Positions 1 to 53,184 of a DNA stretch of 53,184 nucleotides are shown piece after piece. Positions within the stretch are counted from its first letter, which is position 1, and every line of letters starts with the position of its first letter. Under the pieces are notes generated by a model, which searched no databases, had not been told where the DNA came from, and saw nothing but the letters and a program-made list of their open reading frames with translations. The position numbers were made by a program, and so were the translations under genes. The stretch spans positions 1 to 53,184 of IMG/VR virus record IMGVR_UViG_3300043570_000610; one strand, 5' to 3'. Source of the stretch: a virus. Taxonomy: Duplodnaviria; Caudoviricetes.

Positions 1-561
1 CTTGATCCAAGAGTTAAAATAATTCCATTACCAGAAGATGTCGATGGCACGTTCATTAAAATATGGATGTATGGATTAGAAGACTTAGGTGATGTTCTTT
101 ACTTTGACCTTGATATTAGAATACAAAAAAATGTTGATAATTTATGGAATTATCTTGACGAAACCCCTACAATATGCTATACATATTGGAAGGACATAAG
201 TTGGGTTGACCAAAAGGCACGTTCATATAGCGAACAATATCTTAGTAATTATAATTCAAGTGCTGTTCTGTGGCGTTCTGGTAGTCCAAAAGCAAAGGCA
301 ATATGGGAACACTTTGAAAAAGATGCCGATTACTATATGATTAAATATTGGGGCGACGATAGATTTTTGTGGCATGAAGACTTTGACTTCAAGTGGTTTC
401 CTAAGGGTGAGTTTTATTCGTTTCTCTATGGTGCAGACTACTATGACCCAGAGAAGCGAGTTGTAGATAGATATCGACCAGAATATACCGTTTGTTTATT
501 AAACGGATTAGACTATTTTCCAGGATATGATAAAAAATATGATGAACTTTCTAACAATTAA
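1..561 (+). CDS. Glycosyltransferase-like protein (GT-A, DxD), 5' truncated
   Basis: Frame is open from base 1 (LDPRVKIIPLPED...). It has the LYFDLDI DxD motif, YNSS..LW and GDD motifs shared with the next three ORFs. Confidence 0.65.
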   Translation, partial: LDPRVKIIPLPEDVDGTFIKIWMYGLEDLGDVLYFDLDIRIQKNVDNLWNYLDETPTICYTYWKDISWVDQKARSYSEQYLSNYNSSAVLWRSGSPKAKAIWEHFEKDADYYMIKYWGDDRFLWHEDFDFKWFPKGEFYSFLYGADYYDPEKRVVDRYRPEYTVCLLNGLDYFPGYDKKYDELSNN

Positions 562-1297
562 ATGGGGTGACAAATACTCATCCGATTATGTGAACAATCT
601 ATATCACATGGTAAAAAAGAATTACACAGGAGAGTTTAGATTTATTTGTTATACGGATGATGCCTCTGATTTAGAGTGCGAAGTTCACCCTATTCCAGAT
701 GATGATTTACTACATCCAAAATACTATTTCGGAAAAGAAGCATTCTGTTTTGATAGAGCCAAGTTTTTAGTTTTTAATTCAGAAGAATGGCTAGATTGTG
801 AGCCAGAAGATAAGTTCTGCTACTTTGATTTGGATATAGTAATTCAAAGTAATATTGATGAGATTGATGCTCTAGCAGAAAAGCCTCGAATAATACATTG
901 TTTGTGGCAACCAGAAAATCAAATAGATGATAGGTTGTTTATCGAGACTAGAGGCACTTTCTTTAACTCTAGTATGATGCTGTGGTCATACGGCCAATGC
1001 CAACAAATATATTATGATGTCTATGAAAATAACGAAATAGTTTTCAAAACATTTTTTAAGGGCAGTGACAACTATCATTATTGGCGTCAACGAGAATTCT
1101 GGAAAAACATTCCCGATACATGGATATACTCTTGGAACAGAGGTCGATATTATCCAGATGATGTAGTGCGTTTCGAGTTTAGAGACGATGCCAAAATCTG
1201 CCTGTTCAATACAGATAATGTTCCCCATCCATCTGCAAAACAACATGTGGAACTAGCAGAATGTAATGATAAAAATATTGTTAGGTTGTGGAAATGA
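527..1297 (+). CDS. Glycosyltransferase-like protein (KWGxKY family, DxD)
   Basis: N-terminal TIKWGDKYSSDYVN, FICYTDD, YFDLDIVI and FNSSMMLW motifs. Start may be at 539 or 542. Confidence 0.7.
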   Translation: MIKNMMNFLTIKWGDKYSSDYVNNLYHMVKKNYTGEFRFICYTDDASDLECEVHPIPDDDLLHPKYYFGKEAFCFDRAKFLVFNSEEWLDCEPEDKFCYFDLDIVIQSNIDEIDALAEKPRIIHCLWQPENQIDDRLFIETRGTFFNSSMMLWSYGQCQQIYYDVYENNEIVFKTFFKGSDNYHYWRQREFWKNIPDTWIYSWNRGRYYPDDVVRFEFRDDAKICLFNTDNVPHPSAKQHVELAECNDKNIVRLWK

Positions 1298-2112
1298 GAG
1301 TAAATTACGTTTGTTGTAAGTGGGGCACCAAATATGATGTCGAGTTTGTCAATCGACTTTATCGGATGGCAAAGAAACATACCCCAGATAATTTTGAGTT
1401 TCACTTCTATTGCTATACAGACAACAGTGAAGGTTTTGAAACCGAGATTAAAGTAATAGACTTCCCAGACATTCCCGACATACATCCGAAATACTGGTTT
1501 GGATCTGAAGATTTTAAATACGGCATGGCACGTTGTTGGGACAGACCAAAGACGTTCATCTTCAATACACACAACTTCGCAGACGATAAACCAACTGGAA
1601 GATTTGTCTTTTTCGACCTTGATGTTATCATTCAAAATGATTTGTCGCCAATCATCACTTATGACCTAGAGAACCCTACTAAGTTACGTTCGTGGTGGCA
1701 AGACCCTAGACCCATGAAGTCTCGTAACTTTAAGTTGTCACATGGTGCATATACGAACGGCAGTTGCATGGTGTGGTCAGATGACCAGACAGAATGTATT
1801 TGGCATGATGTCCTAGAACACCAAGAACGTATTTGGTTTACATTCACGGACGGAACAGACAACTATCATAGTTGGCGATGGGGTGACTTTAGTAACACTC
1901 CTTTGTGGAAACATTTCCCAAGCACATTTGCATATTCATATAACAGAGGCAGAGATTGGGCACAGTGCGATTTGCAAGTAGGCATATATAGAAAAGACTG
2001 CATATTATGTGTCTTCAATGTGGACTTACTTCCGTTTCAGGACAATAAACGTGGCAAAGTGAAGCAGGAATCCTTAGTTGATCCCGATTTGTTAGAGCAT
2101 TGGAATGTTTGA
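1288..2112 (+). CDS. Glycosyltransferase-like protein (KWGxKY family, DxD)
   Basis: CCKWGTKY, FYCYTDN, FFDLDVII and NGSCMVW; paralog of the flanking ORFs. Confidence 0.7.
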   Translation: MEMRVNYVCCKWGTKYDVEFVNRLYRMAKKHTPDNFEFHFYCYTDNSEGFETEIKVIDFPDIPDIHPKYWFGSEDFKYGMARCWDRPKTFIFNTHNFADDKPTGRFVFFDLDVIIQNDLSPIITYDLENPTKLRSWWQDPRPMKSRNFKLSHGAYTNGSCMVWSDDQTECIWHDVLEHQERIWFTFTDGTDNYHSWRWGDFSNTPLWKHFPSTFAYSYNRGRDWAQCDLQVGIYRKDCILCVFNVDLLPFQDNKRGKVKQESLVDPDLLEHWNV

Positions 2113-2795
2113 TGATTAATATTTACACGGTGAAGTGGGGAACAAAATATAGTTCTGATCATGTCAATAAAATACTTGAGCAATGCAAAAAGCACATCAC
2201 TACTGAGTTTAATTTTTATTGCCTGACTGAACAAACGATTGGGTTACACTCCGACGTTATTGTAATTCCTTTTCCAGAGGGTAACTATTATGAAAAGTGG
2301 TGGAACAAATTATACTTGTTTGAGAAACAAGTTGTTACGCAACAAGGAGAGAAACTATTTCTTGATTTAGATATAGTTATTCAGCGCAATATCGATTGCA
2401 TCGTAGACCATAACCCAGAAGATGGTTTAACATTTGTTCGCACTCACTGGCACAACCTAGAGAAAATGAAAGAAGATACGAAGGATACTCCTCGTATGTA
2501 TACAGACCTAAATTCAAGCGTGTTAAGATGGAATGATAACTTAGATGTCGATAGAATAACCAAATTCGTCAGAGATTATCCTGACCAAATGTTTTATTAT
2601 TATCGGGGCCTTGATAATCTTTTCGGTCACCAGAGAGAACGCCTTTTAAATATTGATTTTTTCCCAGATGGTTGGGTTTATAGTTATAACTATGGATACA
2701 TGTGGCCAATCGATACTAGAGAACATGTTCTAAGACCTGAACCACTTATTTGTTTATTCGATTCAATGGAAAGACCACAAGATGTTAAATTATAA
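2100..2795 (+). CDS. Glycosyltransferase-like protein (KWGxKY family, DxD)
   Basis: TVKWGTKY, FYCLTE, WWNKLYLF, FLDLDIVI and NSSVLRW. True start is probably ATG 2112. Confidence 0.7.
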   Translation: MECLMINIYTVKWGTKYSSDHVNKILEQCKKHITTEFNFYCLTEQTIGLHSDVIVIPFPEGNYYEKWWNKLYLFEKQVVTQQGEKLFLDLDIVIQRNIDCIVDHNPEDGLTFVRTHWHNLEKMKEDTKDTPRMYTDLNSSVLRWNDNLDVDRITKFVRDYPDQMFYYYRGLDNLFGHQRERLLNIDFFPDGWVYSYNYGYMWPIDTREHVLRPEPLICLFDSMERPQDVKL

Positions 2796-3438
2796 TTACT
2801 TAAATAACTATCGTTACTGGGGTGAAGGATTAGAAAAGATCAATCACGAACTGCCATGGAAACATGAAGACTTTCGTAAGTCTTTAAATGCGAATACCAT
2901 GGATGCTGCTATTTGGTTAGTCGAAGAACTATTGAAAGTGAAAGATCTTCCAAAAGAACTTAACATTACAATTCTAAATTCTTGGTTAGGGTTTCCTCTG
3001 GTACCATTACTTTGTGAAAATTTAAATGTCAAAAAAATCAATTTGATCGATATTGATAAAGATGCATTAGAATTATCAAAGGTGTTCAATCGTTACTATA
3101 GTGATAGCGGTGTAGAATTGGACCACATCAATTGGGATGTTCCTTTTGCATATCACGATATTAACGCAATAAATACTGATATAATTGTTTCTATTGGTTG
3201 TGAGACTATGTATCCATTGAAAAATTTAACTACTGCAAATAAAGATTGTATCTTTGCTTGTCAGTCATCTAATGTTTTTAAAGAGATGTATGGCATTAAT
3301 TGTGTCCCAACAATTGAAGAGCATGTTGAGAATGTTGGAATTACTGATGTTTTCTACGAGGGAAAGATTGAACAGTCTTATTGGTCATGGGATGGTAAAG
3401 TAGATTTCGATAGATTTATGGTTATAGGAAGGAAGTAA
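2782..3438 (+). CDS. SAM-dependent methyltransferase-like protein
   Basis: Rossmann-like ITILNSWLG...INLIDID...IVSIGCETM and C-terminal RFMVIG; resembles the ORF at 51396-51980. Confidence 0.5.
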   Translation: MLNYNYLNNYRYWGEGLEKINHELPWKHEDFRKSLNANTMDAAIWLVEELLKVKDLPKELNITILNSWLGFPLVPLLCENLNVKKINLIDIDKDALELSKVFNRYYSDSGVELDHINWDVPFAYHDINAINTDIIVSIGCETMYPLKNLTTANKDCIFACQSSNVFKEMYGINCVPTIEEHVENVGITDVFYEGKIEQSYWSWDGKVDFDRFMVIGRK

Positions 3439-3439
3439 T

Positions 3440-4165
3440 ATGGGAAGAGCCAGAGTTGTTGCACCACCACCCGAGGATTATATCCCAGAACCTTTAGTAT
3501 CACTTCCACCAGAGCCAGTTGAAGTAGTTGTAGAAGAGTGGGTTGACGGAAACTTCCAAGAAGAAATTATTGAAGTTGAGATTAATGAACCCTCTCAAGA
3601 AGAACTTGATAGAGAAAAAATCGCGCAAGAAAAACATGAAGAATTGCAGAGACAGAAACTTGCCGTAGTAGAAGATGCGAGAGTAGCGGAAGAAACAATC
3701 GCACGAGCAAAAGAGATTATAGAAAACCCTCCTGTGAAAATTGAGACTGTAGTTGAAACAGTTATAGAAACCGTTCATATTACAGACCCAAAATTGGTAG
3801 AAGAATTACAAGTTCTTAAAGCAGCAAATGAAAAACTTATCGAAGAAAAAGATGCGGTAGAAAAGGCAAGAGAAGACCAGATTGTAAAAATGCGCCAACA
3901 AGCAACAGACAAGCAAGTCAGTCAGTTGAATATGGTGCAGGCAAGAAAACCTACTTTACTTAGTAAAGTAAAAGATTTCTTTCGACGCAGAAGAATCAAA
4001 CTTGCTACCGTTTCTCAGGCGAACTACGAACAGGCAATTATCTACCAAGCATCTGTTGCTGTTCCAAAGATGCTAGACGAAATTGAAAAGATGCATGAAA
4101 GTTTGACTATCTTAGAAGAACTTCTAGCGAAAAACAAAGAACGTCAAAAGATTAAAGTTCGGTGA
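3440..4165 (+). CDS. Hypothetical acidic coiled-coil protein
   Basis: 241-aa ORF with a Pro/Glu-rich N-terminus and heptad-like E/K/Q-rich helices. Confidence 0.6.
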   Translation: MGRARVVAPPPEDYIPEPLVSLPPEPVEVVVEEWVDGNFQEEIIEVEINEPSQEELDREKIAQEKHEELQRQKLAVVEDARVAEETIARAKEIIENPPVKIETVVETVIETVHITDPKLVEELQVLKAANEKLIEEKDAVEKAREDQIVKMRQQATDKQVSQLNMVQARKPTLLSKVKDFFRRRRIKLATVSQANYEQAIIYQASVAVPKMLDEIEKMHESLTILEELLAKNKERQKIKVR

Positions 4166-4799
4166 AATCTACACCCGTAATATCTTCAACCATTGATTTC
4201 CAGAGGTCCTCATGAGGAACGACATAACCGAGAGTGAGGCGCTTGCTGCGGCTACCAGCACAGTGATAGAAGACCTTATCGGCCTCGCTACGCCTACCGA
4301 AGTAGCCGACCTTGACCGACCATCCCTTGGGGTCCCAAAGAGTGACCATTTCTTTTGTTATTGGATCTAGATATCTAAAGTAGCCGCCATTCTCTTCTGT
4401 ATTATAAGAAAGAAGAATGTTGTGGCCGCTTGCATTCCAGTTTGTGTGCCAGCCCATAAATCCATTTTCTGGATAATAAACATGAACCGCATTGTTCTTA
4501 GCGCCAAGAAACGAAATTAATTCACGATTGAGTTTCTGTTGCTTTTCGCGGTGAGTGGTAGGAACAGTATCTACCATTCCGATATCACAACAGAAAGCAG
4601 TTTCTGGATAGCCTTCATGCTCTCCATCTTTGCTGACAATTTCATTCATATACTTTTCAGAAGTGCCGGTGTCGATATCAAATTGTCGGCGTCTATCCGG
4701 CTCTCTCAATTTGTCATGGTCGGTTTGTGAGAAGAACCAATCCGTATATGGTGTAAGGATTTCCAGAAGTTCTGGATTTATGTTACTGGAAACTTTCAT
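4152..4799 (-). CDS. 2OG-Fe(II) oxygenase-like protein
   Basis: YYPENGFMGWHTN (HxN in place of HxD), distal FYHC and conserved R in SKRLTLG; double-stranded beta-helix pattern. Confidence 0.55.
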   Translation of the reverse strand: MKVSSNINPELLEILTPYTDWFFSQTDHDKLREPDRRRQFDIDTGTSEKYMNEIVSKDGEHEGYPETAFCCDIGMVDTVPTTHREKQQKLNRELISFLGAKNNAVHVYYPENGFMGWHTNWNASGHNILLSYNTEENGGYFRYLDPITKEMVTLWDPKGWSVKVGYFGRRSEADKVFYHCAGSRSKRLTLGYVVPHEDLWKSMVEDITGVDFTEL

Positions 4800-5497
4800 T
4801 ATTTGTCTCTAACCCACGGTGGTAATGTATAGTGATAGATGACAATCTCTTGTCCCTGTAATTCTTCTTCTTTGTATCCAATTACAAAATTCCATCTTGC
4901 ATCAGGATCTGGAAACCTGCCCGTTCTAACACCAGTATTTCCATATGTCAATAGGCGCCACATTGTAAATGTGTCCCACTGCATTGCATCTGCTGGATAA
5001 TGTTGCCGGTCGTAGCCGGGTTCATTCTGACTACAATATTCTCCCCACCAAGAACTCATTAGTTTCAGTGTCTGTATATTATTACGGTATACAAAAAGAC
5101 CACAATGCTCGGTCATTTCTTCAGTCTCAGATAACTTTGTAAGAGCCGCGTTATATGGCCGATTTGCAGTAAACAAAACGTCTACATCATCTGGAATCTG
5201 ATTAAAGATTTTTTGAATGTCTTCGTGCCGAACTTCTGTATCACAGTCCATATAAACTGTCAAGTCATAAGGTGTTTTATCTAAAGCCCACAGCTTGGCT
5301 CTCTTATGATATGGAACATCATCTGTAATGACATTTTCAAAGATGTCATAGTCTTCTGGTTCCACCCATTCTGCATGAGTGAATAAAGTAATCTTTGCTT
5401 CTGGCCAATAGTCTAGAAGAGACAACGCCGAATTCTTAGCAGCGCGGTAGTAGCCTCTGCGTAAAGATGCTACGTAAACAAAACCATTATTTTCCAT
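4799..5497 (-). CDS. Glycosyltransferase-like protein (GT-A, DxD)
   Basis: GFVYVAS, TPYDLTVYMDCDT (DxD), HCGLFVY, WDTFTMW and IYHY. Confidence 0.65.
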   Translation of the reverse strand: MENNGFVYVASLRRGYYRAAKNSALSLLDYWPEAKITLFTHAEWVEPEDYDIFENVITDDVPYHKRAKLWALDKTPYDLTVYMDCDTEVRHEDIQKIFNQIPDDVDVLFTANRPYNAALTKLSETEEMTEHCGLFVYRNNIQTLKLMSSWWGEYCSQNEPGYDRQHYPADAMQWDTFTMWRLLTYGNTGVRTGRFPDPDARWNFVIGYKEEELQGQEIVIYHYTLPPWVRDK

Positions 5498-5960
5498 CGC
5501 TCAATGCTTCTTCTGACTGAATCAACATAACGGTATAAGCCATAACTTCAAGCGCAGACTTTGATCTGCGTATCTTGGTCTTTAATGGCTTGTTGGTAGA
5601 ATTCTTGATAGTAGCAATTTCAAATGCTTCTAGTTTAGCCTCAAAAAGAGCCTCATCTTTGCGGCGTTGTTGATCTACCTTAGAGCGTTCCATGCGCTGG
5701 CGAACTTCTTCGGAGCGGCGCTCTTCTCTGCGACGAGTGTTCTCATCAATCTGTTCTTCGGTGAACTTTTCCATAATAGCAATGTAATCTGGATTATTGC
5801 CCTCACCCGACACGGATGCGGGCAATCTCTTACCATCTGGATAGATGATAATAACCATTACTTGCTTTAGTTCTTTATTTAACCAAAAGGGTTCGTCGTA
5901 GTCTTTAGTTTCTACTACTTCACCCGACGGTATAATTACCGTATCTTCATCCACAATCAT
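5487..5960 (-). CDS. Hypothetical protein (possible fibre assembly chaperone)
   Basis: 157-aa ORF with SD GGAG, directly downstream of the repeat fibre gene; charged helical C-terminus. Confidence 0.5.
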   Translation of the reverse strand: MIVDEDTVIIPSGEVVETKDYDEPFWLNKELKQVMVIIIYPDGKRLPASVSGEGNNPDYIAIMEKFTEEQIDENTRRREERRSEEVRQRMERSKVDQQRRKDEALFEAKLEAFEIATIKNSTNKPLKTKIRRSKSALEVMAYTVMLIQSEEALSDGK

Positions 5961-6004
5961 TCAACTCTCCATAAAAAGAAATAATATAAAGTATATAGTA
6001 TAGT

Positions 6005-7312
6005 TTAAGCGGTACGAATCCAAAGAGATACTGTTGATACTGTATCTTTAGTTGCTTGAATTGTATCGCCTGCATATGTGCCAGAATATGTTCCAGTATA
6101 AGTTCTGCTACCAGCATATGCACCGGTGTATGTACTTGAACCGGCAAAACTATTTGCATACGTACCAGAGTAAGTTCTGGAGCCAGAATAGTTCGCAGAA
6201 TATGTTCTGTCACCAGCAAATGCGCCAGCAAAGTTTGTCGCCGCCGAAACATAGCCCGCGTTAGCATATGTTCTAGTACCAGCAAACGTGCCGCCAACGA
6301 AACCACCAAAAAAGCGAGTATAGCTGGCTGAATATGTTCGTGATCCCGCAAACGGTCTAGTGCCAGAGAAGTTAGTCACGTAAGAACCCGTATATGTTCT
6401 AGTTCCGGAATACGTTGTGCTGTAAGTTCTGGTACCAGAAAAAGTATTTGTGTATCCCGCTGGTGTATACGTTCTAGTCCCAGCATATCCTACGTTAGAA
6501 TATGTTCTAGTACCACCATAGTCGCCGGTATAGTTTGCAGATGCGACTTGCTCACGGGTATCAGAAGCTGAACCCATGCTAACCCAAGTACCAGGAGATG
6601 GCGATGATGCTTGGATCTTATATGTACCAACACTGGTGCTGATAATACGATTTCTGAAATAAGGAATCATTTCCTGAATTTCAGTATCGGTCATTTGCTT
6701 TACGTTATTGCCGCTGTATGTCTTTAGTGGGCGAAGATCGGCATCAGGCGATGTTGTGGCCGCAGTCTTCTGCCAAATATAATAAGTTGTGTTGCCACCA
6801 TTTGCAACATCGGTAATGGTGTATCGTGAGGTCCATGTACCGCCACTTGGCGCCGAACCAGCAAGACGATACTGACCTGCAGTATACTCTGATTCAGTAA
6901 CCATTGCTGTTACCGCTTGGTCAATAATATCATTGCGGATCTGAGCATCTGTCATTTGCTGAATTGCAGCGTCATATTGCAGCGGACGATTTGTTATTGT
7001 ACCTGCATCTTCAGCAGTAATTTGCTTTGCATAATACGTTACAGTGGTTATAGCACCAGTAGCAGGGTGTGTGCCAGTCGCTTCGTCCCGATCTGTATCA
7101 ACAAATGTGCCGATTGCGGTACCAGAAAGTGCGTTTGCTGTATCAATATTGAGGTCGGCGGTGTTAGAACCATTACCTACTGCACCGGCAAATCCTACTG
7201 TGATCTTATTAGCAATATAATTTTTAACTTCCGCATTTGACATGGTTTGCAAACCCTGAAAGTTTGCAGAAGTAATCGGTGTAGTAGATGCTTTGAGCTT
7301 TAAAGGGTTCAT
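6005..7312 (-). CDS. Putative tail fibre/virion appendage protein with GxRTY repeats
   Basis: Three internally repeated domains (xPL...QxMT/S..I..., GxY...GTW) and a Gly/Ser/Thr/Tyr repeat region; located in the tail operon. Confidence 0.55.
   Translation of the reverse strand: MNPLKLKASTTPITSANFQGLQTMSNAEVKNYIANKITVGFAGAVGNGSNTADLNIDTANALSGTAIGTFVDTDRDEATGTHPATGAITTVTYYAKQITAEDAGTITNRPLQYDAAIQQMTDAQIRNDIIDQAVTAMVTESEYTAGQYRLAGSAPSGGTWTSRYTITDVANGGNTTYYIWQKTAATTSPDADLRPLKTYSGNNVKQMTDTEIQEMIPYFRNRIISTSVGTYKIQASSPSPGTWVSMGSASDTREQVASANYTGDYGGTRTYSNVGYAGTRTYTPAGYTNTFSGTRTYSTTYSGTRTYTGSYVTNFSGTRPFAGSRTYSASYTRFFGGFVGGTFAGTRTYANAGYVSAATNFAGAFAGDRTYSANYSGSRTYSGTYANSFAGSSTYTGAYAGSRTYTGTYSGTYAGDTIQATKDTVSTVSLWIRTA
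6070..6540 (-). repeat. Coding repeat region: nine G-x-R-T-Y units plus GTRPF and GSSTY variants
   Basis: Read directly from the translation; DNA repeats such as tatgttctagtacc recur at about 6267 and 6501. Confidence 0.85.
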
Positions 7313-7323
7313 TTTCTATAACC

Positions 7324-7806
7324 TTAATTTAGTCTTGTGCCGCTTGAATTAAATACCAACAGAGGTGTCAGTGAATACCAATCTGTAGCATCCTTAGCAA
7401 CAAAAGTAGCAGATGAACCAGCAGCTACCGTGATAGCAACGTTAACCGTTCCACCGTTAATCTTGTCTGATACGTTTGGATAAACTAGAAGATTTGTTGC
7501 AGTAGTATTAACAACTGTATAAGTCAACGAGGCTTCGGCTGTTGGAAGTTTAACACCTGCTCCAGAACCCACTGTAGTGATAATATTATAAACATCCGAA
7601 AGTTCTGTTGCACCAGACTGGTTTGTTCCTGCCGCAGAAACAGTAGCCGAGATGGAAGGCTTTAGGTCGCCCGTTAGAGTAAGATTACCAAACGTAGGAT
7701 TGTCACCCGATTGATACTTATCAGTATTAAGATTGTTGAAGTTATTATCAACTTCGGTATTTGTAAGAGGTGACCCCTTTACGGATCTAAGTATAACTGT
7801 GGCCAT
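7324..7806 (-). CDS. Virion structural/fibre-associated protein
   Basis: N-terminal LRSVKGSPLTNTEVDNNFNNL is typical of T4-like fibre attachment segments; preceded by a late promoter. Confidence 0.5.
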   Translation of the reverse strand: MATVILRSVKGSPLTNTEVDNNFNNLNTDKYQSGDNPTFGNLTLTGDLKPSISATVSAAGTNQSGATELSDVYNIITTVGSGAGVKLPTAEASLTYTVVNTTATNLLVYPNVSDKINGGTVNVAITVAAGSSATFVAKDATDWYSLTPLLVFNSSGTRLN

Positions 7807-7808
7807 AT

Positions 7809-8042
7809 CTATCTACCTTGGTTCTGTAAGACTTGTTGCAACAACAATTTGATATCTAACATCTCTTGTTTGACACTATTTATATCATTTTCAAATTGTC
7901 GAAGCTGGTTTGTTTGTTCTCTTTCTTTGTTTTTTCTAGCTTTGTATGCTGATAATCCAGCAACATCGGTAGAAATAATGGCTTTTGAATGACCATCTCT
8001 AACATATTTAGTTGTGTCGTCCAGATGATATCTTTGCTGCAT
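7809..8042 (-). CDS. Small conserved hypothetical protein
   Basis: 77 aa, VRD..SKAII motif plus coiled-coil; tightly packed in the operon. Confidence 0.6.
   Translation of the reverse strand: MQQRYHLDDTTKYVRDGHSKAIISTDVAGLSAYKARKNKEREQTNQLRQFENDINSVKQEMLDIKLLLQQVLQNQGR
7877..7884 (-). promoter_or_regulatory. T4-type late promoter TATAAATA
   Basis: Exact consensus about 70 nt upstream of the 7806 start; would drive the fibre, GT and oxygenase genes. Confidence 0.6.
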
Positions 8043-8043
8043 A

Positions 8044-11000
8044 TTATACCTGAAGAGCTATTGCGCGAAGTTCGCGGCATTTTGGAACAACACTAGTTTT
8101 GTCCGAAAGAAGAACTACCTTAACTGCAAAAGTTTTGTAGCCAGTATAAGTCACACCGTCAGTTGTATATTCCAATACACCATCACCATTCAATTCCGTT
8201 GATGGAATATCATATGTATACTCAACAAAACTGGAAGAAGTAACTGTGGGTGGAGTAGTTGTTAATTCAATCCACTCTTTTTCTTCAAACGGGGCTGGGT
8301 CACTTTGATGTAGGAATCTGCCATATACCTTTACGTCTGTTCCATTTGGAACATACTGACTTAGATATACTCTAAGGTCTTCTGCTTCCTGTCCATCATC
8401 TAGAACAACTTGACGAGAAACATATTTCGATCTCGCATCACCGATACCAAATTCTTCATCGGCCGCATCATTATTAACATCGTTTGCGATTGCAATCATA
8501 GAACATTTTCTAAGATCAATAACAGGCGAAACAGTAGACGTTTGGGATCTCATACCAAGTTGAATTTTAAACGACTTGTCTCCATCGAGATCGTTTTGCT
8601 CATTTGAATATGAACGAATAGCAGCATCGATGGTCAATTCCGTCGTTTTATCTGGCACAAAATTCTCATATGTTGTCGATGCTTCTGTTTCGGAACCAGT
8701 ATTTGTCGTGGCAGAATATGAAAAAATGAGTTGGCATGGAGTATGATCCATATATGCAAGATTGGCACCCAATGCATTCAACACTTTATCTTCAAGTTCT
8801 GCTATTAGAGCATGAGAAGAGCCGTTGCCTACTCGGTCGTTTACAGCGAAGTTTCCGCTCTCAACATAGATCTTAGCAACGTTGTATAGAGTATCGTAAG
8901 TATGAGCAAAGCCGGAATTGAGAGTAGCACCGATATTTGCATTCGATCCACCAGTCATAGTCAAAGTTGGATTGCTGGTGTATCCAGCGCCGGGATTTGT
9001 CACTGCTACATTAGTCACTGCGCCACCGGTAACAGTAACTGCAACCGTAGCATTCGTTCCGCCCGTGGCTATTCCACCACTTAATGTGCGGGCGACAACT
9101 GTTGCAACTGTGTATGTTAGACCTGTTAGCGTGCCAGCAGTAGTTACAATTGCAACATCAGCTTGAGTTGTTAGTGTGAATCCAGTAACAGCGCCAACCG
9201 AACCTGTAACAGCAGAAACCTTATAGACAGTTCCTGTGGCATACCCAGATATTGTAGCAGTACCACCCAGAGTACCAGTGATAGTTATAAGATCACCAAC
9301 AACAAGTTTCGAAGCACCGCAAGTAAACTGGCCTGCAGTTCCAGAAACAGCCACAGTAGCAACAAGGGCACTACCATAACCAGTGCCTGCGTTGATTATA
9401 TTAAACGAGAATCCATGAATTTTATCACCAGGAGAAAATTCAGAACTTGAGAAAGAATCAAATTTTGCGTAATCGATATCATGTGTATTCAGTGCGACCG
9501 TACCAGTTGTGTCGATTTCAAAGTTTGCTCTCTGTAAACTAAACTTAATATCTTCTGCCTGCCATGCGGTCCAAGTTCTGTTGTTCGCAGATGTGAATAA
9601 AACACCGACATTAGGCTGTTCTGAAATACGAGTTGTTGTGTTGAGTTGGTCTTCGCCCAATTCAGACACCCAAATTTCATAGTTAGGGTCATTACCCGCA
9701 GGAAGAAGAACAAAACAATATTCAGTATTGTTTTGCAAGAATACTGGCGACGGGAAAGTAAACTTAGTTGACGTAGCACCATTTTCGGCATCGATGTTTA
9801 CCTGACCAGGAGATAGTGTTACTTCACCAAAAGGAATTACTCTATCACCCGGATAACCATTTATGACTTCGCGGAGTTGCATCGTGATAGGATTTGTCAA
9901 AGATTTTTTCTTAAAGAAAACATCCAGTGAGGTCACATAACATCCAAACGGCACTTCCGAAACTATAAACGTCTGAGCGATTGGATCCATTCTCCAGCGC
10001 ATAAAGTCTGTTGGGAATATAAAGTCATCAAATACGACTTCTGCTGCCGGCTGAACAATCGGCGAAGGGTCAGGAGCAGTTGGCGGAGTGACATTAGTTA
10101 CCTCAGTGACGTTATTAGTTACCTGAGTGATATTCGTATTATTTACTTCCTGAGTTACCTGAGTAACTTCTGTAACATTTGTGGTGTTATTAATTGTTGT
10201 AAATGTATTATTTACAACTGTTGTTTGAACAACACCCACTGCTCTTTCACCAAGACGATTTACCGTGGTATTGCTATCAGAAACCGATCTACTATCTGAG
10301 AGATTCACTGCTGCCACGTTGGCAACTCTTGTCGAGATTACAGTATCTTGGACACTTTGTGATAAACCATTTGCAGAGAATGTCATTGATGCAGAGGTAG
10401 TAATAAACTTAGCTCTATTTTTAGAATCATCTGCAAGTCTGAATAGCTTTTCTCCAACACGGAAAGTACCAGCAGGAATTCTGAATTGACCAAAGCATTC
10501 ACCCGATGCATTCGTGATTAGCGGATCGCCATAATCACCAGTTGCTAGGGATGAGTTTTGAACAGAATTTGTTGTGCCACTAACAATACCAGACAGTGGA
10601 CGACAATGATCCTCAACAGTAGCGCCATCAAAGAATGGATAAACACGAGAAAGCGGCTTCATTCTCGTTGCTTTAAACGTTACTATAATAGAACGCATAA
10701 ACGGAATAATAGAAGTATTTGTTACTCTAGGACCAATTCTCTGAGTTTGCGTTTCCGGTGTTACCGAGAGTTGGACGCCTTGGCGAGTTTGTCTTTGTTC
10801 TGTTGTAGTCGTTACAATAGCAATATCTTCTTGGAAAAGAGTATCGCCTCGTATTGCAGTGTTACCTGCCGCAGCCTGTGTATTTGTAGAAACTCTACCA
10901 GTTCCGGTATCTTGCCAATCTTCCCACTGGGTACCCCATGCATCGGCAAGAGTTTCCCATGCATCATAGTTACCATCAAAGTTAGCAGAAATATCAGGAA

Positions 11001-14000
11001 GTGTTGCGGTATCGGTCCAGTTATCGACTGGTGGGTCAAGTTCCATATCACCGATATATGTGAACAGAAGTTCACCGGTGCAATTACGGAACTTAGATGC
11101 TTGCAACTGGCTTATCATCGTATATTCTACATACGGCAGTGTCAGTAGATCACCAGTTTTTGTAATGTTAGTGGAGTTTGTTGAATCGTATTGTAGATCC
11201 ACATTTTCCATAAAGAAAAATGGACGCATTTCTTTTGCGGTAGGATCGATAGCAATATGGTATTCATTACTTAAAACATTACCAACATTATGACCAGTGA
11301 AAGCATCCACAAGAATACCATTCTTGAAGCGGTCTAAGCCATTGGTATCTGTAATGCTTAAATCACTGGCAGATTTTTCCAGTAGATTTAGAGATGTATA
11401 ATATTCAAGTCGATTTAGTCGCTGTTCTAATTGGCCGATATCCCGCATTGTATAGCGACGATTATCAATCGATTTATACTTAACGCCATAGTCGGTTCTA
11501 CTCACCGACTTAGCAACGCTGGGTGCCAGCGAAGGATATGGAGGAATATCCACAATCGCAATAGACAGAGAATTCTCTGGTTCTATCGGTTCAACGGGAG
11601 ATAAGGAAGAGACACCATATACAGAGGAGAATACACCCTCGTCGTCCATAACAATTCTATCTTTACGTCCTAGATAATACTCAATGTCTGTAGTAAATTG
11701 TTCTGTCGGGAAAGGCGTAATAATTGCAAGACCAGTAGGACCACTTGGTGAAGAACCTACTGCAGGATTAACTGTCGCTGAGCCAGGACTTGTAGTGAAT
11801 GTAATAGTATCATCCCAGCGAGGACGAAAATCTAGTGTGTCGCGAAGATCATATGTGACCCCGGAGGTTGTAGAGGTATAAATTGGAATTTGTTCTGTGC
11901 GAATTTTACCCGCAGGTGTCGTTTCGTCATCTACAGGATATGAATCAACAGTGTAGAAGTTGTATACAGTAGATGGAGAACCGCCATGAGTAAAGTAGTC
12001 AAATGTCACAACCAACTTTTTGTCTGTTAGCGTAAGACTTGTACCCGGCTTTTTTACAATTCTGGCGTTTGCGTAGAAGCCGTCTCGTTGACCAGTATCG
12101 AAGTTGAACAGCGAAGTTACATCTGTTCCGTCTGCCTGAATATCTGCCGCGGTCTCATCGAAATCACCAATCTTTACCGTGCGAAGTTTGTAACCATCAG
12201 ACGCACCCAAATTATATGTGCCTGTAGTGTTGCCACTATCTTCGGTATCCAGAACAACTACTGCGCTTTCTTTAAGTTCCTTAGTTACTTTATTTGCGTT
12301 AGCAACTTGTACCTTACAGTGAACGCGAATGTTTGTGGCCGCGCTGATTGCTCCAGGGAAAGTTACTGTAATCTGTGTTCCGGTATTAGTTACAGTTACA
12401 CTAGCAGTAGATTGTAGATTTAATACTGAACCTATTTCATATGCCACACTATTAATAGTGCAAGCGGCTTTTGTGGTAACAATAATATTATCAAGAATTT
12501 CTGTGTTAGTCAGTGTTCCAACTGTAAACGGAAAACTCTCGGGTGAACTTACCGAGAATGTAATAGTGTTGCTGCTATCAATAGTGTCATCAAACTGTTT
12601 GTTGTAGACAAAACTATTGTCAACCGAAACAGGATTTGTAGTCTTTAATGCTCTAGCAGGAAACTTGAAAAGAAGGCTGTTGAACTTACTCTCGTATAGG
12701 TATGCTTTACTATCTACCAGAACAACGTTTGCATGGCCGTCGGCGGTTGTATCGTAGTAAACGCCCGCAACATCTTCAAAGTTATATGAAGATGTCATTT
12801 GAATGTCGTAGAGATACATACGGAATTGCGTATTATATGCGCCAGGTGTACCAGTCTCGTGAACGATATGACGAACTCTAGCTGTGCCGATTTGTGATCC
12901 TGGTGCCGCCGTGGCAGATTGTGTGCCACCCGTTGGAGAGCCGGATGTGCCAATCGCATTCGCGGCGGTGTCACGAAGAGACACTGTATCCCCGGCTGCA
13001 ATATCCCAGTTACCGCAGAAGTTGTCAACTAGAATATAGCTACCAAATGCAGTAGAGATAGGAACTTCATTTACAACCTTAGTTGTATTTCCTTTTGGAA
13101 CAACTATATATTCTGTTTGTCTGGTTTCGTATGCATAACCGCGAACATATGCTTTACCGGCTTCGATACCAATTGCTAAAAGCGTCTCATCACCGCCCGC
13201 TGCGGGGGTGGTCGCATTGTATGGTATTAGACCATTATTAGTTCCTGTGTCAAGGTGTTCTTTGATTAAAATAGGAAACGCTTTTACAGTATAGTTGCCC
13301 GATTCATCGAAAGTGCGTTTTGCAAGATTGCGACCAAGGTCTGCATAAATGCGGTCTTCGCTCACAACATTTTGTAACTTACCACCAACAATTGATATAT
13401 ACTCTGAGAAACCGTCGTCTGGCGTGGCATCTAGCGCATATTTTGCAAGAGATGCTGTTGTTACATATCTATCGGCACCAGGCGCTGCATAGTTAAATGT
13501 ACCCTGTGCAGGATCCAAAAGATCGGGGTCAGTTTCATGTGTAACAATACTTTCTACAATCTCGAACCCAACTCTAAAGTAAGGGTATGAATTATATTTT
13601 AGTAGTTCGAGAGTAGTTTTAGTAAAAGGAAGAAACTTACCATCTAGAAAAATAATACCATCATCTAGAGTTACGAATGACCCTCTACCATAATAATAAT
13701 TACCTTCTTCGAAAGTATCATCAACTACAAAAGTATCAGTAACTTGATCGCCGGTTTCAGATTCTATTACACGAATTGTTTCACCTGGAGAAAAGTGAAC
13801 TGCGTCCGTCGATCCATCGCCCGTAAGATATCTCAAATAAAGTGTGTTAAGATCAGGTGAGTCAGCTTCCGAGCCGCCGCTGGCATAAATAATTTCTGCT
13901 TGTATCGAAGATGTTAAGCCAATTACTTTAGCCCCAACATAATCTTCAATATTTTCAATCAAAAATCCAGAAGCATCTTCGTCAAGGACTTTAATGAAGT

Positions 14001-14244
14001 CTCTTGCGGTATCCAGTTTGAACTCACAACCAGCAACTACCGAACCATTTTTAAAAACATGGCTGCCGAATTTTCCAACCTGATCTTGAAGAATGGTTTG
14101 AAGTTGTGTTAGTTCTCTTGCCTGAACAGCATAACCCGGCTTGAACAGAATTCTATTATAGTTTTTTGCAATCGCACCTTTCGACGGGTCCAACGGGACA
14201 TAAGAATCGTCAAAATACGGGGGTACATTTAAGTCCAAGGCCAT
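8044..14244 (-). CDS. Large virion structural protein (DUF4815-type, T4-like phages)
   Basis: N-terminal PYFDD...YNRILFKPGYAVQARELTQLQ, NGLDRFKNGILVDAF, DPIAQTF and C-terminal FAVKVVL...ELRAIAL. Confidence 0.75.
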   Translation of the reverse strand: MALDLNVPPYFDDSYVPLDPSKGAIAKNYNRILFKPGYAVQARELTQLQTILQDQVGKFGSHVFKNGSVVAGCEFKLDTARDFIKVLDEDASGFLIENIEDYVGAKVIGLTSSIQAEIIYASGGSEADSPDLNTLYLRYLTGDGSTDAVHFSPGETIRVIESETGDQVTDTFVVDDTFEEGNYYYGRGSFVTLDDGIIFLDGKFLPFTKTTLELLKYNSYPYFRVGFEIVESIVTHETDPDLLDPAQGTFNYAAPGADRYVTTASLAKYALDATPDDGFSEYISIVGGKLQNVVSEDRIYADLGRNLAKRTFDESGNYTVKAFPILIKEHLDTGTNNGLIPYNATTPAAGGDETLLAIGIEAGKAYVRGYAYETRQTEYIVVPKGNTTKVVNEVPISTAFGSYILVDNFCGNWDIAAGDTVSLRDTAANAIGTSGSPTGGTQSATAAPGSQIGTARVRHIVHETGTPGAYNTQFRMYLYDIQMTSSYNFEDVAGVYYDTTADGHANVVLVDSKAYLYESKFNSLLFKFPARALKTTNPVSVDNSFVYNKQFDDTIDSSNTITFSVSSPESFPFTVGTLTNTEILDNIIVTTKAACTINSVAYEIGSVLNLQSTASVTVTNTGTQITVTFPGAISAATNIRVHCKVQVANANKVTKELKESAVVVLDTEDSGNTTGTYNLGASDGYKLRTVKIGDFDETAADIQADGTDVTSLFNFDTGQRDGFYANARIVKKPGTSLTLTDKKLVVTFDYFTHGGSPSTVYNFYTVDSYPVDDETTPAGKIRTEQIPIYTSTTSGVTYDLRDTLDFRPRWDDTITFTTSPGSATVNPAVGSSPSGPTGLAIITPFPTEQFTTDIEYYLGRKDRIVMDDEGVFSSVYGVSSLSPVEPIEPENSLSIAIVDIPPYPSLAPSVAKSVSRTDYGVKYKSIDNRRYTMRDIGQLEQRLNRLEYYTSLNLLEKSASDLSITDTNGLDRFKNGILVDAFTGHNVGNVLSNEYHIAIDPTAKEMRPFFFMENVDLQYDSTNSTNITKTGDLLTLPYVEYTMISQLQASKFRNCTGELLFTYIGDMELDPPVDNWTDTATLPDISANFDGNYDAWETLADAWGTQWEDWQDTGTGRVSTNTQAAAGNTAIRGDTLFQEDIAIVTTTTEQRQTRQGVQLSVTPETQTQRIGPRVTNTSIIPFMRSIIVTFKATRMKPLSRVYPFFDGATVEDHCRPLSGIVSGTTNSVQNSSLATGDYGDPLITNASGECFGQFRIPAGTFRVGEKLFRLADDSKNRAKFITTSASMTFSANGLSQSVQDTVISTRVANVAAVNLSDSRSVSDSNTTVNRLGERAVGVVQTTVVNNTFTTINNTTNVTEVTQVTQEVNNTNITQVTNNVTEVTNVTPPTAPDPSPIVQPAAEVVFDDFIFPTDFMRWRMDPIAQTFIVSEVPFGCYVTSLDVFFKKKSLTNPITMQLREVINGYPGDRVIPFGEVTLSPGQVNIDAENGATSTKFTFPSPVFLQNNTEYCFVLLPAGNDPNYEIWVSELGEDQLNTTTRISEQPNVGVLFTSANNRTWTAWQAEDIKFSLQRANFEIDTTGTVALNTHDIDYAKFDSFSSSEFSPGDKIHGFSFNIINAGTGYGSALVATVAVSGTAGQFTCGASKLVVGDLITITGTLGGTATISGYATGTVYKVSAVTGSVGAVTGFTLTTQADVAIVTTAGTLTGLTYTVATVVARTLSGGIATGGTNATVAVTVTGGAVTNVAVTNPGAGYTSNPTLTMTGGSNANIGATLNSGFAHTYDTLYNVAKIYVESGNFAVNDRVGNGSSHALIAELEDKVLNALGANLAYMDHTPCQLIFSYSATTNTGSETEASTTYENFVPDKTTELTIDAAIRSYSNEQNDLDGDKSFKIQLGMRSQTSTVSPVIDLRKCSMIAIANDVNNDAADEEFGIGDARSKYVSRQVVLDDGQEAEDLRVYLSQYVPNGTDVKVYGRFLHQSDPAPFEEKEWIELTTTPPTVTSSSFVEYTYDIPSTELNGDGVLEYTTDGVTYTGYKTFAVKVVLLSDKTSVVPKCRELRAIALQV

Positions 14245-14258
14245 GTGTAACTTCTCTC

Positions 14259-15818
14259 TTAAAAGTTAATAACTGTTCTAATCTTTTCTACTTGATCTGC
14301 TTGTCTATTAATGGGCAGGCGATTTTCTATATAAAGAATTTCGCCTGTAGTATTAATAACATCTGGACTAGTTAGACTATTTATAGTCAATCCAGTAACG
14401 CTCGTTCTATTATTTGTCAAAATAGAATCTACTGTGATAACTGGAATTACGGGAAGAAGGTATACTTGATCTGTAGCTTCTTTAATCTGAGCAACAATAA
14501 ATCTTCCGCCACCGTCTGTCGAAATGGAATCATCGTTTGAATAAACGGTGGTATCATCAACTGTAATTACATAACAGGTCGTGCCAGTCTCTGCCATAAA
14601 ATTGTCCATTTCATCATCTAATGGATTTTTAACAATACCAAGTTGACGATAATCGTTATTATAAAAATAATCAGATGTATCATTTGTCAAATTTACTGAA
14701 AGACATACTGTTTTGGCATAAAGTTCTTTTACTGGATTTGCGCCATGACCATAATACGGTGAAACGGTAGCTGTTGCTGTTGCACCAGAACCGAAGCCTA
14801 GAATATTGTTGAATGATACTTCTGCAAAAGTATATCCTGTACCAGGATTTGTAACATCAACTCGGTCAATTCTACCCAATTCGTTTACAAATGCAACTGC
14901 TTCCGCGCCAGTTCCATCGCCCGTTATAGTAACTAGAACGTCACCGGAAGAATAATTCTGCCCAATTTCTAAAAGATTAATTCTATCCACAGTTCCAGGA
15001 ACTGCAGCCGCCTCGATACTTTCTTGGACTAAGGAAACTGGCACATTGCCCAAGGATACTTCTGCGGTAGCACCCGCGCCGGTTTCATTATCTACAATTT
15101 CAATATACGCAAATGAATATCCACTGCCCTCGTGGGTGATAGTAATGTCTGTAATTTCGTCATCGGTAACTACAGCCACTGCCGTCGCGCCTACGCCGTC
15201 GCCCTGAATAAGAATTGTTGGTAAATCTTCTGGATCGTACCCGGTTCCACCTGAAGTTACAGTGATATCATCAATGTTACCGTTGATGTCGTATAACGGA
15301 ACACCTACTCCTGCCATCTTACGAACAGGAATAAAATCGGGAGTAAGAAACTTCAATTCATCTGACGCTTCTACCTTAAACATGTATTTCCACACATAGC
15401 CGTCTGGAAGTATGAATGGATTAGTAACATCTGTGCTGTTAGGTTTATTATAACTAGGCGCACCGTCGTTATTGTTCAAACATTTGTATACGCGCATATC
15501 ATCCGTCAAAACATAGAAGTCCTTAGTTGATAAGTCATCCACATCATCGTAATGATCATAAACGTTGCCCGCAATCCAATCGATACGACGAATCATCATA
15601 ACAGCATCCGGCTTTTGGACACGCTTAACAAACATCATATTTCTATGTGTTTGACTGTTATATGACTCAGTATCAAGTGGGTCTTCTGGCGCGTCAGTCG
15701 GTGACCATTTTGTGGTTTTACCCACAAAGAAATAAAAGAAGTCGTTCTCGTTAACTATGTCACGATAGAAACTTCTTGCTAGTTCATTTCTAGCCAATGT
15801 TCTTAGCAATAGAGCCAC
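14259..15818 (-). CDS. gp8: Baseplate wedge protein gp8-like
   Basis: FYVLTDDMRVYKCLNN, DGYVWKYMF, YRQLGIVKNP and GEILYIENR..I.R...Q.E; GTG start. Confidence 0.8.
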   Translation of the reverse strand: MALLLRTLARNELARSFYRDIVNENDFFYFFVGKTTKWSPTDAPEDPLDTESYNSQTHRNMMFVKRVQKPDAVMMIRRIDWIAGNVYDHYDDVDDLSTKDFYVLTDDMRVYKCLNNNDGAPSYNKPNSTDVTNPFILPDGYVWKYMFKVEASDELKFLTPDFIPVRKMAGVGVPLYDINGNIDDITVTSGGTGYDPEDLPTILIQGDGVGATAVAVVTDDEITDITITHEGSGYSFAYIEIVDNETGAGATAEVSLGNVPVSLVQESIEAAAVPGTVDRINLLEIGQNYSSGDVLVTITGDGTGAEAVAFVNELGRIDRVDVTNPGTGYTFAEVSFNNILGFGSGATATATVSPYYGHGANPVKELYAKTVCLSVNLTNDTSDYFYNNDYRQLGIVKNPLDDEMDNFMAETGTTCYVITVDDTTVYSNDDSISTDGGGRFIVAQIKEATDQVYLLPVIPVITVDSILTNNRTSVTGLTINSLTSPDVINTTGEILYIENRLPINRQADQVEKIRTVINF

Positions 15819-15831
15819 GGTTTATAACCTA

Positions 15832-16275
15832 TTATTCTACAGTGACAGTCCAAGTGATTGTCATCGAGTCACCTGCAGCCTTGTTGATAACTGCAAACTC
15901 GGTGCGACAAAGCATTGTGCCACCTGAAGAGGCGTTGAAAATGCCTGCTTCAGTAACAGCACCAGTGCCGGTACCAGCAGCGAACGTTGCAACGTATTCT
16001 ACAGAATTGTCAGTAACTGTTGTAGAAGTTAGCGATACGCGACCAAGCGAAGTCTGAAGTGCAGTGTCGGCTGGGGCAGGATCAGTTGTACCCGAGCCGA
16101 TTGCCATGTGAGTCATTGCTGTTTCAGTGGCGTCCTTCATGCGTGATGCGATGTAGTCTAGGCCTGCGTCAACAACGAGGTTGGTTACATTAAGTTCTTG
16201 CTTAAGGTTGCCTGCATTGTCATTGACAACGATAGATAGCTTACCTGTAGCTGAAAGGAAATCCTTATTTCTCAT
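15832..16275 (-). CDS. Virion structural protein
   Basis: NLVV..G, HMAIGSG and TEAGIFNA..GGTML.R motifs typical of phage tail-associated beta proteins. Confidence 0.55.
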   Translation of the reverse strand: MRNKDFLSATGKLSIVVNDNAGNLKQELNVTNLVVDAGLDYIASRMKDATETAMTHMAIGSGTTDPAPADTALQTSLGRVSLTSTTVTDNSVEYVATFAAGTGTGAVTEAGIFNASSGGTMLCRTEFAVINKAAGDSMTITWTVTVE

Positions 16276-16298
16276 GAGTATTATACCTTCTTCTTGTG

Positions 16299-19200
16299 TT
16301 AAATCGAATTGTTACTTCCAACGTAATCGCCTGCTTCATAAGCGCCAGAAGTATAATCATATGACCAGTAGTCTTGTGTATTTATATTGCCTATTTCGCT
16401 TACTGTGGAAGTTTCTACTAGATTTTTGTTGATACTAGAGTATGTATCTTCCATGGTGTGAAGCGTAGACTGTGCAGCCTTACCCGGCTCAATTATCTCA
16501 ATATTTTCATTGACGCCGTTTGGTAAGCCATCGCTAGACGCCTTATTTACCGAAAGTGAATTACTGTCCGAGATAGAAACACCATCGGTTAATGTTTTTG
16601 TGAACGAAGTTTCTAAAACATCCGTGACTGTAGGATCATCATTCGGTATTGTGTGTGTGAGATCAATTGAGTCTATGCTTTCAGTTACAGTCACCGTCTC
16701 ATTGATTAACTTGGTGATTACCATATACGGTATACTATCACCCGAAGCTACCGTTTCTGTTAGTCCTTTACCCGCTTGAATGGATGCGGTATCAATAGTA
16801 GATAGAATAATATCTGTTTCATATTTGTAGAAGTCAGATATCGAACTATCAGACGCAATATAAGATTCACTGATATTTCTCAGGAAACCGAAATAGATAT
16901 CATCTGTGGTAAGTGGAATATCCAGCAGGGTTTTACCCACATCAAAGGTATCAATGATATCACTTGTTACCGGAGTGTCAACTACACTCTTACCAACAGA
17001 AAAATTGTTAAGAATATCAGAAGAAGTAACAATATCATCACCGGATATATGCTCAAAGGTAGTTCCTCCAATTGAAACATAATAACCAAATGGCGTTGCA
17101 GCACCAGAAATAATAGTAATAGCACCTTCGTTATCGATACTAATAGTCATAGTATAAAGACCACCATCACCGGTTATTTCAAAAGTAGTACCATAAAGTG
17201 CGCTGGCATTATCAAACGGAGTAACATAAGAAAATGATACGTTCTTACCGACATGAGATACATGTTGCTCCTCGGCAAGATATGTATCATTAAGTGTCTT
17301 CCTAAAGTCTACTGCAATATCATAACTTACACCAAGAATTTCTACTGCTCGAACAATTTCAACTGGGAATTCATAGAAGTGAATTGGTTGACGAACAACT
17401 TCAAACGAAGCACCAAGCTCTAGGGTGCTACCTAGTAATAGTTCACTGAATATCGCCATACCGGCTGGGTGAACAGTGTTTTTCACCATTGTCATCCAGT
17501 TAACAGATGGCACCTTGGAACGAAGGACATACGAATAATTCTGGTAATAGTAATTGTCTTGGAGTTTATTAACATCCGACAACATACCTTGACGATTCTG
17601 GAATCCTTCTTGTATAGAAGTTATTGCTCCGGTAGTGAAGCTCAGGACACAATTTGATCCAGATGTTGATGTTATCGTAGCTGTAAATGTCTGTGCTTCA
17701 AATCCACTGCCACTTGAGAAGATTCTTACCTTTGTAGGTCTTCCTTGAGCATTGACGCTATCAATAATAACACTGGCTCTATTATCTACGCCGAACTGAA
17801 CGTAATCGCCCGCGAAATAATTTAGAGACGTATCTGGGAAACTGAATACATATTGCCCAGTTGTTCCGCTTTCGGAAATTGAGTATACTTCACCTTGTAA
17901 GAAGCCATAATTAGGTGAACCAGAAACGCTGACAATCCCTACGGTGTCTGTAATGCTACGTGAAACATAACCATACTTATCTGTAAACTCATCAATATAT
18001 ACAAACGACCGTATGGTATCCGTGCTAAACGATATGATAGTGGATTCTTCTGTGTATCCTGTGCCGCCGGTTAACATCGAAACATATTCGATACCACCGG
18101 TATCATTTAGATACGCTTGTGCCGTTGCTCCAGTAGCATCAATGTCGGAAATAAATGTAACGGCTGGAATTGCATTGTAGCCACTACCGGAGGCATCCAT
18201 TGCATCAATGAATCGCTGTTCGGCGCCAGTGCCTGCGGAAGTAAAGTTGATAAAGTATTCTTTAGATAACGCATGAAAATTGCCGACACCCACTGAGGTA
18301 AGATTCAACTCACTATATGTTGAAATAGTTACATAGTCTGCCGCAAAATAGGTATCGTCTAAACAATATCTTGGGTCACTATCGATTAAAGATTCTGCGA
18401 GTTTGATTGTATTGTTATTAATTTTAATAACATAATACACGCCGGTATCATCAAGGCCGCCGATTCCGGTAGAATCTGCCTTATATACAACCAGATCGCC
18501 AGTATTATAACCATGTGCCGCTATCGTTATGGTATTAGTAGAAATGTTTACATTGGCACTTTTAAAAAAAGTTCTTGTAGGAACTTGTTGCAACGCAATT
18601 TTGTCACGATACAATCGAAAATATCTACTGTCAATTACTTTAACAAAATATTGTCTATATGGAATTAATCCGCCAATTGCCGAGCCTTCCATAGGATCAT
18701 AGATAACACAATCGCCAGTTGTAAACCCATGGTCTGGAATTAAAAATCTGGCATATATGTCAAAGTTTTCAGCCGGATCGAAGTCTCTAGAAGAAACTGC
18801 CGGGTCACCAGTAATGGCCTTTATTTCACCATCAACTATCAGTGGCACAGCATTTCCACCTGCGCCAGGAAGAGTGACAGTATCATTTTCTTCATGCTTA
18901 ACATAAAGTTCATATGTTGGAACAGTAGAATATGCTAGTCTAGTTACTTCATCAACTATAATATCATGTGTCTCAAAGGTTGCAACACTGCCAATATTAA
19001 TGTGAGAATATATCTTCGCTCGTTTACCCTTTAGTTCAAAAGGATCCAATGAGATGGTATCATCTGTTGTGATACGCATTTTTTCGCGATTAATCCAAAC
19101 ACCATCGGATGCTTTTAATACAAACTTTGATGGGTATATAATATCAACATGTTCGTTGAAGAAAGTTCTGAATATGAACAGAATACTTTCTTCTGAACCT

Positions 19201-19493
19201 TTTGCCTCATAAAACTCTCTAATAAATTTTATAAGACGCTTATCCGTAATAAGCGAATCTTTCGGGAACATCTGTAAATATTGTTCACGAAACGATGGAA
19301 CAAAGGCATCAAGTGTATTATTGATATCAGAAAACGAGCTGGCATTCAATAGAACATTATTCGCCTCTCCGTCCTGATCTAGAAACTCATAGTATTTTTC
19401 TAGAAAAAGAACGAATTGTGGGAATTCTGCTCTGATATAATCTGGAACTTGATTTGCAATCAAATATGCCAGAGAATTTTTGAAATCCGACAT
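16299..19493 (-). CDS. gp7: Baseplate wedge initiator gp7-like
   Basis: FLEKYYEFL, FYEAKGSEES, LQDNYYYQNYSYVL and VHPAGM; lies between gp6 and gp8. Confidence 0.7.
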   Translation of the reverse strand: MSDFKNSLAYLIANQVPDYIRAEFPQFVLFLEKYYEFLDQDGEANNVLLNASSFSDINNTLDAFVPSFREQYLQMFPKDSLITDKRLIKFIREFYEAKGSEESILFIFRTFFNEHVDIIYPSKFVLKASDGVWINREKMRITTDDTISLDPFELKGKRAKIYSHINIGSVATFETHDIIVDEVTRLAYSTVPTYELYVKHEENDTVTLPGAGGNAVPLIVDGEIKAITGDPAVSSRDFDPAENFDIYARFLIPDHGFTTGDCVIYDPMEGSAIGGLIPYRQYFVKVIDSRYFRLYRDKIALQQVPTRTFFKSANVNISTNTITIAAHGYNTGDLVVYKADSTGIGGLDDTGVYYVIKINNNTIKLAESLIDSDPRYCLDDTYFAADYVTISTYSELNLTSVGVGNFHALSKEYFINFTSAGTGAEQRFIDAMDASGSGYNAIPAVTFISDIDATGATAQAYLNDTGGIEYVSMLTGGTGYTEESTIISFSTDTIRSFVYIDEFTDKYGYVSRSITDTVGIVSVSGSPNYGFLQGEVYSISESGTTGQYVFSFPDTSLNYFAGDYVQFGVDNRASVIIDSVNAQGRPTKVRIFSSGSGFEAQTFTATITSTSGSNCVLSFTTGAITSIQEGFQNRQGMLSDVNKLQDNYYYQNYSYVLRSKVPSVNWMTMVKNTVHPAGMAIFSELLLGSTLELGASFEVVRQPIHFYEFPVEIVRAVEILGVSYDIAVDFRKTLNDTYLAEEQHVSHVGKNVSFSYVTPFDNASALYGTTFEITGDGGLYTMTISIDNEGAITIISGAATPFGYYVSIGGTTFEHISGDDIVTSSDILNNFSVGKSVVDTPVTSDIIDTFDVGKTLLDIPLTTDDIYFGFLRNISESYIASDSSISDFYKYETDIILSTIDTASIQAGKGLTETVASGDSIPYMVITKLINETVTVTESIDSIDLTHTIPNDDPTVTDVLETSFTKTLTDGVSISDSNSLSVNKASSDGLPNGVNENIEIIEPGKAAQSTLHTMEDTYSSINKNLVETSTVSEIGNINTQDYWSYDYTSGAYEAGDYVGSNNSI

Positions 19494-19496
19494 GCA

Positions 19497-21362
19497 TTAA
19501 GTTCCGATTATATTGATTGTTGTGCCTGTGATATAATTTCCCGTACCTGAGATTGTAGAAGTATCTTGTGCTAAAACCAAATTCTTATTTGCATACGCGG
19601 TGACCGCATACGTATAGGAAATATCCTCATTTACTGGTGCCATAATGATGTCCGGTGATGAACCTTGTGGCTTAATATAAATTCTAAGATAAAAATCCGT
19701 ACCAGAAATAGTATTAATATATAAACTAGGTATCAAGATTTTACCTGTTTGATACTCTATTGTTCCTACGGCAGTTGATATCAGGACATTAGTATCATCA
19801 TACAAATCTAATACACCCGGCAGCGAATCATCTTCGGTATAACTATCTCGTAGATAACATGTCACTTCTTTACCCGATGGTAATATCGTGGTAAAAAGGT
19901 TTGATCTTACACTATTGGGGGTGATTGTAGTATTATATGCAAATGAAATTCTATTATTTTCGGCCGTGAATGGCTCGTATGCTCTATGCAGATTCATTTC
20001 TATATTAGTGGCATAGATAGAAGTTGAAACAGAATTTAATAATTCTAACAATTCTGAATAGTAAAAGTTCTTTTTTACTTTAGAAGTTGTATTTACAAAA
20101 TAACTCGCCAAGTATTCAGACATAGTATTCTGAATAACGGAAGCAGACACAGATGTATTATTTTTTAAATATCTGGCTGTTATGTTAAGGCTAATATAAA
20201 GATATGAAGGATCCACAAATACTGGCTGGATTCCAACTACACCTCTAGGCTTTAGAATGTCCCGTGCAATAGATGTCTTATCGGATTCCGTGATAACGCT
20301 ATTTGGTAGAGGCTCAATTGAAACGAAAACTTTACCATAGATAGGAGGGTCATTATCTTCTCCGCCCCAAACAGTTATCGAATTGATGTTGGCGTATTGA
20401 CTCTCAATTAGTGCTGTATAGTCCTCGGCAGTCACGGCTCTATTCTTTGTGGCGTTGAATTTAGGAGCAATATAGCGTATCGAATCTGTTGTCTGTGCCG
20501 CTGCTCCGCCATATGATGCTGCACTTGAAACAGAAATTGTTTCTCCTGTCCCAAGAATTACAGACTTTGCTGTTAATGTTGTAATGCCATTAGCACCAGC
20601 GCCGCCGCTTACGAGATAATCTATAGTAACAATATTACCCGTTGTTAATTTTTTACCCAAAACGTTGTCGCCAAAACGGACTTCAACTAATGCATTTGCA
20701 TTTTCTTCAACAAAGAATGCTCTTGTAGTTCCTGTGAGAGAAACTATGTTCAGTTCTTGAACAAACGTTTGCATCTCTAATTCACTTGTTGATGTCTGGA
20801 CTTTACATGTTACAGTAGACGTATCGACATTTGTATTTAAAAGTTCAAATGGGCCCGATTCCGTATCTGCGGTAACAGTAAAGAAGTTATTAGTTCTTAC
20901 GCCTTCAACCAGAGTTGCAACGAATGTGAAAGTTCCGTCTGCTTTTATCGCAGTAATATCGTCTTCAGGATAAAATGTATACGTAACACCATCTGAGCCA
21001 ACTCCTCTAAACCCTATATTTTTACTTATAGTAGCCACGCTTGATGTATAAGAAAGCGGCGGAGTTATAGTAATAGTGGCATCAACTCTGGCGGAGCGAA
21101 TTGAGCGAGGATTATATCCAAGAGATTTAGAAATCGAGACAACAGACGATCTTTTTACCGCACTGTCAATAAACATTTCGTTTGCAAGAAGATGCGCGAG
21201 AGTGGCGTTATAGTGAGTATTGTATGCAAGAATATCAATTAAAACCGACAGACCAGAACCATCAAAGTTGTAGTCCGCAAACTCGGTTTGACTTTGTAGA
21301 TATGTCTTTAGATTTTCTCTAATACCAAAAAAATCTAGTTCGGTAACATTTAATTGAGCCAT
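19497..21362 (-). CDS. gp6: Baseplate wedge subunit gp6
   Basis: LDFFGIRENLK, DYNFDGSGLSVLIDILAYNTHY, RAVTAEDY and WGGEDNDPPIYGKVF. Confidence 0.9.
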   Translation of the reverse strand: MAQLNVTELDFFGIRENLKTYLQSQTEFADYNFDGSGLSVLIDILAYNTHYNATLAHLLANEMFIDSAVKRSSVVSISKSLGYNPRSIRSARVDATITITPPLSYTSSVATISKNIGFRGVGSDGVTYTFYPEDDITAIKADGTFTFVATLVEGVRTNNFFTVTADTESGPFELLNTNVDTSTVTCKVQTSTSELEMQTFVQELNIVSLTGTTRAFFVEENANALVEVRFGDNVLGKKLTTGNIVTIDYLVSGGAGANGITTLTAKSVILGTGETISVSSAASYGGAAAQTTDSIRYIAPKFNATKNRAVTAEDYTALIESQYANINSITVWGGEDNDPPIYGKVFVSIEPLPNSVITESDKTSIARDILKPRGVVGIQPVFVDPSYLYISLNITARYLKNNTSVSASVIQNTMSEYLASYFVNTTSKVKKNFYYSELLELLNSVSTSIYATNIEMNLHRAYEPFTAENNRISFAYNTTITPNSVRSNLFTTILPSGKEVTCYLRDSYTEDDSLPGVLDLYDDTNVLISTAVGTIEYQTGKILIPSLYINTISGTDFYLRIYIKPQGSSPDIIMAPVNEDISYTYAVTAYANKNLVLAQDTSTISGTGNYITGTTINIIGT

Positions 21363-21363
21363 A

Positions 21364-21762
21364 TTATCTGCTTCTTCTTAGAATAGTTGAAAAATTAAAA
21401 GGACCTTCGATACCATAGACATAAAAAGTAATGTTCACCGAAAAAGTATTTGTATCATATTCAGGAACAACCTCTATGTCTTGCGCTCTAACTCTTGGTT
21501 CATATTTGTTAATCAATATTTCAAGTTCAAGTTGCAATCTATTGGCTGTAATAACATCGATATTTTCAAACAATAATGCGTATATGGGAGACCCCAATTT
21601 TGGTTGAAAAGGTCGCTCATAAAATCTAGTAAGCACTAGAGTTTTAAGAGATTGTTTAACTGCATTGACATCATATTTCTTCGCAACATCACCCGTCACA
21701 GGATTAGCTGCAAACGAAAGATCGAAGTCCGAGTATATTCTGTTTACTTGTTTAATAGACAT
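21364..21762 (-). CDS. gp25: Baseplate wedge subunit gp25
   Basis: YSDFDLSF..NPVTGD, AVKQSL, ERPFQP.LGS and YEPRV. Confidence 0.9.
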   Translation of the reverse strand: MSIKQVNRIYSDFDLSFAANPVTGDVAKKYDVNAVKQSLKTLVLTRFYERPFQPKLGSPIYALLFENIDVITANRLQLELEILINKYEPRVRAQDIEVVPEYDTNTFSVNITFYVYGIEGPFNFSTILRRSR

Positions 21763-21767
21763 AAGTA

Positions 21768-21775
21768 TATTTATA
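21768..21775 (-). promoter_or_regulatory. T4-type late promoter TATAAATA
   Basis: Exact consensus 5 nt upstream of the gp25 ATG. Confidence 0.75.
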
Positions 21776-21782
21776 CATTAAA

Positions 21783-22655
21783 TTAGCCTCTGAGACCCGG
21801 CATTTGATCAAATTGTCCTTTCTTTCCATACGCTTTGTCTTCATAGAAACTTTGTGCCCAACCTCTAACTGCTAGTGTTGACGGTTGTCTTAATCCAACG
21901 TGAACCCATGGACCATTACAACGCGACGGCGCATGTTCGTAAAGAAGCTGATCGTAAGGAATCTTCAATCCTGCAATAATGTTTGCAACATCGCGGTGTC
22001 TGCCGCCTCCATATCCGCAACTTCCGAACTGCATATCAATACCCCAACCAACATTATGAGCCGAACCATTTGTTTTTGGTCGCAGAGTTGATGTAATCAC
22101 GAGACCTTTGCCAAAACGCTCTCTAATAGGGTCGACACAGAGAACAAAAAGATCACGCAAGTTTTGAACTATTTGATATGCCGTCCATCTTCTACCTGCG
22201 CAAGATTTTGAGCCAGGAACACTCGCTGAGCCTAGTGCCGTGTTCAATACGTCTCGTAAAGTGTAGTAGTGTGATATCTTAATACTAGATGCCTGAGCAT
22301 TATAGTTTCCAGATGTAGGAATTGCTGGTAGCTTATTTCCTTTAAAATCTGTATCGGTCTTTCTAAGTCCCGCGGCGGGCGGCACCGGAGTTCCCGGTTC
22401 AGTGGATGTCGGTGCCCCTCCTTCATCGCCCATGAAACTAGGACTACCGTCGCTGTTCGCGCTTGCACAACCAGGATCCTCATTTGCCGGTTCATTTGTG
22501 GCCGCAGGTGCAATAGTTTCTGTTGGTTGTGGTTGACCCGCGACTGGGGCCGCCGGAGCAGTAGGGGCGCCGCCGGCTGGCGGCGCCGTCGTAGTTGTTG
22601 GCGTATTAGAGTTTGCTACGGGTGGATTTGTTGGTGGTGTTGGTGTTTCTGCCAT
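21783..22655 (-). CDS. Peptidase M15-like (Zn) cell-wall peptidase with Pro/Thr-rich N-terminal linker
   Basis: ISHYYTL, NL..L...VDPIR, ITSTLR, SAHNVGWGIDM (H-x6-D), YDQLLYE and WVHV. Confidence 0.7.
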   Translation of the reverse strand: MAETPTPPTNPPVANSNTPTTTTAPPAGGAPTAPAAPVAGQPQPTETIAPAATNEPANEDPGCASANSDGSPSFMGDEGGAPTSTEPGTPVPPAAGLRKTDTDFKGNKLPAIPTSGNYNAQASSIKISHYYTLRDVLNTALGSASVPGSKSCAGRRWTAYQIVQNLRDLFVLCVDPIRERFGKGLVITSTLRPKTNGSAHNVGWGIDMQFGSCGYGGGRHRDVANIIAGLKIPYDQLLYEHAPSRCNGPWVHVGLRQPSTLAVRGWAQSFYEDKAYGKKGQFDQMPGLRG

Positions 22656-22664
22656 ATATTCCTC

Positions 22665-25600
22665 TTATGCCAACGATGTATTGGGGTTCAATGCCGTATC
22701 GTCGTTGATTGTCGCTTGTTCTGGGAAGGAGATTCCACCCGCCGAATTTAGAAGCTGACTACTACCACCTGACCCCGCCGAAGTAAGACCATCTGGACCA
22801 CCGATAATAGGTGATGCCGAGACAGATACTGGCTTTTCAATAGGAATTGGATTTGCAAGTGTTGCAATCTTGGCGCCAGTTGCTTCGCTGGCTGGATCCG
22901 CCGAATTAGCATTACCAGCAGTTACCGCCGACCCCGGTTCGGTAACAGAAGCTGTTGTTGGACCAGAGACTGGAAGATCGTGATCGTCGCCGCCATTAGT
23001 ACCAGTATCAGTTCCAGTTGCTCGAAGATTTGTGCTGCCAGCATTCAAAGTGGAAATATTTGCTGTTGTTACATCAAGAGTTGCGGTATCAATAGATGAA
23101 GACGCAACAAGAGGTGCCTTAAGATTGATATTTCCTGCACCCTCAACATTAACGGCTGCACCAGACTTGACATTGGTTGCTGCCGCAGAGTTGACATTCA
23201 CTGCATTACCAGACTTGACGTTAACTGAATCCGCTGCTTGTGCATTGATAACATTCGCAGACTTGATATTTGTAGAAGCAATCGATTCTGTATTAACAGA
23301 ACCAGCAGACTTGATATTTGTATTACCAAGCGATTCTATGTTTGTATGTGTACCAGACTTACTATCGATAGTTACTGCGGCTTTGCTCAGGATTGAACCA
23401 TCTGTGTCTTGATTGATATTGCCAACAGATGTATGATAAGAAACTCCAGATACCTTAACATGATAATCACCCTTAGATGTTACTTTATAACCGCTTGCGG
23501 TAAGGTTATGAGTGCCATCAATTGTCGAATTGAAGTTGCCTGCGCCATGTATTTGCATATCACCTTTATTATCGTGTGAGAATACACCATCGTTTCTAAT
23601 GAAGATACCGCCGCCTACAGATAGACCAAAGTGGCCAGCAACGTTTAGATTGAAGTCATTATGAACATCCATGTTGACCTTACCATTCATAGTAAGATTT
23701 GCATCGCCCATAATCATAACATTACATTCACCCGCAACGTGAACATTTGCTCGGCCTTCAATTAAAATATATCCATTGTTATCGATAATTGTATAGTTAT
23801 CACCAACAACGCGAGTTACTTGTGTTCCGTCAGGACCGATTTCATTAAATGATCCTGATTTATGAGCGGTGTGAATACGTTCGGCACCAGGAGTATCGTC
23901 GATTTCTTGAACGTGACCGGATTCCGAAGCAGTAACCTTGTTGAAAGGATACTGTGCAGCATATGCGGTCTTAGGTTGCGACCAAGATCCGCCGTTTCTA
24001 CCCGCTTTTGGAATGTCCCTTTTACGAAGAGCATTCTTAGCGGCAGGTGATGCACCAGAACTTAAACTCTCTTGATTCGCACCCTGTGATGTCGGGTTAT
24101 TCTGAATATGAGGCGAATTTATACCCACAGCAAGAGGATTAGTATCTGGTTTACCACCGAGTGACTTCTTCGGATATTGACCTTTTGGATCACCGAACCC
24201 GTCTTGGGTATCGTTTGTCACCGGAATATTCGCAGCATCCGATGGGGCTTGTGTCAGTGACTGCGCGGTATCTGCCGCGGCGGGATGTTCTACGCTATCT
24301 GCTTGTAGCGGATTAGTATTAGGCGGGACTGATGCAATAGGAGGAGCGACTCTCGTCACTTCTTTTTGCGATGACGCAAATCCTTTTTGATCTTCTACAA
24401 TTGTAGTTGTTACTACAGAACCATCGCCATATTTTTCGGTGACAACAGTAGTCGTTGAACCGTCTGTATTTGATTTACTTGGTCCTTGTGCCGCTACTGG
24501 AGTATTATTACTAAAAGTTTTCTTGACTTTCTCAAGATTTGTTGTATACTCACCGGCAATGCCAGACTTGGCACTAATAAGATCATTTGATAGTGTAGTA
24601 TCTGGTCCAAGTGGAGGATTATTAGTATCTCTAACCCATTTATTATAGTTAAAGATGATGTCTTTTTGTTCTCTCTTTAGAGAAGTAATAACATCAAGCC
24701 ATGCTTCTGCGGTAGGAAGATCCCACTTAGCTGTTGACGTATCGCCCGCGGAAACCTCTTGCGTCAATTCAACAATGTCTCGCATCGTGGATTCAATTTC
24801 GCGAGTTAATTGGGCGTCAATACTTTCCTGCCATTCAGGTCTGTTCAGAGATATAATATATTTTGTTCTATCTGGTTGATAGTTTATCGGTTTTAATCCA
24901 TCGACCTGTATTGCGTAGTTACCCCCAAACGGAATAACTGTGGCAATTATTGGAATCTCTCTGAGTGGCAACGCCCCACTATTTTGAGGATAAAGAGCAT
25001 TTCCAAGATTTTGTTCAAATATTTTAGGTGTTTTTGGAGTATAGTTATTGATACGTTCTTGCTTAATTGCACCGTCAATAGCAGAAATCAGTGTCAAATA
25101 CTGAGGAGTTTTAGTATCGGTCTTATCAATTAAGTTTACAGACGCAATGGGTGTTCCCTTGGTAGATAGTGTAACAACACCATTAGATGCTGTCCATTGA
25201 TATGAAACTTCGACTGAGCCATATGTAGACTTCATTGGATTAGGGTCGACAGGTGGCGAAGAAGCCTGCGTTGGTCCTCCTACCGCGGCCGCAATTTGCG
25301 TGGACGGTAGCGTAGGAACTGCGTCTGCGGACGCCGCACCTGTTTGAGGTGTTGGAGGAACAGAAGCGGGTGATACCGGCAAGAACGACGAAACAATTTC
25401 ACCTTCTGCTGGCTTTTCGGTAGTGGTAGGTGAAGAGCCGCCCAACATTCCTGAAACATTTGATGCTGCATTCGACAACGCACTTGTAACGTTGCCCGTG
25501 GCAGAGTTGAGTGCTCCTTGTGCGTTACCAGCTATACCCGAAACTGCGCCAGTTGCCGCTGATATAGCGCCCGTAACATTTGATACCGCAGAAGCGCCAA

Positions 25601-27878
25601 GGGCGGCAGCGGCGGCAGATGGATCTTTTGCACCGGCTGTTATCGCGGTGAGATTATTAGCAAGAGCAAGACCGGACACTGCGGTCGAACTGGAATTGAG
25701 TATGCCACTTGCTGCCGCAGATGCTTGTTTCTTCAATGATTCCATCGATGCAGAACCGGCACTACTAATCAGAGAAGTCAATTCTGGTTTACTTACACCG
25801 ATTGCACTAATAGAGGCTGCTTTTGCTTGCTCGAACTTATCAAGCAATCCAGGTTTAGCACCTGTTTGTTCTATTAGCGTGGTATTGAGTGCTGGAATAG
25901 CTGCACCCACGTTTCCCATCTTATTAGTTTCTGATGCAATCAGATCAGAAATTTTTGCGGGGTCAGTGACGCCATCGATTGCCGCACGAAGAAGTGCAGT
26001 TGCACCCGGAGGACACATACCGCGACGATTTAACTCATTGATTACCGCAGTCTGTGAATCGTTGGCTAGACCAAAACCAGACTTTAGGGATTCGCCAATA
26101 AAACTTAACGATGCTGGATCAACTTTGCCGCTTGCCCCGGCTGCACCAAGCGCAGTACCTACCGCTTCTGTGGCAGTATTTTCAACATCGGCTGCTAGTG
26201 AAGTAATCTGTTTTGCAAGCGATGTATTAGATACCTTGCTTACCGCAGAGGTTATACTATTTTTAGACGCAAGACTACTAATAGATGGAACTTTGCTGGT
26301 AACTCCGCTAACTTTAGATGAAATGCTTGATATAGACTTCAATGCTGAAGTAGTATTTGCTGGCAATATACTTGACGCCGCGGTCAAGGCATCTTTAGCC
26401 TTATTGATTTCACCGAGTTTATCTTTGATTGTTGATGCTGCTATTCCCAGTCCAGCATCTAGTATTCCACCGATATCGGCAGGAATAATTCCATTTTTAA
26501 CTAGTCCAGAAATGACTCCGTTTATGTTTTTACCAGATAGAACATCAGCCAGATCTTTAGCAGTCTCTATTAGAGCCTTGGTACTGATTTCTGTTGTTGG
26601 TGCTCTTACGCCGGATTTTAGTAGTGGCTTATCGCTATTAGTTTCTTTTGGTTTTTCAGCAACCGCGTTATATCCAATATCATACCAATACTTAGAGTTG
26701 ACGCCATCCGAATTCGATTTGATAACACCTTGGGCAAAACTAATAGCATCATCTAATTTTCCACAAAGCGCAACGGAAAGTAAGCCTGCTACAGTTTCCT
26801 TAGAAGTGTTTTCATTCACAATCTTCGCATTGCTTAAATCTACGTATGCCTTCTTTAAATAATAATATGCTGCTTTATCTTGCATTTCTTCCGACGTAAC
26901 GAAAGAAATCATGCTTCTTACGGCAGCCTCATGATTTAGAGGAATAGGATTGTATAAGAAGAAATACTGGATATTATTGCCGGCTTCTCTTTTGTAAGGT
27001 GCGAAGTCATATTCGCCTGCCCTATCTTGAACTGCCTCTGCGTATGACTTAACTCTTTCAGCGGCACCAGGACGATTGCCATTGATCTGAATGCAATCTT
27101 CTGCCCATTCTTGTATTTCTGGTTTTAGAAAATCAATATCAATAAGTTGTGATATCGTCATTCTATATGCGCCGTATTCACCGCGATTGTGAACCTTACG
27201 CCATATGTTTCTCTTACCGCCGACAACATATTTTCTAGAAATTGCTTGTTGACATGCCGTAAGAACTTTTACACAGTCTTCTTTTGTTAATTTGCCGGGC
27301 GAACCGATATCTGGTAATTTTGCGGCAGTAGTTTGATATCCAGAACTTGCCTTAGAAGTTTCAATCGTAGTAGGAACAGCCTTTAATACTTCAGTTGCTG
27401 CTTTAGAAACATTGAGAGGAACATCTGCAATCTTTAATGCGCCGGTTATCACTCCGGAAATATTTCCATTTGATGCTGCATTAAGAATGCTTAACCCATT
27501 TGATAATAATTTGCTAGTAGTTTTATCGATAACTCCACTCTTAGTAAGAGTTGCGAGCAACTTATTTGCATTAGAAACTGTATTTCCGGGCAGCGATGAC
27601 GAAGAGACATTAATCTGTTTAGTTAAACTATTTGCACCCGTCTTTGAGAGTAAACCTACTGCCGCTAATCCGCTAGTTACTGCGGATAAGTTGGGAGTTT
27701 TTCCTTGTTCGATTGTGTTCGCTAAGGACAATCCAGATTTGACTGCCTTGGCCTGATCTCGTGACAAAACGCCAGCTGAAGACAGTGCATTTACCGTTGA
27801 GGATAAATCAGGAAGTTTACCAGTTTTGACAGACTTGACTGCCGAGGTAATTAGACTGGTTGCTTGTAATAATGACAT
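22665..27878 (-). CDS. gp5: gp5-like baseplate spike, central and C-terminal part (putative lysozyme-like domain, long Ala/Ser-rich region, beta-helix)
   Basis: GFGDPKGQYP, YPFNKV..SESGHVQEIDDTPGAERIHTAHKSG and 8-residue beta-helix repeats near the C-terminus; lacks the N-terminal OB fold. Confidence 0.75.
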   Translation of the reverse strand: MSLLQATSLITSAVKSVKTGKLPDLSSTVNALSSAGVLSRDQAKAVKSGLSLANTIEQGKTPNLSAVTSGLAAVGLLSKTGANSLTKQINVSSSSLPGNTVSNANKLLATLTKSGVIDKTTSKLLSNGLSILNAASNGNISGVITGALKIADVPLNVSKAATEVLKAVPTTIETSKASSGYQTTAAKLPDIGSPGKLTKEDCVKVLTACQQAISRKYVVGGKRNIWRKVHNRGEYGAYRMTISQLIDIDFLKPEIQEWAEDCIQINGNRPGAAERVKSYAEAVQDRAGEYDFAPYKREAGNNIQYFFLYNPIPLNHEAAVRSMISFVTSEEMQDKAAYYYLKKAYVDLSNAKIVNENTSKETVAGLLSVALCGKLDDAISFAQGVIKSNSDGVNSKYWYDIGYNAVAEKPKETNSDKPLLKSGVRAPTTEISTKALIETAKDLADVLSGKNINGVISGLVKNGIIPADIGGILDAGLGIAASTIKDKLGEINKAKDALTAASSILPANTTSALKSISSISSKVSGVTSKVPSISSLASKNSITSAVSKVSNTSLAKQITSLAADVENTATEAVGTALGAAGASGKVDPASLSFIGESLKSGFGLANDSQTAVINELNRRGMCPPGATALLRAAIDGVTDPAKISDLIASETNKMGNVGAAIPALNTTLIEQTGAKPGLLDKFEQAKAASISAIGVSKPELTSLISSAGSASMESLKKQASAAASGILNSSSTAVSGLALANNLTAITAGAKDPSAAAAALGASAVSNVTGAISAATGAVSGIAGNAQGALNSATGNVTSALSNAASNVSGMLGGSSPTTTEKPAEGEIVSSFLPVSPASVPPTPQTGAASADAVPTLPSTQIAAAVGGPTQASSPPVDPNPMKSTYGSVEVSYQWTASNGVVTLSTKGTPIASVNLIDKTDTKTPQYLTLISAIDGAIKQERINNYTPKTPKIFEQNLGNALYPQNSGALPLREIPIIATVIPFGGNYAIQVDGLKPINYQPDRTKYIISLNRPEWQESIDAQLTREIESTMRDIVELTQEVSAGDTSTAKWDLPTAEAWLDVITSLKREQKDIIFNYNKWVRDTNNPPLGPDTTLSNDLISAKSGIAGEYTTNLEKVKKTFSNNTPVAAQGPSKSNTDGSTTTVVTEKYGDGSVVTTTIVEDQKGFASSQKEVTRVAPPIASVPPNTNPLQADSVEHPAAADTAQSLTQAPSDAANIPVTNDTQDGFGDPKGQYPKKSLGGKPDTNPLAVGINSPHIQNNPTSQGANQESLSSGASPAAKNALRKRDIPKAGRNGGSWSQPKTAYAAQYPFNKVTASESGHVQEIDDTPGAERIHTAHKSGSFNEIGPDGTQVTRVVGDNYTIIDNNGYILIEGRANVHVAGECNVMIMGDANLTMNGKVNMDVHNDFNLNVAGHFGLSVGGGIFIRNDGVFSHDNKGDMQIHGAGNFNSTIDGTHNLTASGYKVTSKGDYHVKVSGVSYHTSVGNINQDTDGSILSKAAVTIDSKSGTHTNIESLGNTNIKSAGSVNTESIASTNIKSANVINAQAADSVNVKSGNAVNVNSAAATNVKSGAAVNVEGAGNINLKAPLVASSSIDTATLDVTTANISTLNAGSTNLRATGTDTGTNGGDDHDLPVSGPTTASVTEPGSAVTAGNANSADPASEATGAKIATLANPIPIEKPVSVSASPIIGGPDGLTSAGSGGSSQLLNSAGGISFPEQATINDDTALNPNTSLA

Positions 27879-27890
27879 TAAATGCTCCGA

Positions 27891-28919
27891 TTATGCTTTA
27901 GCAGACAACATTGCTGGTGTATATTGTCTAGAGAATTTATCAACTTTGGCGAAATTTTCTCTACCAAAGGCAGAACCTGTGCTAAAGTTGTCTCTGCCTC
28001 CAGTTGCATCTGTAATGATTTTGTTTGCTTCGCTCTGACTTCTCGCCGTTTTTCTGCCTCGAACCACTCCTCCACCCAAGCCTCGATATTGATAGAAGGC
28101 AAAAAACGCCTTAACCGCCACATCTTGATCAGTAATCAACAAATCTGGATTAGCTATGATATCAACGCCAATAATTTGTTTAATCGCGGCATAGTTTGCT
28201 CTACCCGTCAACTGATTTAGACCCTTACCTCTGTAATTCCATCCGTCGGTTCCGCCTTTATTACCATTTACGGTAGCATAGATGAAGTTGGCCAGACCCT
28301 GTGGATTATTGGCATATTTAACTGCCTGATCTGCTCTTTTCGGCCACACTTCTCTAATTCTTGCTGCGGAATAATTCATTTTTTCTGCTTTGGGCGTCAG
28401 ACCACATTCTTTTTGCGCGAGTGCAACAAATGCGATAGCCATATAGTCATCATAACCAAGACTTTTTGCTGTTTGGAAAATCTTTTGGGCCATTCCTTTG
28501 GCACTACCGGATACTTGAATATCTTGTGCGCCGCCTGGTGCACCTGCTGGATCAGAAGCACTGTTGCCACCTGCTGGTGCGCATGGATCACCTGCCGGAC
28601 CGCCAGGTACCGCACCGACCGTGCCAAAAAACATGGGGTGCTGGCCGTCTGAGCCATCTGCAAAGAAACCTACGACCCACGTTCCGGTCACTACGCCGTT
28701 CGCCGAGCCGCCGACCCCAGATATTGAGGGATTATTTGCGGGCATAATTGGGACAGCCCACGGCAAATCTTCTGTCGGTAGTAGCTCCGTGCTATCTATG
28801 TGATAACCCATGATACGAACACGGCATCTTCCGATGCGTAAAGGATCGTCGCGATCTTCGACCACGCCGAACCACCAGTAAAACTGGCCAACATTATTAG
28901 TTGTTCTATTATCCATCAT
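27891..28919 (-). CDS. gp5: gp5 N-terminal OB-fold fused to a GH19-type lysozyme
   Basis: WWFGVVEDRDDPLRIGRCRVRIMGYH...LPWA...GTWVVGFFADG, followed by ECG...EKMNYS...ANFIYA..NGN..DGWNYRGKGLNQLTGRANY. Confidence 0.85.
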   Translation of the reverse strand: MMDNRTTNNVGQFYWWFGVVEDRDDPLRIGRCRVRIMGYHIDSTELLPTEDLPWAVPIMPANNPSISGVGGSANGVVTGTWVVGFFADGSDGQHPMFFGTVGAVPGGPAGDPCAPAGGNSASDPAGAPGGAQDIQVSGSAKGMAQKIFQTAKSLGYDDYMAIAFVALAQKECGLTPKAEKMNYSAARIREVWPKRADQAVKYANNPQGLANFIYATVNGNKGGTDGWNYRGKGLNQLTGRANYAAIKQIIGVDIIANPDLLITDQDVAVKAFFAFYQYRGLGGGVVRGRKTARSQSEANKIITDATGGRDNFSTGSAFGRENFAKVDKFSRQYTPAMLSAKA

Positions 28920-28944
28920 AGTATAAGTAACTCCATTAATCTAT

Positions 28945-30558
28945 TTATTTGCTTGGAGCCGGGGTTGGAGCCGGTGAAGGAGGATTAGTTGTTGCTGGCG
29001 CGGCGGCAGGAGCAGCCGATGCTTCTTCGGCTACAAGTTCTTTCAAATAAGAATCCTTAGCAATTTCACAAATCATATTATGTCTCAATTTTGTAATTTG
29101 ATGATGTATCGCAGTTATCATATAATATCCACTTATCCATATATCTTTAACACTGTCCTCATCCGTTTCACCATTTCTGCCAGACCCAACGGAAGGGTAA
29201 TCGAAATCTACGATTGTACCAACTTCCATGTCTGTTCTACCAGGAATAGTAATTTTCATTTTCATGGTAGAAATGTCGGAAAATAGACTATTTCGTTGTT
29301 GAACATATTTTTCAGGATGAAGATTCATCAATTCCGGGTCTGTGCTATCTAGAACACCAGGATGTATAGACTCAATAAAAACTTTACTGTCGGATGAGCG
29401 AATGACTGTAGCCGGAAAAATTGAATTATATTTCTTGCTTTCATCCAGAACTAGACCCGTTTGACCGGGCGCAGATTTATAACTACCTAAATGAGGATAT
29501 TTCTGAAACTCAAACCCGTGATCGTATGACGTTGCCACATATTCTTTCTTGACTACATCTAATGTGAAAAGAGAGCTTGCAAAATGCCCCAAGTCTTGAC
29601 CTTTAAGAACATCAACGTTTGATAGAAACTCTAGATTTTCAACGTGAGAATACGCCAAACGAATTGCATTTTCTCCTAGTTGTTCTGCCTCATATTTCTT
29701 ACGATACTTCAACTTCGACATAATAAAGCCAACTGACATTTGCGATCTAATTAGATCGTTTATAGAACACATGTAAAAACCTTTGGTCGTCTCATAAAAT
29801 AGAAACGTCGGTGCATCTGTAACATTTGTTCCCAATGCTCGTTTTGATAGATAACCCATTATTTGAAATGGTGTCCACATAGGAGGTAATAATGAAACCT
29901 TAGAAGTATGTGGAGTATCGCCGATAGTAAAGTCAGATTTGGGAGCAGTTGCCGCCGTGTTCTTATCGTTCAAGTATCTAGGAATATCCTTGAACGAATC
30001 CTCAAAAACTTTTGCTGCTATTTCATCTGTTGTACCTTCATACTTCTGGCACAAATATGAAATATTATCTACCATACCTTCCATCGAAATGAAGTGCAGA
30101 GAATACAATTGTTCTTTGTCTTCATTTGACAAAAATCTATTCTTGATAGCATATACAGCAAATGATTTTTGTATTTTATTTGTTGGATCGTAAGGCGCCT
30201 GCGCCAACTGAGGAGTAGAAACATCCAGAGTTAATATTTCATCGCCAATTAGAGGAACTTTTTCTATCAGGTTTTGTGTGTCACGAATAATGACATTTCC
30301 ATGTAAGCAGGGAGAGAACATATCTTCATAGATATTGATTTCGACCACGAAGTCTCTAATATCAATAATGCCGCCGTTAGTAACTAGCAACACCTCGTTG
30401 TAAATAACATCGCCTGCTTTTTGCAGAATCGCAGGATTCAGGTCAGCAAAAGCCTTCTCATCGAAATCATCTTCATTCGAAAAAAGATCCGCATCACCTT
30501 CATAATCCGGATCTCCCTTGGGCTTAGATGCACCCAAATAACTAAGAAAGTCTACCAT
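28945..30558 (-). CDS. Baseplate hub/tail protein (gp27-like position)
   Basis: INIYEDMFSPCL.G...I.D, PLIGDE, FLFYET and SGYYMITAIHH; lies between gp53 and gp5. Confidence 0.55.
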   Translation of the reverse strand: MVDFLSYLGASKPKGDPDYEGDADLFSNEDDFDEKAFADLNPAILQKAGDVIYNEVLLVTNGGIIDIRDFVVEINIYEDMFSPCLHGNVIIRDTQNLIEKVPLIGDEILTLDVSTPQLAQAPYDPTNKIQKSFAVYAIKNRFLSNEDKEQLYSLHFISMEGMVDNISYLCQKYEGTTDEIAAKVFEDSFKDIPRYLNDKNTAATAPKSDFTIGDTPHTSKVSLLPPMWTPFQIMGYLSKRALGTNVTDAPTFLFYETTKGFYMCSINDLIRSQMSVGFIMSKLKYRKKYEAEQLGENAIRLAYSHVENLEFLSNVDVLKGQDLGHFASSLFTLDVVKKEYVATSYDHGFEFQKYPHLGSYKSAPGQTGLVLDESKKYNSIFPATVIRSSDSKVFIESIHPGVLDSTDPELMNLHPEKYVQQRNSLFSDISTMKMKITIPGRTDMEVGTIVDFDYPSVGSGRNGETDEDSVKDIWISGYYMITAIHHQITKLRHNMICEIAKDSYLKELVAEEASAAPAAAPATTNPPSPAPTPAPSK

Positions 30559-30562
30559 TATA

Positions 30563-31057
30563 TTACCTTGAAATCAATGTTTGGAATTTGGTTACGAATG
30601 AACTAAGATACTTGGGTTCTAAAATCTGGACTTCTCTCTTAGCATCATTCAGTATTTCTTCATATTCGATATTCGTAACTGCGATTTTATTTTCAGTATA
30701 GCTAGATTGTACCGTGATACCGTCATCGCTTTCATAGTGATGGACATCGTATAGTCCTTCTAGCCCGCCATATTTTAGTTTACTGTATTCAATCAAATCT
30801 GCACCCGACTTAGGCCATTCTTCTCTAATGTCAACGATGTTATTTAAAATCATAATAACCCAGTGATATGTAGGTGAACCATAATATAAGTCACTGACTT
30901 GCTCAACTGTGTATCCTTCAGGAATAGTTACTGTCTCTAATTCGGAATAATGTGTCGCAAACGTATTTGTGTAAACTCGTCTGAAAATATCCGTGACATA
31001 CTTATATTCATTTCCAATTTTAAGCATACCTGATGGAAAATTAGTAAAATATGTCAT
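30563..31057 (-). CDS. gp53: Baseplate wedge protein gp53
   Basis: YFTNFP, LYYGSPTYHWVIMILNNI...EWP, VHHYE and EYEE..ND.KR. Confidence 0.85.
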   Translation of the reverse strand: MTYFTNFPSGMLKIGNEYKYVTDIFRRVYTNTFATHYSELETVTIPEGYTVEQVSDLYYGSPTYHWVIMILNNIVDIREEWPKSGADLIEYSKLKYGGLEGLYDVHHYESDDGITVQSSYTENKIAVTNIEYEEILNDAKREVQILEPKYLSSFVTKFQTLISR

Positions 31058-31059
31058 GA

Positions 31060-32250
31060 TTAATATCCCAGCTTTGAACGTTTGTTTGTGAGAGTTTCGA
31101 GTTCGGTAAATTCAAGTCTAATAGTAGCTTCTGTTGGCATACCGCTAGTTCCTTGAAAAGTGGTGAACCCATCTGCACCATAATCGATATTCATTCCTGT
31201 CAGGGCACAATTTGATATTCTTCTGACCCAGGTGTTTTCTGCGCCAGACTTATGGTAAATTACAATTAAAAACTCGGAAGGATAAATCAGAAATACGCCA
31301 GCATTACTAGGTTCTGGATGCATATGTTCAAGAAATGTCCCAATAATACCACCGACGCCACCCCTGGCCTCCGATTTACCAAAAACTGTTAATCCTTCTT
31401 CATATGTTCTGGGTGCAAATTTATATTCAAAACCAAATTTTCTGAATCCCATATTTTTAAACAACTGCTCTTTATACGGGTTCTCTACTGTTTTTGATGT
31501 AGCTTCTTTTAAGTTTGTAACCTGATTTCCGCCAATTGCACCTGCAAGACTTGCTAATTTTCTGGCTGCTAATGCACCAACATCGGTACCGACATCTCCT
31601 AGTGAGGCTTCTCCACTAAAGTTGCCCGTTGCCGCGGCGCCGACAAAACCTCCTATATCGGCAACATCATAGTTTGCCGAATAACCGTAGCTAAGTTTAT
31701 CTTGAATGCCTAAAACAATTGCTTTAGAACCCATAATCAATCTTCTTGCGCCTATACCATTAAGAGCCGCACCAGCTGCCACCCCGGCAGCTATACCCAG
31801 TGCCGCTGTGACACCTGCTGTTCCAACGGCACCAGATTTGAAGAAGTTTGATAAACCACCTTTAGCGCCCATAATACTCTTCAATCCTGCAAGACCAGCA
31901 GTACCTAATGTTTCGGCAGCAAGTTTTCCACCTAGTGCAGCACCAGCGGCTGTTGCATGTTCTGCATCAACTCTTTGTTGGCCTGAAGTTTCAAAAATAG
32001 TACCTCTATTACCAAGTGCAGTTGCCGCGCTGGTACCTTCTCTAACAAGAGGATAAAAAGCTATCCAATGTGTGTGTTCACTTTGGTCGTTAACAGTAGC
32101 TAAACTTTCCGGATATGTAAATGTCTTGGACGCTTTACTTGCTTTACTAAATGGATCGACCATACCCTTTTGGTCTCTATTAAATCTTCCTGGAGTAGGA
32201 GAAGAAGAGGACTGCTTTGGGCTTGCCGGCTCTCTTTTTTGTTCTGCCAT
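31060..32250 (-). CDS. gp48: Baseplate tail-tube cap gp48
   Basis: NPYKEQLF...FRKF.F.YKFAPR, YPSEF.I, CALTGMNIDY and L.FTELE.LT. Confidence 0.8.
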   Translation of the reverse strand: MAEQKREPASPKQSSSSPTPGRFNRDQKGMVDPFSKASKASKTFTYPESLATVNDQSEHTHWIAFYPLVREGTSAATALGNRGTIFETSGQQRVDAEHATAAGAALGGKLAAETLGTAGLAGLKSIMGAKGGLSNFFKSGAVGTAGVTAALGIAAGVAAGAALNGIGARRLIMGSKAIVLGIQDKLSYGYSANYDVADIGGFVGAAATGNFSGEASLGDVGTDVGALAARKLASLAGAIGGNQVTNLKEATSKTVENPYKEQLFKNMGFRKFGFEYKFAPRTYEEGLTVFGKSEARGGVGGIIGTFLEHMHPEPSNAGVFLIYPSEFLIVIYHKSGAENTWVRRISNCALTGMNIDYGADGFTTFQGTSGMPTEATIRLEFTELETLTNKRSKLGY

Positions 32251-32254
32251 TTCT

Positions 32255-32292
32255 AATAAATATCCTATTGGGGTTAGTTTGGACTATTTATA
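32255..32292. promoter_or_regulatory. Overlapping late promoters between the divergent gp48 and gp4 genes
   Basis: AATAAATA on + at 32255-32262 (toward gp4) and TATAAATA on - at 32285-32292 (toward gp48). Confidence 0.6.
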
Positions 32293-32747
32293 TGGCATAC
32301 ACGAAGGAGACTATGAAAGGTCTCTACAAAATACAATATCCTAAGAAGTATTTAGGTGATCCTAGTAGAATTATATATCGTTCTAGCTGGGAACTAAAGT
32401 TCATGAAATGGTGCGATAGTAATCCCAACATATTAGAATGGGGTTCAGAAGAACTTGCTATTCCTTATTTGTCGCCAAAAGACAATAGGGTTCATCGTTA
32501 CTTCGTGGATTTCTACATTAAGGTAAAAGAAAACTCAGGTGATGTTAAGAAATACTTAATAGAAATCAAACCTGCAAAGTTCGTTAGAGAACCAAAAATT
32601 CCAAAAAGAAAAACTAAACAATTTCTTAATGAGGTTATTACTTGGGGAGTAAATCAAGCCAAATGGAAATATGCAACTGAATTTTGTAAAGATAATGGAT
32701 GGGAATTTCTTATATTAACCGAGAAAGAACTTGGAATTAAAGCATAA
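32292..32747 (+). CDS. gp4: Head completion nuclease gp4
   Basis: KYLGDP..IIYRSSWE, WGSEE..IPY, HRYFVDF, IEIKP and NQAKW..A; start moved to ATG 32292. Confidence 0.9.
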   Translation: MAYTKETMKGLYKIQYPKKYLGDPSRIIYRSSWELKFMKWCDSNPNILEWGSEELAIPYLSPKDNRVHRYFVDFYIKVKENSGDVKKYLIEIKPAKFVREPKIPKRKTKQFLNEVITWGVNQAKWKYATEFCKDNGWEFLILTEKELGIKA

Positions 32748-32750
32748 ATA
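32743..32750 (+). promoter_or_regulatory. Late promoter CATAAATA
   Basis: Near-consensus, upstream of SD AAGGAG and the small basic ORF. Confidence 0.5.
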
Positions 32751-32767
32751 TAGACTAAGGAGATTAA

Positions 32768-32893
32768 ATGATGGCTAAAGCAGCAGGAAATTCAAAGACA
32801 GTATTTGCGCCTCGCCGCAAGGGTGTGAAACTAAGCACGATGAACAAGCATAAGCGCCGCAATTTTAAAAAGTATAGAGGTCAGGGCCGTTAA
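32768..32893 (+). CDS. Small basic protein (41 aa, ends KKYRGQGR)
   Basis: Not in the ORF track. MMAKAAGNSKTVFAPRRKGVKLSTMNKHKRRNFKKYRGQGR; strong SD; its TAA overlaps the gp2 ATG. Confidence 0.7.
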   Translation: MMAKAAGNSKTVFAPRRKGVKLSTMNKHKRRNFKKYRGQGR

Positions 32894-33471
32894 TGCCATC
32901 AAATAACGCCTTTCAGAAACTTCGTGCGCAAGTAGGAGATGGACAGAAGTCCATTGACTGGTATATGCGCAATGTCAGAGGCTTAGTTGGTGCAAGAGTT
33001 TCTGGAAACACAGTGATGCAATCTGATATCGGCAGTCTTACTAGTAAAGTAGAGATTGGCGCGATGTATATGTATTTCTATGATCCAAAGTTAAAAGCCC
33101 AACTTCCTTTCTATGATACCTTTCCCTTGGTATTGCCGTTCGGTCCAGCTAAAGGCGGCTTCTATGGTATTAACGTTCACTATTTGCCTTACCTGTTAAG
33201 AGCAAAAGTTTTGGGTGAATTGATGAACTTTGCGGATTCCAAGACGCTTACCCCAACCAGCAAAATGCGCTTGTCATATAATCTTTTAAATAGTCTACAA
33301 ACAGCAGCCGAAATTAAACCTTGCATCAAACATTATTTGACCACGCATGTAAGGTCGCAATTCATGAAAATTAATCCTGCCGATTGGAAGGCAGCGATAT
33401 TCTTACCAGTTGAAGCGTTTGTTGGTGCAACTAAAGAATCCGTTTTCAGAGATACTAGGAGCAAGATTTAA
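32893..33471 (+). CDS. gp2: DNA end protector protein gp2
   Basis: MYMYFYDPK.K..LPFYD.FPLV, GINVHYL, KPCIKHYL..HVRS and W..AIFLP. Confidence 0.85.
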   Translation: MPSNNAFQKLRAQVGDGQKSIDWYMRNVRGLVGARVSGNTVMQSDIGSLTSKVEIGAMYMYFYDPKLKAQLPFYDTFPLVLPFGPAKGGFYGINVHYLPYLLRAKVLGELMNFADSKTLTPTSKMRLSYNLLNSLQTAAEIKPCIKHYLTTHVRSQFMKINPADWKAAIFLPVEAFVGATKESVFRDTRSKI

Positions 33472-34067
33472 TGGAGCAAGCACACAATAGCTTGGCAAAT
33501 TTCCGCGCGGAGACGAGAAAAAGAGATTTTGCTCGTTCGCATAGATTTGAGGTACAAATAATTCCTCCGCAAAATTTAATGGGCGACGATGGTAAAAGAG
33601 TGCCAGGCGGACAAAGAATGGCCACACACTTAACATCTGCCGGTCGTTCAGCCAATCATCTGTCTCTATTTGTAGAAGATGCTATGATTCCAGGGATACT
33701 CCTTGGAACTAGACCAGTTAGAATCAACAATTTAAATGAACAACGTGCCAGCGCCATTGATTTTGGTGGGGACTCAATTACCTTTACGTTTTTAGTTGAT
33801 GCGACATGGGCAGCAAAAGACTTTTTCGGAGATTGGATGCGCGGAATTATCAATAAGAGAACCCGTGAAATTGCTTTCCCGAACAAATATTATGGAGGCA
33901 TGATAGTAACTGCCTTGAATAATAAAGATGAAGTCGTTGCCAAATGGGAAATAGAAGATGTATTTCCAAGATCGATTGCACCCATTCAAATGTCTAATAG
34001 TAACACACAGCCTATTAGATTACCAGTGACATTTACATATAAAAGATGGTTTGTAATACCAGTTTAA
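33471..34067 (+). CDS. gp54: Tail tube-like/baseplate tube initiator (gp54/gp19 family)
   Basis: AR..RFEV.I, FGDWM..I, DVFP.SI....M and VTFTY. Confidence 0.65.
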   Translation: MEQAHNSLANFRAETRKRDFARSHRFEVQIIPPQNLMGDDGKRVPGGQRMATHLTSAGRSANHLSLFVEDAMIPGILLGTRPVRINNLNEQRASAIDFGGDSITFTFLVDATWAAKDFFGDWMRGIINKRTREIAFPNKYYGGMIVTALNNKDEVVAKWEIEDVFPRSIAPIQMSNSNTQPIRLPVTFTYKRWFVIPV

Positions 34068-34085
34068 TTAATGAAGGACTAAATT

Positions 34086-34772
34086 ATGCCGTTGCCAACT
34101 ATGACTACTCCGACTTTCAGAGTAAAGTTGCATTCTTTATCAAATGAAATTGAGTTTCGCCCCTTTCTCGTAAAAGAGGAAAAGATACTTATCTTGGCTC
34201 AAGAATCCAACGAGCCAAAAGAGATGATAAAGGCTATGCAAGATATTGTTACATCTTGCTCTAATGGAAATGTGCAGGGCAGAGACTTGCCGTTTTTTGA
34301 TCTACAGTATGCATTTATTCAATTACGCTCCCAGTCTATTGGCAGTGTCACTGATTTCGTTTTGATTTGCGGTGAATGTGGACACAAGACTGAGACTACA
34401 TTAGATTTGAATTCGTTGACAATCGATTTTCCCGAAAATCATACGAATAAGATAATGCTATCAGATGCCGTTGGCGTGATTATGAAATATCCAAAGGCAG
34501 AAATTTTGGTCGATGATGAAACTCCGGCATTCGATCTTGTCGTAGCGTGTATAGATAAAATCTTCGACCAAGACGAAATCTACAACGCAGAGGATGAAGG
34601 TCCAGAAGAAGTAGAAAAGTTTATTAACAGTCTTTCGACACAGCAGTTTGAAAAGATAGTAGAATTTTTCCAGACTTCACCAAGACTTGAAAAGACAATT
34701 GATTATACATGTGTTAAATGCGAAACAGAAAATACGGTATTAATAGACGGTGTAGAAAATTTTTTCGAATAA
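34086..34772 (+). CDS. gp26: Baseplate hub assembly protein gp26-like
   Basis: MPLP, FRPFLVKEEKILILA, LRSQSIG, CxxC pairs, MKYP and GVENFF. Confidence 0.8.
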   Translation: MPLPTMTTPTFRVKLHSLSNEIEFRPFLVKEEKILILAQESNEPKEMIKAMQDIVTSCSNGNVQGRDLPFFDLQYAFIQLRSQSIGSVTDFVLICGECGHKTETTLDLNSLTIDFPENHTNKIMLSDAVGVIMKYPKAEILVDDETPAFDLVVACIDKIFDQDEIYNAEDEGPEEVEKFINSLSTQQFEKIVEFFQTSPRLEKTIDYTCVKCETENTVLIDGVENFFE

Positions 34773-34948
34773 CCCTTTCTCATGATAATTTGATGAATCA
34801 TTATAAGACAAACTTTATTTTAATGCAAGAACACAAATACAGTCTGTCAGAACTTGAAAATATGATGCCATGGGAAAGGGAAGTTTACATTGGATTGTTG
34901 ATGACTCACTTGAAGAAAAAAGCAGAACAGAACCAACAGGATTATTAA
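34760..34948 (+). CDS. gp51: gp51-like hub assembly ORF; probably expressed as the -1 frameshift extension of gp26 (alternative start ATG 34793)
   Basis: YKTNFILMQEHKYSLSELENMMPWEREVY motif; frame is -1 to gp26 across the slippery AAATTTTTTC. Confidence 0.65.
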   Translation, partial: FFRITLSHDNLMNHYKTNFILMQEHKYSLSELENMMPWEREVYIGLLMTHLKKKAEQNQQDY

Positions 34949-34951
34949 GAA

Positions 34952-37237
34952 ATGGCCAGTAACTTACAAGGACTATCAGATAGACTACAGACTGCCCCCA
35001 ATAATGGGCCAGATCCTGTTGTCGACCGTCTGGATGAGGTTATAGGTCAAGCAAAAGACATCAAAAAATTATTGAGTTCGTCTGGTTCCGGTGCGGGGAA
35101 AGAAACTCAGTTAGAAAAGATTAAGGAAACTACAAATCCTTTGTCAGTGACTACCGTTGATGGCGAAAAAGCGGCCAAGATTTTGTCCGCTGCCACAGAA
35201 AACATAAGCAAAGACTTAGAGCAGTATACAGACGAAGAGCGTAAAATGCTGACCGAACTTGTCAAAGAAATTGGCAAGTTGACCGAAAAGAACTTAGAAG
35301 GATTCAATAAAGGTATCAAAGAGGTGCTTGCTCTAGCTAAAAAGGGGCAAGCCGTTGCACAGGCTTCAGGTAATACAGACGCCGCAACTAGATTTGCGAA
35401 TGCCGGAAAGGCAGCTAAAGAGCAATATTTTCAAGCGAATGATATGGGTCTTAAAGGAAAAGAAGACACATTTAGAAATCGCTTGAAGCGTGCCGTTAGT
35501 GGCAAAGACACAACAACGGGTACTGCAATTCCAAAAGGATTTGTAAAAACTCAACTTGAAGGCGCAAAAAGAGTCTTCACCGGAAAGCCGGGCGATCTCA
35601 GATATGACCTTTTCACTTCCGATAAAAAGAAGAGAACCGAAGCTAGAGACAGTATGGGCGTGGCCCAAGAAGCGGAAAAATTAACTGATCTGACTACAGA
35701 ACAGAAGAAACTACTGGCCGATAGAGGAATAGCGCCTGCTTCTGAAAAAGATATATCATATCGTAGAGAGGGGAAACCGGTATCAAAAGATACTATCAAT
35801 CAAGAACTTCAAAAAGATTATGATGAGAAAAAGGGCGCATCGGTTATTCTACCTGATAAGCCAACCACAGGAGCAGTAGCGGCTGGTATAGAATCTAATG
35901 TAGCACAGCCAACTAGCGAACTGCAAGAAGATGCGGCTGGAATGTCAGAGAGCCCGGTTGTAGATGCTATCCAAGAAAATACGAAAAAGCTAGACGAAAT
36001 ATCTGATACATTCAAAGAAGCAAATGAATTATTCTCTGCAATAAAAGACACAATAGAAAAGATTGCTCAATCGCTTGAGAGTTCTGGTGGTTCAGACGGA
36101 TCAGGTGGCGGTGGTGGGGGAATCGATATCGATTTGCCTAGTCGCAGAAATCGTGGCGGAAATATTCCTGGTGCGCCGGATGGAAGCAAGCAGTCAAAAT
36201 CAGAAAGAGCTAGAAGTCAACCGAGAGACGCCAAGGGTAGATTTGTCAAGAAAACCCCCGATGTTCCAGCTGGTAGAAAATTCGGTAAAGGAAAAGGTAT
36301 ACTTGGCGCCCTAGCCGTTGGCGCCGGTGCTATCGGCATGGGTTCAATGATTGCTGGTAACGATAATGATGGCGGTGAAAACTTAGCTGGAAATAATGCC
36401 ACAAACATGGCAGCGAACACCGCAATGACGGCGGCCGAACTTGCACCCACAGCAAAGACGGCTGAAAAGGGTGCGGTTAAAGCAGGCGAGAAAGTTGCTG
36501 CTAAGGGTGCAGCGAAAGTAGGTACAAAAGCTGCCTCCAAGGGAGTAGCAAAAGTTGGTGCAAAAGCACTTGGCAAATCACTACTAAAGAAAATACCAGG
36601 AGTGGGTCTAATAGCCGGTGGAGTATTTGCTGCTCAAAGAGCTATGTCAGGCGACTTCGCCGGTGCAGGACTAGAGTTAGCATCTGGAGCAGCCGGAACT
36701 ATTCCTGGTGTGGGAACAGCCGCCTCTGTTGGATTAGATGCTGCACTGGCTGCTAGAGATATGGGAGCACTGGGCGGTACACCAGAAACACGTGCCGCAG
36801 AAGCCGCACAAAGTGGGCAAGCACCAAAGGCGGCAACACAACCAAAACAAACAGCTAAAGTCCAGGGTAAGCCAGGCGGTGGCATATTCAGTAAAGCAGC
36901 TGGATTTATGAAAAGAAATCCACTAATGACTGCGGCTGGTTTAGGTGGAGTCGGCCTTGCCGCTGTTGGTGCAAAGAAGGCTTACGATTACATGAGCGGT
37001 GGCGGAGAAGAAGCTAAAGTTCAATCAGGACAAAATCCTGATAGCGGCATCTTAGAAAAGGGTTCAGAACAAGCTAAAGACCAGATGAAAGTGAATGTTC
37101 CTCCTCCAACAATCATCAATCAAGGTGGCGGAGGGGGCGGTGCATCCGAAAGCTCCTCTGTACCAAATACTAAAACTTATGTTAGAGATGATGAGAGTAG
37201 TTGGATGAGATTTGCTCTAAAACGAGCAATGGCATAA
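34952..37237 (+). CDS. Tape measure/baseplate hub protein (gp29-like)
   Basis: 761 aa, helical Ala/Gly/Lys-rich, with hydrophobic glycine-rich segments (KKIPGVGLIAGG...); follows gp26/gp51. Confidence 0.6.
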   Translation: MASNLQGLSDRLQTAPNNGPDPVVDRLDEVIGQAKDIKKLLSSSGSGAGKETQLEKIKETTNPLSVTTVDGEKAAKILSAATENISKDLEQYTDEERKMLTELVKEIGKLTEKNLEGFNKGIKEVLALAKKGQAVAQASGNTDAATRFANAGKAAKEQYFQANDMGLKGKEDTFRNRLKRAVSGKDTTTGTAIPKGFVKTQLEGAKRVFTGKPGDLRYDLFTSDKKKRTEARDSMGVAQEAEKLTDLTTEQKKLLADRGIAPASEKDISYRREGKPVSKDTINQELQKDYDEKKGASVILPDKPTTGAVAAGIESNVAQPTSELQEDAAGMSESPVVDAIQENTKKLDEISDTFKEANELFSAIKDTIEKIAQSLESSGGSDGSGGGGGGIDIDLPSRRNRGGNIPGAPDGSKQSKSERARSQPRDAKGRFVKKTPDVPAGRKFGKGKGILGALAVGAGAIGMGSMIAGNDNDGGENLAGNNATNMAANTAMTAAELAPTAKTAEKGAVKAGEKVAAKGAAKVGTKAASKGVAKVGAKALGKSLLKKIPGVGLIAGGVFAAQRAMSGDFAGAGLELASGAAGTIPGVGTAASVGLDAALAARDMGALGGTPETRAAEAAQSGQAPKAATQPKQTAKVQGKPGGGIFSKAAGFMKRNPLMTAAGLGGVGLAAVGAKKAYDYMSGGGEEAKVQSGQNPDSGILEKGSEQAKDQMKVNVPPPTIINQGGGGGGASESSSVPNTKTYVRDDESSWMRFALKRAMA

Positions 37238-37238
37238 A

Positions 37239-37263
37239 AAAGGGGCGCTTAGAGCGCCCCTTT
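37239..37263. terminator. Bidirectional rho-independent terminator
   Basis: AAAGGGGCGCT-TAG-AGCGCCCCTTT between the convergent tape measure and gp32 genes. Confidence 0.85.
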
Positions 37264-37268
37264 CTCTT

Positions 37269-38186
37269 TTAGTCGTCCGCAAGACTTGCGAAGTAACTCA
37301 TATTATCATCACTCTTTTCATCATTCCAAGGCGGAGTTTCTTCGGTTGCCTTAGCAGCCGTCTTCATCTTGGTTTCAACGAAGAGTTCATCTTCTGCATC
37401 AAGCGGATTTACCTTCTCTGCGGTGGGCACACGGGTACCACTACCTAGAACAGTATTCAGCTTGGCTTTGAGTTCGTCATAAGACTTGAAGTTCGAAGGA
37501 TCGAGAAAGGCAGCAAGTGAATGCGTCTGCTTCCAGACTGCTTCCAGCTTATCCTCATTTTCATCAAGTGGCGTATTACCATCAAATTCTGACTTATCGT
37601 AGTTACGATAGCCTTCTACCTGACGAATACGGAGCTTGAAGTTAGCGCCTTCCCAAAGATCAAACGGATTAACCGGCTTTTCATCTTCAAAGGTAGGCTG
37701 CATTACGTCCTTGATCTTGTCAAAAATCTTCTTACCAAACTTATAGAGAAAGACCTTACCCTCGTTTTCAGGATTAGCGGGATCCTTGATCACAAGAACG
37801 TTAGAGATATACGACAAGCGGCGCTTCTGCTTACGAGCGATTTCCTTGTTGGCTTCGACACCCGAATTCCAGAGTTCTGAATTGAGTTCGCCAAGAGGGT
37901 CTGGCTTGTTAATAGTGGTCAACGAATTTTCGATATACCACTTACCAGTCGGGCCCTGGAAGCCGTGATCATACACACGAACCCAAGGAAGTTCTTCGCC
38001 TGGAGGAGCAGGAAGAAAACGAAGAACAGCCTGACCATTGCCAGCCTTATCTACAGAAGGCTTCCAGAGGCGATCATCGTCGCCGCGCTTTTCGTTTGTG
38101 GGATTTGCAATCTTTTCGACTTCTTTCATAAGTGAGTCGAAGTTGCCACGGTTCTTACGGAGTTCCGAGAGAGAATTAAAAGACAT
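37269..38186 (-). CDS. gp32: Single-stranded DNA-binding protein gp32
   Basis: DKAGNGQAVLRFLP, HGFQGPTGKWYIENSLTT, GKVFLYKFGKKIFDKI, NYDKSEF and an acidic tail. Confidence 0.95.
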   Translation of the reverse strand: MSFNSLSELRKNRGNFDSLMKEVEKIANPTNEKRGDDDRLWKPSVDKAGNGQAVLRFLPAPPGEELPWVRVYDHGFQGPTGKWYIENSLTTINKPDPLGELNSELWNSGVEANKEIARKQKRRLSYISNVLVIKDPANPENEGKVFLYKFGKKIFDKIKDVMQPTFEDEKPVNPFDLWEGANFKLRIRQVEGYRNYDKSEFDGNTPLDENEDKLEAVWKQTHSLAAFLDPSNFKSYDELKAKLNTVLGSGTRVPTAEKVNPLDAEDELFVETKMKTAAKATEETPPWNDEKSDDNMSYFASLADD

Positions 38187-38198
38187 ATTTGTATTCCT

Positions 38199-38242
38199 TA
38201 TTTTGCGCTGTATTGCGTTGTATTGCGTTAATATTTGCGTTG
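38199..38242 (-). repeat. Four short direct repeats in the gp32 leader
   Basis: CAACGCAAATAT / TAACGCAATA / CAACGCAATA / CAGCGCAAAATA directly before the SD AGGA. Confidence 0.7.
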
Positions 38243-38395
38243 TGTATCATAATCATCGTAGTCGTCAAAATCTTCTTCTTGACTACCAGAGTATTTATAC
38301 GGGTTTTTGCGGTGCTTGTTGGATTTGTCCACACCTTTACGAACTTCTTTGACACGAGGTTCGTAATCGAAGTCTCTACGCTTAGAATGACTCAT
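38228..38395 (-). CDS. Small hypothetical protein (55 aa, basic N-terminus, acidic C-terminus)
   Basis: Not in the ORF track. MSHSKRRDFDYEPRVKEVRKGVDKSNKHRKNPYKYSGSQEEDFDDYDDYDTQRKY; ATG directly follows the gp59 stop. Confidence 0.6.
   Translation of the reverse strand: MSHSKRRDFDYEPRVKEVRKGVDKSNKHRKNPYKYSGSQEEDFDDYDDYDTQRKY
38292..38299 (-). promoter_or_regulatory. Late promoter TATAAATA upstream of gp32
   Basis: Exact consensus about 105 nt upstream of the gp32 ATG. Confidence 0.55.
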
Positions 38396-38986
38396 TTAAT
38401 AGACCACTTGGCCTTTCTCCTTGATCCATAGTTGAGAGAATTTGTCTTTGTCAAACTTAACAAAGACACGATACTTTGTTATCAAACGAGATACATCTTT
38501 CCATATAAAATCATTTGCTAACACAGTATTATTACTATACACAAAATTGAACAATTTGTCAAGAATAATTAGGGTTTCAAGACTAATTTTTTTACCAAGG
38601 TATAGTTTTAATGCTAAGGGATGTTGACCATCACTAATCAATGGATCAACATTTACTTTTTCAGCCTCTAATATCAGAGTAGAGATGTCTTGTGTGAACA
38701 GATATGTCAACTTCTCTTTTCTAGCCTTCCAGTCCCGATACACGTTATCGCTTTCGGCATCGAAAAGACCGTTATGTCCATTGACAAAGTTAGCAACGAA
38801 ATAATCTACCATCTCAGTAAAGGTAAATCGTTTGGCTAACTTGCGAAACAACAGAACATCCTTACGTTTAAGGAATGTTTCTCTCTTACATCTAACGCCC
38901 GATTTCGTTTTTGTGATATCGTAATCATCAGAAGTAAAATGAAGTTTGAGTGACATGTAGACACGATAAACTTCGAAAGAATCCAT
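38396..38986 (-). CDS. gp59: Helicase loader gp59
   Basis: Y..YMSLKLHFT...YD, F.KRKD...F.KL and ISLETL.ILD; T4 gene order 33-59-32. Confidence 0.85.
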   Translation of the reverse strand: MDSFEVYRVYMSLKLHFTSDDYDITKTKSGVRCKRETFLKRKDVLLFRKLAKRFTFTEMVDYFVANFVNGHNGLFDAESDNVYRDWKARKEKLTYLFTQDISTLILEAEKVNVDPLISDGQHPLALKLYLGKKISLETLIILDKLFNFVYSNNTVLANDFIWKDVSRLITKYRVFVKFDKDKFSQLWIKEKGQVVY

Positions 38987-39243
38987 TAGAAGGGTAGCTT
39001 TCCATCCTTGCGCTTCAACATATTTAGTTCTTCTGCTTCCGCACGAATCTTTTCTTTGAGTGAAGTAGTTAACAGAACAGATGCTGATTCCATTTCTATA
39101 TCATTCTTTACGCAATAATCAACTAGCAAGTCCATACACTGTAGACCTGTTGTCGATGCTTGCTTCTCAATAAATTGAGAAAACTCAGTAGAAGTTCTAA
39201 ACTTCTTCGTAATCAGAAATTCGTTGCTGACTTCATCTACCAC
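38986..39243 (-). CDS. gp33: Late transcription coactivator gp33
   Basis: FS..IE, D..VDYC..NDIE.E and LKEKI..EA..LN.LK; GTG 39243 has SD GAGGA (ORF track extends to 39276). Confidence 0.85.
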   Translation of the reverse strand: MVDEVSNEFLITKKFRTSTEFSQFIEKQASTTGLQCMDLLVDYCVKNDIEMESASVLLTTSLKEKIRAEAEELNMLKRKDGKLPF

Positions 39244-39778
39244 TTGAAAATCCTCGACCATAAAATTGTGTTCCACTCATTTCATTTTTATCAAAAAGAT
39301 ACCAACAAGCATTGTCCTTGCCAGTAAACTTACTATCTTCAATCCACTTTACTCTACCTATGGCCACAACCTTACTACAATATTGTAGATAGGGTATTGC
39401 TTGTTTAGTATGCATCCAATCAGCATCAAAGAGAAGCCACGTAGGACGAATACTAGCAAACCTATCAATCAATGGATGTAGTATCCATCTAGACCAAGGG
39501 GGATTAGTTATAATATACTCGGTATTTGCGGGAATGTCAACAGTTAATGCATCATATTTTTCAATAAAAGTGTCTTTGGGATCGAGATCAGAAACCAAAG
39601 TAGCTACTGCATTACTGTCTGTTAAGGTGTCGATATGCCTACAGAGTCTACCGTCGCCGGCACAAGGCTCAGCGAAGGTAAACTCCGAGGGAAGAAAGGG
39701 TAAGAGAGGCTTTACTGCATCCAACGGAGTCGGATAGAAGTCGTTCTTACGATGTTCAAAGTTGCTTCTCTTACCCAT
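39233..39778 (-). CDS. DNA amino-methyltransferase (N6-adenine type)
   Basis: DFYPTP, motif I EPCAGDG and motif IV ITNPPW. Confidence 0.8.
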   Translation of the reverse strand: MGKRSNFEHRKNDFYPTPLDAVKPLLPFLPSEFTFAEPCAGDGRLCRHIDTLTDSNAVATLVSDLDPKDTFIEKYDALTVDIPANTEYIITNPPWSRWILHPLIDRFASIRPTWLLFDADWMHTKQAIPYLQYCSKVVAIGRVKWIEDSKFTGKDNACWYLFDKNEMSGTQFYGRGFSSGR

Positions 39779-39781
39779 TCA

Positions 39782-40387
39782 TTATCCTGCATAAAATATA
39801 TGATCACCAATTTTAGCTACTCTACGAAGATTCCAACCTGGATTTACATAGTCGGCATGGTAGAATAGAACATTTTTTCCTAATACGCCATGATTAGCCC
39901 CTGCGAACAATACCTTCTCAGCCACTCTTTTGGCTTGTGCGTATTGTTGCGCACTGCGCACACTCTTCTTTCCTTCGCACACCCACGAGAACTGACACAC
40001 ACGTTTTGTTCTCTGGTATACAACGGAGCATACAGATTTAGGAAACTTGGGGCTATTTACCCTATTGATAGTAACGGCCGCGACGGCCAATTTGCCTTGT
40101 GTAGACTGGTTACCAGCCTCATAATAGATGTTGTCTGCGAGACACTTCAATTCTCTATTATTTGCCAGACGAATATTTTGTGTCTGGATTCTTTGTTGTG
40201 TTACTTTACGTTGTTGTTCTTGGGCATCTTCTTTGATACCCTGGATTACTTCTCCGACGCCGAGGGAATATTCCCTTGCTTCTCTTTCGATGGCAGTTTC
40301 AGCATATGAATTAATTCCATATAAACTATAACTTAATAGTGTAATAATCGAAAGAAACTTGAAAAACTTCTTATTAAAGGAAGTCAT
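39782..40387 (-). CDS. Cell wall hydrolase, SleB/Hydrolase_2 family
   Basis: CLADNIYYEA, AVAAVTINRV..P.FP.SVC.VVYQ, CQFSW, FYHADYV.P.W and IGDHIFY; N-terminal signal/TM segment. Confidence 0.9.
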   Translation of the reverse strand: MTSFNKKFFKFLSIITLLSYSLYGINSYAETAIEREAREYSLGVGEVIQGIKEDAQEQQRKVTQQRIQTQNIRLANNRELKCLADNIYYEAGNQSTQGKLAVAAVTINRVNSPKFPKSVCSVVYQRTKRVCQFSWVCEGKKSVRSAQQYAQAKRVAEKVLFAGANHGVLGKNVLFYHADYVNPGWNLRRVAKIGDHIFYAG

Positions 40388-40446
40388 CTTATTTCCATTT
40401 TTTTGTTATACTTGAGAGGGTATTAACCAGTGACTCCCCACACTGA

Positions 40447-40483
40447 TTGTCCGAAGACAAAAAATGACCCATTAATGGGTCAT
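40447..40483 (-). terminator. Terminator downstream of the tmRNA, followed by a cUUCGg hairpin
   Basis: Perfect palindrome ATGACCCATTAATGGGTCAT followed by a T-run, then TTGTC-TTCG-GACAA. Confidence 0.65.
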
Positions 40484-40489
40484 ACAACT

Positions 40490-40847
40490 ATTTAGCATTC
40501 ATAGGTTCTTACATCACTCATTTCATCGTATATACAGAACAGGTAATAGTTTTATTCTGTTTCGAGGGAAAACTATCAAAAACCCAATGAGATTATGCGG
40601 CTAGCGCATATCCTGCAAAGGCAACGTTATCGTTTGCATTTACGTTTTGTGGCACTTTGCCAAGCAATCAGTCTCGAACCGCCCTATTACACGAAAATCG
40701 ATATCCAGGTCACCCCCATCAACTACCAAGTGCCGAATTACATACGCAATTCCCGTGCCAAGCAAACTAAACACTTGATAGATGGTGGAGGTGCGGGGAG
40801 TCGAACCCCGGTCTTTCCGCCTTTATTGTTGATTGTCAACAACTGAT
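40490..40847 (-). ncRNA. ssrA: Circularly permuted (two-piece) tmRNA; tag (A)ANDNVAFAGYALAA
   Basis: Acceptor piece about 40847-40783 ends GGGGTTCGACTCCCCGCACCTCCACCA. Coding piece starts GGGGGTG at 40717 and forms a 7-bp acceptor stem with G3:U70. Tag ORF is 40637-40593. The 3' end of the coding piece is approximate. Confidence 0.92.
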
Positions 40848-40853
40848 AATCTA

Positions 40854-40882
40854 TATATAAGACATAAGTCCTTATTTGTCAA
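40854..40882 (-). promoter_or_regulatory. Sigma70-type promoter of the tmRNA
   Basis: TTGACA-N17-TATATA; predicted start at about 40847. Confidence 0.7.
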
Positions 40883-41540
40883 TACCTTTTTCAAACAAAT
40901 CGCGAGTTTCAATAAGTTTTTTAGCCCAGTTGTCACGCTTTTCTATGAACACCTGAGGCTCGTCACCGTCTACGGCAATCAAGATGATGAGATAGGGAAC
41001 AGGAATACCAGTCCGTTCTTCATACATGATTGCATATGCAGCGGTCTGCATAAAGTAGGAACTGATATATTCCTTCTTCTTGGGCCGATTGGAAGTCTTA
41101 AAGTCGATTACAGCCCGAGTACCGTTGTATTCACCGATACAGTCAACACGACCAGCCATACGTAAGAAGTCGCTGTATAATGCCAGCTCTTGGCAATGAA
41201 TGTTATCGATAGGCTCAAGAATTGACTTAAACTTAGTGAACATTTCCCTGTCGAGCAAGGACGCTTTTACACCATCAAAATCAACTTCTTCATTCTTTAG
41301 ATATGCTTCGGTAAGTGTGTGGATTTTAGTACCACGAGTAGAAGCCTGCTTAGAAATACGATTGGCTTCTTCTTCCCCGACACGCTCACGCCACTTGTTG
41401 ATTGAGTCTTTGTTTAAGACCCCTAGAACGGTGGTAGCAGAGGGATATCCAACACCTGCGGCATTGACGTAAACTCTGCTACCATCTTCTCTTGTTTCAT
41501 CTTGGGCGAAATCAGTATAATCATAGATTGTTTTGAACAT
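40872..41540 (-). CDS. PD-(D/E)xK exonuclease (Cas4/RecB-like phage exonuclease)
   Basis: YPSATTVL, RGTKIH, AGRVDCI, VIDFKTS and YFMQ..AYA. Confidence 0.85.
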   Translation of the reverse strand: MFKTIYDYTDFAQDETREDGSRVYVNAAGVGYPSATTVLGVLNKDSINKWRERVGEEEANRISKQASTRGTKIHTLTEAYLKNEEVDFDGVKASLLDREMFTKFKSILEPIDNIHCQELALYSDFLRMAGRVDCIGEYNGTRAVIDFKTSNRPKKKEYISSYFMQTAAYAIMYEERTGIPVPYLIILIAVDGDEPQVFIEKRDNWAKKLIETRDLFEKGIDK

Positions 41541-41545
41541 ATACT

Positions 41546-41574
41546 CTTATAACATGATTCTCATAGTTTGTCAA
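41546..41574 (-). promoter_or_regulatory. Sigma70-type promoter, probably producing a leaderless mRNA
   Basis: TTGACA-N17-TATAAG ends 5 nt before the exonuclease ATG. Confidence 0.65.
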
Positions 41575-41579
41575 GTCTT

Positions 41580-42335
41580 TTATGCGTATCTCTCCTCATA
41601 TTCTAGTCTGGCTAGAATATATTCCTTAACCAATTTGGACCTTACTATATCATGAACAGTAAACTCTAGTGTTTTGAACGAAGGCATTAGTTCTGCGATA
41701 GCGATAAACTTTTGAAGTCCCGACATATCGTTCTTTTTATATAAATCAGTTTGACGGAAATCTCCGCAAAAGATGATCTTTGAGTTTCTGCCAATTCGGG
41801 TCATAATCGAATTGAGTTCCATATCCGTCATATTCTGACATTCATCAACAATGACGATGGAATTATCTAGAGTGATACCACGAACAAACGAGGTGATCAT
41901 AAAGTTCACCGACTTTTGTTCTTGCAATCGCTGAAATGGCTGGATATGATTAAACAAATCCTCGCAGATTTCTACATAAGGTAACTGATAAACTTCTGTC
42001 TTTTCTTTTTCATCACCCGGTAGGTGACCAATTTCTCTTGATGGAACAGCAGAGCGGACTATTACTACTCGCTCAAATACTGTTTCTGGATCTAGTGCTT
42101 CTTCTAGTGCCTTAAAAAGCGCGATGTAGGTTTTCCCTGTTCCTGCTACACCGTGTAATAAAATTGCTGGGGACTGTTGGTCGTAAAGTTCAAAAAATCG
42201 TCTCTGATTAAAGTTTTTTGGTTGAATATTTTTTAGGTCTTCGTATTTTACTTTGCATAGCTTACTCTTCTCTAAGGTTACAGGAGCATCGTTATTTGAG
42301 ACAACTTGTAATGGGATTTGTTTTTTTCTTGCCAT
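41580..42335 (-). CDS. phoH: PhoH-family ATPase
   Basis: GVAGTGKT, IGHLPGD..EK, FVRGITL, IVDECQN, GDFRQTDL and DIVRS.LVKEYI. Confidence 0.92.
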   Translation of the reverse strand: MARKKQIPLQVVSNNDAPVTLEKSKLCKVKYEDLKNIQPKNFNQRRFFELYDQQSPAILLHGVAGTGKTYIALFKALEEALDPETVFERVVIVRSAVPSREIGHLPGDEKEKTEVYQLPYVEICEDLFNHIQPFQRLQEQKSVNFMITSFVRGITLDNSIVIVDECQNMTDMELNSIMTRIGRNSKIIFCGDFRQTDLYKKNDMSGLQKFIAIAELMPSFKTLEFTVHDIVRSKLVKEYILARLEYEERYA

Positions 42336-42365
42336 GACAGTCCTTTAGGGGGTTTGAGTTGATAC

Positions 42366-42397
42366 AAAAAAGGCGACCCTGCTATTGCAGAGTCGCC
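42366..42397 (-). terminator. Rho-independent terminator upstream of phoH
   Basis: GGCGACTCTGC-AATA-GCAGGGTCGCC followed by TTTTTT. Confidence 0.8.
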
Positions 42398-42459
42398 GAG
42401 TGCCAAGGGAGGCACGATAGCTGGAGGAGGTGAGATCGGTATAACTGTCTTCATGTAGT

Positions 42460-42467
42460 TATTTATT
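42460..42467 (-). promoter_or_regulatory. Late promoter variant AATAAATA
   Basis: Overlaps the upstream stop codon; 5 nt before ATG 42454. Confidence 0.45.
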
Positions 42468-43011
42468 GTGTTGCGTCTTTCCACCAGCTAGGAATATCAC
42501 GATTTTTCCATTTTGCCATAGTTTTTTTCGCACCGATATAATAGTTACGATATGACTGTAAGGAGTCGCCCGATACTTTATATTCATCTGGCATAGCAGG
42601 TGTCGGTTGTGTTAAATGACTTACAGGAATATTTCTGGGCGGCTTGCGAAGAAAATAAACTAGTCGGTCAGTGGCATGAATTCTGCCATAGCGATGAGTG
42701 TATTCTGTAAGCAGGGATTGGAATAGACACATAAGCCAAGTATAATTATTGTTAGACTGGCGAACCCAGACAGCACTCGGATGATTGATATGTGTGGCTT
42801 TGTAGAGAACGGTTTCTAGCGTATTGTCTTCCATTCGCCATCTCTTGATTGAACGGCCATTAGCAGTCTTGTCCAGATATTGTTCACCGTCAATTACACG
42901 GTGAGCGGTAGATAACAGTTGTGCATATTCTATAATCATCTTGACAACATGCTTGTCATTATGATATTCAGCGCACTTGGAAACGTCACGGTCCAAATAA
43001 AAGATATTCAT
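42463..43011 (-). CDS. Pyrimidine-dimer DNA glycosylase/DenV-related protein
   Basis: MNIFYLD, DKHVVKMIIEYAQLLSTAH, LYKATHINHPS..W and EYTHRYG..H. Confidence 0.65.
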   Translation of the reverse strand: MNIFYLDRDVSKCAEYHNDKHVVKMIIEYAQLLSTAHRVIDGEQYLDKTANGRSIKRWRMEDNTLETVLYKATHINHPSAVWVRQSNNNYTWLMCLFQSLLTEYTHRYGRIHATDRLVYFLRKPPRNIPVSHLTQPTPAMPDEYKVSGDSLQSYRNYYIGAKKTMAKWKNRDIPSWWKDATQ

Positions 43012-43017
43012 GATATA

Positions 43018-43290
43018 TTAACTTTCTTCAATAGATTCACGTATGCAGCGTATATGCTCTTTTGCTACACTTGATATTATATCAGATTCCCTCGCAATGT
43101 CAAGACATTCTATAACTTCAATTGGGTCCATTTCTAATAAATCGTCCATCATGTTTCTTTCTGGTGTAACTCCGAAAGCATTTACGCAAAATAAAACAAT
43201 CTCAATATCGGCATCCGTATACAACGGTATGCGATAGCGTCTAGGTTCCTTACGAAACTTGTCTGGAAACTTTAGAATATTATTAGTCAT
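43018..43290 (-). CDS. Hypothetical protein
   Basis: 90-aa ORF starting NILKFP; AATAAATA lies 5 nt upstream. Confidence 0.6.
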   Translation of the reverse strand: MTNNILKFPDKFRKEPRRYRIPLYTDADIEIVLFCVNAFGVTPERNMMDDLLEMDPIEVIECLDIARESDIISSVAKEHIRCIRESIEES

Positions 43291-43301
43291 GTTAATATTT
43301 A

Positions 43302-44735
43302 TTATGAAAAGACTTTCACGCCATATTTCGCTTCAAAATCATCAGCATCTTTAAAGTTATTCACCATCGGCATACCCTTGATATTGAGACTTGTATTCAA
43401 TAGCATTGGACAACCAGTTTCTTCATACCACCTACTAAGAAGGGCATATAGTCCCGGGTGTTGCTCTTTTGTCACAGTTTGGACGCGAGATGTCCCATCA
43501 GCATGAACAATAGCAGGAAACTGATCAGGATATTTACATCTTGAAGTATATTGCATATAAGGGGAGTCTTCCCATGACATTTCAAAGTAGTCTCGCGCAC
43601 GTCCTGCCAGAATGACTGGAGCAAATGGGCGAAATTTTTGACGCTTTTTAATAGCATTTACTTTATCCTTAATGTCATGACCTCTTGGATCAGCTAGAAG
43701 GCTGCGATTACCTAATGCTCTAGGGCCGAATTCTGCTTGACCATTTGCAACACCTACTATACCAGTCTTATGCAATTCTGTCAAGAGTTTTTCTACCGGA
43801 TATTCTCCTCCCATATCTGCGCCGAGATATGGACCCTTCCATTTCAATTTTTGTCTGTTGTTAGCTGCAATCGCACCCAAGGAACTTCCTGCATCACCCG
43901 GATTTGGCATAATCCAAACGTTCTTGAAGTATTTTCTAGCAAGATGATTTGCAGAACAGTTTAACGCACAGCCACCCATAAGAACAAGATTATCTTGTGC
44001 GGCATCTTTCATTTTTGCTCGTATCAGAAGTTTTTCGAATTCTTCTTCATAGACTTTTTGAGTTGCCGCAGCGACACTATAAATGTCCAGGTCTCCGTCA
44101 TCTGGCCGCCACCAGCGACATCCACGATGCAGGTTCTCAGATTTCCAAAGATTTTTTACTTCATCATAATACTTTCCAGGATCACCATATGCTACCATTC
44201 CCATTAAGATATATTCGTCTTCATTGGGCTTTAACCCAATTCTATCTGTCATAGCAGAATAGAACAGACCCAAAGACTTAGGATAGTCCATAGACCATTT
44301 CTTTTTGAGTTTACTACCAGAGCATTTCCAGATTGACGCAGTATCGAATTCACCGATAGCATCAATAACAAGAGCGGTTGCATTATCATACGGCGAAGTA
44401 TAGAAGCCAGCCGCGGCATGTGATTCATGATGAAATGCAAATTCTACCGGAATATCTTTTAGTCCGAAAGCAGCAAGATATTGTCTAACGCTAAATCTAA
44501 CCATGCCCTGACCCGCAAGCAATCGTCTCATAGCTCTAAGTTTAGGTTTTTCATACCAGTGAATTTTTTCTGGTTTACCAAACATCAATGCCGCGCGAAT
44601 TAAATCTACATTCAAGTCTTTGTCATTTTTGATACCCGAATACCGTTCAGCATGAGAAGCAAATAAAATTTCACTTCCATCAACTACTGTCAAAGATGCA
44701 TCATGTGCTGCTGCGGATATACCCCATTCAATCAT
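43302..44735 (-). CDS. Carbamoyltransferase, NodU/CmcH family
   Basis: HDAS, ERYS..K, HHESHAA, DAIGE, GGCALN, GDAG, EFGPRALGNRS, FRPFAP, H.DGTSRVQTV and LLNTSLN. Confidence 0.92.
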   Translation of the reverse strand: MIEWGISAAAHDASLTVVDGSEILFASHAERYSGIKNDKDLNVDLIRAALMFGKPEKIHWYEKPKLRAMRRLLAGQGMVRFSVRQYLAAFGLKDIPVEFAFHHESHAAAGFYTSPYDNATALVIDAIGEFDTASIWKCSGSKLKKKWSMDYPKSLGLFYSAMTDRIGLKPNEDEYILMGMVAYGDPGKYYDEVKNLWKSENLHRGCRWWRPDDGDLDIYSVAAATQKVYEEEFEKLLIRAKMKDAAQDNLVLMGGCALNCSANHLARKYFKNVWIMPNPGDAGSSLGAIAANNRQKLKWKGPYLGADMGGEYPVEKLLTELHKTGIVGVANGQAEFGPRALGNRSLLADPRGHDIKDKVNAIKKRQKFRPFAPVILAGRARDYFEMSWEDSPYMQYTSRCKYPDQFPAIVHADGTSRVQTVTKEQHPGLYALLSRWYEETGCPMLLNTSLNIKGMPMVNNFKDADDFEAKYGVKVFS

Positions 44736-44832
44736 AGATGAACGGATCCATTTTACGTAATTCTTTAATTCGTTTTAGATGCTTTCTTCTAGCAAAATAT
44801 GAATTAATTTTTTTTATCAGCCATTTTAACAT
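44728..44832 (-). CDS. Small 34-aa peptide ending DPFIYD
   Basis: Not in the ORF track. MLKWLIKKINSYFARRKHLKRIKELRKMDPFIYD; SD GGAG; overlaps the carbamoyltransferase start. Confidence 0.65.
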   Translation of the reverse strand: MLKWLIKKINSYFARRKHLKRIKELRKMDPFIYD

Positions 44833-44876
44833 AAAGTAACTCCGTAAAGTATAAGTGTGTAGCAATAGAAATTATC

Positions 44877-46232
44877 TCAATTCAATGTCTCGCAGTTTGC
44901 TCCAAAACCTATGACCCGAGTTTTTTCTGGTAACAATTTAATAAAACTTTTATACCTAGCTTGTGTTTCTTTTAGACCATAGTATCCATTGCTGAAATCA
45001 GTGCAAAATATATTAGAGATGTTAATTAATCCATTTTCAGATAGATGTGAACAAAGAGTTTCGGGAGAATTGAATAAATCACATTGAACAAAAACAACAT
45101 TACTTTTTCTAAATTCTTCAATCAATTTATTAAAGTTTTCTTCTCCGCCGAAATACGAAACAGTTCGCTGATAACTCTCCAGAAAATCTTTAGTGAATTC
45201 TCCTGATTCCGTAAAAACCTGTCCACCGAGACATTTAAATGTTTTTTTATGTGGATACTCCTGCATTAATTGCAATGGATTTTTATTACTGTGCATTAGA
45301 GTTTCAATCCACTGAATACTTTTTGGATTGAAGTCATATATCACAATTTTACCATCCTGCTTCAGTTTACCCCGATGTAAAATTTCTAAAAACTTGAACC
45401 CAGCGGCGGGAAACGCAGCGAAAGAATATTGCTTATTATTAAAATCAATTTTTATTTCTTCACTATTAAGAACCCAAATTTGATCAGAAAAGTTTCGAAG
45501 AGTATTAATAAAACGAATTTGATTGGGATTGGTAACTCCACAATTTCGTAATTCTTTTAGTGATTGTAATAGTTCATTGCCGTTATTCTCTGGGTAATAA
45601 TATGTCCGCTTGGATCGTATCGTGTCATTCCAATTACCGATTTCACAATTACCACGACTAGAAGCATTAAAGTAATTCCATCCCTGCTTGGTATGCTTCT
45701 GCGGTTTATATTCACCAGTATAGCGAATCCACAACGGTGTATAATCGTCATGGAAATTTTCTTCGCTTCTTTCTACAACCGGCAGTTCTTCAATTTTCTG
45801 TTCCCATGCACCATAACTTGGTTTACCACATTTAATCCAGTTGCGGCTATTAACTAACACAAACTGATGATGTAGCTCGTACCAATCTTCTTTCCATTCT
45901 AAGATGTGCCCGAACGCCATGTAGTTGGGACTGGAAAGTATTTCTTCTCTGATCTCAAAGAGGATAGACATGTCATAGATGCGAACACCCGCTGCCATAA
46001 ACAAGATATTCTTGTAAGTTCCGTGATACTTTGACATACCATCATCGATACTATCACATTCTAAAATTGATAATGTATTTTCGCGCCGCGCCAGTTGGTT
46101 AAACCTGAGCGCATAAAACTTAGTATACTCAACCATTCTTTTTGCAAGTTCTTTATTTTTAATCGTCTCAGTCGGAAAAATGCAAATTGCTAAATCTACA
46201 TCGTTGACAAAATTACCTTGCACGATATTCAT
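44877..46232 (-). CDS. Hypothetical protein, two-domain (possible transferase)
   Basis: 451 aa; YELHHQF and NFHDDYTPLW, then a Rossmann-like PAAG..IYDFN..CDLF..NISNIF segment. Confidence 0.5.
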   Translation of the reverse strand: MNIVQGNFVNDVDLAICIFPTETIKNKELAKRMVEYTKFYALRFNQLARRENTLSILECDSIDDGMSKYHGTYKNILFMAAGVRIYDMSILFEIREEILSSPNYMAFGHILEWKEDWYELHHQFVLVNSRNWIKCGKPSYGAWEQKIEELPVVERSEENFHDDYTPLWIRYTGEYKPQKHTKQGWNYFNASSRGNCEIGNWNDTIRSKRTYYYPENNGNELLQSLKELRNCGVTNPNQIRFINTLRNFSDQIWVLNSEEIKIDFNNKQYSFAAFPAAGFKFLEILHRGKLKQDGKIVIYDFNPKSIQWIETLMHSNKNPLQLMQEYPHKKTFKCLGGQVFTESGEFTKDFLESYQRTVSYFGGEENFNKLIEEFRKSNVVFVQCDLFNSPETLCSHLSENGLINISNIFCTDFSNGYYGLKETQARYKSFIKLLPEKTRVIGFGANCETLN

Positions 46233-46906
46233 AGTATTTCTCGTAAAAGTTCAGCGGGATTTGTAGTAAGTTTACCATGAATAATAATATGGTAACGATA
46301 TTCGTCGCTATCGTTGATAACAGCGTGTTTCTTACCAATGTCAAGTAAAAAACCAGAACCTTGCTTAAACGGAACAACGCCATGTCCTTCTATCACAAAC
46401 TCACAACCTTCTGGGTTATTAATCGCAAAATTAAAAGGTCCGAAGATTCTTCCGATACCATCTGTATGTGGCATAATATATCCCTGAGGACTCATTCTCA
46501 TGATACGAATTCTACCGTAATCTTTAAATGGTAGCGAATCAATTAGGTTTTTTGTCAATGGTAATTTCTCACAGACAGAAGTCCATTTATAGTTTGCTTC
46601 TTCTTCGCTGCTAAATCCATACCGATCATAATTTTCAGTTTTGTCGTAATCGATACCGTGCACCGTTAGCGAGTACCAACCCTCGTGACCATAACTTTCA
46701 ATTTTATCTTTTGCTCTGTGTTCTACAAAAAGTTCGCTAACAGCAGATAACTCTGCTATAATTTCATTGTAGTTATGAGTTCCTGTTGCGTTTACTTGCG
46801 ACCAGGGCCAATCTGTTTCCCACAGATTATTCGGAAACGTATTGGGATAATTCCATTGCTTCTTTTTGTTTTCTGTAAGAAAGTTGATCAGTTCTGTGTT
46901 AGACAC
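46229..46906 (-). CDS. Aspartyl/asparaginyl beta-hydroxylase-like 2OG-Fe(II) oxygenase
   Basis: RIRIMRM.P.GYI.PHTD and HAVIN.S...RYHIIIH; GTG 46906 is the likely start. Confidence 0.75.
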   Translation of the reverse strand: MSNTELINFLTENKKKQWNYPNTFPNNLWETDWPWSQVNATGTHNYNEIIAELSAVSELFVEHRAKDKIESYGHEGWYSLTVHGIDYDKTENYDRYGFSSEEEANYKWTSVCEKLPLTKNLIDSLPFKDYGRIRIMRMSPQGYIMPHTDGIGRIFGPFNFAINNPEGCEFVIEGHGVVPFKQGSGFLLDIGKKHAVINDSDEYRYHIIIHGKLTTNPAELLREIL

Positions 46907-46908
46907 AA

Positions 46909-47865
46909 TTATATCTTTTCTTTGCTTATCATAAAATCTGTTCCACAAAAGCAAAGTTTCTGGTTACAAATAACTCCCTTGGTTGGAAGTTGGTAATCCG
47001 CATGGTCGTTGATATGAAACATATATCCGCCCTGAAGACAATTCGCAACCTGGACATGTCCAGACCAAGAGACAAACAAACTTTCCAATCCTGCTGCACA
47101 ATACCATCCAGCAAACTTATTATCACCTTCAGTAATATATTTATTTGACTGTCCATTATATTCTACCGAACCATCGTCGAAATAAAAGTCAGACATCATG
47201 GACGAGTATTTGAAGTTTGGATTTACAATCGACGGATCATAATTCATTTCTTTTCTTGGAATTGACATTAGAATACTTTCCTGCTCGGGCGTATAGGTTT
47301 CTCCAACGTTTGTTGCTCTCGCTTGTTCAGGAAGAACTCTTACTGCTTCTACTGCAATCTCAGGAATTTCACAACAACGTTGATACATTTCATATGCTTT
47401 GTCCCAATATCTAGAATCCATCATGATTCTAACAGTTACTAAAGTTTGCTTTGATGCAACCTTTACCTTCTCTAAAAATTCTGGGTCTTCATAACTTGGA
47501 TGATAACTAAAGCATATATAACTAAATTTTTGGGCAATTTTTTCCCAATATTTTATAGGTTTTACACCATTTGTAGTTAAACCAATAGTATTATTCTTAC
47601 TCGTATAGAAAATGTCTACCAATTCTTTAAAGAACGGACTCAGTGTCGGTTCACCGCCGCTGATAGTGCAATGTATCTTTGGGTAGTGGTCAATGAGTCG
47701 ATAGATAAATTCTTTTGCACGCTCCCATTCATAGTGGTGATTCTTACCAGAATTCAATATTGGTGGACAATACGCGCAACGATTATTACAAATATTATTA
47801 ATAATCCACGTAAGCAACATTACATTTTCTGTTTGCTGTATTTTTATTAATTTCTTATCCATCAT
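46909..47865 (-). CDS. Radical SAM enzyme
   Basis: CNNRCAYC, SGGEPT, TTNG and C-terminal Cys cluster (C.AG...C...C....C.C). Confidence 0.9.
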   Translation of the reverse strand: MMDKKLIKIQQTENVMLLTWIINNICNNRCAYCPPILNSGKNHHYEWERAKEFIYRLIDHYPKIHCTISGGEPTLSPFFKELVDIFYTSKNNTIGLTTNGVKPIKYWEKIAQKFSYICFSYHPSYEDPEFLEKVKVASKQTLVTVRIMMDSRYWDKAYEMYQRCCEIPEIAVEAVRVLPEQARATNVGETYTPEQESILMSIPRKEMNYDPSIVNPNFKYSSMMSDFYFDDGSVEYNGQSNKYITEGDNKFAGWYCAAGLESLFVSWSGHVQVANCLQGGYMFHINDHADYQLPTKGVICNQKLCFCGTDFMISKEKI

Positions 47866-48809
47866 AAAAATTCAATTTCTTTTAGTTCTACGAAAGTGCT
47901 AAACACATGTTCATCCCAATGTCGCTTTACGCTTCCTGCTTTTACACTGTAATCCGCAATTGTTCCGCCGTAGCGAGATATAAAATATTCATCGATTATA
48001 ATTTTTCCAAGTTTAAATCTACCATAAGTCAGTTTATTCAGATCGTCAATGGGAACTTTCTTTTGTAGATTCTCTGGTAACTCAGAATACATCTTTTCCA
48101 GTTGTCTTATTTCCCAACCATCACTATCTGGACCAAAATTAATCCAAGTTTCTGCTGCGAATCTTTCCTGGGGTCTTACTTGTTCACGTTCGATTACTTC
48201 TAAGTCTTTGTCGGCGACAACCTTCATCCAATCTTTACCAAGGGTGTTATAACCAAGATAAACTTCTCCCCACTGTAGCGTTGGTGTTAACCATAGTTTA
48301 TCGCGCTCGAGGATAGGAAGATGCAATCCTTGTGGATAATAATCATAAAGAAGTGCCATATTCGGAAAGTCGCCCTTCTTGATGTATAGCAAATCTTCAT
48401 GAAGGTGGATAAGTTCGTTCAGTTCCAAAAAGTCTTCGTGCAACTCTTGCGACCACCAATTGGCCGTTTGCATCAAATCCTCAAATCTATCGCCATACCG
48501 CTCAAACTCTTCATGCAAATAATTGAGTTCAGGTGTAGTAAGTTCTTCGATTTCTTCATACAATGGTAGCGGTTCATCGTAAACAGAATTAATTCTGTTG
48601 AGACAATCAGTCAGTCTAGTTCTAACTTTAGAAATCTGACTATAGGAGAGATTAGTGAATCGAGTATTAATGTAAGAATCAGGAGTTTGTTGGTTTTTCT
48701 TTGTAATCTCGACCCATCGATTAACAAGATCCGTGGGATACAATGCAAAATGCAATTCGTGTTCTTTACCACAATCATCTAGGAAAACCAGTCTCAAGAG
48801 TGTTGCCAT
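47862..48809 (-). CDS. Hypothetical protein in the radical SAM cluster
   Basis: 315-aa ORF; LNYLHEEFE, LNELIH..E and YLGYNTLGK. Confidence 0.6.
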   Translation of the reverse strand: MATLLRLVFLDDCGKEHELHFALYPTDLVNRWVEITKKNQQTPDSYINTRFTNLSYSQISKVRTRLTDCLNRINSVYDEPLPLYEEIEELTTPELNYLHEEFERYGDRFEDLMQTANWWSQELHEDFLELNELIHLHEDLLYIKKGDFPNMALLYDYYPQGLHLPILERDKLWLTPTLQWGEVYLGYNTLGKDWMKVVADKDLEVIEREQVRPQERFAAETWINFGPDSDGWEIRQLEKMYSELPENLQKKVPIDDLNKLTYGRFKLGKIIIDEYFISRYGGTIADYSVKAGSVKRHWDEHVFSTFVELKEIEFL

Positions 48810-48810
48810 A

Positions 48811-50073
48811 TTAAATACCTTTCAATAATTTGTAGTAATCACCATATACTTCTGAAAATTTAATCGGACGCATCAGTTCTAGTGTATCGATGTAATTCAT
48901 CAAATCGGGGAACTTGTCGGAATCATCTCTACTGGTCATATATTCAAACTGATATTTAATTCTATTAATCCATCGCGGATGATTAACCAGATCAGGATAT
49001 TCTTCCCACCTCTTGTTAATAATCTCTTTAACGTTCCGCGGTAAAACTGTTGTGCTAAGATATTGGGGCCAATGAGTAGTACCTACGGAAAATAGTCCCT
49101 CGTTGCGTTTGCAGATTTTTTTCCATTTACGATCTATAATTGCTTGTGCAAAATCAGGTAGATTGTAGATGTTCATTGCGTGAACAGTAGCAAGAATATT
49201 AACAACGATATTATCTGCCGTTTCGTCTAACCGATCAAGATTCTTTGAGATTACTTCCCATGATGCTGGCCAACGAACAAACTCGTTTCTAGATCCCCAA
49301 TCATCAAGACTTACCATCAATTCAACTAATTTGAATTGACTCCAGAGATCAATAAACTTTTCGCTTAGTTGAGTTCCGTTTGTATGATAGCGCAGTTCAA
49401 TATTCTTACTATGACCGCTTTCTACAAGTTTTGTGATGAAACGTTCATGCCCCTTGATTAGTAGAGGTTCTCCCCCACCAAAAATAATGTGGCGAATATC
49501 ACCCATAAACTCATCTAGTGCGTCTTGGGTTTCTAGTTTCTCAAACCAGTCAAAACAATCGGTATTAGCAATACTTTTTGATTTAAAATCCCAATCACTT
49601 TTTGCACCAGGACTAGTCAGGGTTTGTGCAAGTTTCTTACTATCATTCAACCACTTACTGCTATCACGAGGACGACACATAACACATTGAAGATTGCATG
49701 TATTACCAATGCGCAAATCCAAAGTAATTGGGTTAAAGTCTACGCTACCATCTGGATTTGTAAGAGAGATTATGCGATTAATTTTTTCTGCGCCCAACTT
49801 GCGCTTCCACATATCATTCTCGATTACACGGTGACTCTTGATTCCACTTGCTTCTTCTTTCCAACAAGCATTGCATTGAGGAGGTTGTTCTCCGTTGATA
49901 AACTTCAGTCTTGCCCGTTTAAACTGCTCACTGTTCCAAATTTCTTGGGGAGTTGAGTCATTGAAGTTTAAATTTGCCTCAGGTGAAGCAACACAGCAAA
50001 GTGGAACCTTGCCGTCATTCCAACTTGCAAGATGTATCCATGGCTGGATACAGAAATTTTTATTATCAATCAT
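48811..50073 (-). CDS. Radical SAM enzyme with N-terminal twitch/SPASM-like Cys domain
   Basis: FCIQPW...LCC...C..CW..E, GNTCNLQCVMC, GGGEPL and YHTNGT. Confidence 0.9.
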   Translation of the reverse strand: MIDNKNFCIQPWIHLASWNDGKVPLCCVASPEANLNFNDSTPQEIWNSEQFKRARLKFINGEQPPQCNACWKEEASGIKSHRVIENDMWKRKLGAEKINRIISLTNPDGSVDFNPITLDLRIGNTCNLQCVMCRPRDSSKWLNDSKKLAQTLTSPGAKSDWDFKSKSIANTDCFDWFEKLETQDALDEFMGDIRHIIFGGGEPLLIKGHERFITKLVESGHSKNIELRYHTNGTQLSEKFIDLWSQFKLVELMVSLDDWGSRNEFVRWPASWEVISKNLDRLDETADNIVVNILATVHAMNIYNLPDFAQAIIDRKWKKICKRNEGLFSVGTTHWPQYLSTTVLPRNVKEIINKRWEEYPDLVNHPRWINRIKYQFEYMTSRDDSDKFPDLMNYIDTLELMRPIKFSEVYGDYYKLLKGI

Positions 50074-51355
50074 ATAATTTTGCCAAACGTGTATCTAAAA
50101 CTGATATACTTTCTTTGCGCTCTTCATCAAGTGCGTTAGTATATATACGAAATCTATTTACCATAATTTCCCAATCTTTAAGACGAGAATTCTTAAAAAA
50201 CCCTACGATGCCTTGAAGAGAATTTTTAGTCATTTCATTCTGAATGGTATTTACTTCACAATAATCTTCAATGAGTTCCACAGCTTCTTTGCGTAAATCG
50301 TCGGGTAAGATTAATGCGCTTAGATGCACCGGGTGATGGTTGATTAGAAAATCAATAAAAATATCCTTAGAATATTTCTCACGTAAATCGTCTACCCAAG
50401 TAAGGATATTTACAACATCAAATGCATTGTATACTTGAATTGTTGGCGTGATACCAAGATGAACATTTGACATTTGTGCAAATTTTTCAATATTCTTAGA
50501 AACTTGCGACCATTTACTTGGCGCTCTAATATACTCGGTCACTGCCCCAATACCATCAATGCTGGCATTAATATTAACGGCATCAAATTGTGAGATTAGT
50601 TCAAAGAACTTTGGATTAATATTTGTGCAATTAGTATTAAAGAATAGAGTTATATCTCTGCGACCCTGACGAATGCACTCTTCCATAAACTTATAGTTAT
50701 TTTTAATTAGAGTGGGTTCGCCACCTGTCATGTAAACTTTTTTCAATGTTGGAATCAGCGAAATAACTTGATCCCAAAGAATATTGTGATCAAACCAAGG
50801 TTGGTCCTCCATAACTTTTTCTGGGAATTTACCAAAGGTCTTTTGCCACACATCAGCATAATCGGGTCGGCGAGTAACTAAATCAGTATGCTCTTTTACG
50901 ATCTGACTGCTATTCCAGGGGTTACACATTCTACACTTTAAATTACACAAATTACCTAAACGCAGGTCGAGATATACGGGAGCAGTTTCAACAAACCCAT
51001 CTGCTTCTCCTGCAGATTCAATAATCTGCTTCAGTTCTTCTGTGCCAAGACGTTGTGACCATTCCCGCAAACTATGCTGGCGATTACTCATCTTATTATC
51101 GTCTTCTTGCTGATAACAAACTGCACATCCAGGAATAGATTCAGCATTAATCATTTTTCTTCGAATATCTCGAATACTTTCTGAGTTCCAAGCATCTTCA
51201 ATAAAATTATCTCGACATGTATATGCCTCACCTGTATCTTTTGAAACAACATTTGCACGACCTTTGACCATACAACAATACCGCACAGTAGTGTCTGTGT
51301 TAATCATTGTGCTTACAAAAGGTATTGCGCACATACTTTTATTATTTTCGAACAT
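50066..51355 (-). CDS. Radical SAM enzyme with N-terminal twitch/SPASM-like Cys domain
   Basis: CAIPF...YCC...C..CY..E, GNLCNLKCRMC, TGGEPT and ASIDG; paralog of the previous ORF. Confidence 0.9.
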   Translation of the reverse strand: MFENNKSMCAIPFVSTMINTDTTVRYCCMVKGRANVVSKDTGEAYTCRDNFIEDAWNSESIRDIRRKMINAESIPGCAVCYQQEDDNKMSNRQHSLREWSQRLGTEELKQIIESAGEADGFVETAPVYLDLRLGNLCNLKCRMCNPWNSSQIVKEHTDLVTRRPDYADVWQKTFGKFPEKVMEDQPWFDHNILWDQVISLIPTLKKVYMTGGEPTLIKNNYKFMEECIRQGRRDITLFFNTNCTNINPKFFELISQFDAVNINASIDGIGAVTEYIRAPSKWSQVSKNIEKFAQMSNVHLGITPTIQVYNAFDVVNILTWVDDLREKYSKDIFIDFLINHHPVHLSALILPDDLRKEAVELIEDYCEVNTIQNEMTKNSLQGIVGFFKNSRLKDWEIMVNRFRIYTNALDEERKESISVLDTRLAKLYD

Positions 51356-51395
51356 GGTGGTTCCGATTAGTTGATAAATTGTTCAAAGTCTCTAT

Positions 51396-51980
51396 TCATT
51401 TATAACCCACTGCCATGTATCTATAAAAATGTCCACATTTCAACATTCCTGCATACTGTGGTTCTTTGATATTGTTGATTGTCAAAAAATGTGCTAGATC
51501 ATCAGCAAGACGAACATGCTCAGGATTAACTAGATTATTTCCTTGGACGATATATTTAGTACCACTAGGAATAGAGTTCCACCAAGCATCATAAACTTCT
51601 TGCGTCACATGCTCGGAACTGGTGTTGATAACTAGATCAGGGTGTGGATGATTGAGTGGCATACCATTTTGCATGTTGTGCTGACGAAATGTGATATCGT
51701 GATAATACTCATCGATAGCAGCAAACACCTTCTTACATTCAGAGTCCATGTCAGTAGTTAGTATTCGTGCATCAGGAAACTTGTGGGCAATAAACTGCGC
51801 AAGAACTCCATACCATCCACCAAAAATTACGATAGATCTATCAAGAGGAGTTACATGTTCCAGTAACCATTTCTTACTCTCTATCTGACTTGGCCAAAAG
51901 TTCTCAGAGAATCTGTATGCATTCTCTGGATTATTACGGATGTATTCCATCCAATTCATTACAACATCAAAATTAACCAC
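51396..51980 (-). CDS. SAM-dependent methyltransferase-like protein
   Basis: SQIESKKWL, IFGGWYG, DLVINTSSEH and RYMAVG; start estimated at GTG 51980. Confidence 0.6.
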   Translation of the reverse strand: MVNFDVVMNWMEYIRNNPENAYRFSENFWPSQIESKKWLLEHVTPLDRSIVIFGGWYGVLAQFIAHKFPDARILTTDMDSECKKVFAAIDEYYHDITFRQHNMQNGMPLNHPHPDLVINTSSEHVTQEVYDAWWNSIPSGTKYIVQGNNLVNPEHVRLADDLAHFLTINNIKEPQYAGMLKCGHFYRYMAVGYK

Positions 51981-52374
51981 GGCGCATTTTCGCAATCTCC
52001 AAAATTTGTTCGTCATTGATAACAGGTACAGCATTACTCTTATGTAGAACGCTGATACCCTTAATAAGTGTGCCCGTATAGACTTTTTCTTTACGAGTAT
52101 AGTTTACACCAATACCATCTCCAGAAGGATATTTTTGTCGATGGTCACTGACTTCATATTTAGGTAGAGGTGTGCCACGCAAGTTAGGTTTAAATCTACC
52201 TTGCCGATATTGCACATACTCGTCAAAGGTCTTAGTCGAAGAACCAAGGCGTTTCATCTGCTTATTGTAATCTACCCAATCTTGCGCATATCTACTAGTC
52301 ACGCCTTTGTTTGTAGTTTTGCGCTTTTTAGTATTTGTCGTAGTGTAAGCTGGACCCAACAAATGCATAGTCAT
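51973..52374 (-). CDS. Conserved T4-like hypothetical protein
   Basis: YTGTLIKGI..LHKSNAVPV motif; SD AAGGAG before ATG 52374. Confidence 0.65.
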   Translation of the reverse strand: MTMHLLGPAYTTTNTKKRKTTNKGVTSRYAQDWVDYNKQMKRLGSSTKTFDEYVQYRQGRFKPNLRGTPLPKYEVSDHRQKYPSGDGIGVNYTRKEKVYTGTLIKGISVLHKSNAVPVINDEQILEIAKMRRG

Positions 52375-52395
52375 AACAATCTCCTTATGACTTTC

Positions 52396-52466
52396 ACAAT
52401 ACAACATATTTGTTTTAATGTCAATAGAAAAAACCGCTTGACTTTTGGTAGCGAATCGTCTATAAC
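52396..52466. promoter_or_regulatory. Back-to-back sigma70-type promoters
   Basis: Minus strand: TTGACA(52424)-N17-TATTGT. Plus strand: TTGACT(52438)-N17-TATAAC. Confidence 0.7.
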
Positions 52467-52491
52467 TATAATGTAAACAATGAGGTGTGTG

Positions 52492-52683
52492 ATGATTCTT
52501 GAAATATCTAGAAATGAAGAAATCCTACTTAAAGAGTTGGGTGTTGCATGGAACGGCTGGCAGTATGAACATGCCGAGTTTCTCGAAATTAATTTTGAAC
52601 TCGAAGCGAATGGTATTCCTACATATTCGTCTTTTGAAGAGTATCTTGAAGGCCGTGTGGCATATAAAAGGAAGGTTGCATAA
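52492..52683 (+). CDS. Small hypothetical protein
   Basis: SD GAGGTG before ATG 52492, downstream of the plus-strand promoter. Confidence 0.6.
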   Translation: MILEISRNEEILLKELGVAWNGWQYEHAEFLEINFELEANGIPTYSSFEEYLEGRVAYKRKVA

Positions 52684-52820
52684 TGAACCCCGAAGAACTA
52701 GAGCAACACTTCCGTCAGATGGAGAAGGAACTATTCGAACAAGAAGTTACTTCGAAGTCGCCCGATACACGCCGTCCCAATCTTTCGGAGGTGATACCTG
52801 AAACTCTTCAATACGGCTAA
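52683..52820 (+). CDS. Possible 45-aa protein
   Basis: TAATG coupling to the previous gene (MNPEELEQHFRQMEKELFEQ...), but it overlaps the cyclase 3' end on the opposite strand. Confidence 0.35.
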   Translation: MNPEELEQHFRQMEKELFEQEVTSKSPDTRRPNLSEVIPETLQYG

Positions 52821-53184
52821 TCATCGAGTCGTAATAATCAGATAGATTACCTTGCCAGCACTTCTTTAAGTCGCTGGCAAATTTTTTGGCAACTTCCCAA
52901 TTACCTTCGCGATAAAATGTAAGGAACTTCTCATGTTGTTTCTCGCCTGGATGGTCAAAGGTTTCCAAAACTGTAAAAATCTTAGCTGGCAGGGTCTTAC
53001 CTTTAACTGCAATCAAATCAAGTTCAACTACTTGGTATACATCCCTAACCAGTTCGGCCGTTTGTGGTCCGACGATGAGTTTGACGCCATAAGACTTGGT
53101 TTGACCTTCCAGACGAGCAGCCAGATTAACGCCATCCCCCAAGCAAGTATAGTCAAAACGCTGAGTGCTGCCCATATTACCAAC
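52747..53184 (-). CDS. Class III adenylate/guanylate cyclase, C-terminal part (5' truncated)
   Basis: VGNMGSTQRFDYTCLGDGVNLAARLEG, VKGK and C-terminal WDGVY..TSK. Confidence 0.9.
   Translation of the reverse strand, partial: VGNMGSTQRFDYTCLGDGVNLAARLEGQTKSYGVKLIVGPQTAELVRDVYQVVELDLIAVKGKTLPAKIFTVLETFDHPGEKQHEKFLTFYREGNWEVAKKFASDLKKCWQGNLSDYYDSMISRIEEFQVSPPKDWDGVYRATSK

Follow-up and report, generated by a model that had tools for sequence, protein, structure and literature searches.

The window analyzed here, the whole 53,184-nucleotide stretch of phage DNA, contains a block of co-oriented genes for radical SAM enzymes, an oxygenase, a carbamoyltransferase and unannotated proteins, which raises the questions whether these genes form a single pathway and what this pathway modifies. 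The initial annotation assigned all of them to one pathway and offered a hypermodified base, a modified sugar or a modified peptide as the product.

Genomic context of the gene block

The block encompasses ten minus-strand ORFs at positions 43302-52407 (Table 1), in which neighboring genes either overlap by 4-62 nt or are separated by no more than 141 nt, in agreement with the tightly packed ~9 kb originally described. Profile searches recovered the two twitch radical SAM paralogs, the third radical SAM enzyme, the AspH-like oxygenase, the NodU/CmcH carbamoyltransferase and the two unannotated proteins of that description, whereas the methyltransferase call is based on a match below the cut-off. 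Moreover, the methyltransferase-like gene is not the first one after the promoter-like site: it is preceded by the backbone gene g144, which was missing from the list and the true start of which is probably a downstream ATG. The sigma70-type promoter match does exist; however, sites of this type number 45 in the region, compared with 36.2 +/- 6.0 in shuffled sequences, so that the match alone is weak evidence of a promoter. The T4-type late motif TATAAATA was not found anywhere in 42000-53184. The strong terminator-like hairpin at 42397-42372 probably marks the end of the transcription unit.

Table 1. Features of the gene block and its borders (positions in the window)
Feature	Position	Strand	Evidence
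Sigma-70-like promoter match	52396..52424	-	TTGACA-17-TATTGT, 10/12; followed by AAGGAGA and in-frame g144 ATGs
g144, backbone gene bounding the island	51973..52407	-	phrog_27048, 8.2e-17
MT212, small methyltransferase-like protein, first module gene	51396..52034	-	Methyltransf_25 17.6 bits (cut-off 27)
rSAM_A, N-terminal-twitch radical SAM	50066..51355	-	NF033640 351.7 bits
rSAM_B, paralog of rSAM_A	48811..50073	-	NF033640 357.6 bits
unk315, unannotated family	47862..48809	-	315 aa; no Pfam, NCBIfam or PHROGs match
rSAM_C, short radical SAM with Cys-rich C-terminal region	46909..47865	-	Radical_SAM 47.3 bits
AspH-type 2-oxoglutarate/Fe(II) oxygenase	46229..46954	-	Asp_Arg_Hydrox PF05118 45.5 bits (cut-off 22.6)
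unk451, two-domain protein	44877..46232	-	451 aa; no Pfam, NCBIfam or PHROGs match
pep34, 34-aa basic peptide ending RKMDPFIYD	44728..44832	-	Stop overlaps CT477 start (ATGATTGA)
CT477, NodU/CmcH/TobZ-type O-carbamoyltransferase	43302..44735	-	Carbam_trans_N 127 bits, Carbam_trans_C 177 bits; phrog_1601 4e-97
g90 and g182, then terminator-like hairpin	42372..43290	-	g182: weak Pyr_excise match

The genome that hosts these genes is that of a common lake-water T4-like phage of ~170 kb. An assembly chimera can be dismissed, given that contigs from three lake-water runs, none flagged as a possible source of the window, cover all 30 bins of region 42300-53184 and span the boundary between backbone and module with 0-2 differences. 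It consists of two parts with different histories, namely a core module and a peptide-carbamoyltransferase pair (pep34 and CT477) that belongs to the conserved phage backbone. The core occupies a hypervariable island of 7-12 kb flanked by g144 and CT477: backbone genes are 91-99% identical across ~20 contigs (CT477 itself, 91-95%), whereas the island content differs among the same contigs. On the far side, g144 was found in all five relatives searched (61-73% identity); on the near side, the CT-g90-g182-PhoH synteny is kept in relatives, and a g182 homologue is located near a carbamoyltransferase also in Ralstonia phage RsoM2USA. The island neighborhood consists of replication and repair genes (gp32, gp59, PhoH and the Pyr_excise-like gene). 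In close relatives, the island contains 4-6 tandem twitch radical SAM genes, and in three larger relatives all N-twitch genes above the family cut-off (4, 6 and 6) are located within it. By eye, one further protein in the islands of close relatives is SGNH-like, and these islands lack glycosyltransferases. The AspH/GT-A module was found at the island site only in the present phage and one other contig. In contig L004, the module genes are 79-95% identical to those of the window and the backbone just 63-81%. At the opposite end of the window, in the so-called GT island, only one gene matches a glycosyltransferase PHROG.

A conserved seven-gene core

The core (44877-52034) comprises the genes for MT212, rSAM_A, rSAM_B, unk315, rSAM_C, AspH and unk451, the synteny of which recurs across dozens of contigs from uncultured phages and in a few genomes of predatory bacteria. 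Among 56 distinct viral loci, the unk451 family is represented in 46, with AspH adjacent or fused to it in 42 of these and 1-3 genes away in the remaining 4; N-twitch radical SAM genes are present in 44, rSAM_C-like genes in 38, MT212 in 32 and unk315 in 30 loci, all these counts being lower bounds because contig ends cut many loci. The order rSAM_A-rSAM_B-unk315-(rSAM_C)-AspH-unk451 is conserved at 35-60% identity, and MT212 homologues are located before or after the core. Several fusions were detected as well: in other genomes, AspH and unk451 are joined, as in one 703-aa protein, PF05118 is present in 12 of the 120 listed unk451 homologues, 8 of the 9 longer homologues combine unk451 with a B12-radical SAM, and among the 10 long unk315 matches scanned, 2 include AspH and 5 a radical SAM domain (2 of these 5 above the Pfam cut-off). 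As far as the seven core genes are concerned, the claim of a single uncharacterised pathway is upheld by the syntenic co-occurrence in many contigs and by the natural fusions.

The twitch paralogs rSAM_A and rSAM_B, which are 28% identical to each other, both exceed the cut-off of the NF033640 model (N_Twi_rSAM, 170 bits). In rSAM_A, a SPASM match (residues 9-81) is located N-terminal to the Radical_SAM match (residues 133-317); the CxxxCxxC motif is present in all 74 sequences compared, and the four N-terminal cysteines in 73-74 of them. No sequence match for rSAM_B was found in PDB, no paper or described reaction for NF033640 was found in the literature on twitch radical SAM enzymes, and no characterised member was found for the NF033640, unk315 or unk451 families. 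In rSAM_C, the cysteines C26/C30/C33 and C256/C276/C300/C305/C307 are shared without exception by the 13 sequences compared. Its candidate partner is unk315, a putative metalloprotein with conserved His/Glu motifs (LNYLHEEFE, NExIHxxE and LGYNTLGKD in the alignment of homologues), a model pLDDT of 86.6, no PDB fold match at E <= 0.001 and 1022 homologous representatives at E <= 1e-3. The oxygenase retains H163, D165, H210, R220 and H222 in all 18 sequences aligned; its profile matches include human AspH (5.5e-5) and a Cpz10-type beta-hydroxylase (1.7e-4).

The model of unk451 (pLDDT 90.5) bears out the two domains originally proposed and suggests a GT-A-like N-terminal fold (motif RSEENFHDDYTP) and a class-I methyltransferase-like C-terminal fold. 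Foldseek matches at E 1e-4 to 4e-3 include majastridin, COLGALT1, LH3, LARGE1, beta4GalT7 and NNMT; the GT-A assignment comes with weak scores (E ~1e-4, TM 0.2-0.45) and no Pfam match. Together, unk315 and unk451 are two new families. No transmembrane-like segment was predicted in any module protein.

The carbamoyltransferase and the small peptide

The closest PDB matches of CT477 are NovN, GdmN and TobZ (1e-35 to 3e-49), solved enzymes that carbamoylate sugars or polyketide hydroxyls; with 135.9 bits, it falls below the NodU equivalog cut-off of 1000. The pathway proposed at the outset does not extend to CT477 and pep34 as stated. A carbamoyltransferase is found near the AspH/unk451 core in just 8 of the 56 viral loci, and the AspH/unk451/unk315 genes in only 1 of 80 carbamoyltransferase loci; generally, the carbamoyltransferase travels with N-twitch radical SAM genes.

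The peptide gene itself proved to be conserved, with the C-terminal motif RKxDPFIY[D/K]: of the 73 evaluable carbamoyltransferase loci, 44 carry it, and it is present also in Marine virus AG-345-D19. Its 24 distinct DNA versions differ by synonymous third-position changes and extend down to 51% carbamoyltransferase identity. Judging by these sequences, pep34 is a real conserved gene under protein-level selection, translationally coupled to CT477.

Likely function of the module

The reading that we favor, with a probability of roughly 0.5, is that the module is a soluble system for sugar or glycan attachment and tailoring coupled to hydroxylation. Whereas the gene families, folds, conserved catalytic residues, synteny, fusions, variability of the island and recurrence across independent samples are observations, we infer the acceptor, each chemical step and the order of the steps as follows. 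The AspH-type oxygenase would hydroxylate an acceptor, candidates for which include a virion protein and a host envelope glycan; the GT-A-like domain of unk451 would transfer a sugar or a sugar-nucleotide-derived group onto that hydroxyl; the methyltransferase-like domain of unk451 and MT212 would methylate; rSAM_A/rSAM_B and the rSAM_C/unk315 pair would perform oxygen-independent radical edits of the sugar, possibly epimerisation, dehydration, C-methylation or C-C bond formation; and the backbone CT477 would O-carbamoylate a hydroxyl of the product.

Among the three substrates originally offered, a modified sugar is best supported, by the predicted fold of unk451, the relatives of CT477 and the neighboring genes. 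In other phages, the module adjoins two GT8 glycogenin-like genes (8e-7), GT7-like plus lectin-domain genes, and a gene for UDP-glucose/GDP-mannose dehydrogenase; in a Halobacteriovoraceae MAG, it adjoins GT2, YdjC, B12-radical SAM and carbamoyltransferase genes. Against a sugar, such neighbors may reflect a shared island location rather than a shared pathway; genes for the synthesis or activation of sugar nucleotides are missing from the island of the window, as are recognised glycosyltransferases, the GT-A assignment is weak, and AspH-family enzymes act also on proteins and nucleoside antibiotics. Furthermore, the N-twitch genes in the islands of relatives are not accompanied by glycosyltransferases, so that these radical SAM enzymes need no co-encoded transferase, and the lack of a late-type promoter in the island does not favor virion decoration.

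If no sugar is involved, a phage structural protein or pep34 might be the direct substrate of the module's oxygenase, methyltransferases and radical SAM enzymes, by analogy with RiPP or cofactor maturation of the mycofactocin or PQQ type, with CT477 acting on the C-terminal DPFIY motif of the peptide. The selection on pep34, its invariant motif and its coupling to CT477 are compatible with this unlikely scenario, as are the hydroxylation of proteins by AspH-family enzymes, the weak matches of the radical SAM enzymes to peptide maturases and the position of the module in relatives, where it follows a fibre-like gene encoding a Peptidase_G2 domain and a gene for a glycine-rich protein. So is the proposal, in the part of PMC2938197 concerned with beta-hydroxylase-family oxygenases of phage and bacterial operons, that these modify co-encoded collagen-like or tail-collar proteins. 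However, pep34 (net charge +8, no Cys) tracks the carbamoyltransferase rather than the radical SAM genes: in L132-L144, the pair occurs without a radical SAM match to the window paralogs in DNA extending up to 6 kb on each side, and the peptide is missing from 29 of the 73 evaluable loci, including some rich in N-twitch genes, as well as from L004, the closest module-bearing contig. No other small ORF fits within the module because its genes overlap, and no RiPP recognition domain was detected in Pfam and NCBIfam searches. The peptide among the original substrates is thereby weakened.

Synthesis of a small molecule or cofactor, such as a nucleoside- or aminoglycoside-like metabolite acting on the host or on competitors, appears improbable. 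All the proteins are soluble, NovN, GdmN and TobZ as well as Cpz10 (caprazamycin), one of the nearest relatives of the oxygenase, are antibiotic-pathway enzymes, and those twitch radical SAM enzymes for which the reaction is established (MoaA, BtrN, BlsE; weak matches here to the MoaA and BlsE models) act mostly on small molecules, sugars and nucleotides. Nevertheless, these antibiotic-enzyme similarities are distant (oxygenase E 1e-4), Pfam, NCBIfam and PHROGs searches of the island revealed no scaffold-forming enzyme (NRPS, PKS, cyclase or sugar-nucleotide synthase), transporter or self-resistance gene, and a lytic phage would have little time to benefit from a secreted product.

The least probable reading is that DNA or RNA bases are hydroxylated, glycosylated, methylated and carbamoylated to escape host nucleases, with island swapping yielding strain-specific modification: the fixed-locus hypervariability fits an arms race, the sigma-70-like promoter match and lack of a late promoter would permit early expression, replication and repair genes surround the island, and carbamoyltransferase domains have the t6A enzymes Kae1 and YrdC as relatives, but nothing directly in favor of the hypermodified base of the initial annotation was found, a thymidylate-synthase-family (dNMP hydroxymethylase-type) gene is present in none of three backbone relatives (one rated 100% complete) and in just 1 of 4 incomplete module-bearing records, Pfam, NCBIfam and PHROGs searches of the island did not detect genes of the DNA glycosylase-fold, TET/JBP or DpdA type, and the many GT8/GT7-like neighbors in other phages exceed the needs of base glycosylation.

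Comparison with known systems

What emerges is a portable, unstudied set of seven enzymes at a fast-changing spot in the genome of a common lake-water T4 relative. The setting resembles the hypervariable region known as the 'host recognition cluster' in pelagimyophages and cyanomyophages (Zaragoza-Solas et al., 2020; PMC7029224) in being a strain-variable region of an aquatic T4-like phage, with module relatives that adjoin fibre-like and GT8 genes. The island of the window, however, is located away from tail-fibre genes, near PhoH and gp32, and the seven-gene core, the fusions, the two new families and the peptide are not defined in the portion of that account describing the cluster.

Like the NF033640 family, rSAM_A and rSAM_B have a twitch/SPASM-like Cys domain N-terminal to the core and all cluster cysteines conserved; their distinctive feature is the arrangement of paralogs in tandem arrays within a phage hypervariable island. 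With MoaA, BtrN and BlsE, they share a single auxiliary cluster domain combined with a radical SAM core, and the MoaA and BlsE models match them weakly (4e-11 and 1.5e-5), but they fall outside these families, the domain order being inverted and the scores far below the cut-offs. CT477 contains both Pfam domains of TobZ, NovN and GdmN and is ~100 residues shorter; to our knowledge, these characterised O-carbamoyltransferases have no counterpart of the 34-aa peptide.

For AspH and unk451, the closest parallel is with the collagen lysyl hydroxylase/glycosyltransferase LH3 and with COLGALT1, both of which rank high in the fold search with unk451; the shared feature is the genetic fusion or adjacency of a 2-oxoglutarate oxygenase and a GT-A-fold domain. 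A bifunctional enzyme of this kind exists in mimivirus. The differences are that the oxygenase of the window is AspH-type whereas that of LH3 is a lysyl hydroxylase, that unk451 has only 8-10% sequence identity and low TM scores with its GT-A matches, and that it carries an additional methyltransferase-like domain; the window yielded no collagen-like substrate. If the logic of LH3 and COLGALT1 is shared, one and the same acceptor would be hydroxylated and then glycosylated.

Domain architecture of the block

The block, which the initial annotation had described as tightly packed, co-oriented genes and read as an uncharacterised pathway, consists of ten minus-strand ORFs that run from 52407 to 43302, with ends overlapping or almost abutting; the enzyme classes proposed in that annotation were largely recovered. 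The two radical SAM paralogs with an N-terminal twitch domain (hereinafter N-twitch), rSAM_A and rSAM_B, match the NF033640 model (N_Twi_rSAM) with 351.7 and 357.6 bits (curated cut-off, 170 bits) over model positions 1-396 of 398, with a SPASM-like match ahead of the radical SAM core, and both matches were also found on the DNA. Among the N-twitch proteins of the fetched loci (74 non-identical sequences), all keep the CxxxCxxC motif (C126/C130/C133), and 73-74 keep the N-terminal, auxiliary-cluster set of C8, C27, C67 and C70. The third, shorter radical SAM protein (rSAM_C) retains CxxxCxxC and five C-terminal cysteines in 13 of 13 sequences. The AspH-type oxygenase matches PF05118 with 45.5 bits against a gathering cut-off of 22.6, and the features sought in this family, namely the iron ligands and the 2-oxoglutarate-binding arginine, correspond to H163-x-D165, H210 and R220; all 18 sequences compared keep these residues unchanged, and in alignment they fall on the ligands of human AspH, which, unlike the phage oxygenase, has no carboxylate ligand. 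An oxygen-requiring oxygenase shares one operon with radical SAM enzymes, which as a class are oxygen-sensitive, a chemically unusual pairing. The putative methyltransferase (MT212) does match Methyltransf_25, yet below the cut-off; its candidate Gly-rich SAM loop and acidic residue after strand 2, like those of the C-terminal domain of the 451-aa protein unk451, were read by eye. No module protein contains a transmembrane-like segment, and the complex prediction for rSAM_C with the 315-aa protein unk315 (score 0.00) gave no verdict and is evidence neither way.

Neither of the two remaining proteins has a family match in Pfam, NCBIfam or PHROGs. The unk451 model (pLDDT 90.5) has an N-terminal half with GT-A fold matches to majastridin, COLGALT1, LH3, LARGE1 and beta4GalT7, and a C-terminal half matching nicotinamide N-methyltransferase (NNMT; E ~1e-3). 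Given low TM scores and E-values between 1e-4 and 4e-3 (1.4e-4 to 4e-3 for the GT-A fold), the predicted combination of a GT-A-like and a methyltransferase-like half is a fold-level lead, not a family assignment. H161-D162-D163, invariant or nearly so, is a candidate DxD-type acidic metal-binding motif, and an invariant RSEENFHDDYTP stretch is the signature of the family, which comprises 236 clusters at E <= 1e-5, all named 'hypothetical'; look-alike clusters are 92-100% viral. For unk315 (pLDDT 86.6), no PDB fold match was found at E <= 0.001 (best 0.076), the ESM Atlas gave no usable match, and the fold matches are to uncharacterised viral models only. In our alignment (A2), H99, E103, H135 and E138 are invariant and lie on two helices, which suggests a candidate metal site. 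A profile search of a 50%-identity library yielded 1022 representatives at E <= 1e-3, the long ones carrying generic names or none. A BFVD fold match attributed to Agrobacterium phage Atu_ph07 (E 1.4e-11, TM 0.51) could not be placed: profile A2 found no unk315 match in that genome, and a 300-aa gene located there beside a radical SAM gene gave no match (hhalign probability 0.3). In tblastn searches of 50,697 GenBank phage records, neither unk315 nor unk451 had a match. N-twitch genes occur in 4 of these records, which include the cultured Ralstonia phage RsoM2USA.

Genomic context and transcription signals

The window is a linear IMG/VR virus record of 53 kb (completeness rating ~33%) whose products include T4-type proteins of the baseplate, the tail and replication, among them gp32, gp59 and PhoH; its gp6-like baseplate protein shares ~35% identity with the Pelagibacter phage HTVC008M protein and ~34% with those of cyanomyophages. 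There is no DNA-level match to the 9-kb block among GenBank phages. The block is near-identical in 20 lake-water metagenome runs (96-99% of sampled words), and positions 42300-53184 are fully covered by contigs from three lake-water runs outside the 17 possible source runs. Single contigs cross the backbone/module junction with 0 differences (42300-47717) or 2 differences (42300-48018); therefore, the gene order there is real. One RNA run compared with the block yielded no match.

The promoter-like site proposed upstream of the block is present, but sigma70-like sites are barely enriched regionally (45 vs 36.2 +/- 6.0 in shuffles). With 6 TATAAATA motifs against 4.9 expected by chance, the window shows no excess of them; their placement resembles that of T4-type late promoters.

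Coordinates of the block and of other features in the window
Feature	Position	Strand	Remarks
MT212 to unk451 module	44877-52034	-	seven genes
pep34 gene	44728-44832	-	34-aa peptide
CT477 gene	43302-44735	-	carbamoyltransferase
Promoter-like site	52424		AAGGAGA (ribosome-binding-like) and in-frame ATGs downstream
Possible divergent promoter region	52408-52479		between g144 and the 67-aa ORF
67-aa ORF	52480-52683	+	GAGGTG ribosome-binding-like site; divergent from g144
Perfect sigma-70 consensus	43076-43103	-	TTGACA-16-TATAAT, 12/12, TG extension; within g90 ORF, upstream of g182 (Pyr_excise-like)
Terminator-like hairpin, strong	42397-42372	-	after g182
TATAAATA motifs (six)	7877, 14378, 16379, 21768, 32285, 38292	-	motif match; each just 5' of a structural gene or gp32
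Genes without Pfam match (nine)	67-5960		putative 'GT island' of the initial annotation
Glycosyltransferase PHROG match	2100-2795		phrog_1962, 4.6e-9; the sole one within 67-5960

A portable seven-gene module

Through unk315 and unk451, we fetched 56 distinct viral loci, leaving out two duplicates. The unk451 family is present in 46 of these; in 42 of the 46 the AspH-type gene adjoins it or is fused to it, and in the remaining 4 the distance is 1-3 genes. Of the 56 loci, N-twitch genes are found in 44 (at least two copies in 32), rSAM_C-like genes in 38, MT212 in 32 and unk315 in 30. The order rSAM_A-rSAM_B-unk315-(rSAM_C)-AspH-unk451 is conserved at 35-60% identity, and natural fusions connect AspH and unk451, unk451 and a B12-binding radical SAM protein, and unk315 with either AspH or a radical SAM domain. 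Given this co-occurrence, kept order and the fusions, independent assortment is rejected for the seven genes MT212 to unk451; such assortment, together with the lack of a modified product that depends on the genes, is what the initial annotation had named as speaking against its reading. For the carbamoyltransferase and the peptide, the single-pathway reading does not hold as stated: they form a separate unit, the carbamoyltransferase being present in only 8 of the 56 module loci. The block is a real, coherent, widespread and uncharacterised gene system that contains a portable seven-gene unit with parts tied by fusions and brings to light two large unannotated families, one without a solved-fold match (unk315) and one almost entirely viral (unk451). 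At ~7 kb, with all proteins soluble, the module is small enough for heterologous reconstitution.

Four module-bearing contigs (L039, L042, L047 and L060) of 109-176 kb are rated 30-53% complete; these sizes imply jumbo phages of ~330-360 kb, whereas the lineage of the window has a genome of ~170 kb. A chromosomal module is found on a 207-kb contig of a Halobacteriovoraceae MAG (L062), beside GT2, YdjC-like, B12-radical SAM, carbamoyltransferase and amidotransferase genes, a trio of which may resemble the hopanoid HpnI/HpnK/HpnJ genes. Sampling of 101 genomes from the order of L062/G010 turned up unk451 homologues in 6.

The module occupies a hypervariable island

The carbamoyltransferase-g90-g182-PhoH segment is 91-99% identical to the window in about 20 contigs, and g144 bounds the island on the far side in 5 of 5 relatives; judging from coordinates in the relatives, the island spans about 7-12 kb. 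Its content differs: among 80 compared carbamoyltransferase loci, AspH, unk451 and unk315 genes are present at only one, on the same contig as L004, the closest module-bearing relative, whereas other relatives carry 3-5 tandem N-twitch genes within the up to 6 kb covered upstream of the carbamoyltransferase, together with a protein that by eye is SGNH-like. In three larger relatives, all N-twitch genes above the family cut-off (4, 6 and 6) lie inside the island. The extra genes of the relatives (c3, c4, c8, c9 and others) have no homologues in the window at E <= 1e-3 except for one weak radical SAM match; cluster c3, GT-like by eye, has no PDB sequence match, and the identities of n8 ('SGNH-like'), n30 ('primase-like'), n31 ('DnaB-like'), c20, c22 and c23 were likewise assigned by eye alone. 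Compared with L004, module genes are 79-95% identical and backbone genes only 63-81%; the module has therefore moved between backbones. Because phages that are near-identical elsewhere and are found again and again in lake metagenomes swap the island, its product probably matters in phage-host or phage-phage interplay.

A conserved micropeptide paired with the carbamoyltransferase

The assignment of CT477 to the NodU/CmcH/TobZ type stands, with a Kae1-like Carbam_trans_N domain (127.2 bits) and a YrdC-like Carbam_trans_C domain (177.3 bits); the NodU equivalog model scores 135.9 bits, below its cut-off of 1000. An ORF of ~34 codons ending in RKxDPFIY[D/K], with its stop codon falling within the start of the carbamoyltransferase gene (ATGATTGA or ATGA), precedes the enzyme gene in 44 of the 73 loci evaluable for the peptide. 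There are 24 distinct DNA versions, including that of the window, down to 51% carbamoyltransferase identity, and third positions of the invariant motif vary synonymously, which shows selection at the protein level. The peptide is basic (+8) and lacks cysteine. The pair also occurs in a marine single-virus record and, on another backbone (L132-L144), stands alone between genes that by eye are primase-like and DnaB-type-helicase-like, with no radical SAM match to the window paralogs within the up to 6 kb covered on either side. The carbamoyltransferase, which is frequent in genomes of cyanophages and pelagiphages, pairs with an overlooked, strongly conserved micropeptide.

In L004, which lacks pep34, a third N-twitch gene (11409-12797; 462 aa) lies between the unk451 gene and the carbamoyltransferase. 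Its C-terminal tail weakly resembles pep34 (blastn, 85% over 33 nt, E 4.7e-5; blastp-short, E 0.037), and the KAIKEMRKID stretch in this tail is possibly an absorbed peptide gene. The converse origin of pep34, as a deletion scar of the third radical SAM gene, is ruled out, pep34 being a conserved gene. In the jumbo phage RsoM2USA (MG752970.1; L064/L066), one of two N-twitch genes (305 and 316 bits) adjoins a carbamoyltransferase (49% identity), a g182 homologue and three DUF6071-like genes, and the other lies between two c3-family genes (45-47% identity); the N-twitch genes and their neighbors are all annotated as hypothetical.

Pep34 may be an accessory subunit, a tether or a substrate. HypF acts on the C-terminus of HypE, and by analogy pep34 could be a carrier or precursor worked on by the island, with the carbamoyltransferase loading or modifying DPFIY and the interchangeable N-twitch arrays or the oxygenase/GT-A module converting the peptide into a glycosylated cofactor or effector that differs from strain to strain. 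We regard this scheme as highly improbable; were it true, phages would have an equivalent of mycofactocin or PQQ biosynthesis, with the chemistry rewritten by swapped island cargo. A RiPP maturation cluster is not supported: the peptide tracks the carbamoyltransferase and not the radical SAM genes, and no RRE or PqqD domain was detected among the block proteins with Pfam and NCBIfam.

Predicted function

The most likely function of the module, with a probability of roughly one half, is hydroxylation-coupled attachment of a sugar combined with radical tailoring. This reading is favored by the sugar-related neighbors, the relatives of the carbamoyltransferase, the putative GT-A/methyltransferase fold of unk451 and its fusion to AspH. 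In other phages, the neighbors of the module include two GT8 glycogenin-like genes, GT7-like genes with a lectin domain, UDP-glucose/GDP-mannose dehydrogenase and a fibre-like gene that encodes a Peptidase_G2 domain; in the predatory-bacterium MAG, GT2, YdjC-like, B12-radical SAM and carbamoyltransferase genes are nearby; and solved relatives of CT477 act on sugar or polyketide hydroxyls. Several observations count against it: the window's island contains no sugar-activating gene and the islands of the relatives no transferase, the unk451 fold scores are weak, and no T4-type late motif occurs anywhere in the block.

Relatives of AspH have protein and nucleoside substrates, which also speaks against a sugar. 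Direct modification of a peptide or protein appears unlikely. A free small molecule as the product and hypermodification of nucleic acid seem about as improbable. For the latter, a thymidylate-synthase-family dNMP hydroxymethylase is encoded in none of three backbone relatives, one of them rated 100% complete; this evidence is indirect, as the window itself covers only ~33% of a genome.

Comparison with known phage systems

Radical SAM cassettes of aquatic T4-like phages have been mentioned only in passing, none with a known product. For pelagimyophages, such cassettes are described in variable regions that also hold GT8 genes, UDP-glucose dehydrogenase and a core gene of AspH type, with alteration of the host O-antigen as the suggested role (PMC7029224); elsewhere, 12 radical SAM genes are noted in a single T4-like genome (PMC5332604). 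Beta-hydroxylase-family oxygenases have been proposed to modify co-encoded collagen-like or tail-collar proteins (PMC2938197). Among the papers found, as far as their accessible text goes, none defines the module, its fusions, the unk315 and unk451 families or pep34; supplementary files may list such cassettes. With the pelagimyophage-type host recognition cluster, the island of the window shares strain variability, whereas the adjacency of fibre and glycosyltransferase genes that marks this cluster is seen in other module-bearing phages and is absent in the window. The block may be viewed as a variant within the phage glycan- and sugar-tailoring islands, with two unannotated families and an overlooked micropeptide.
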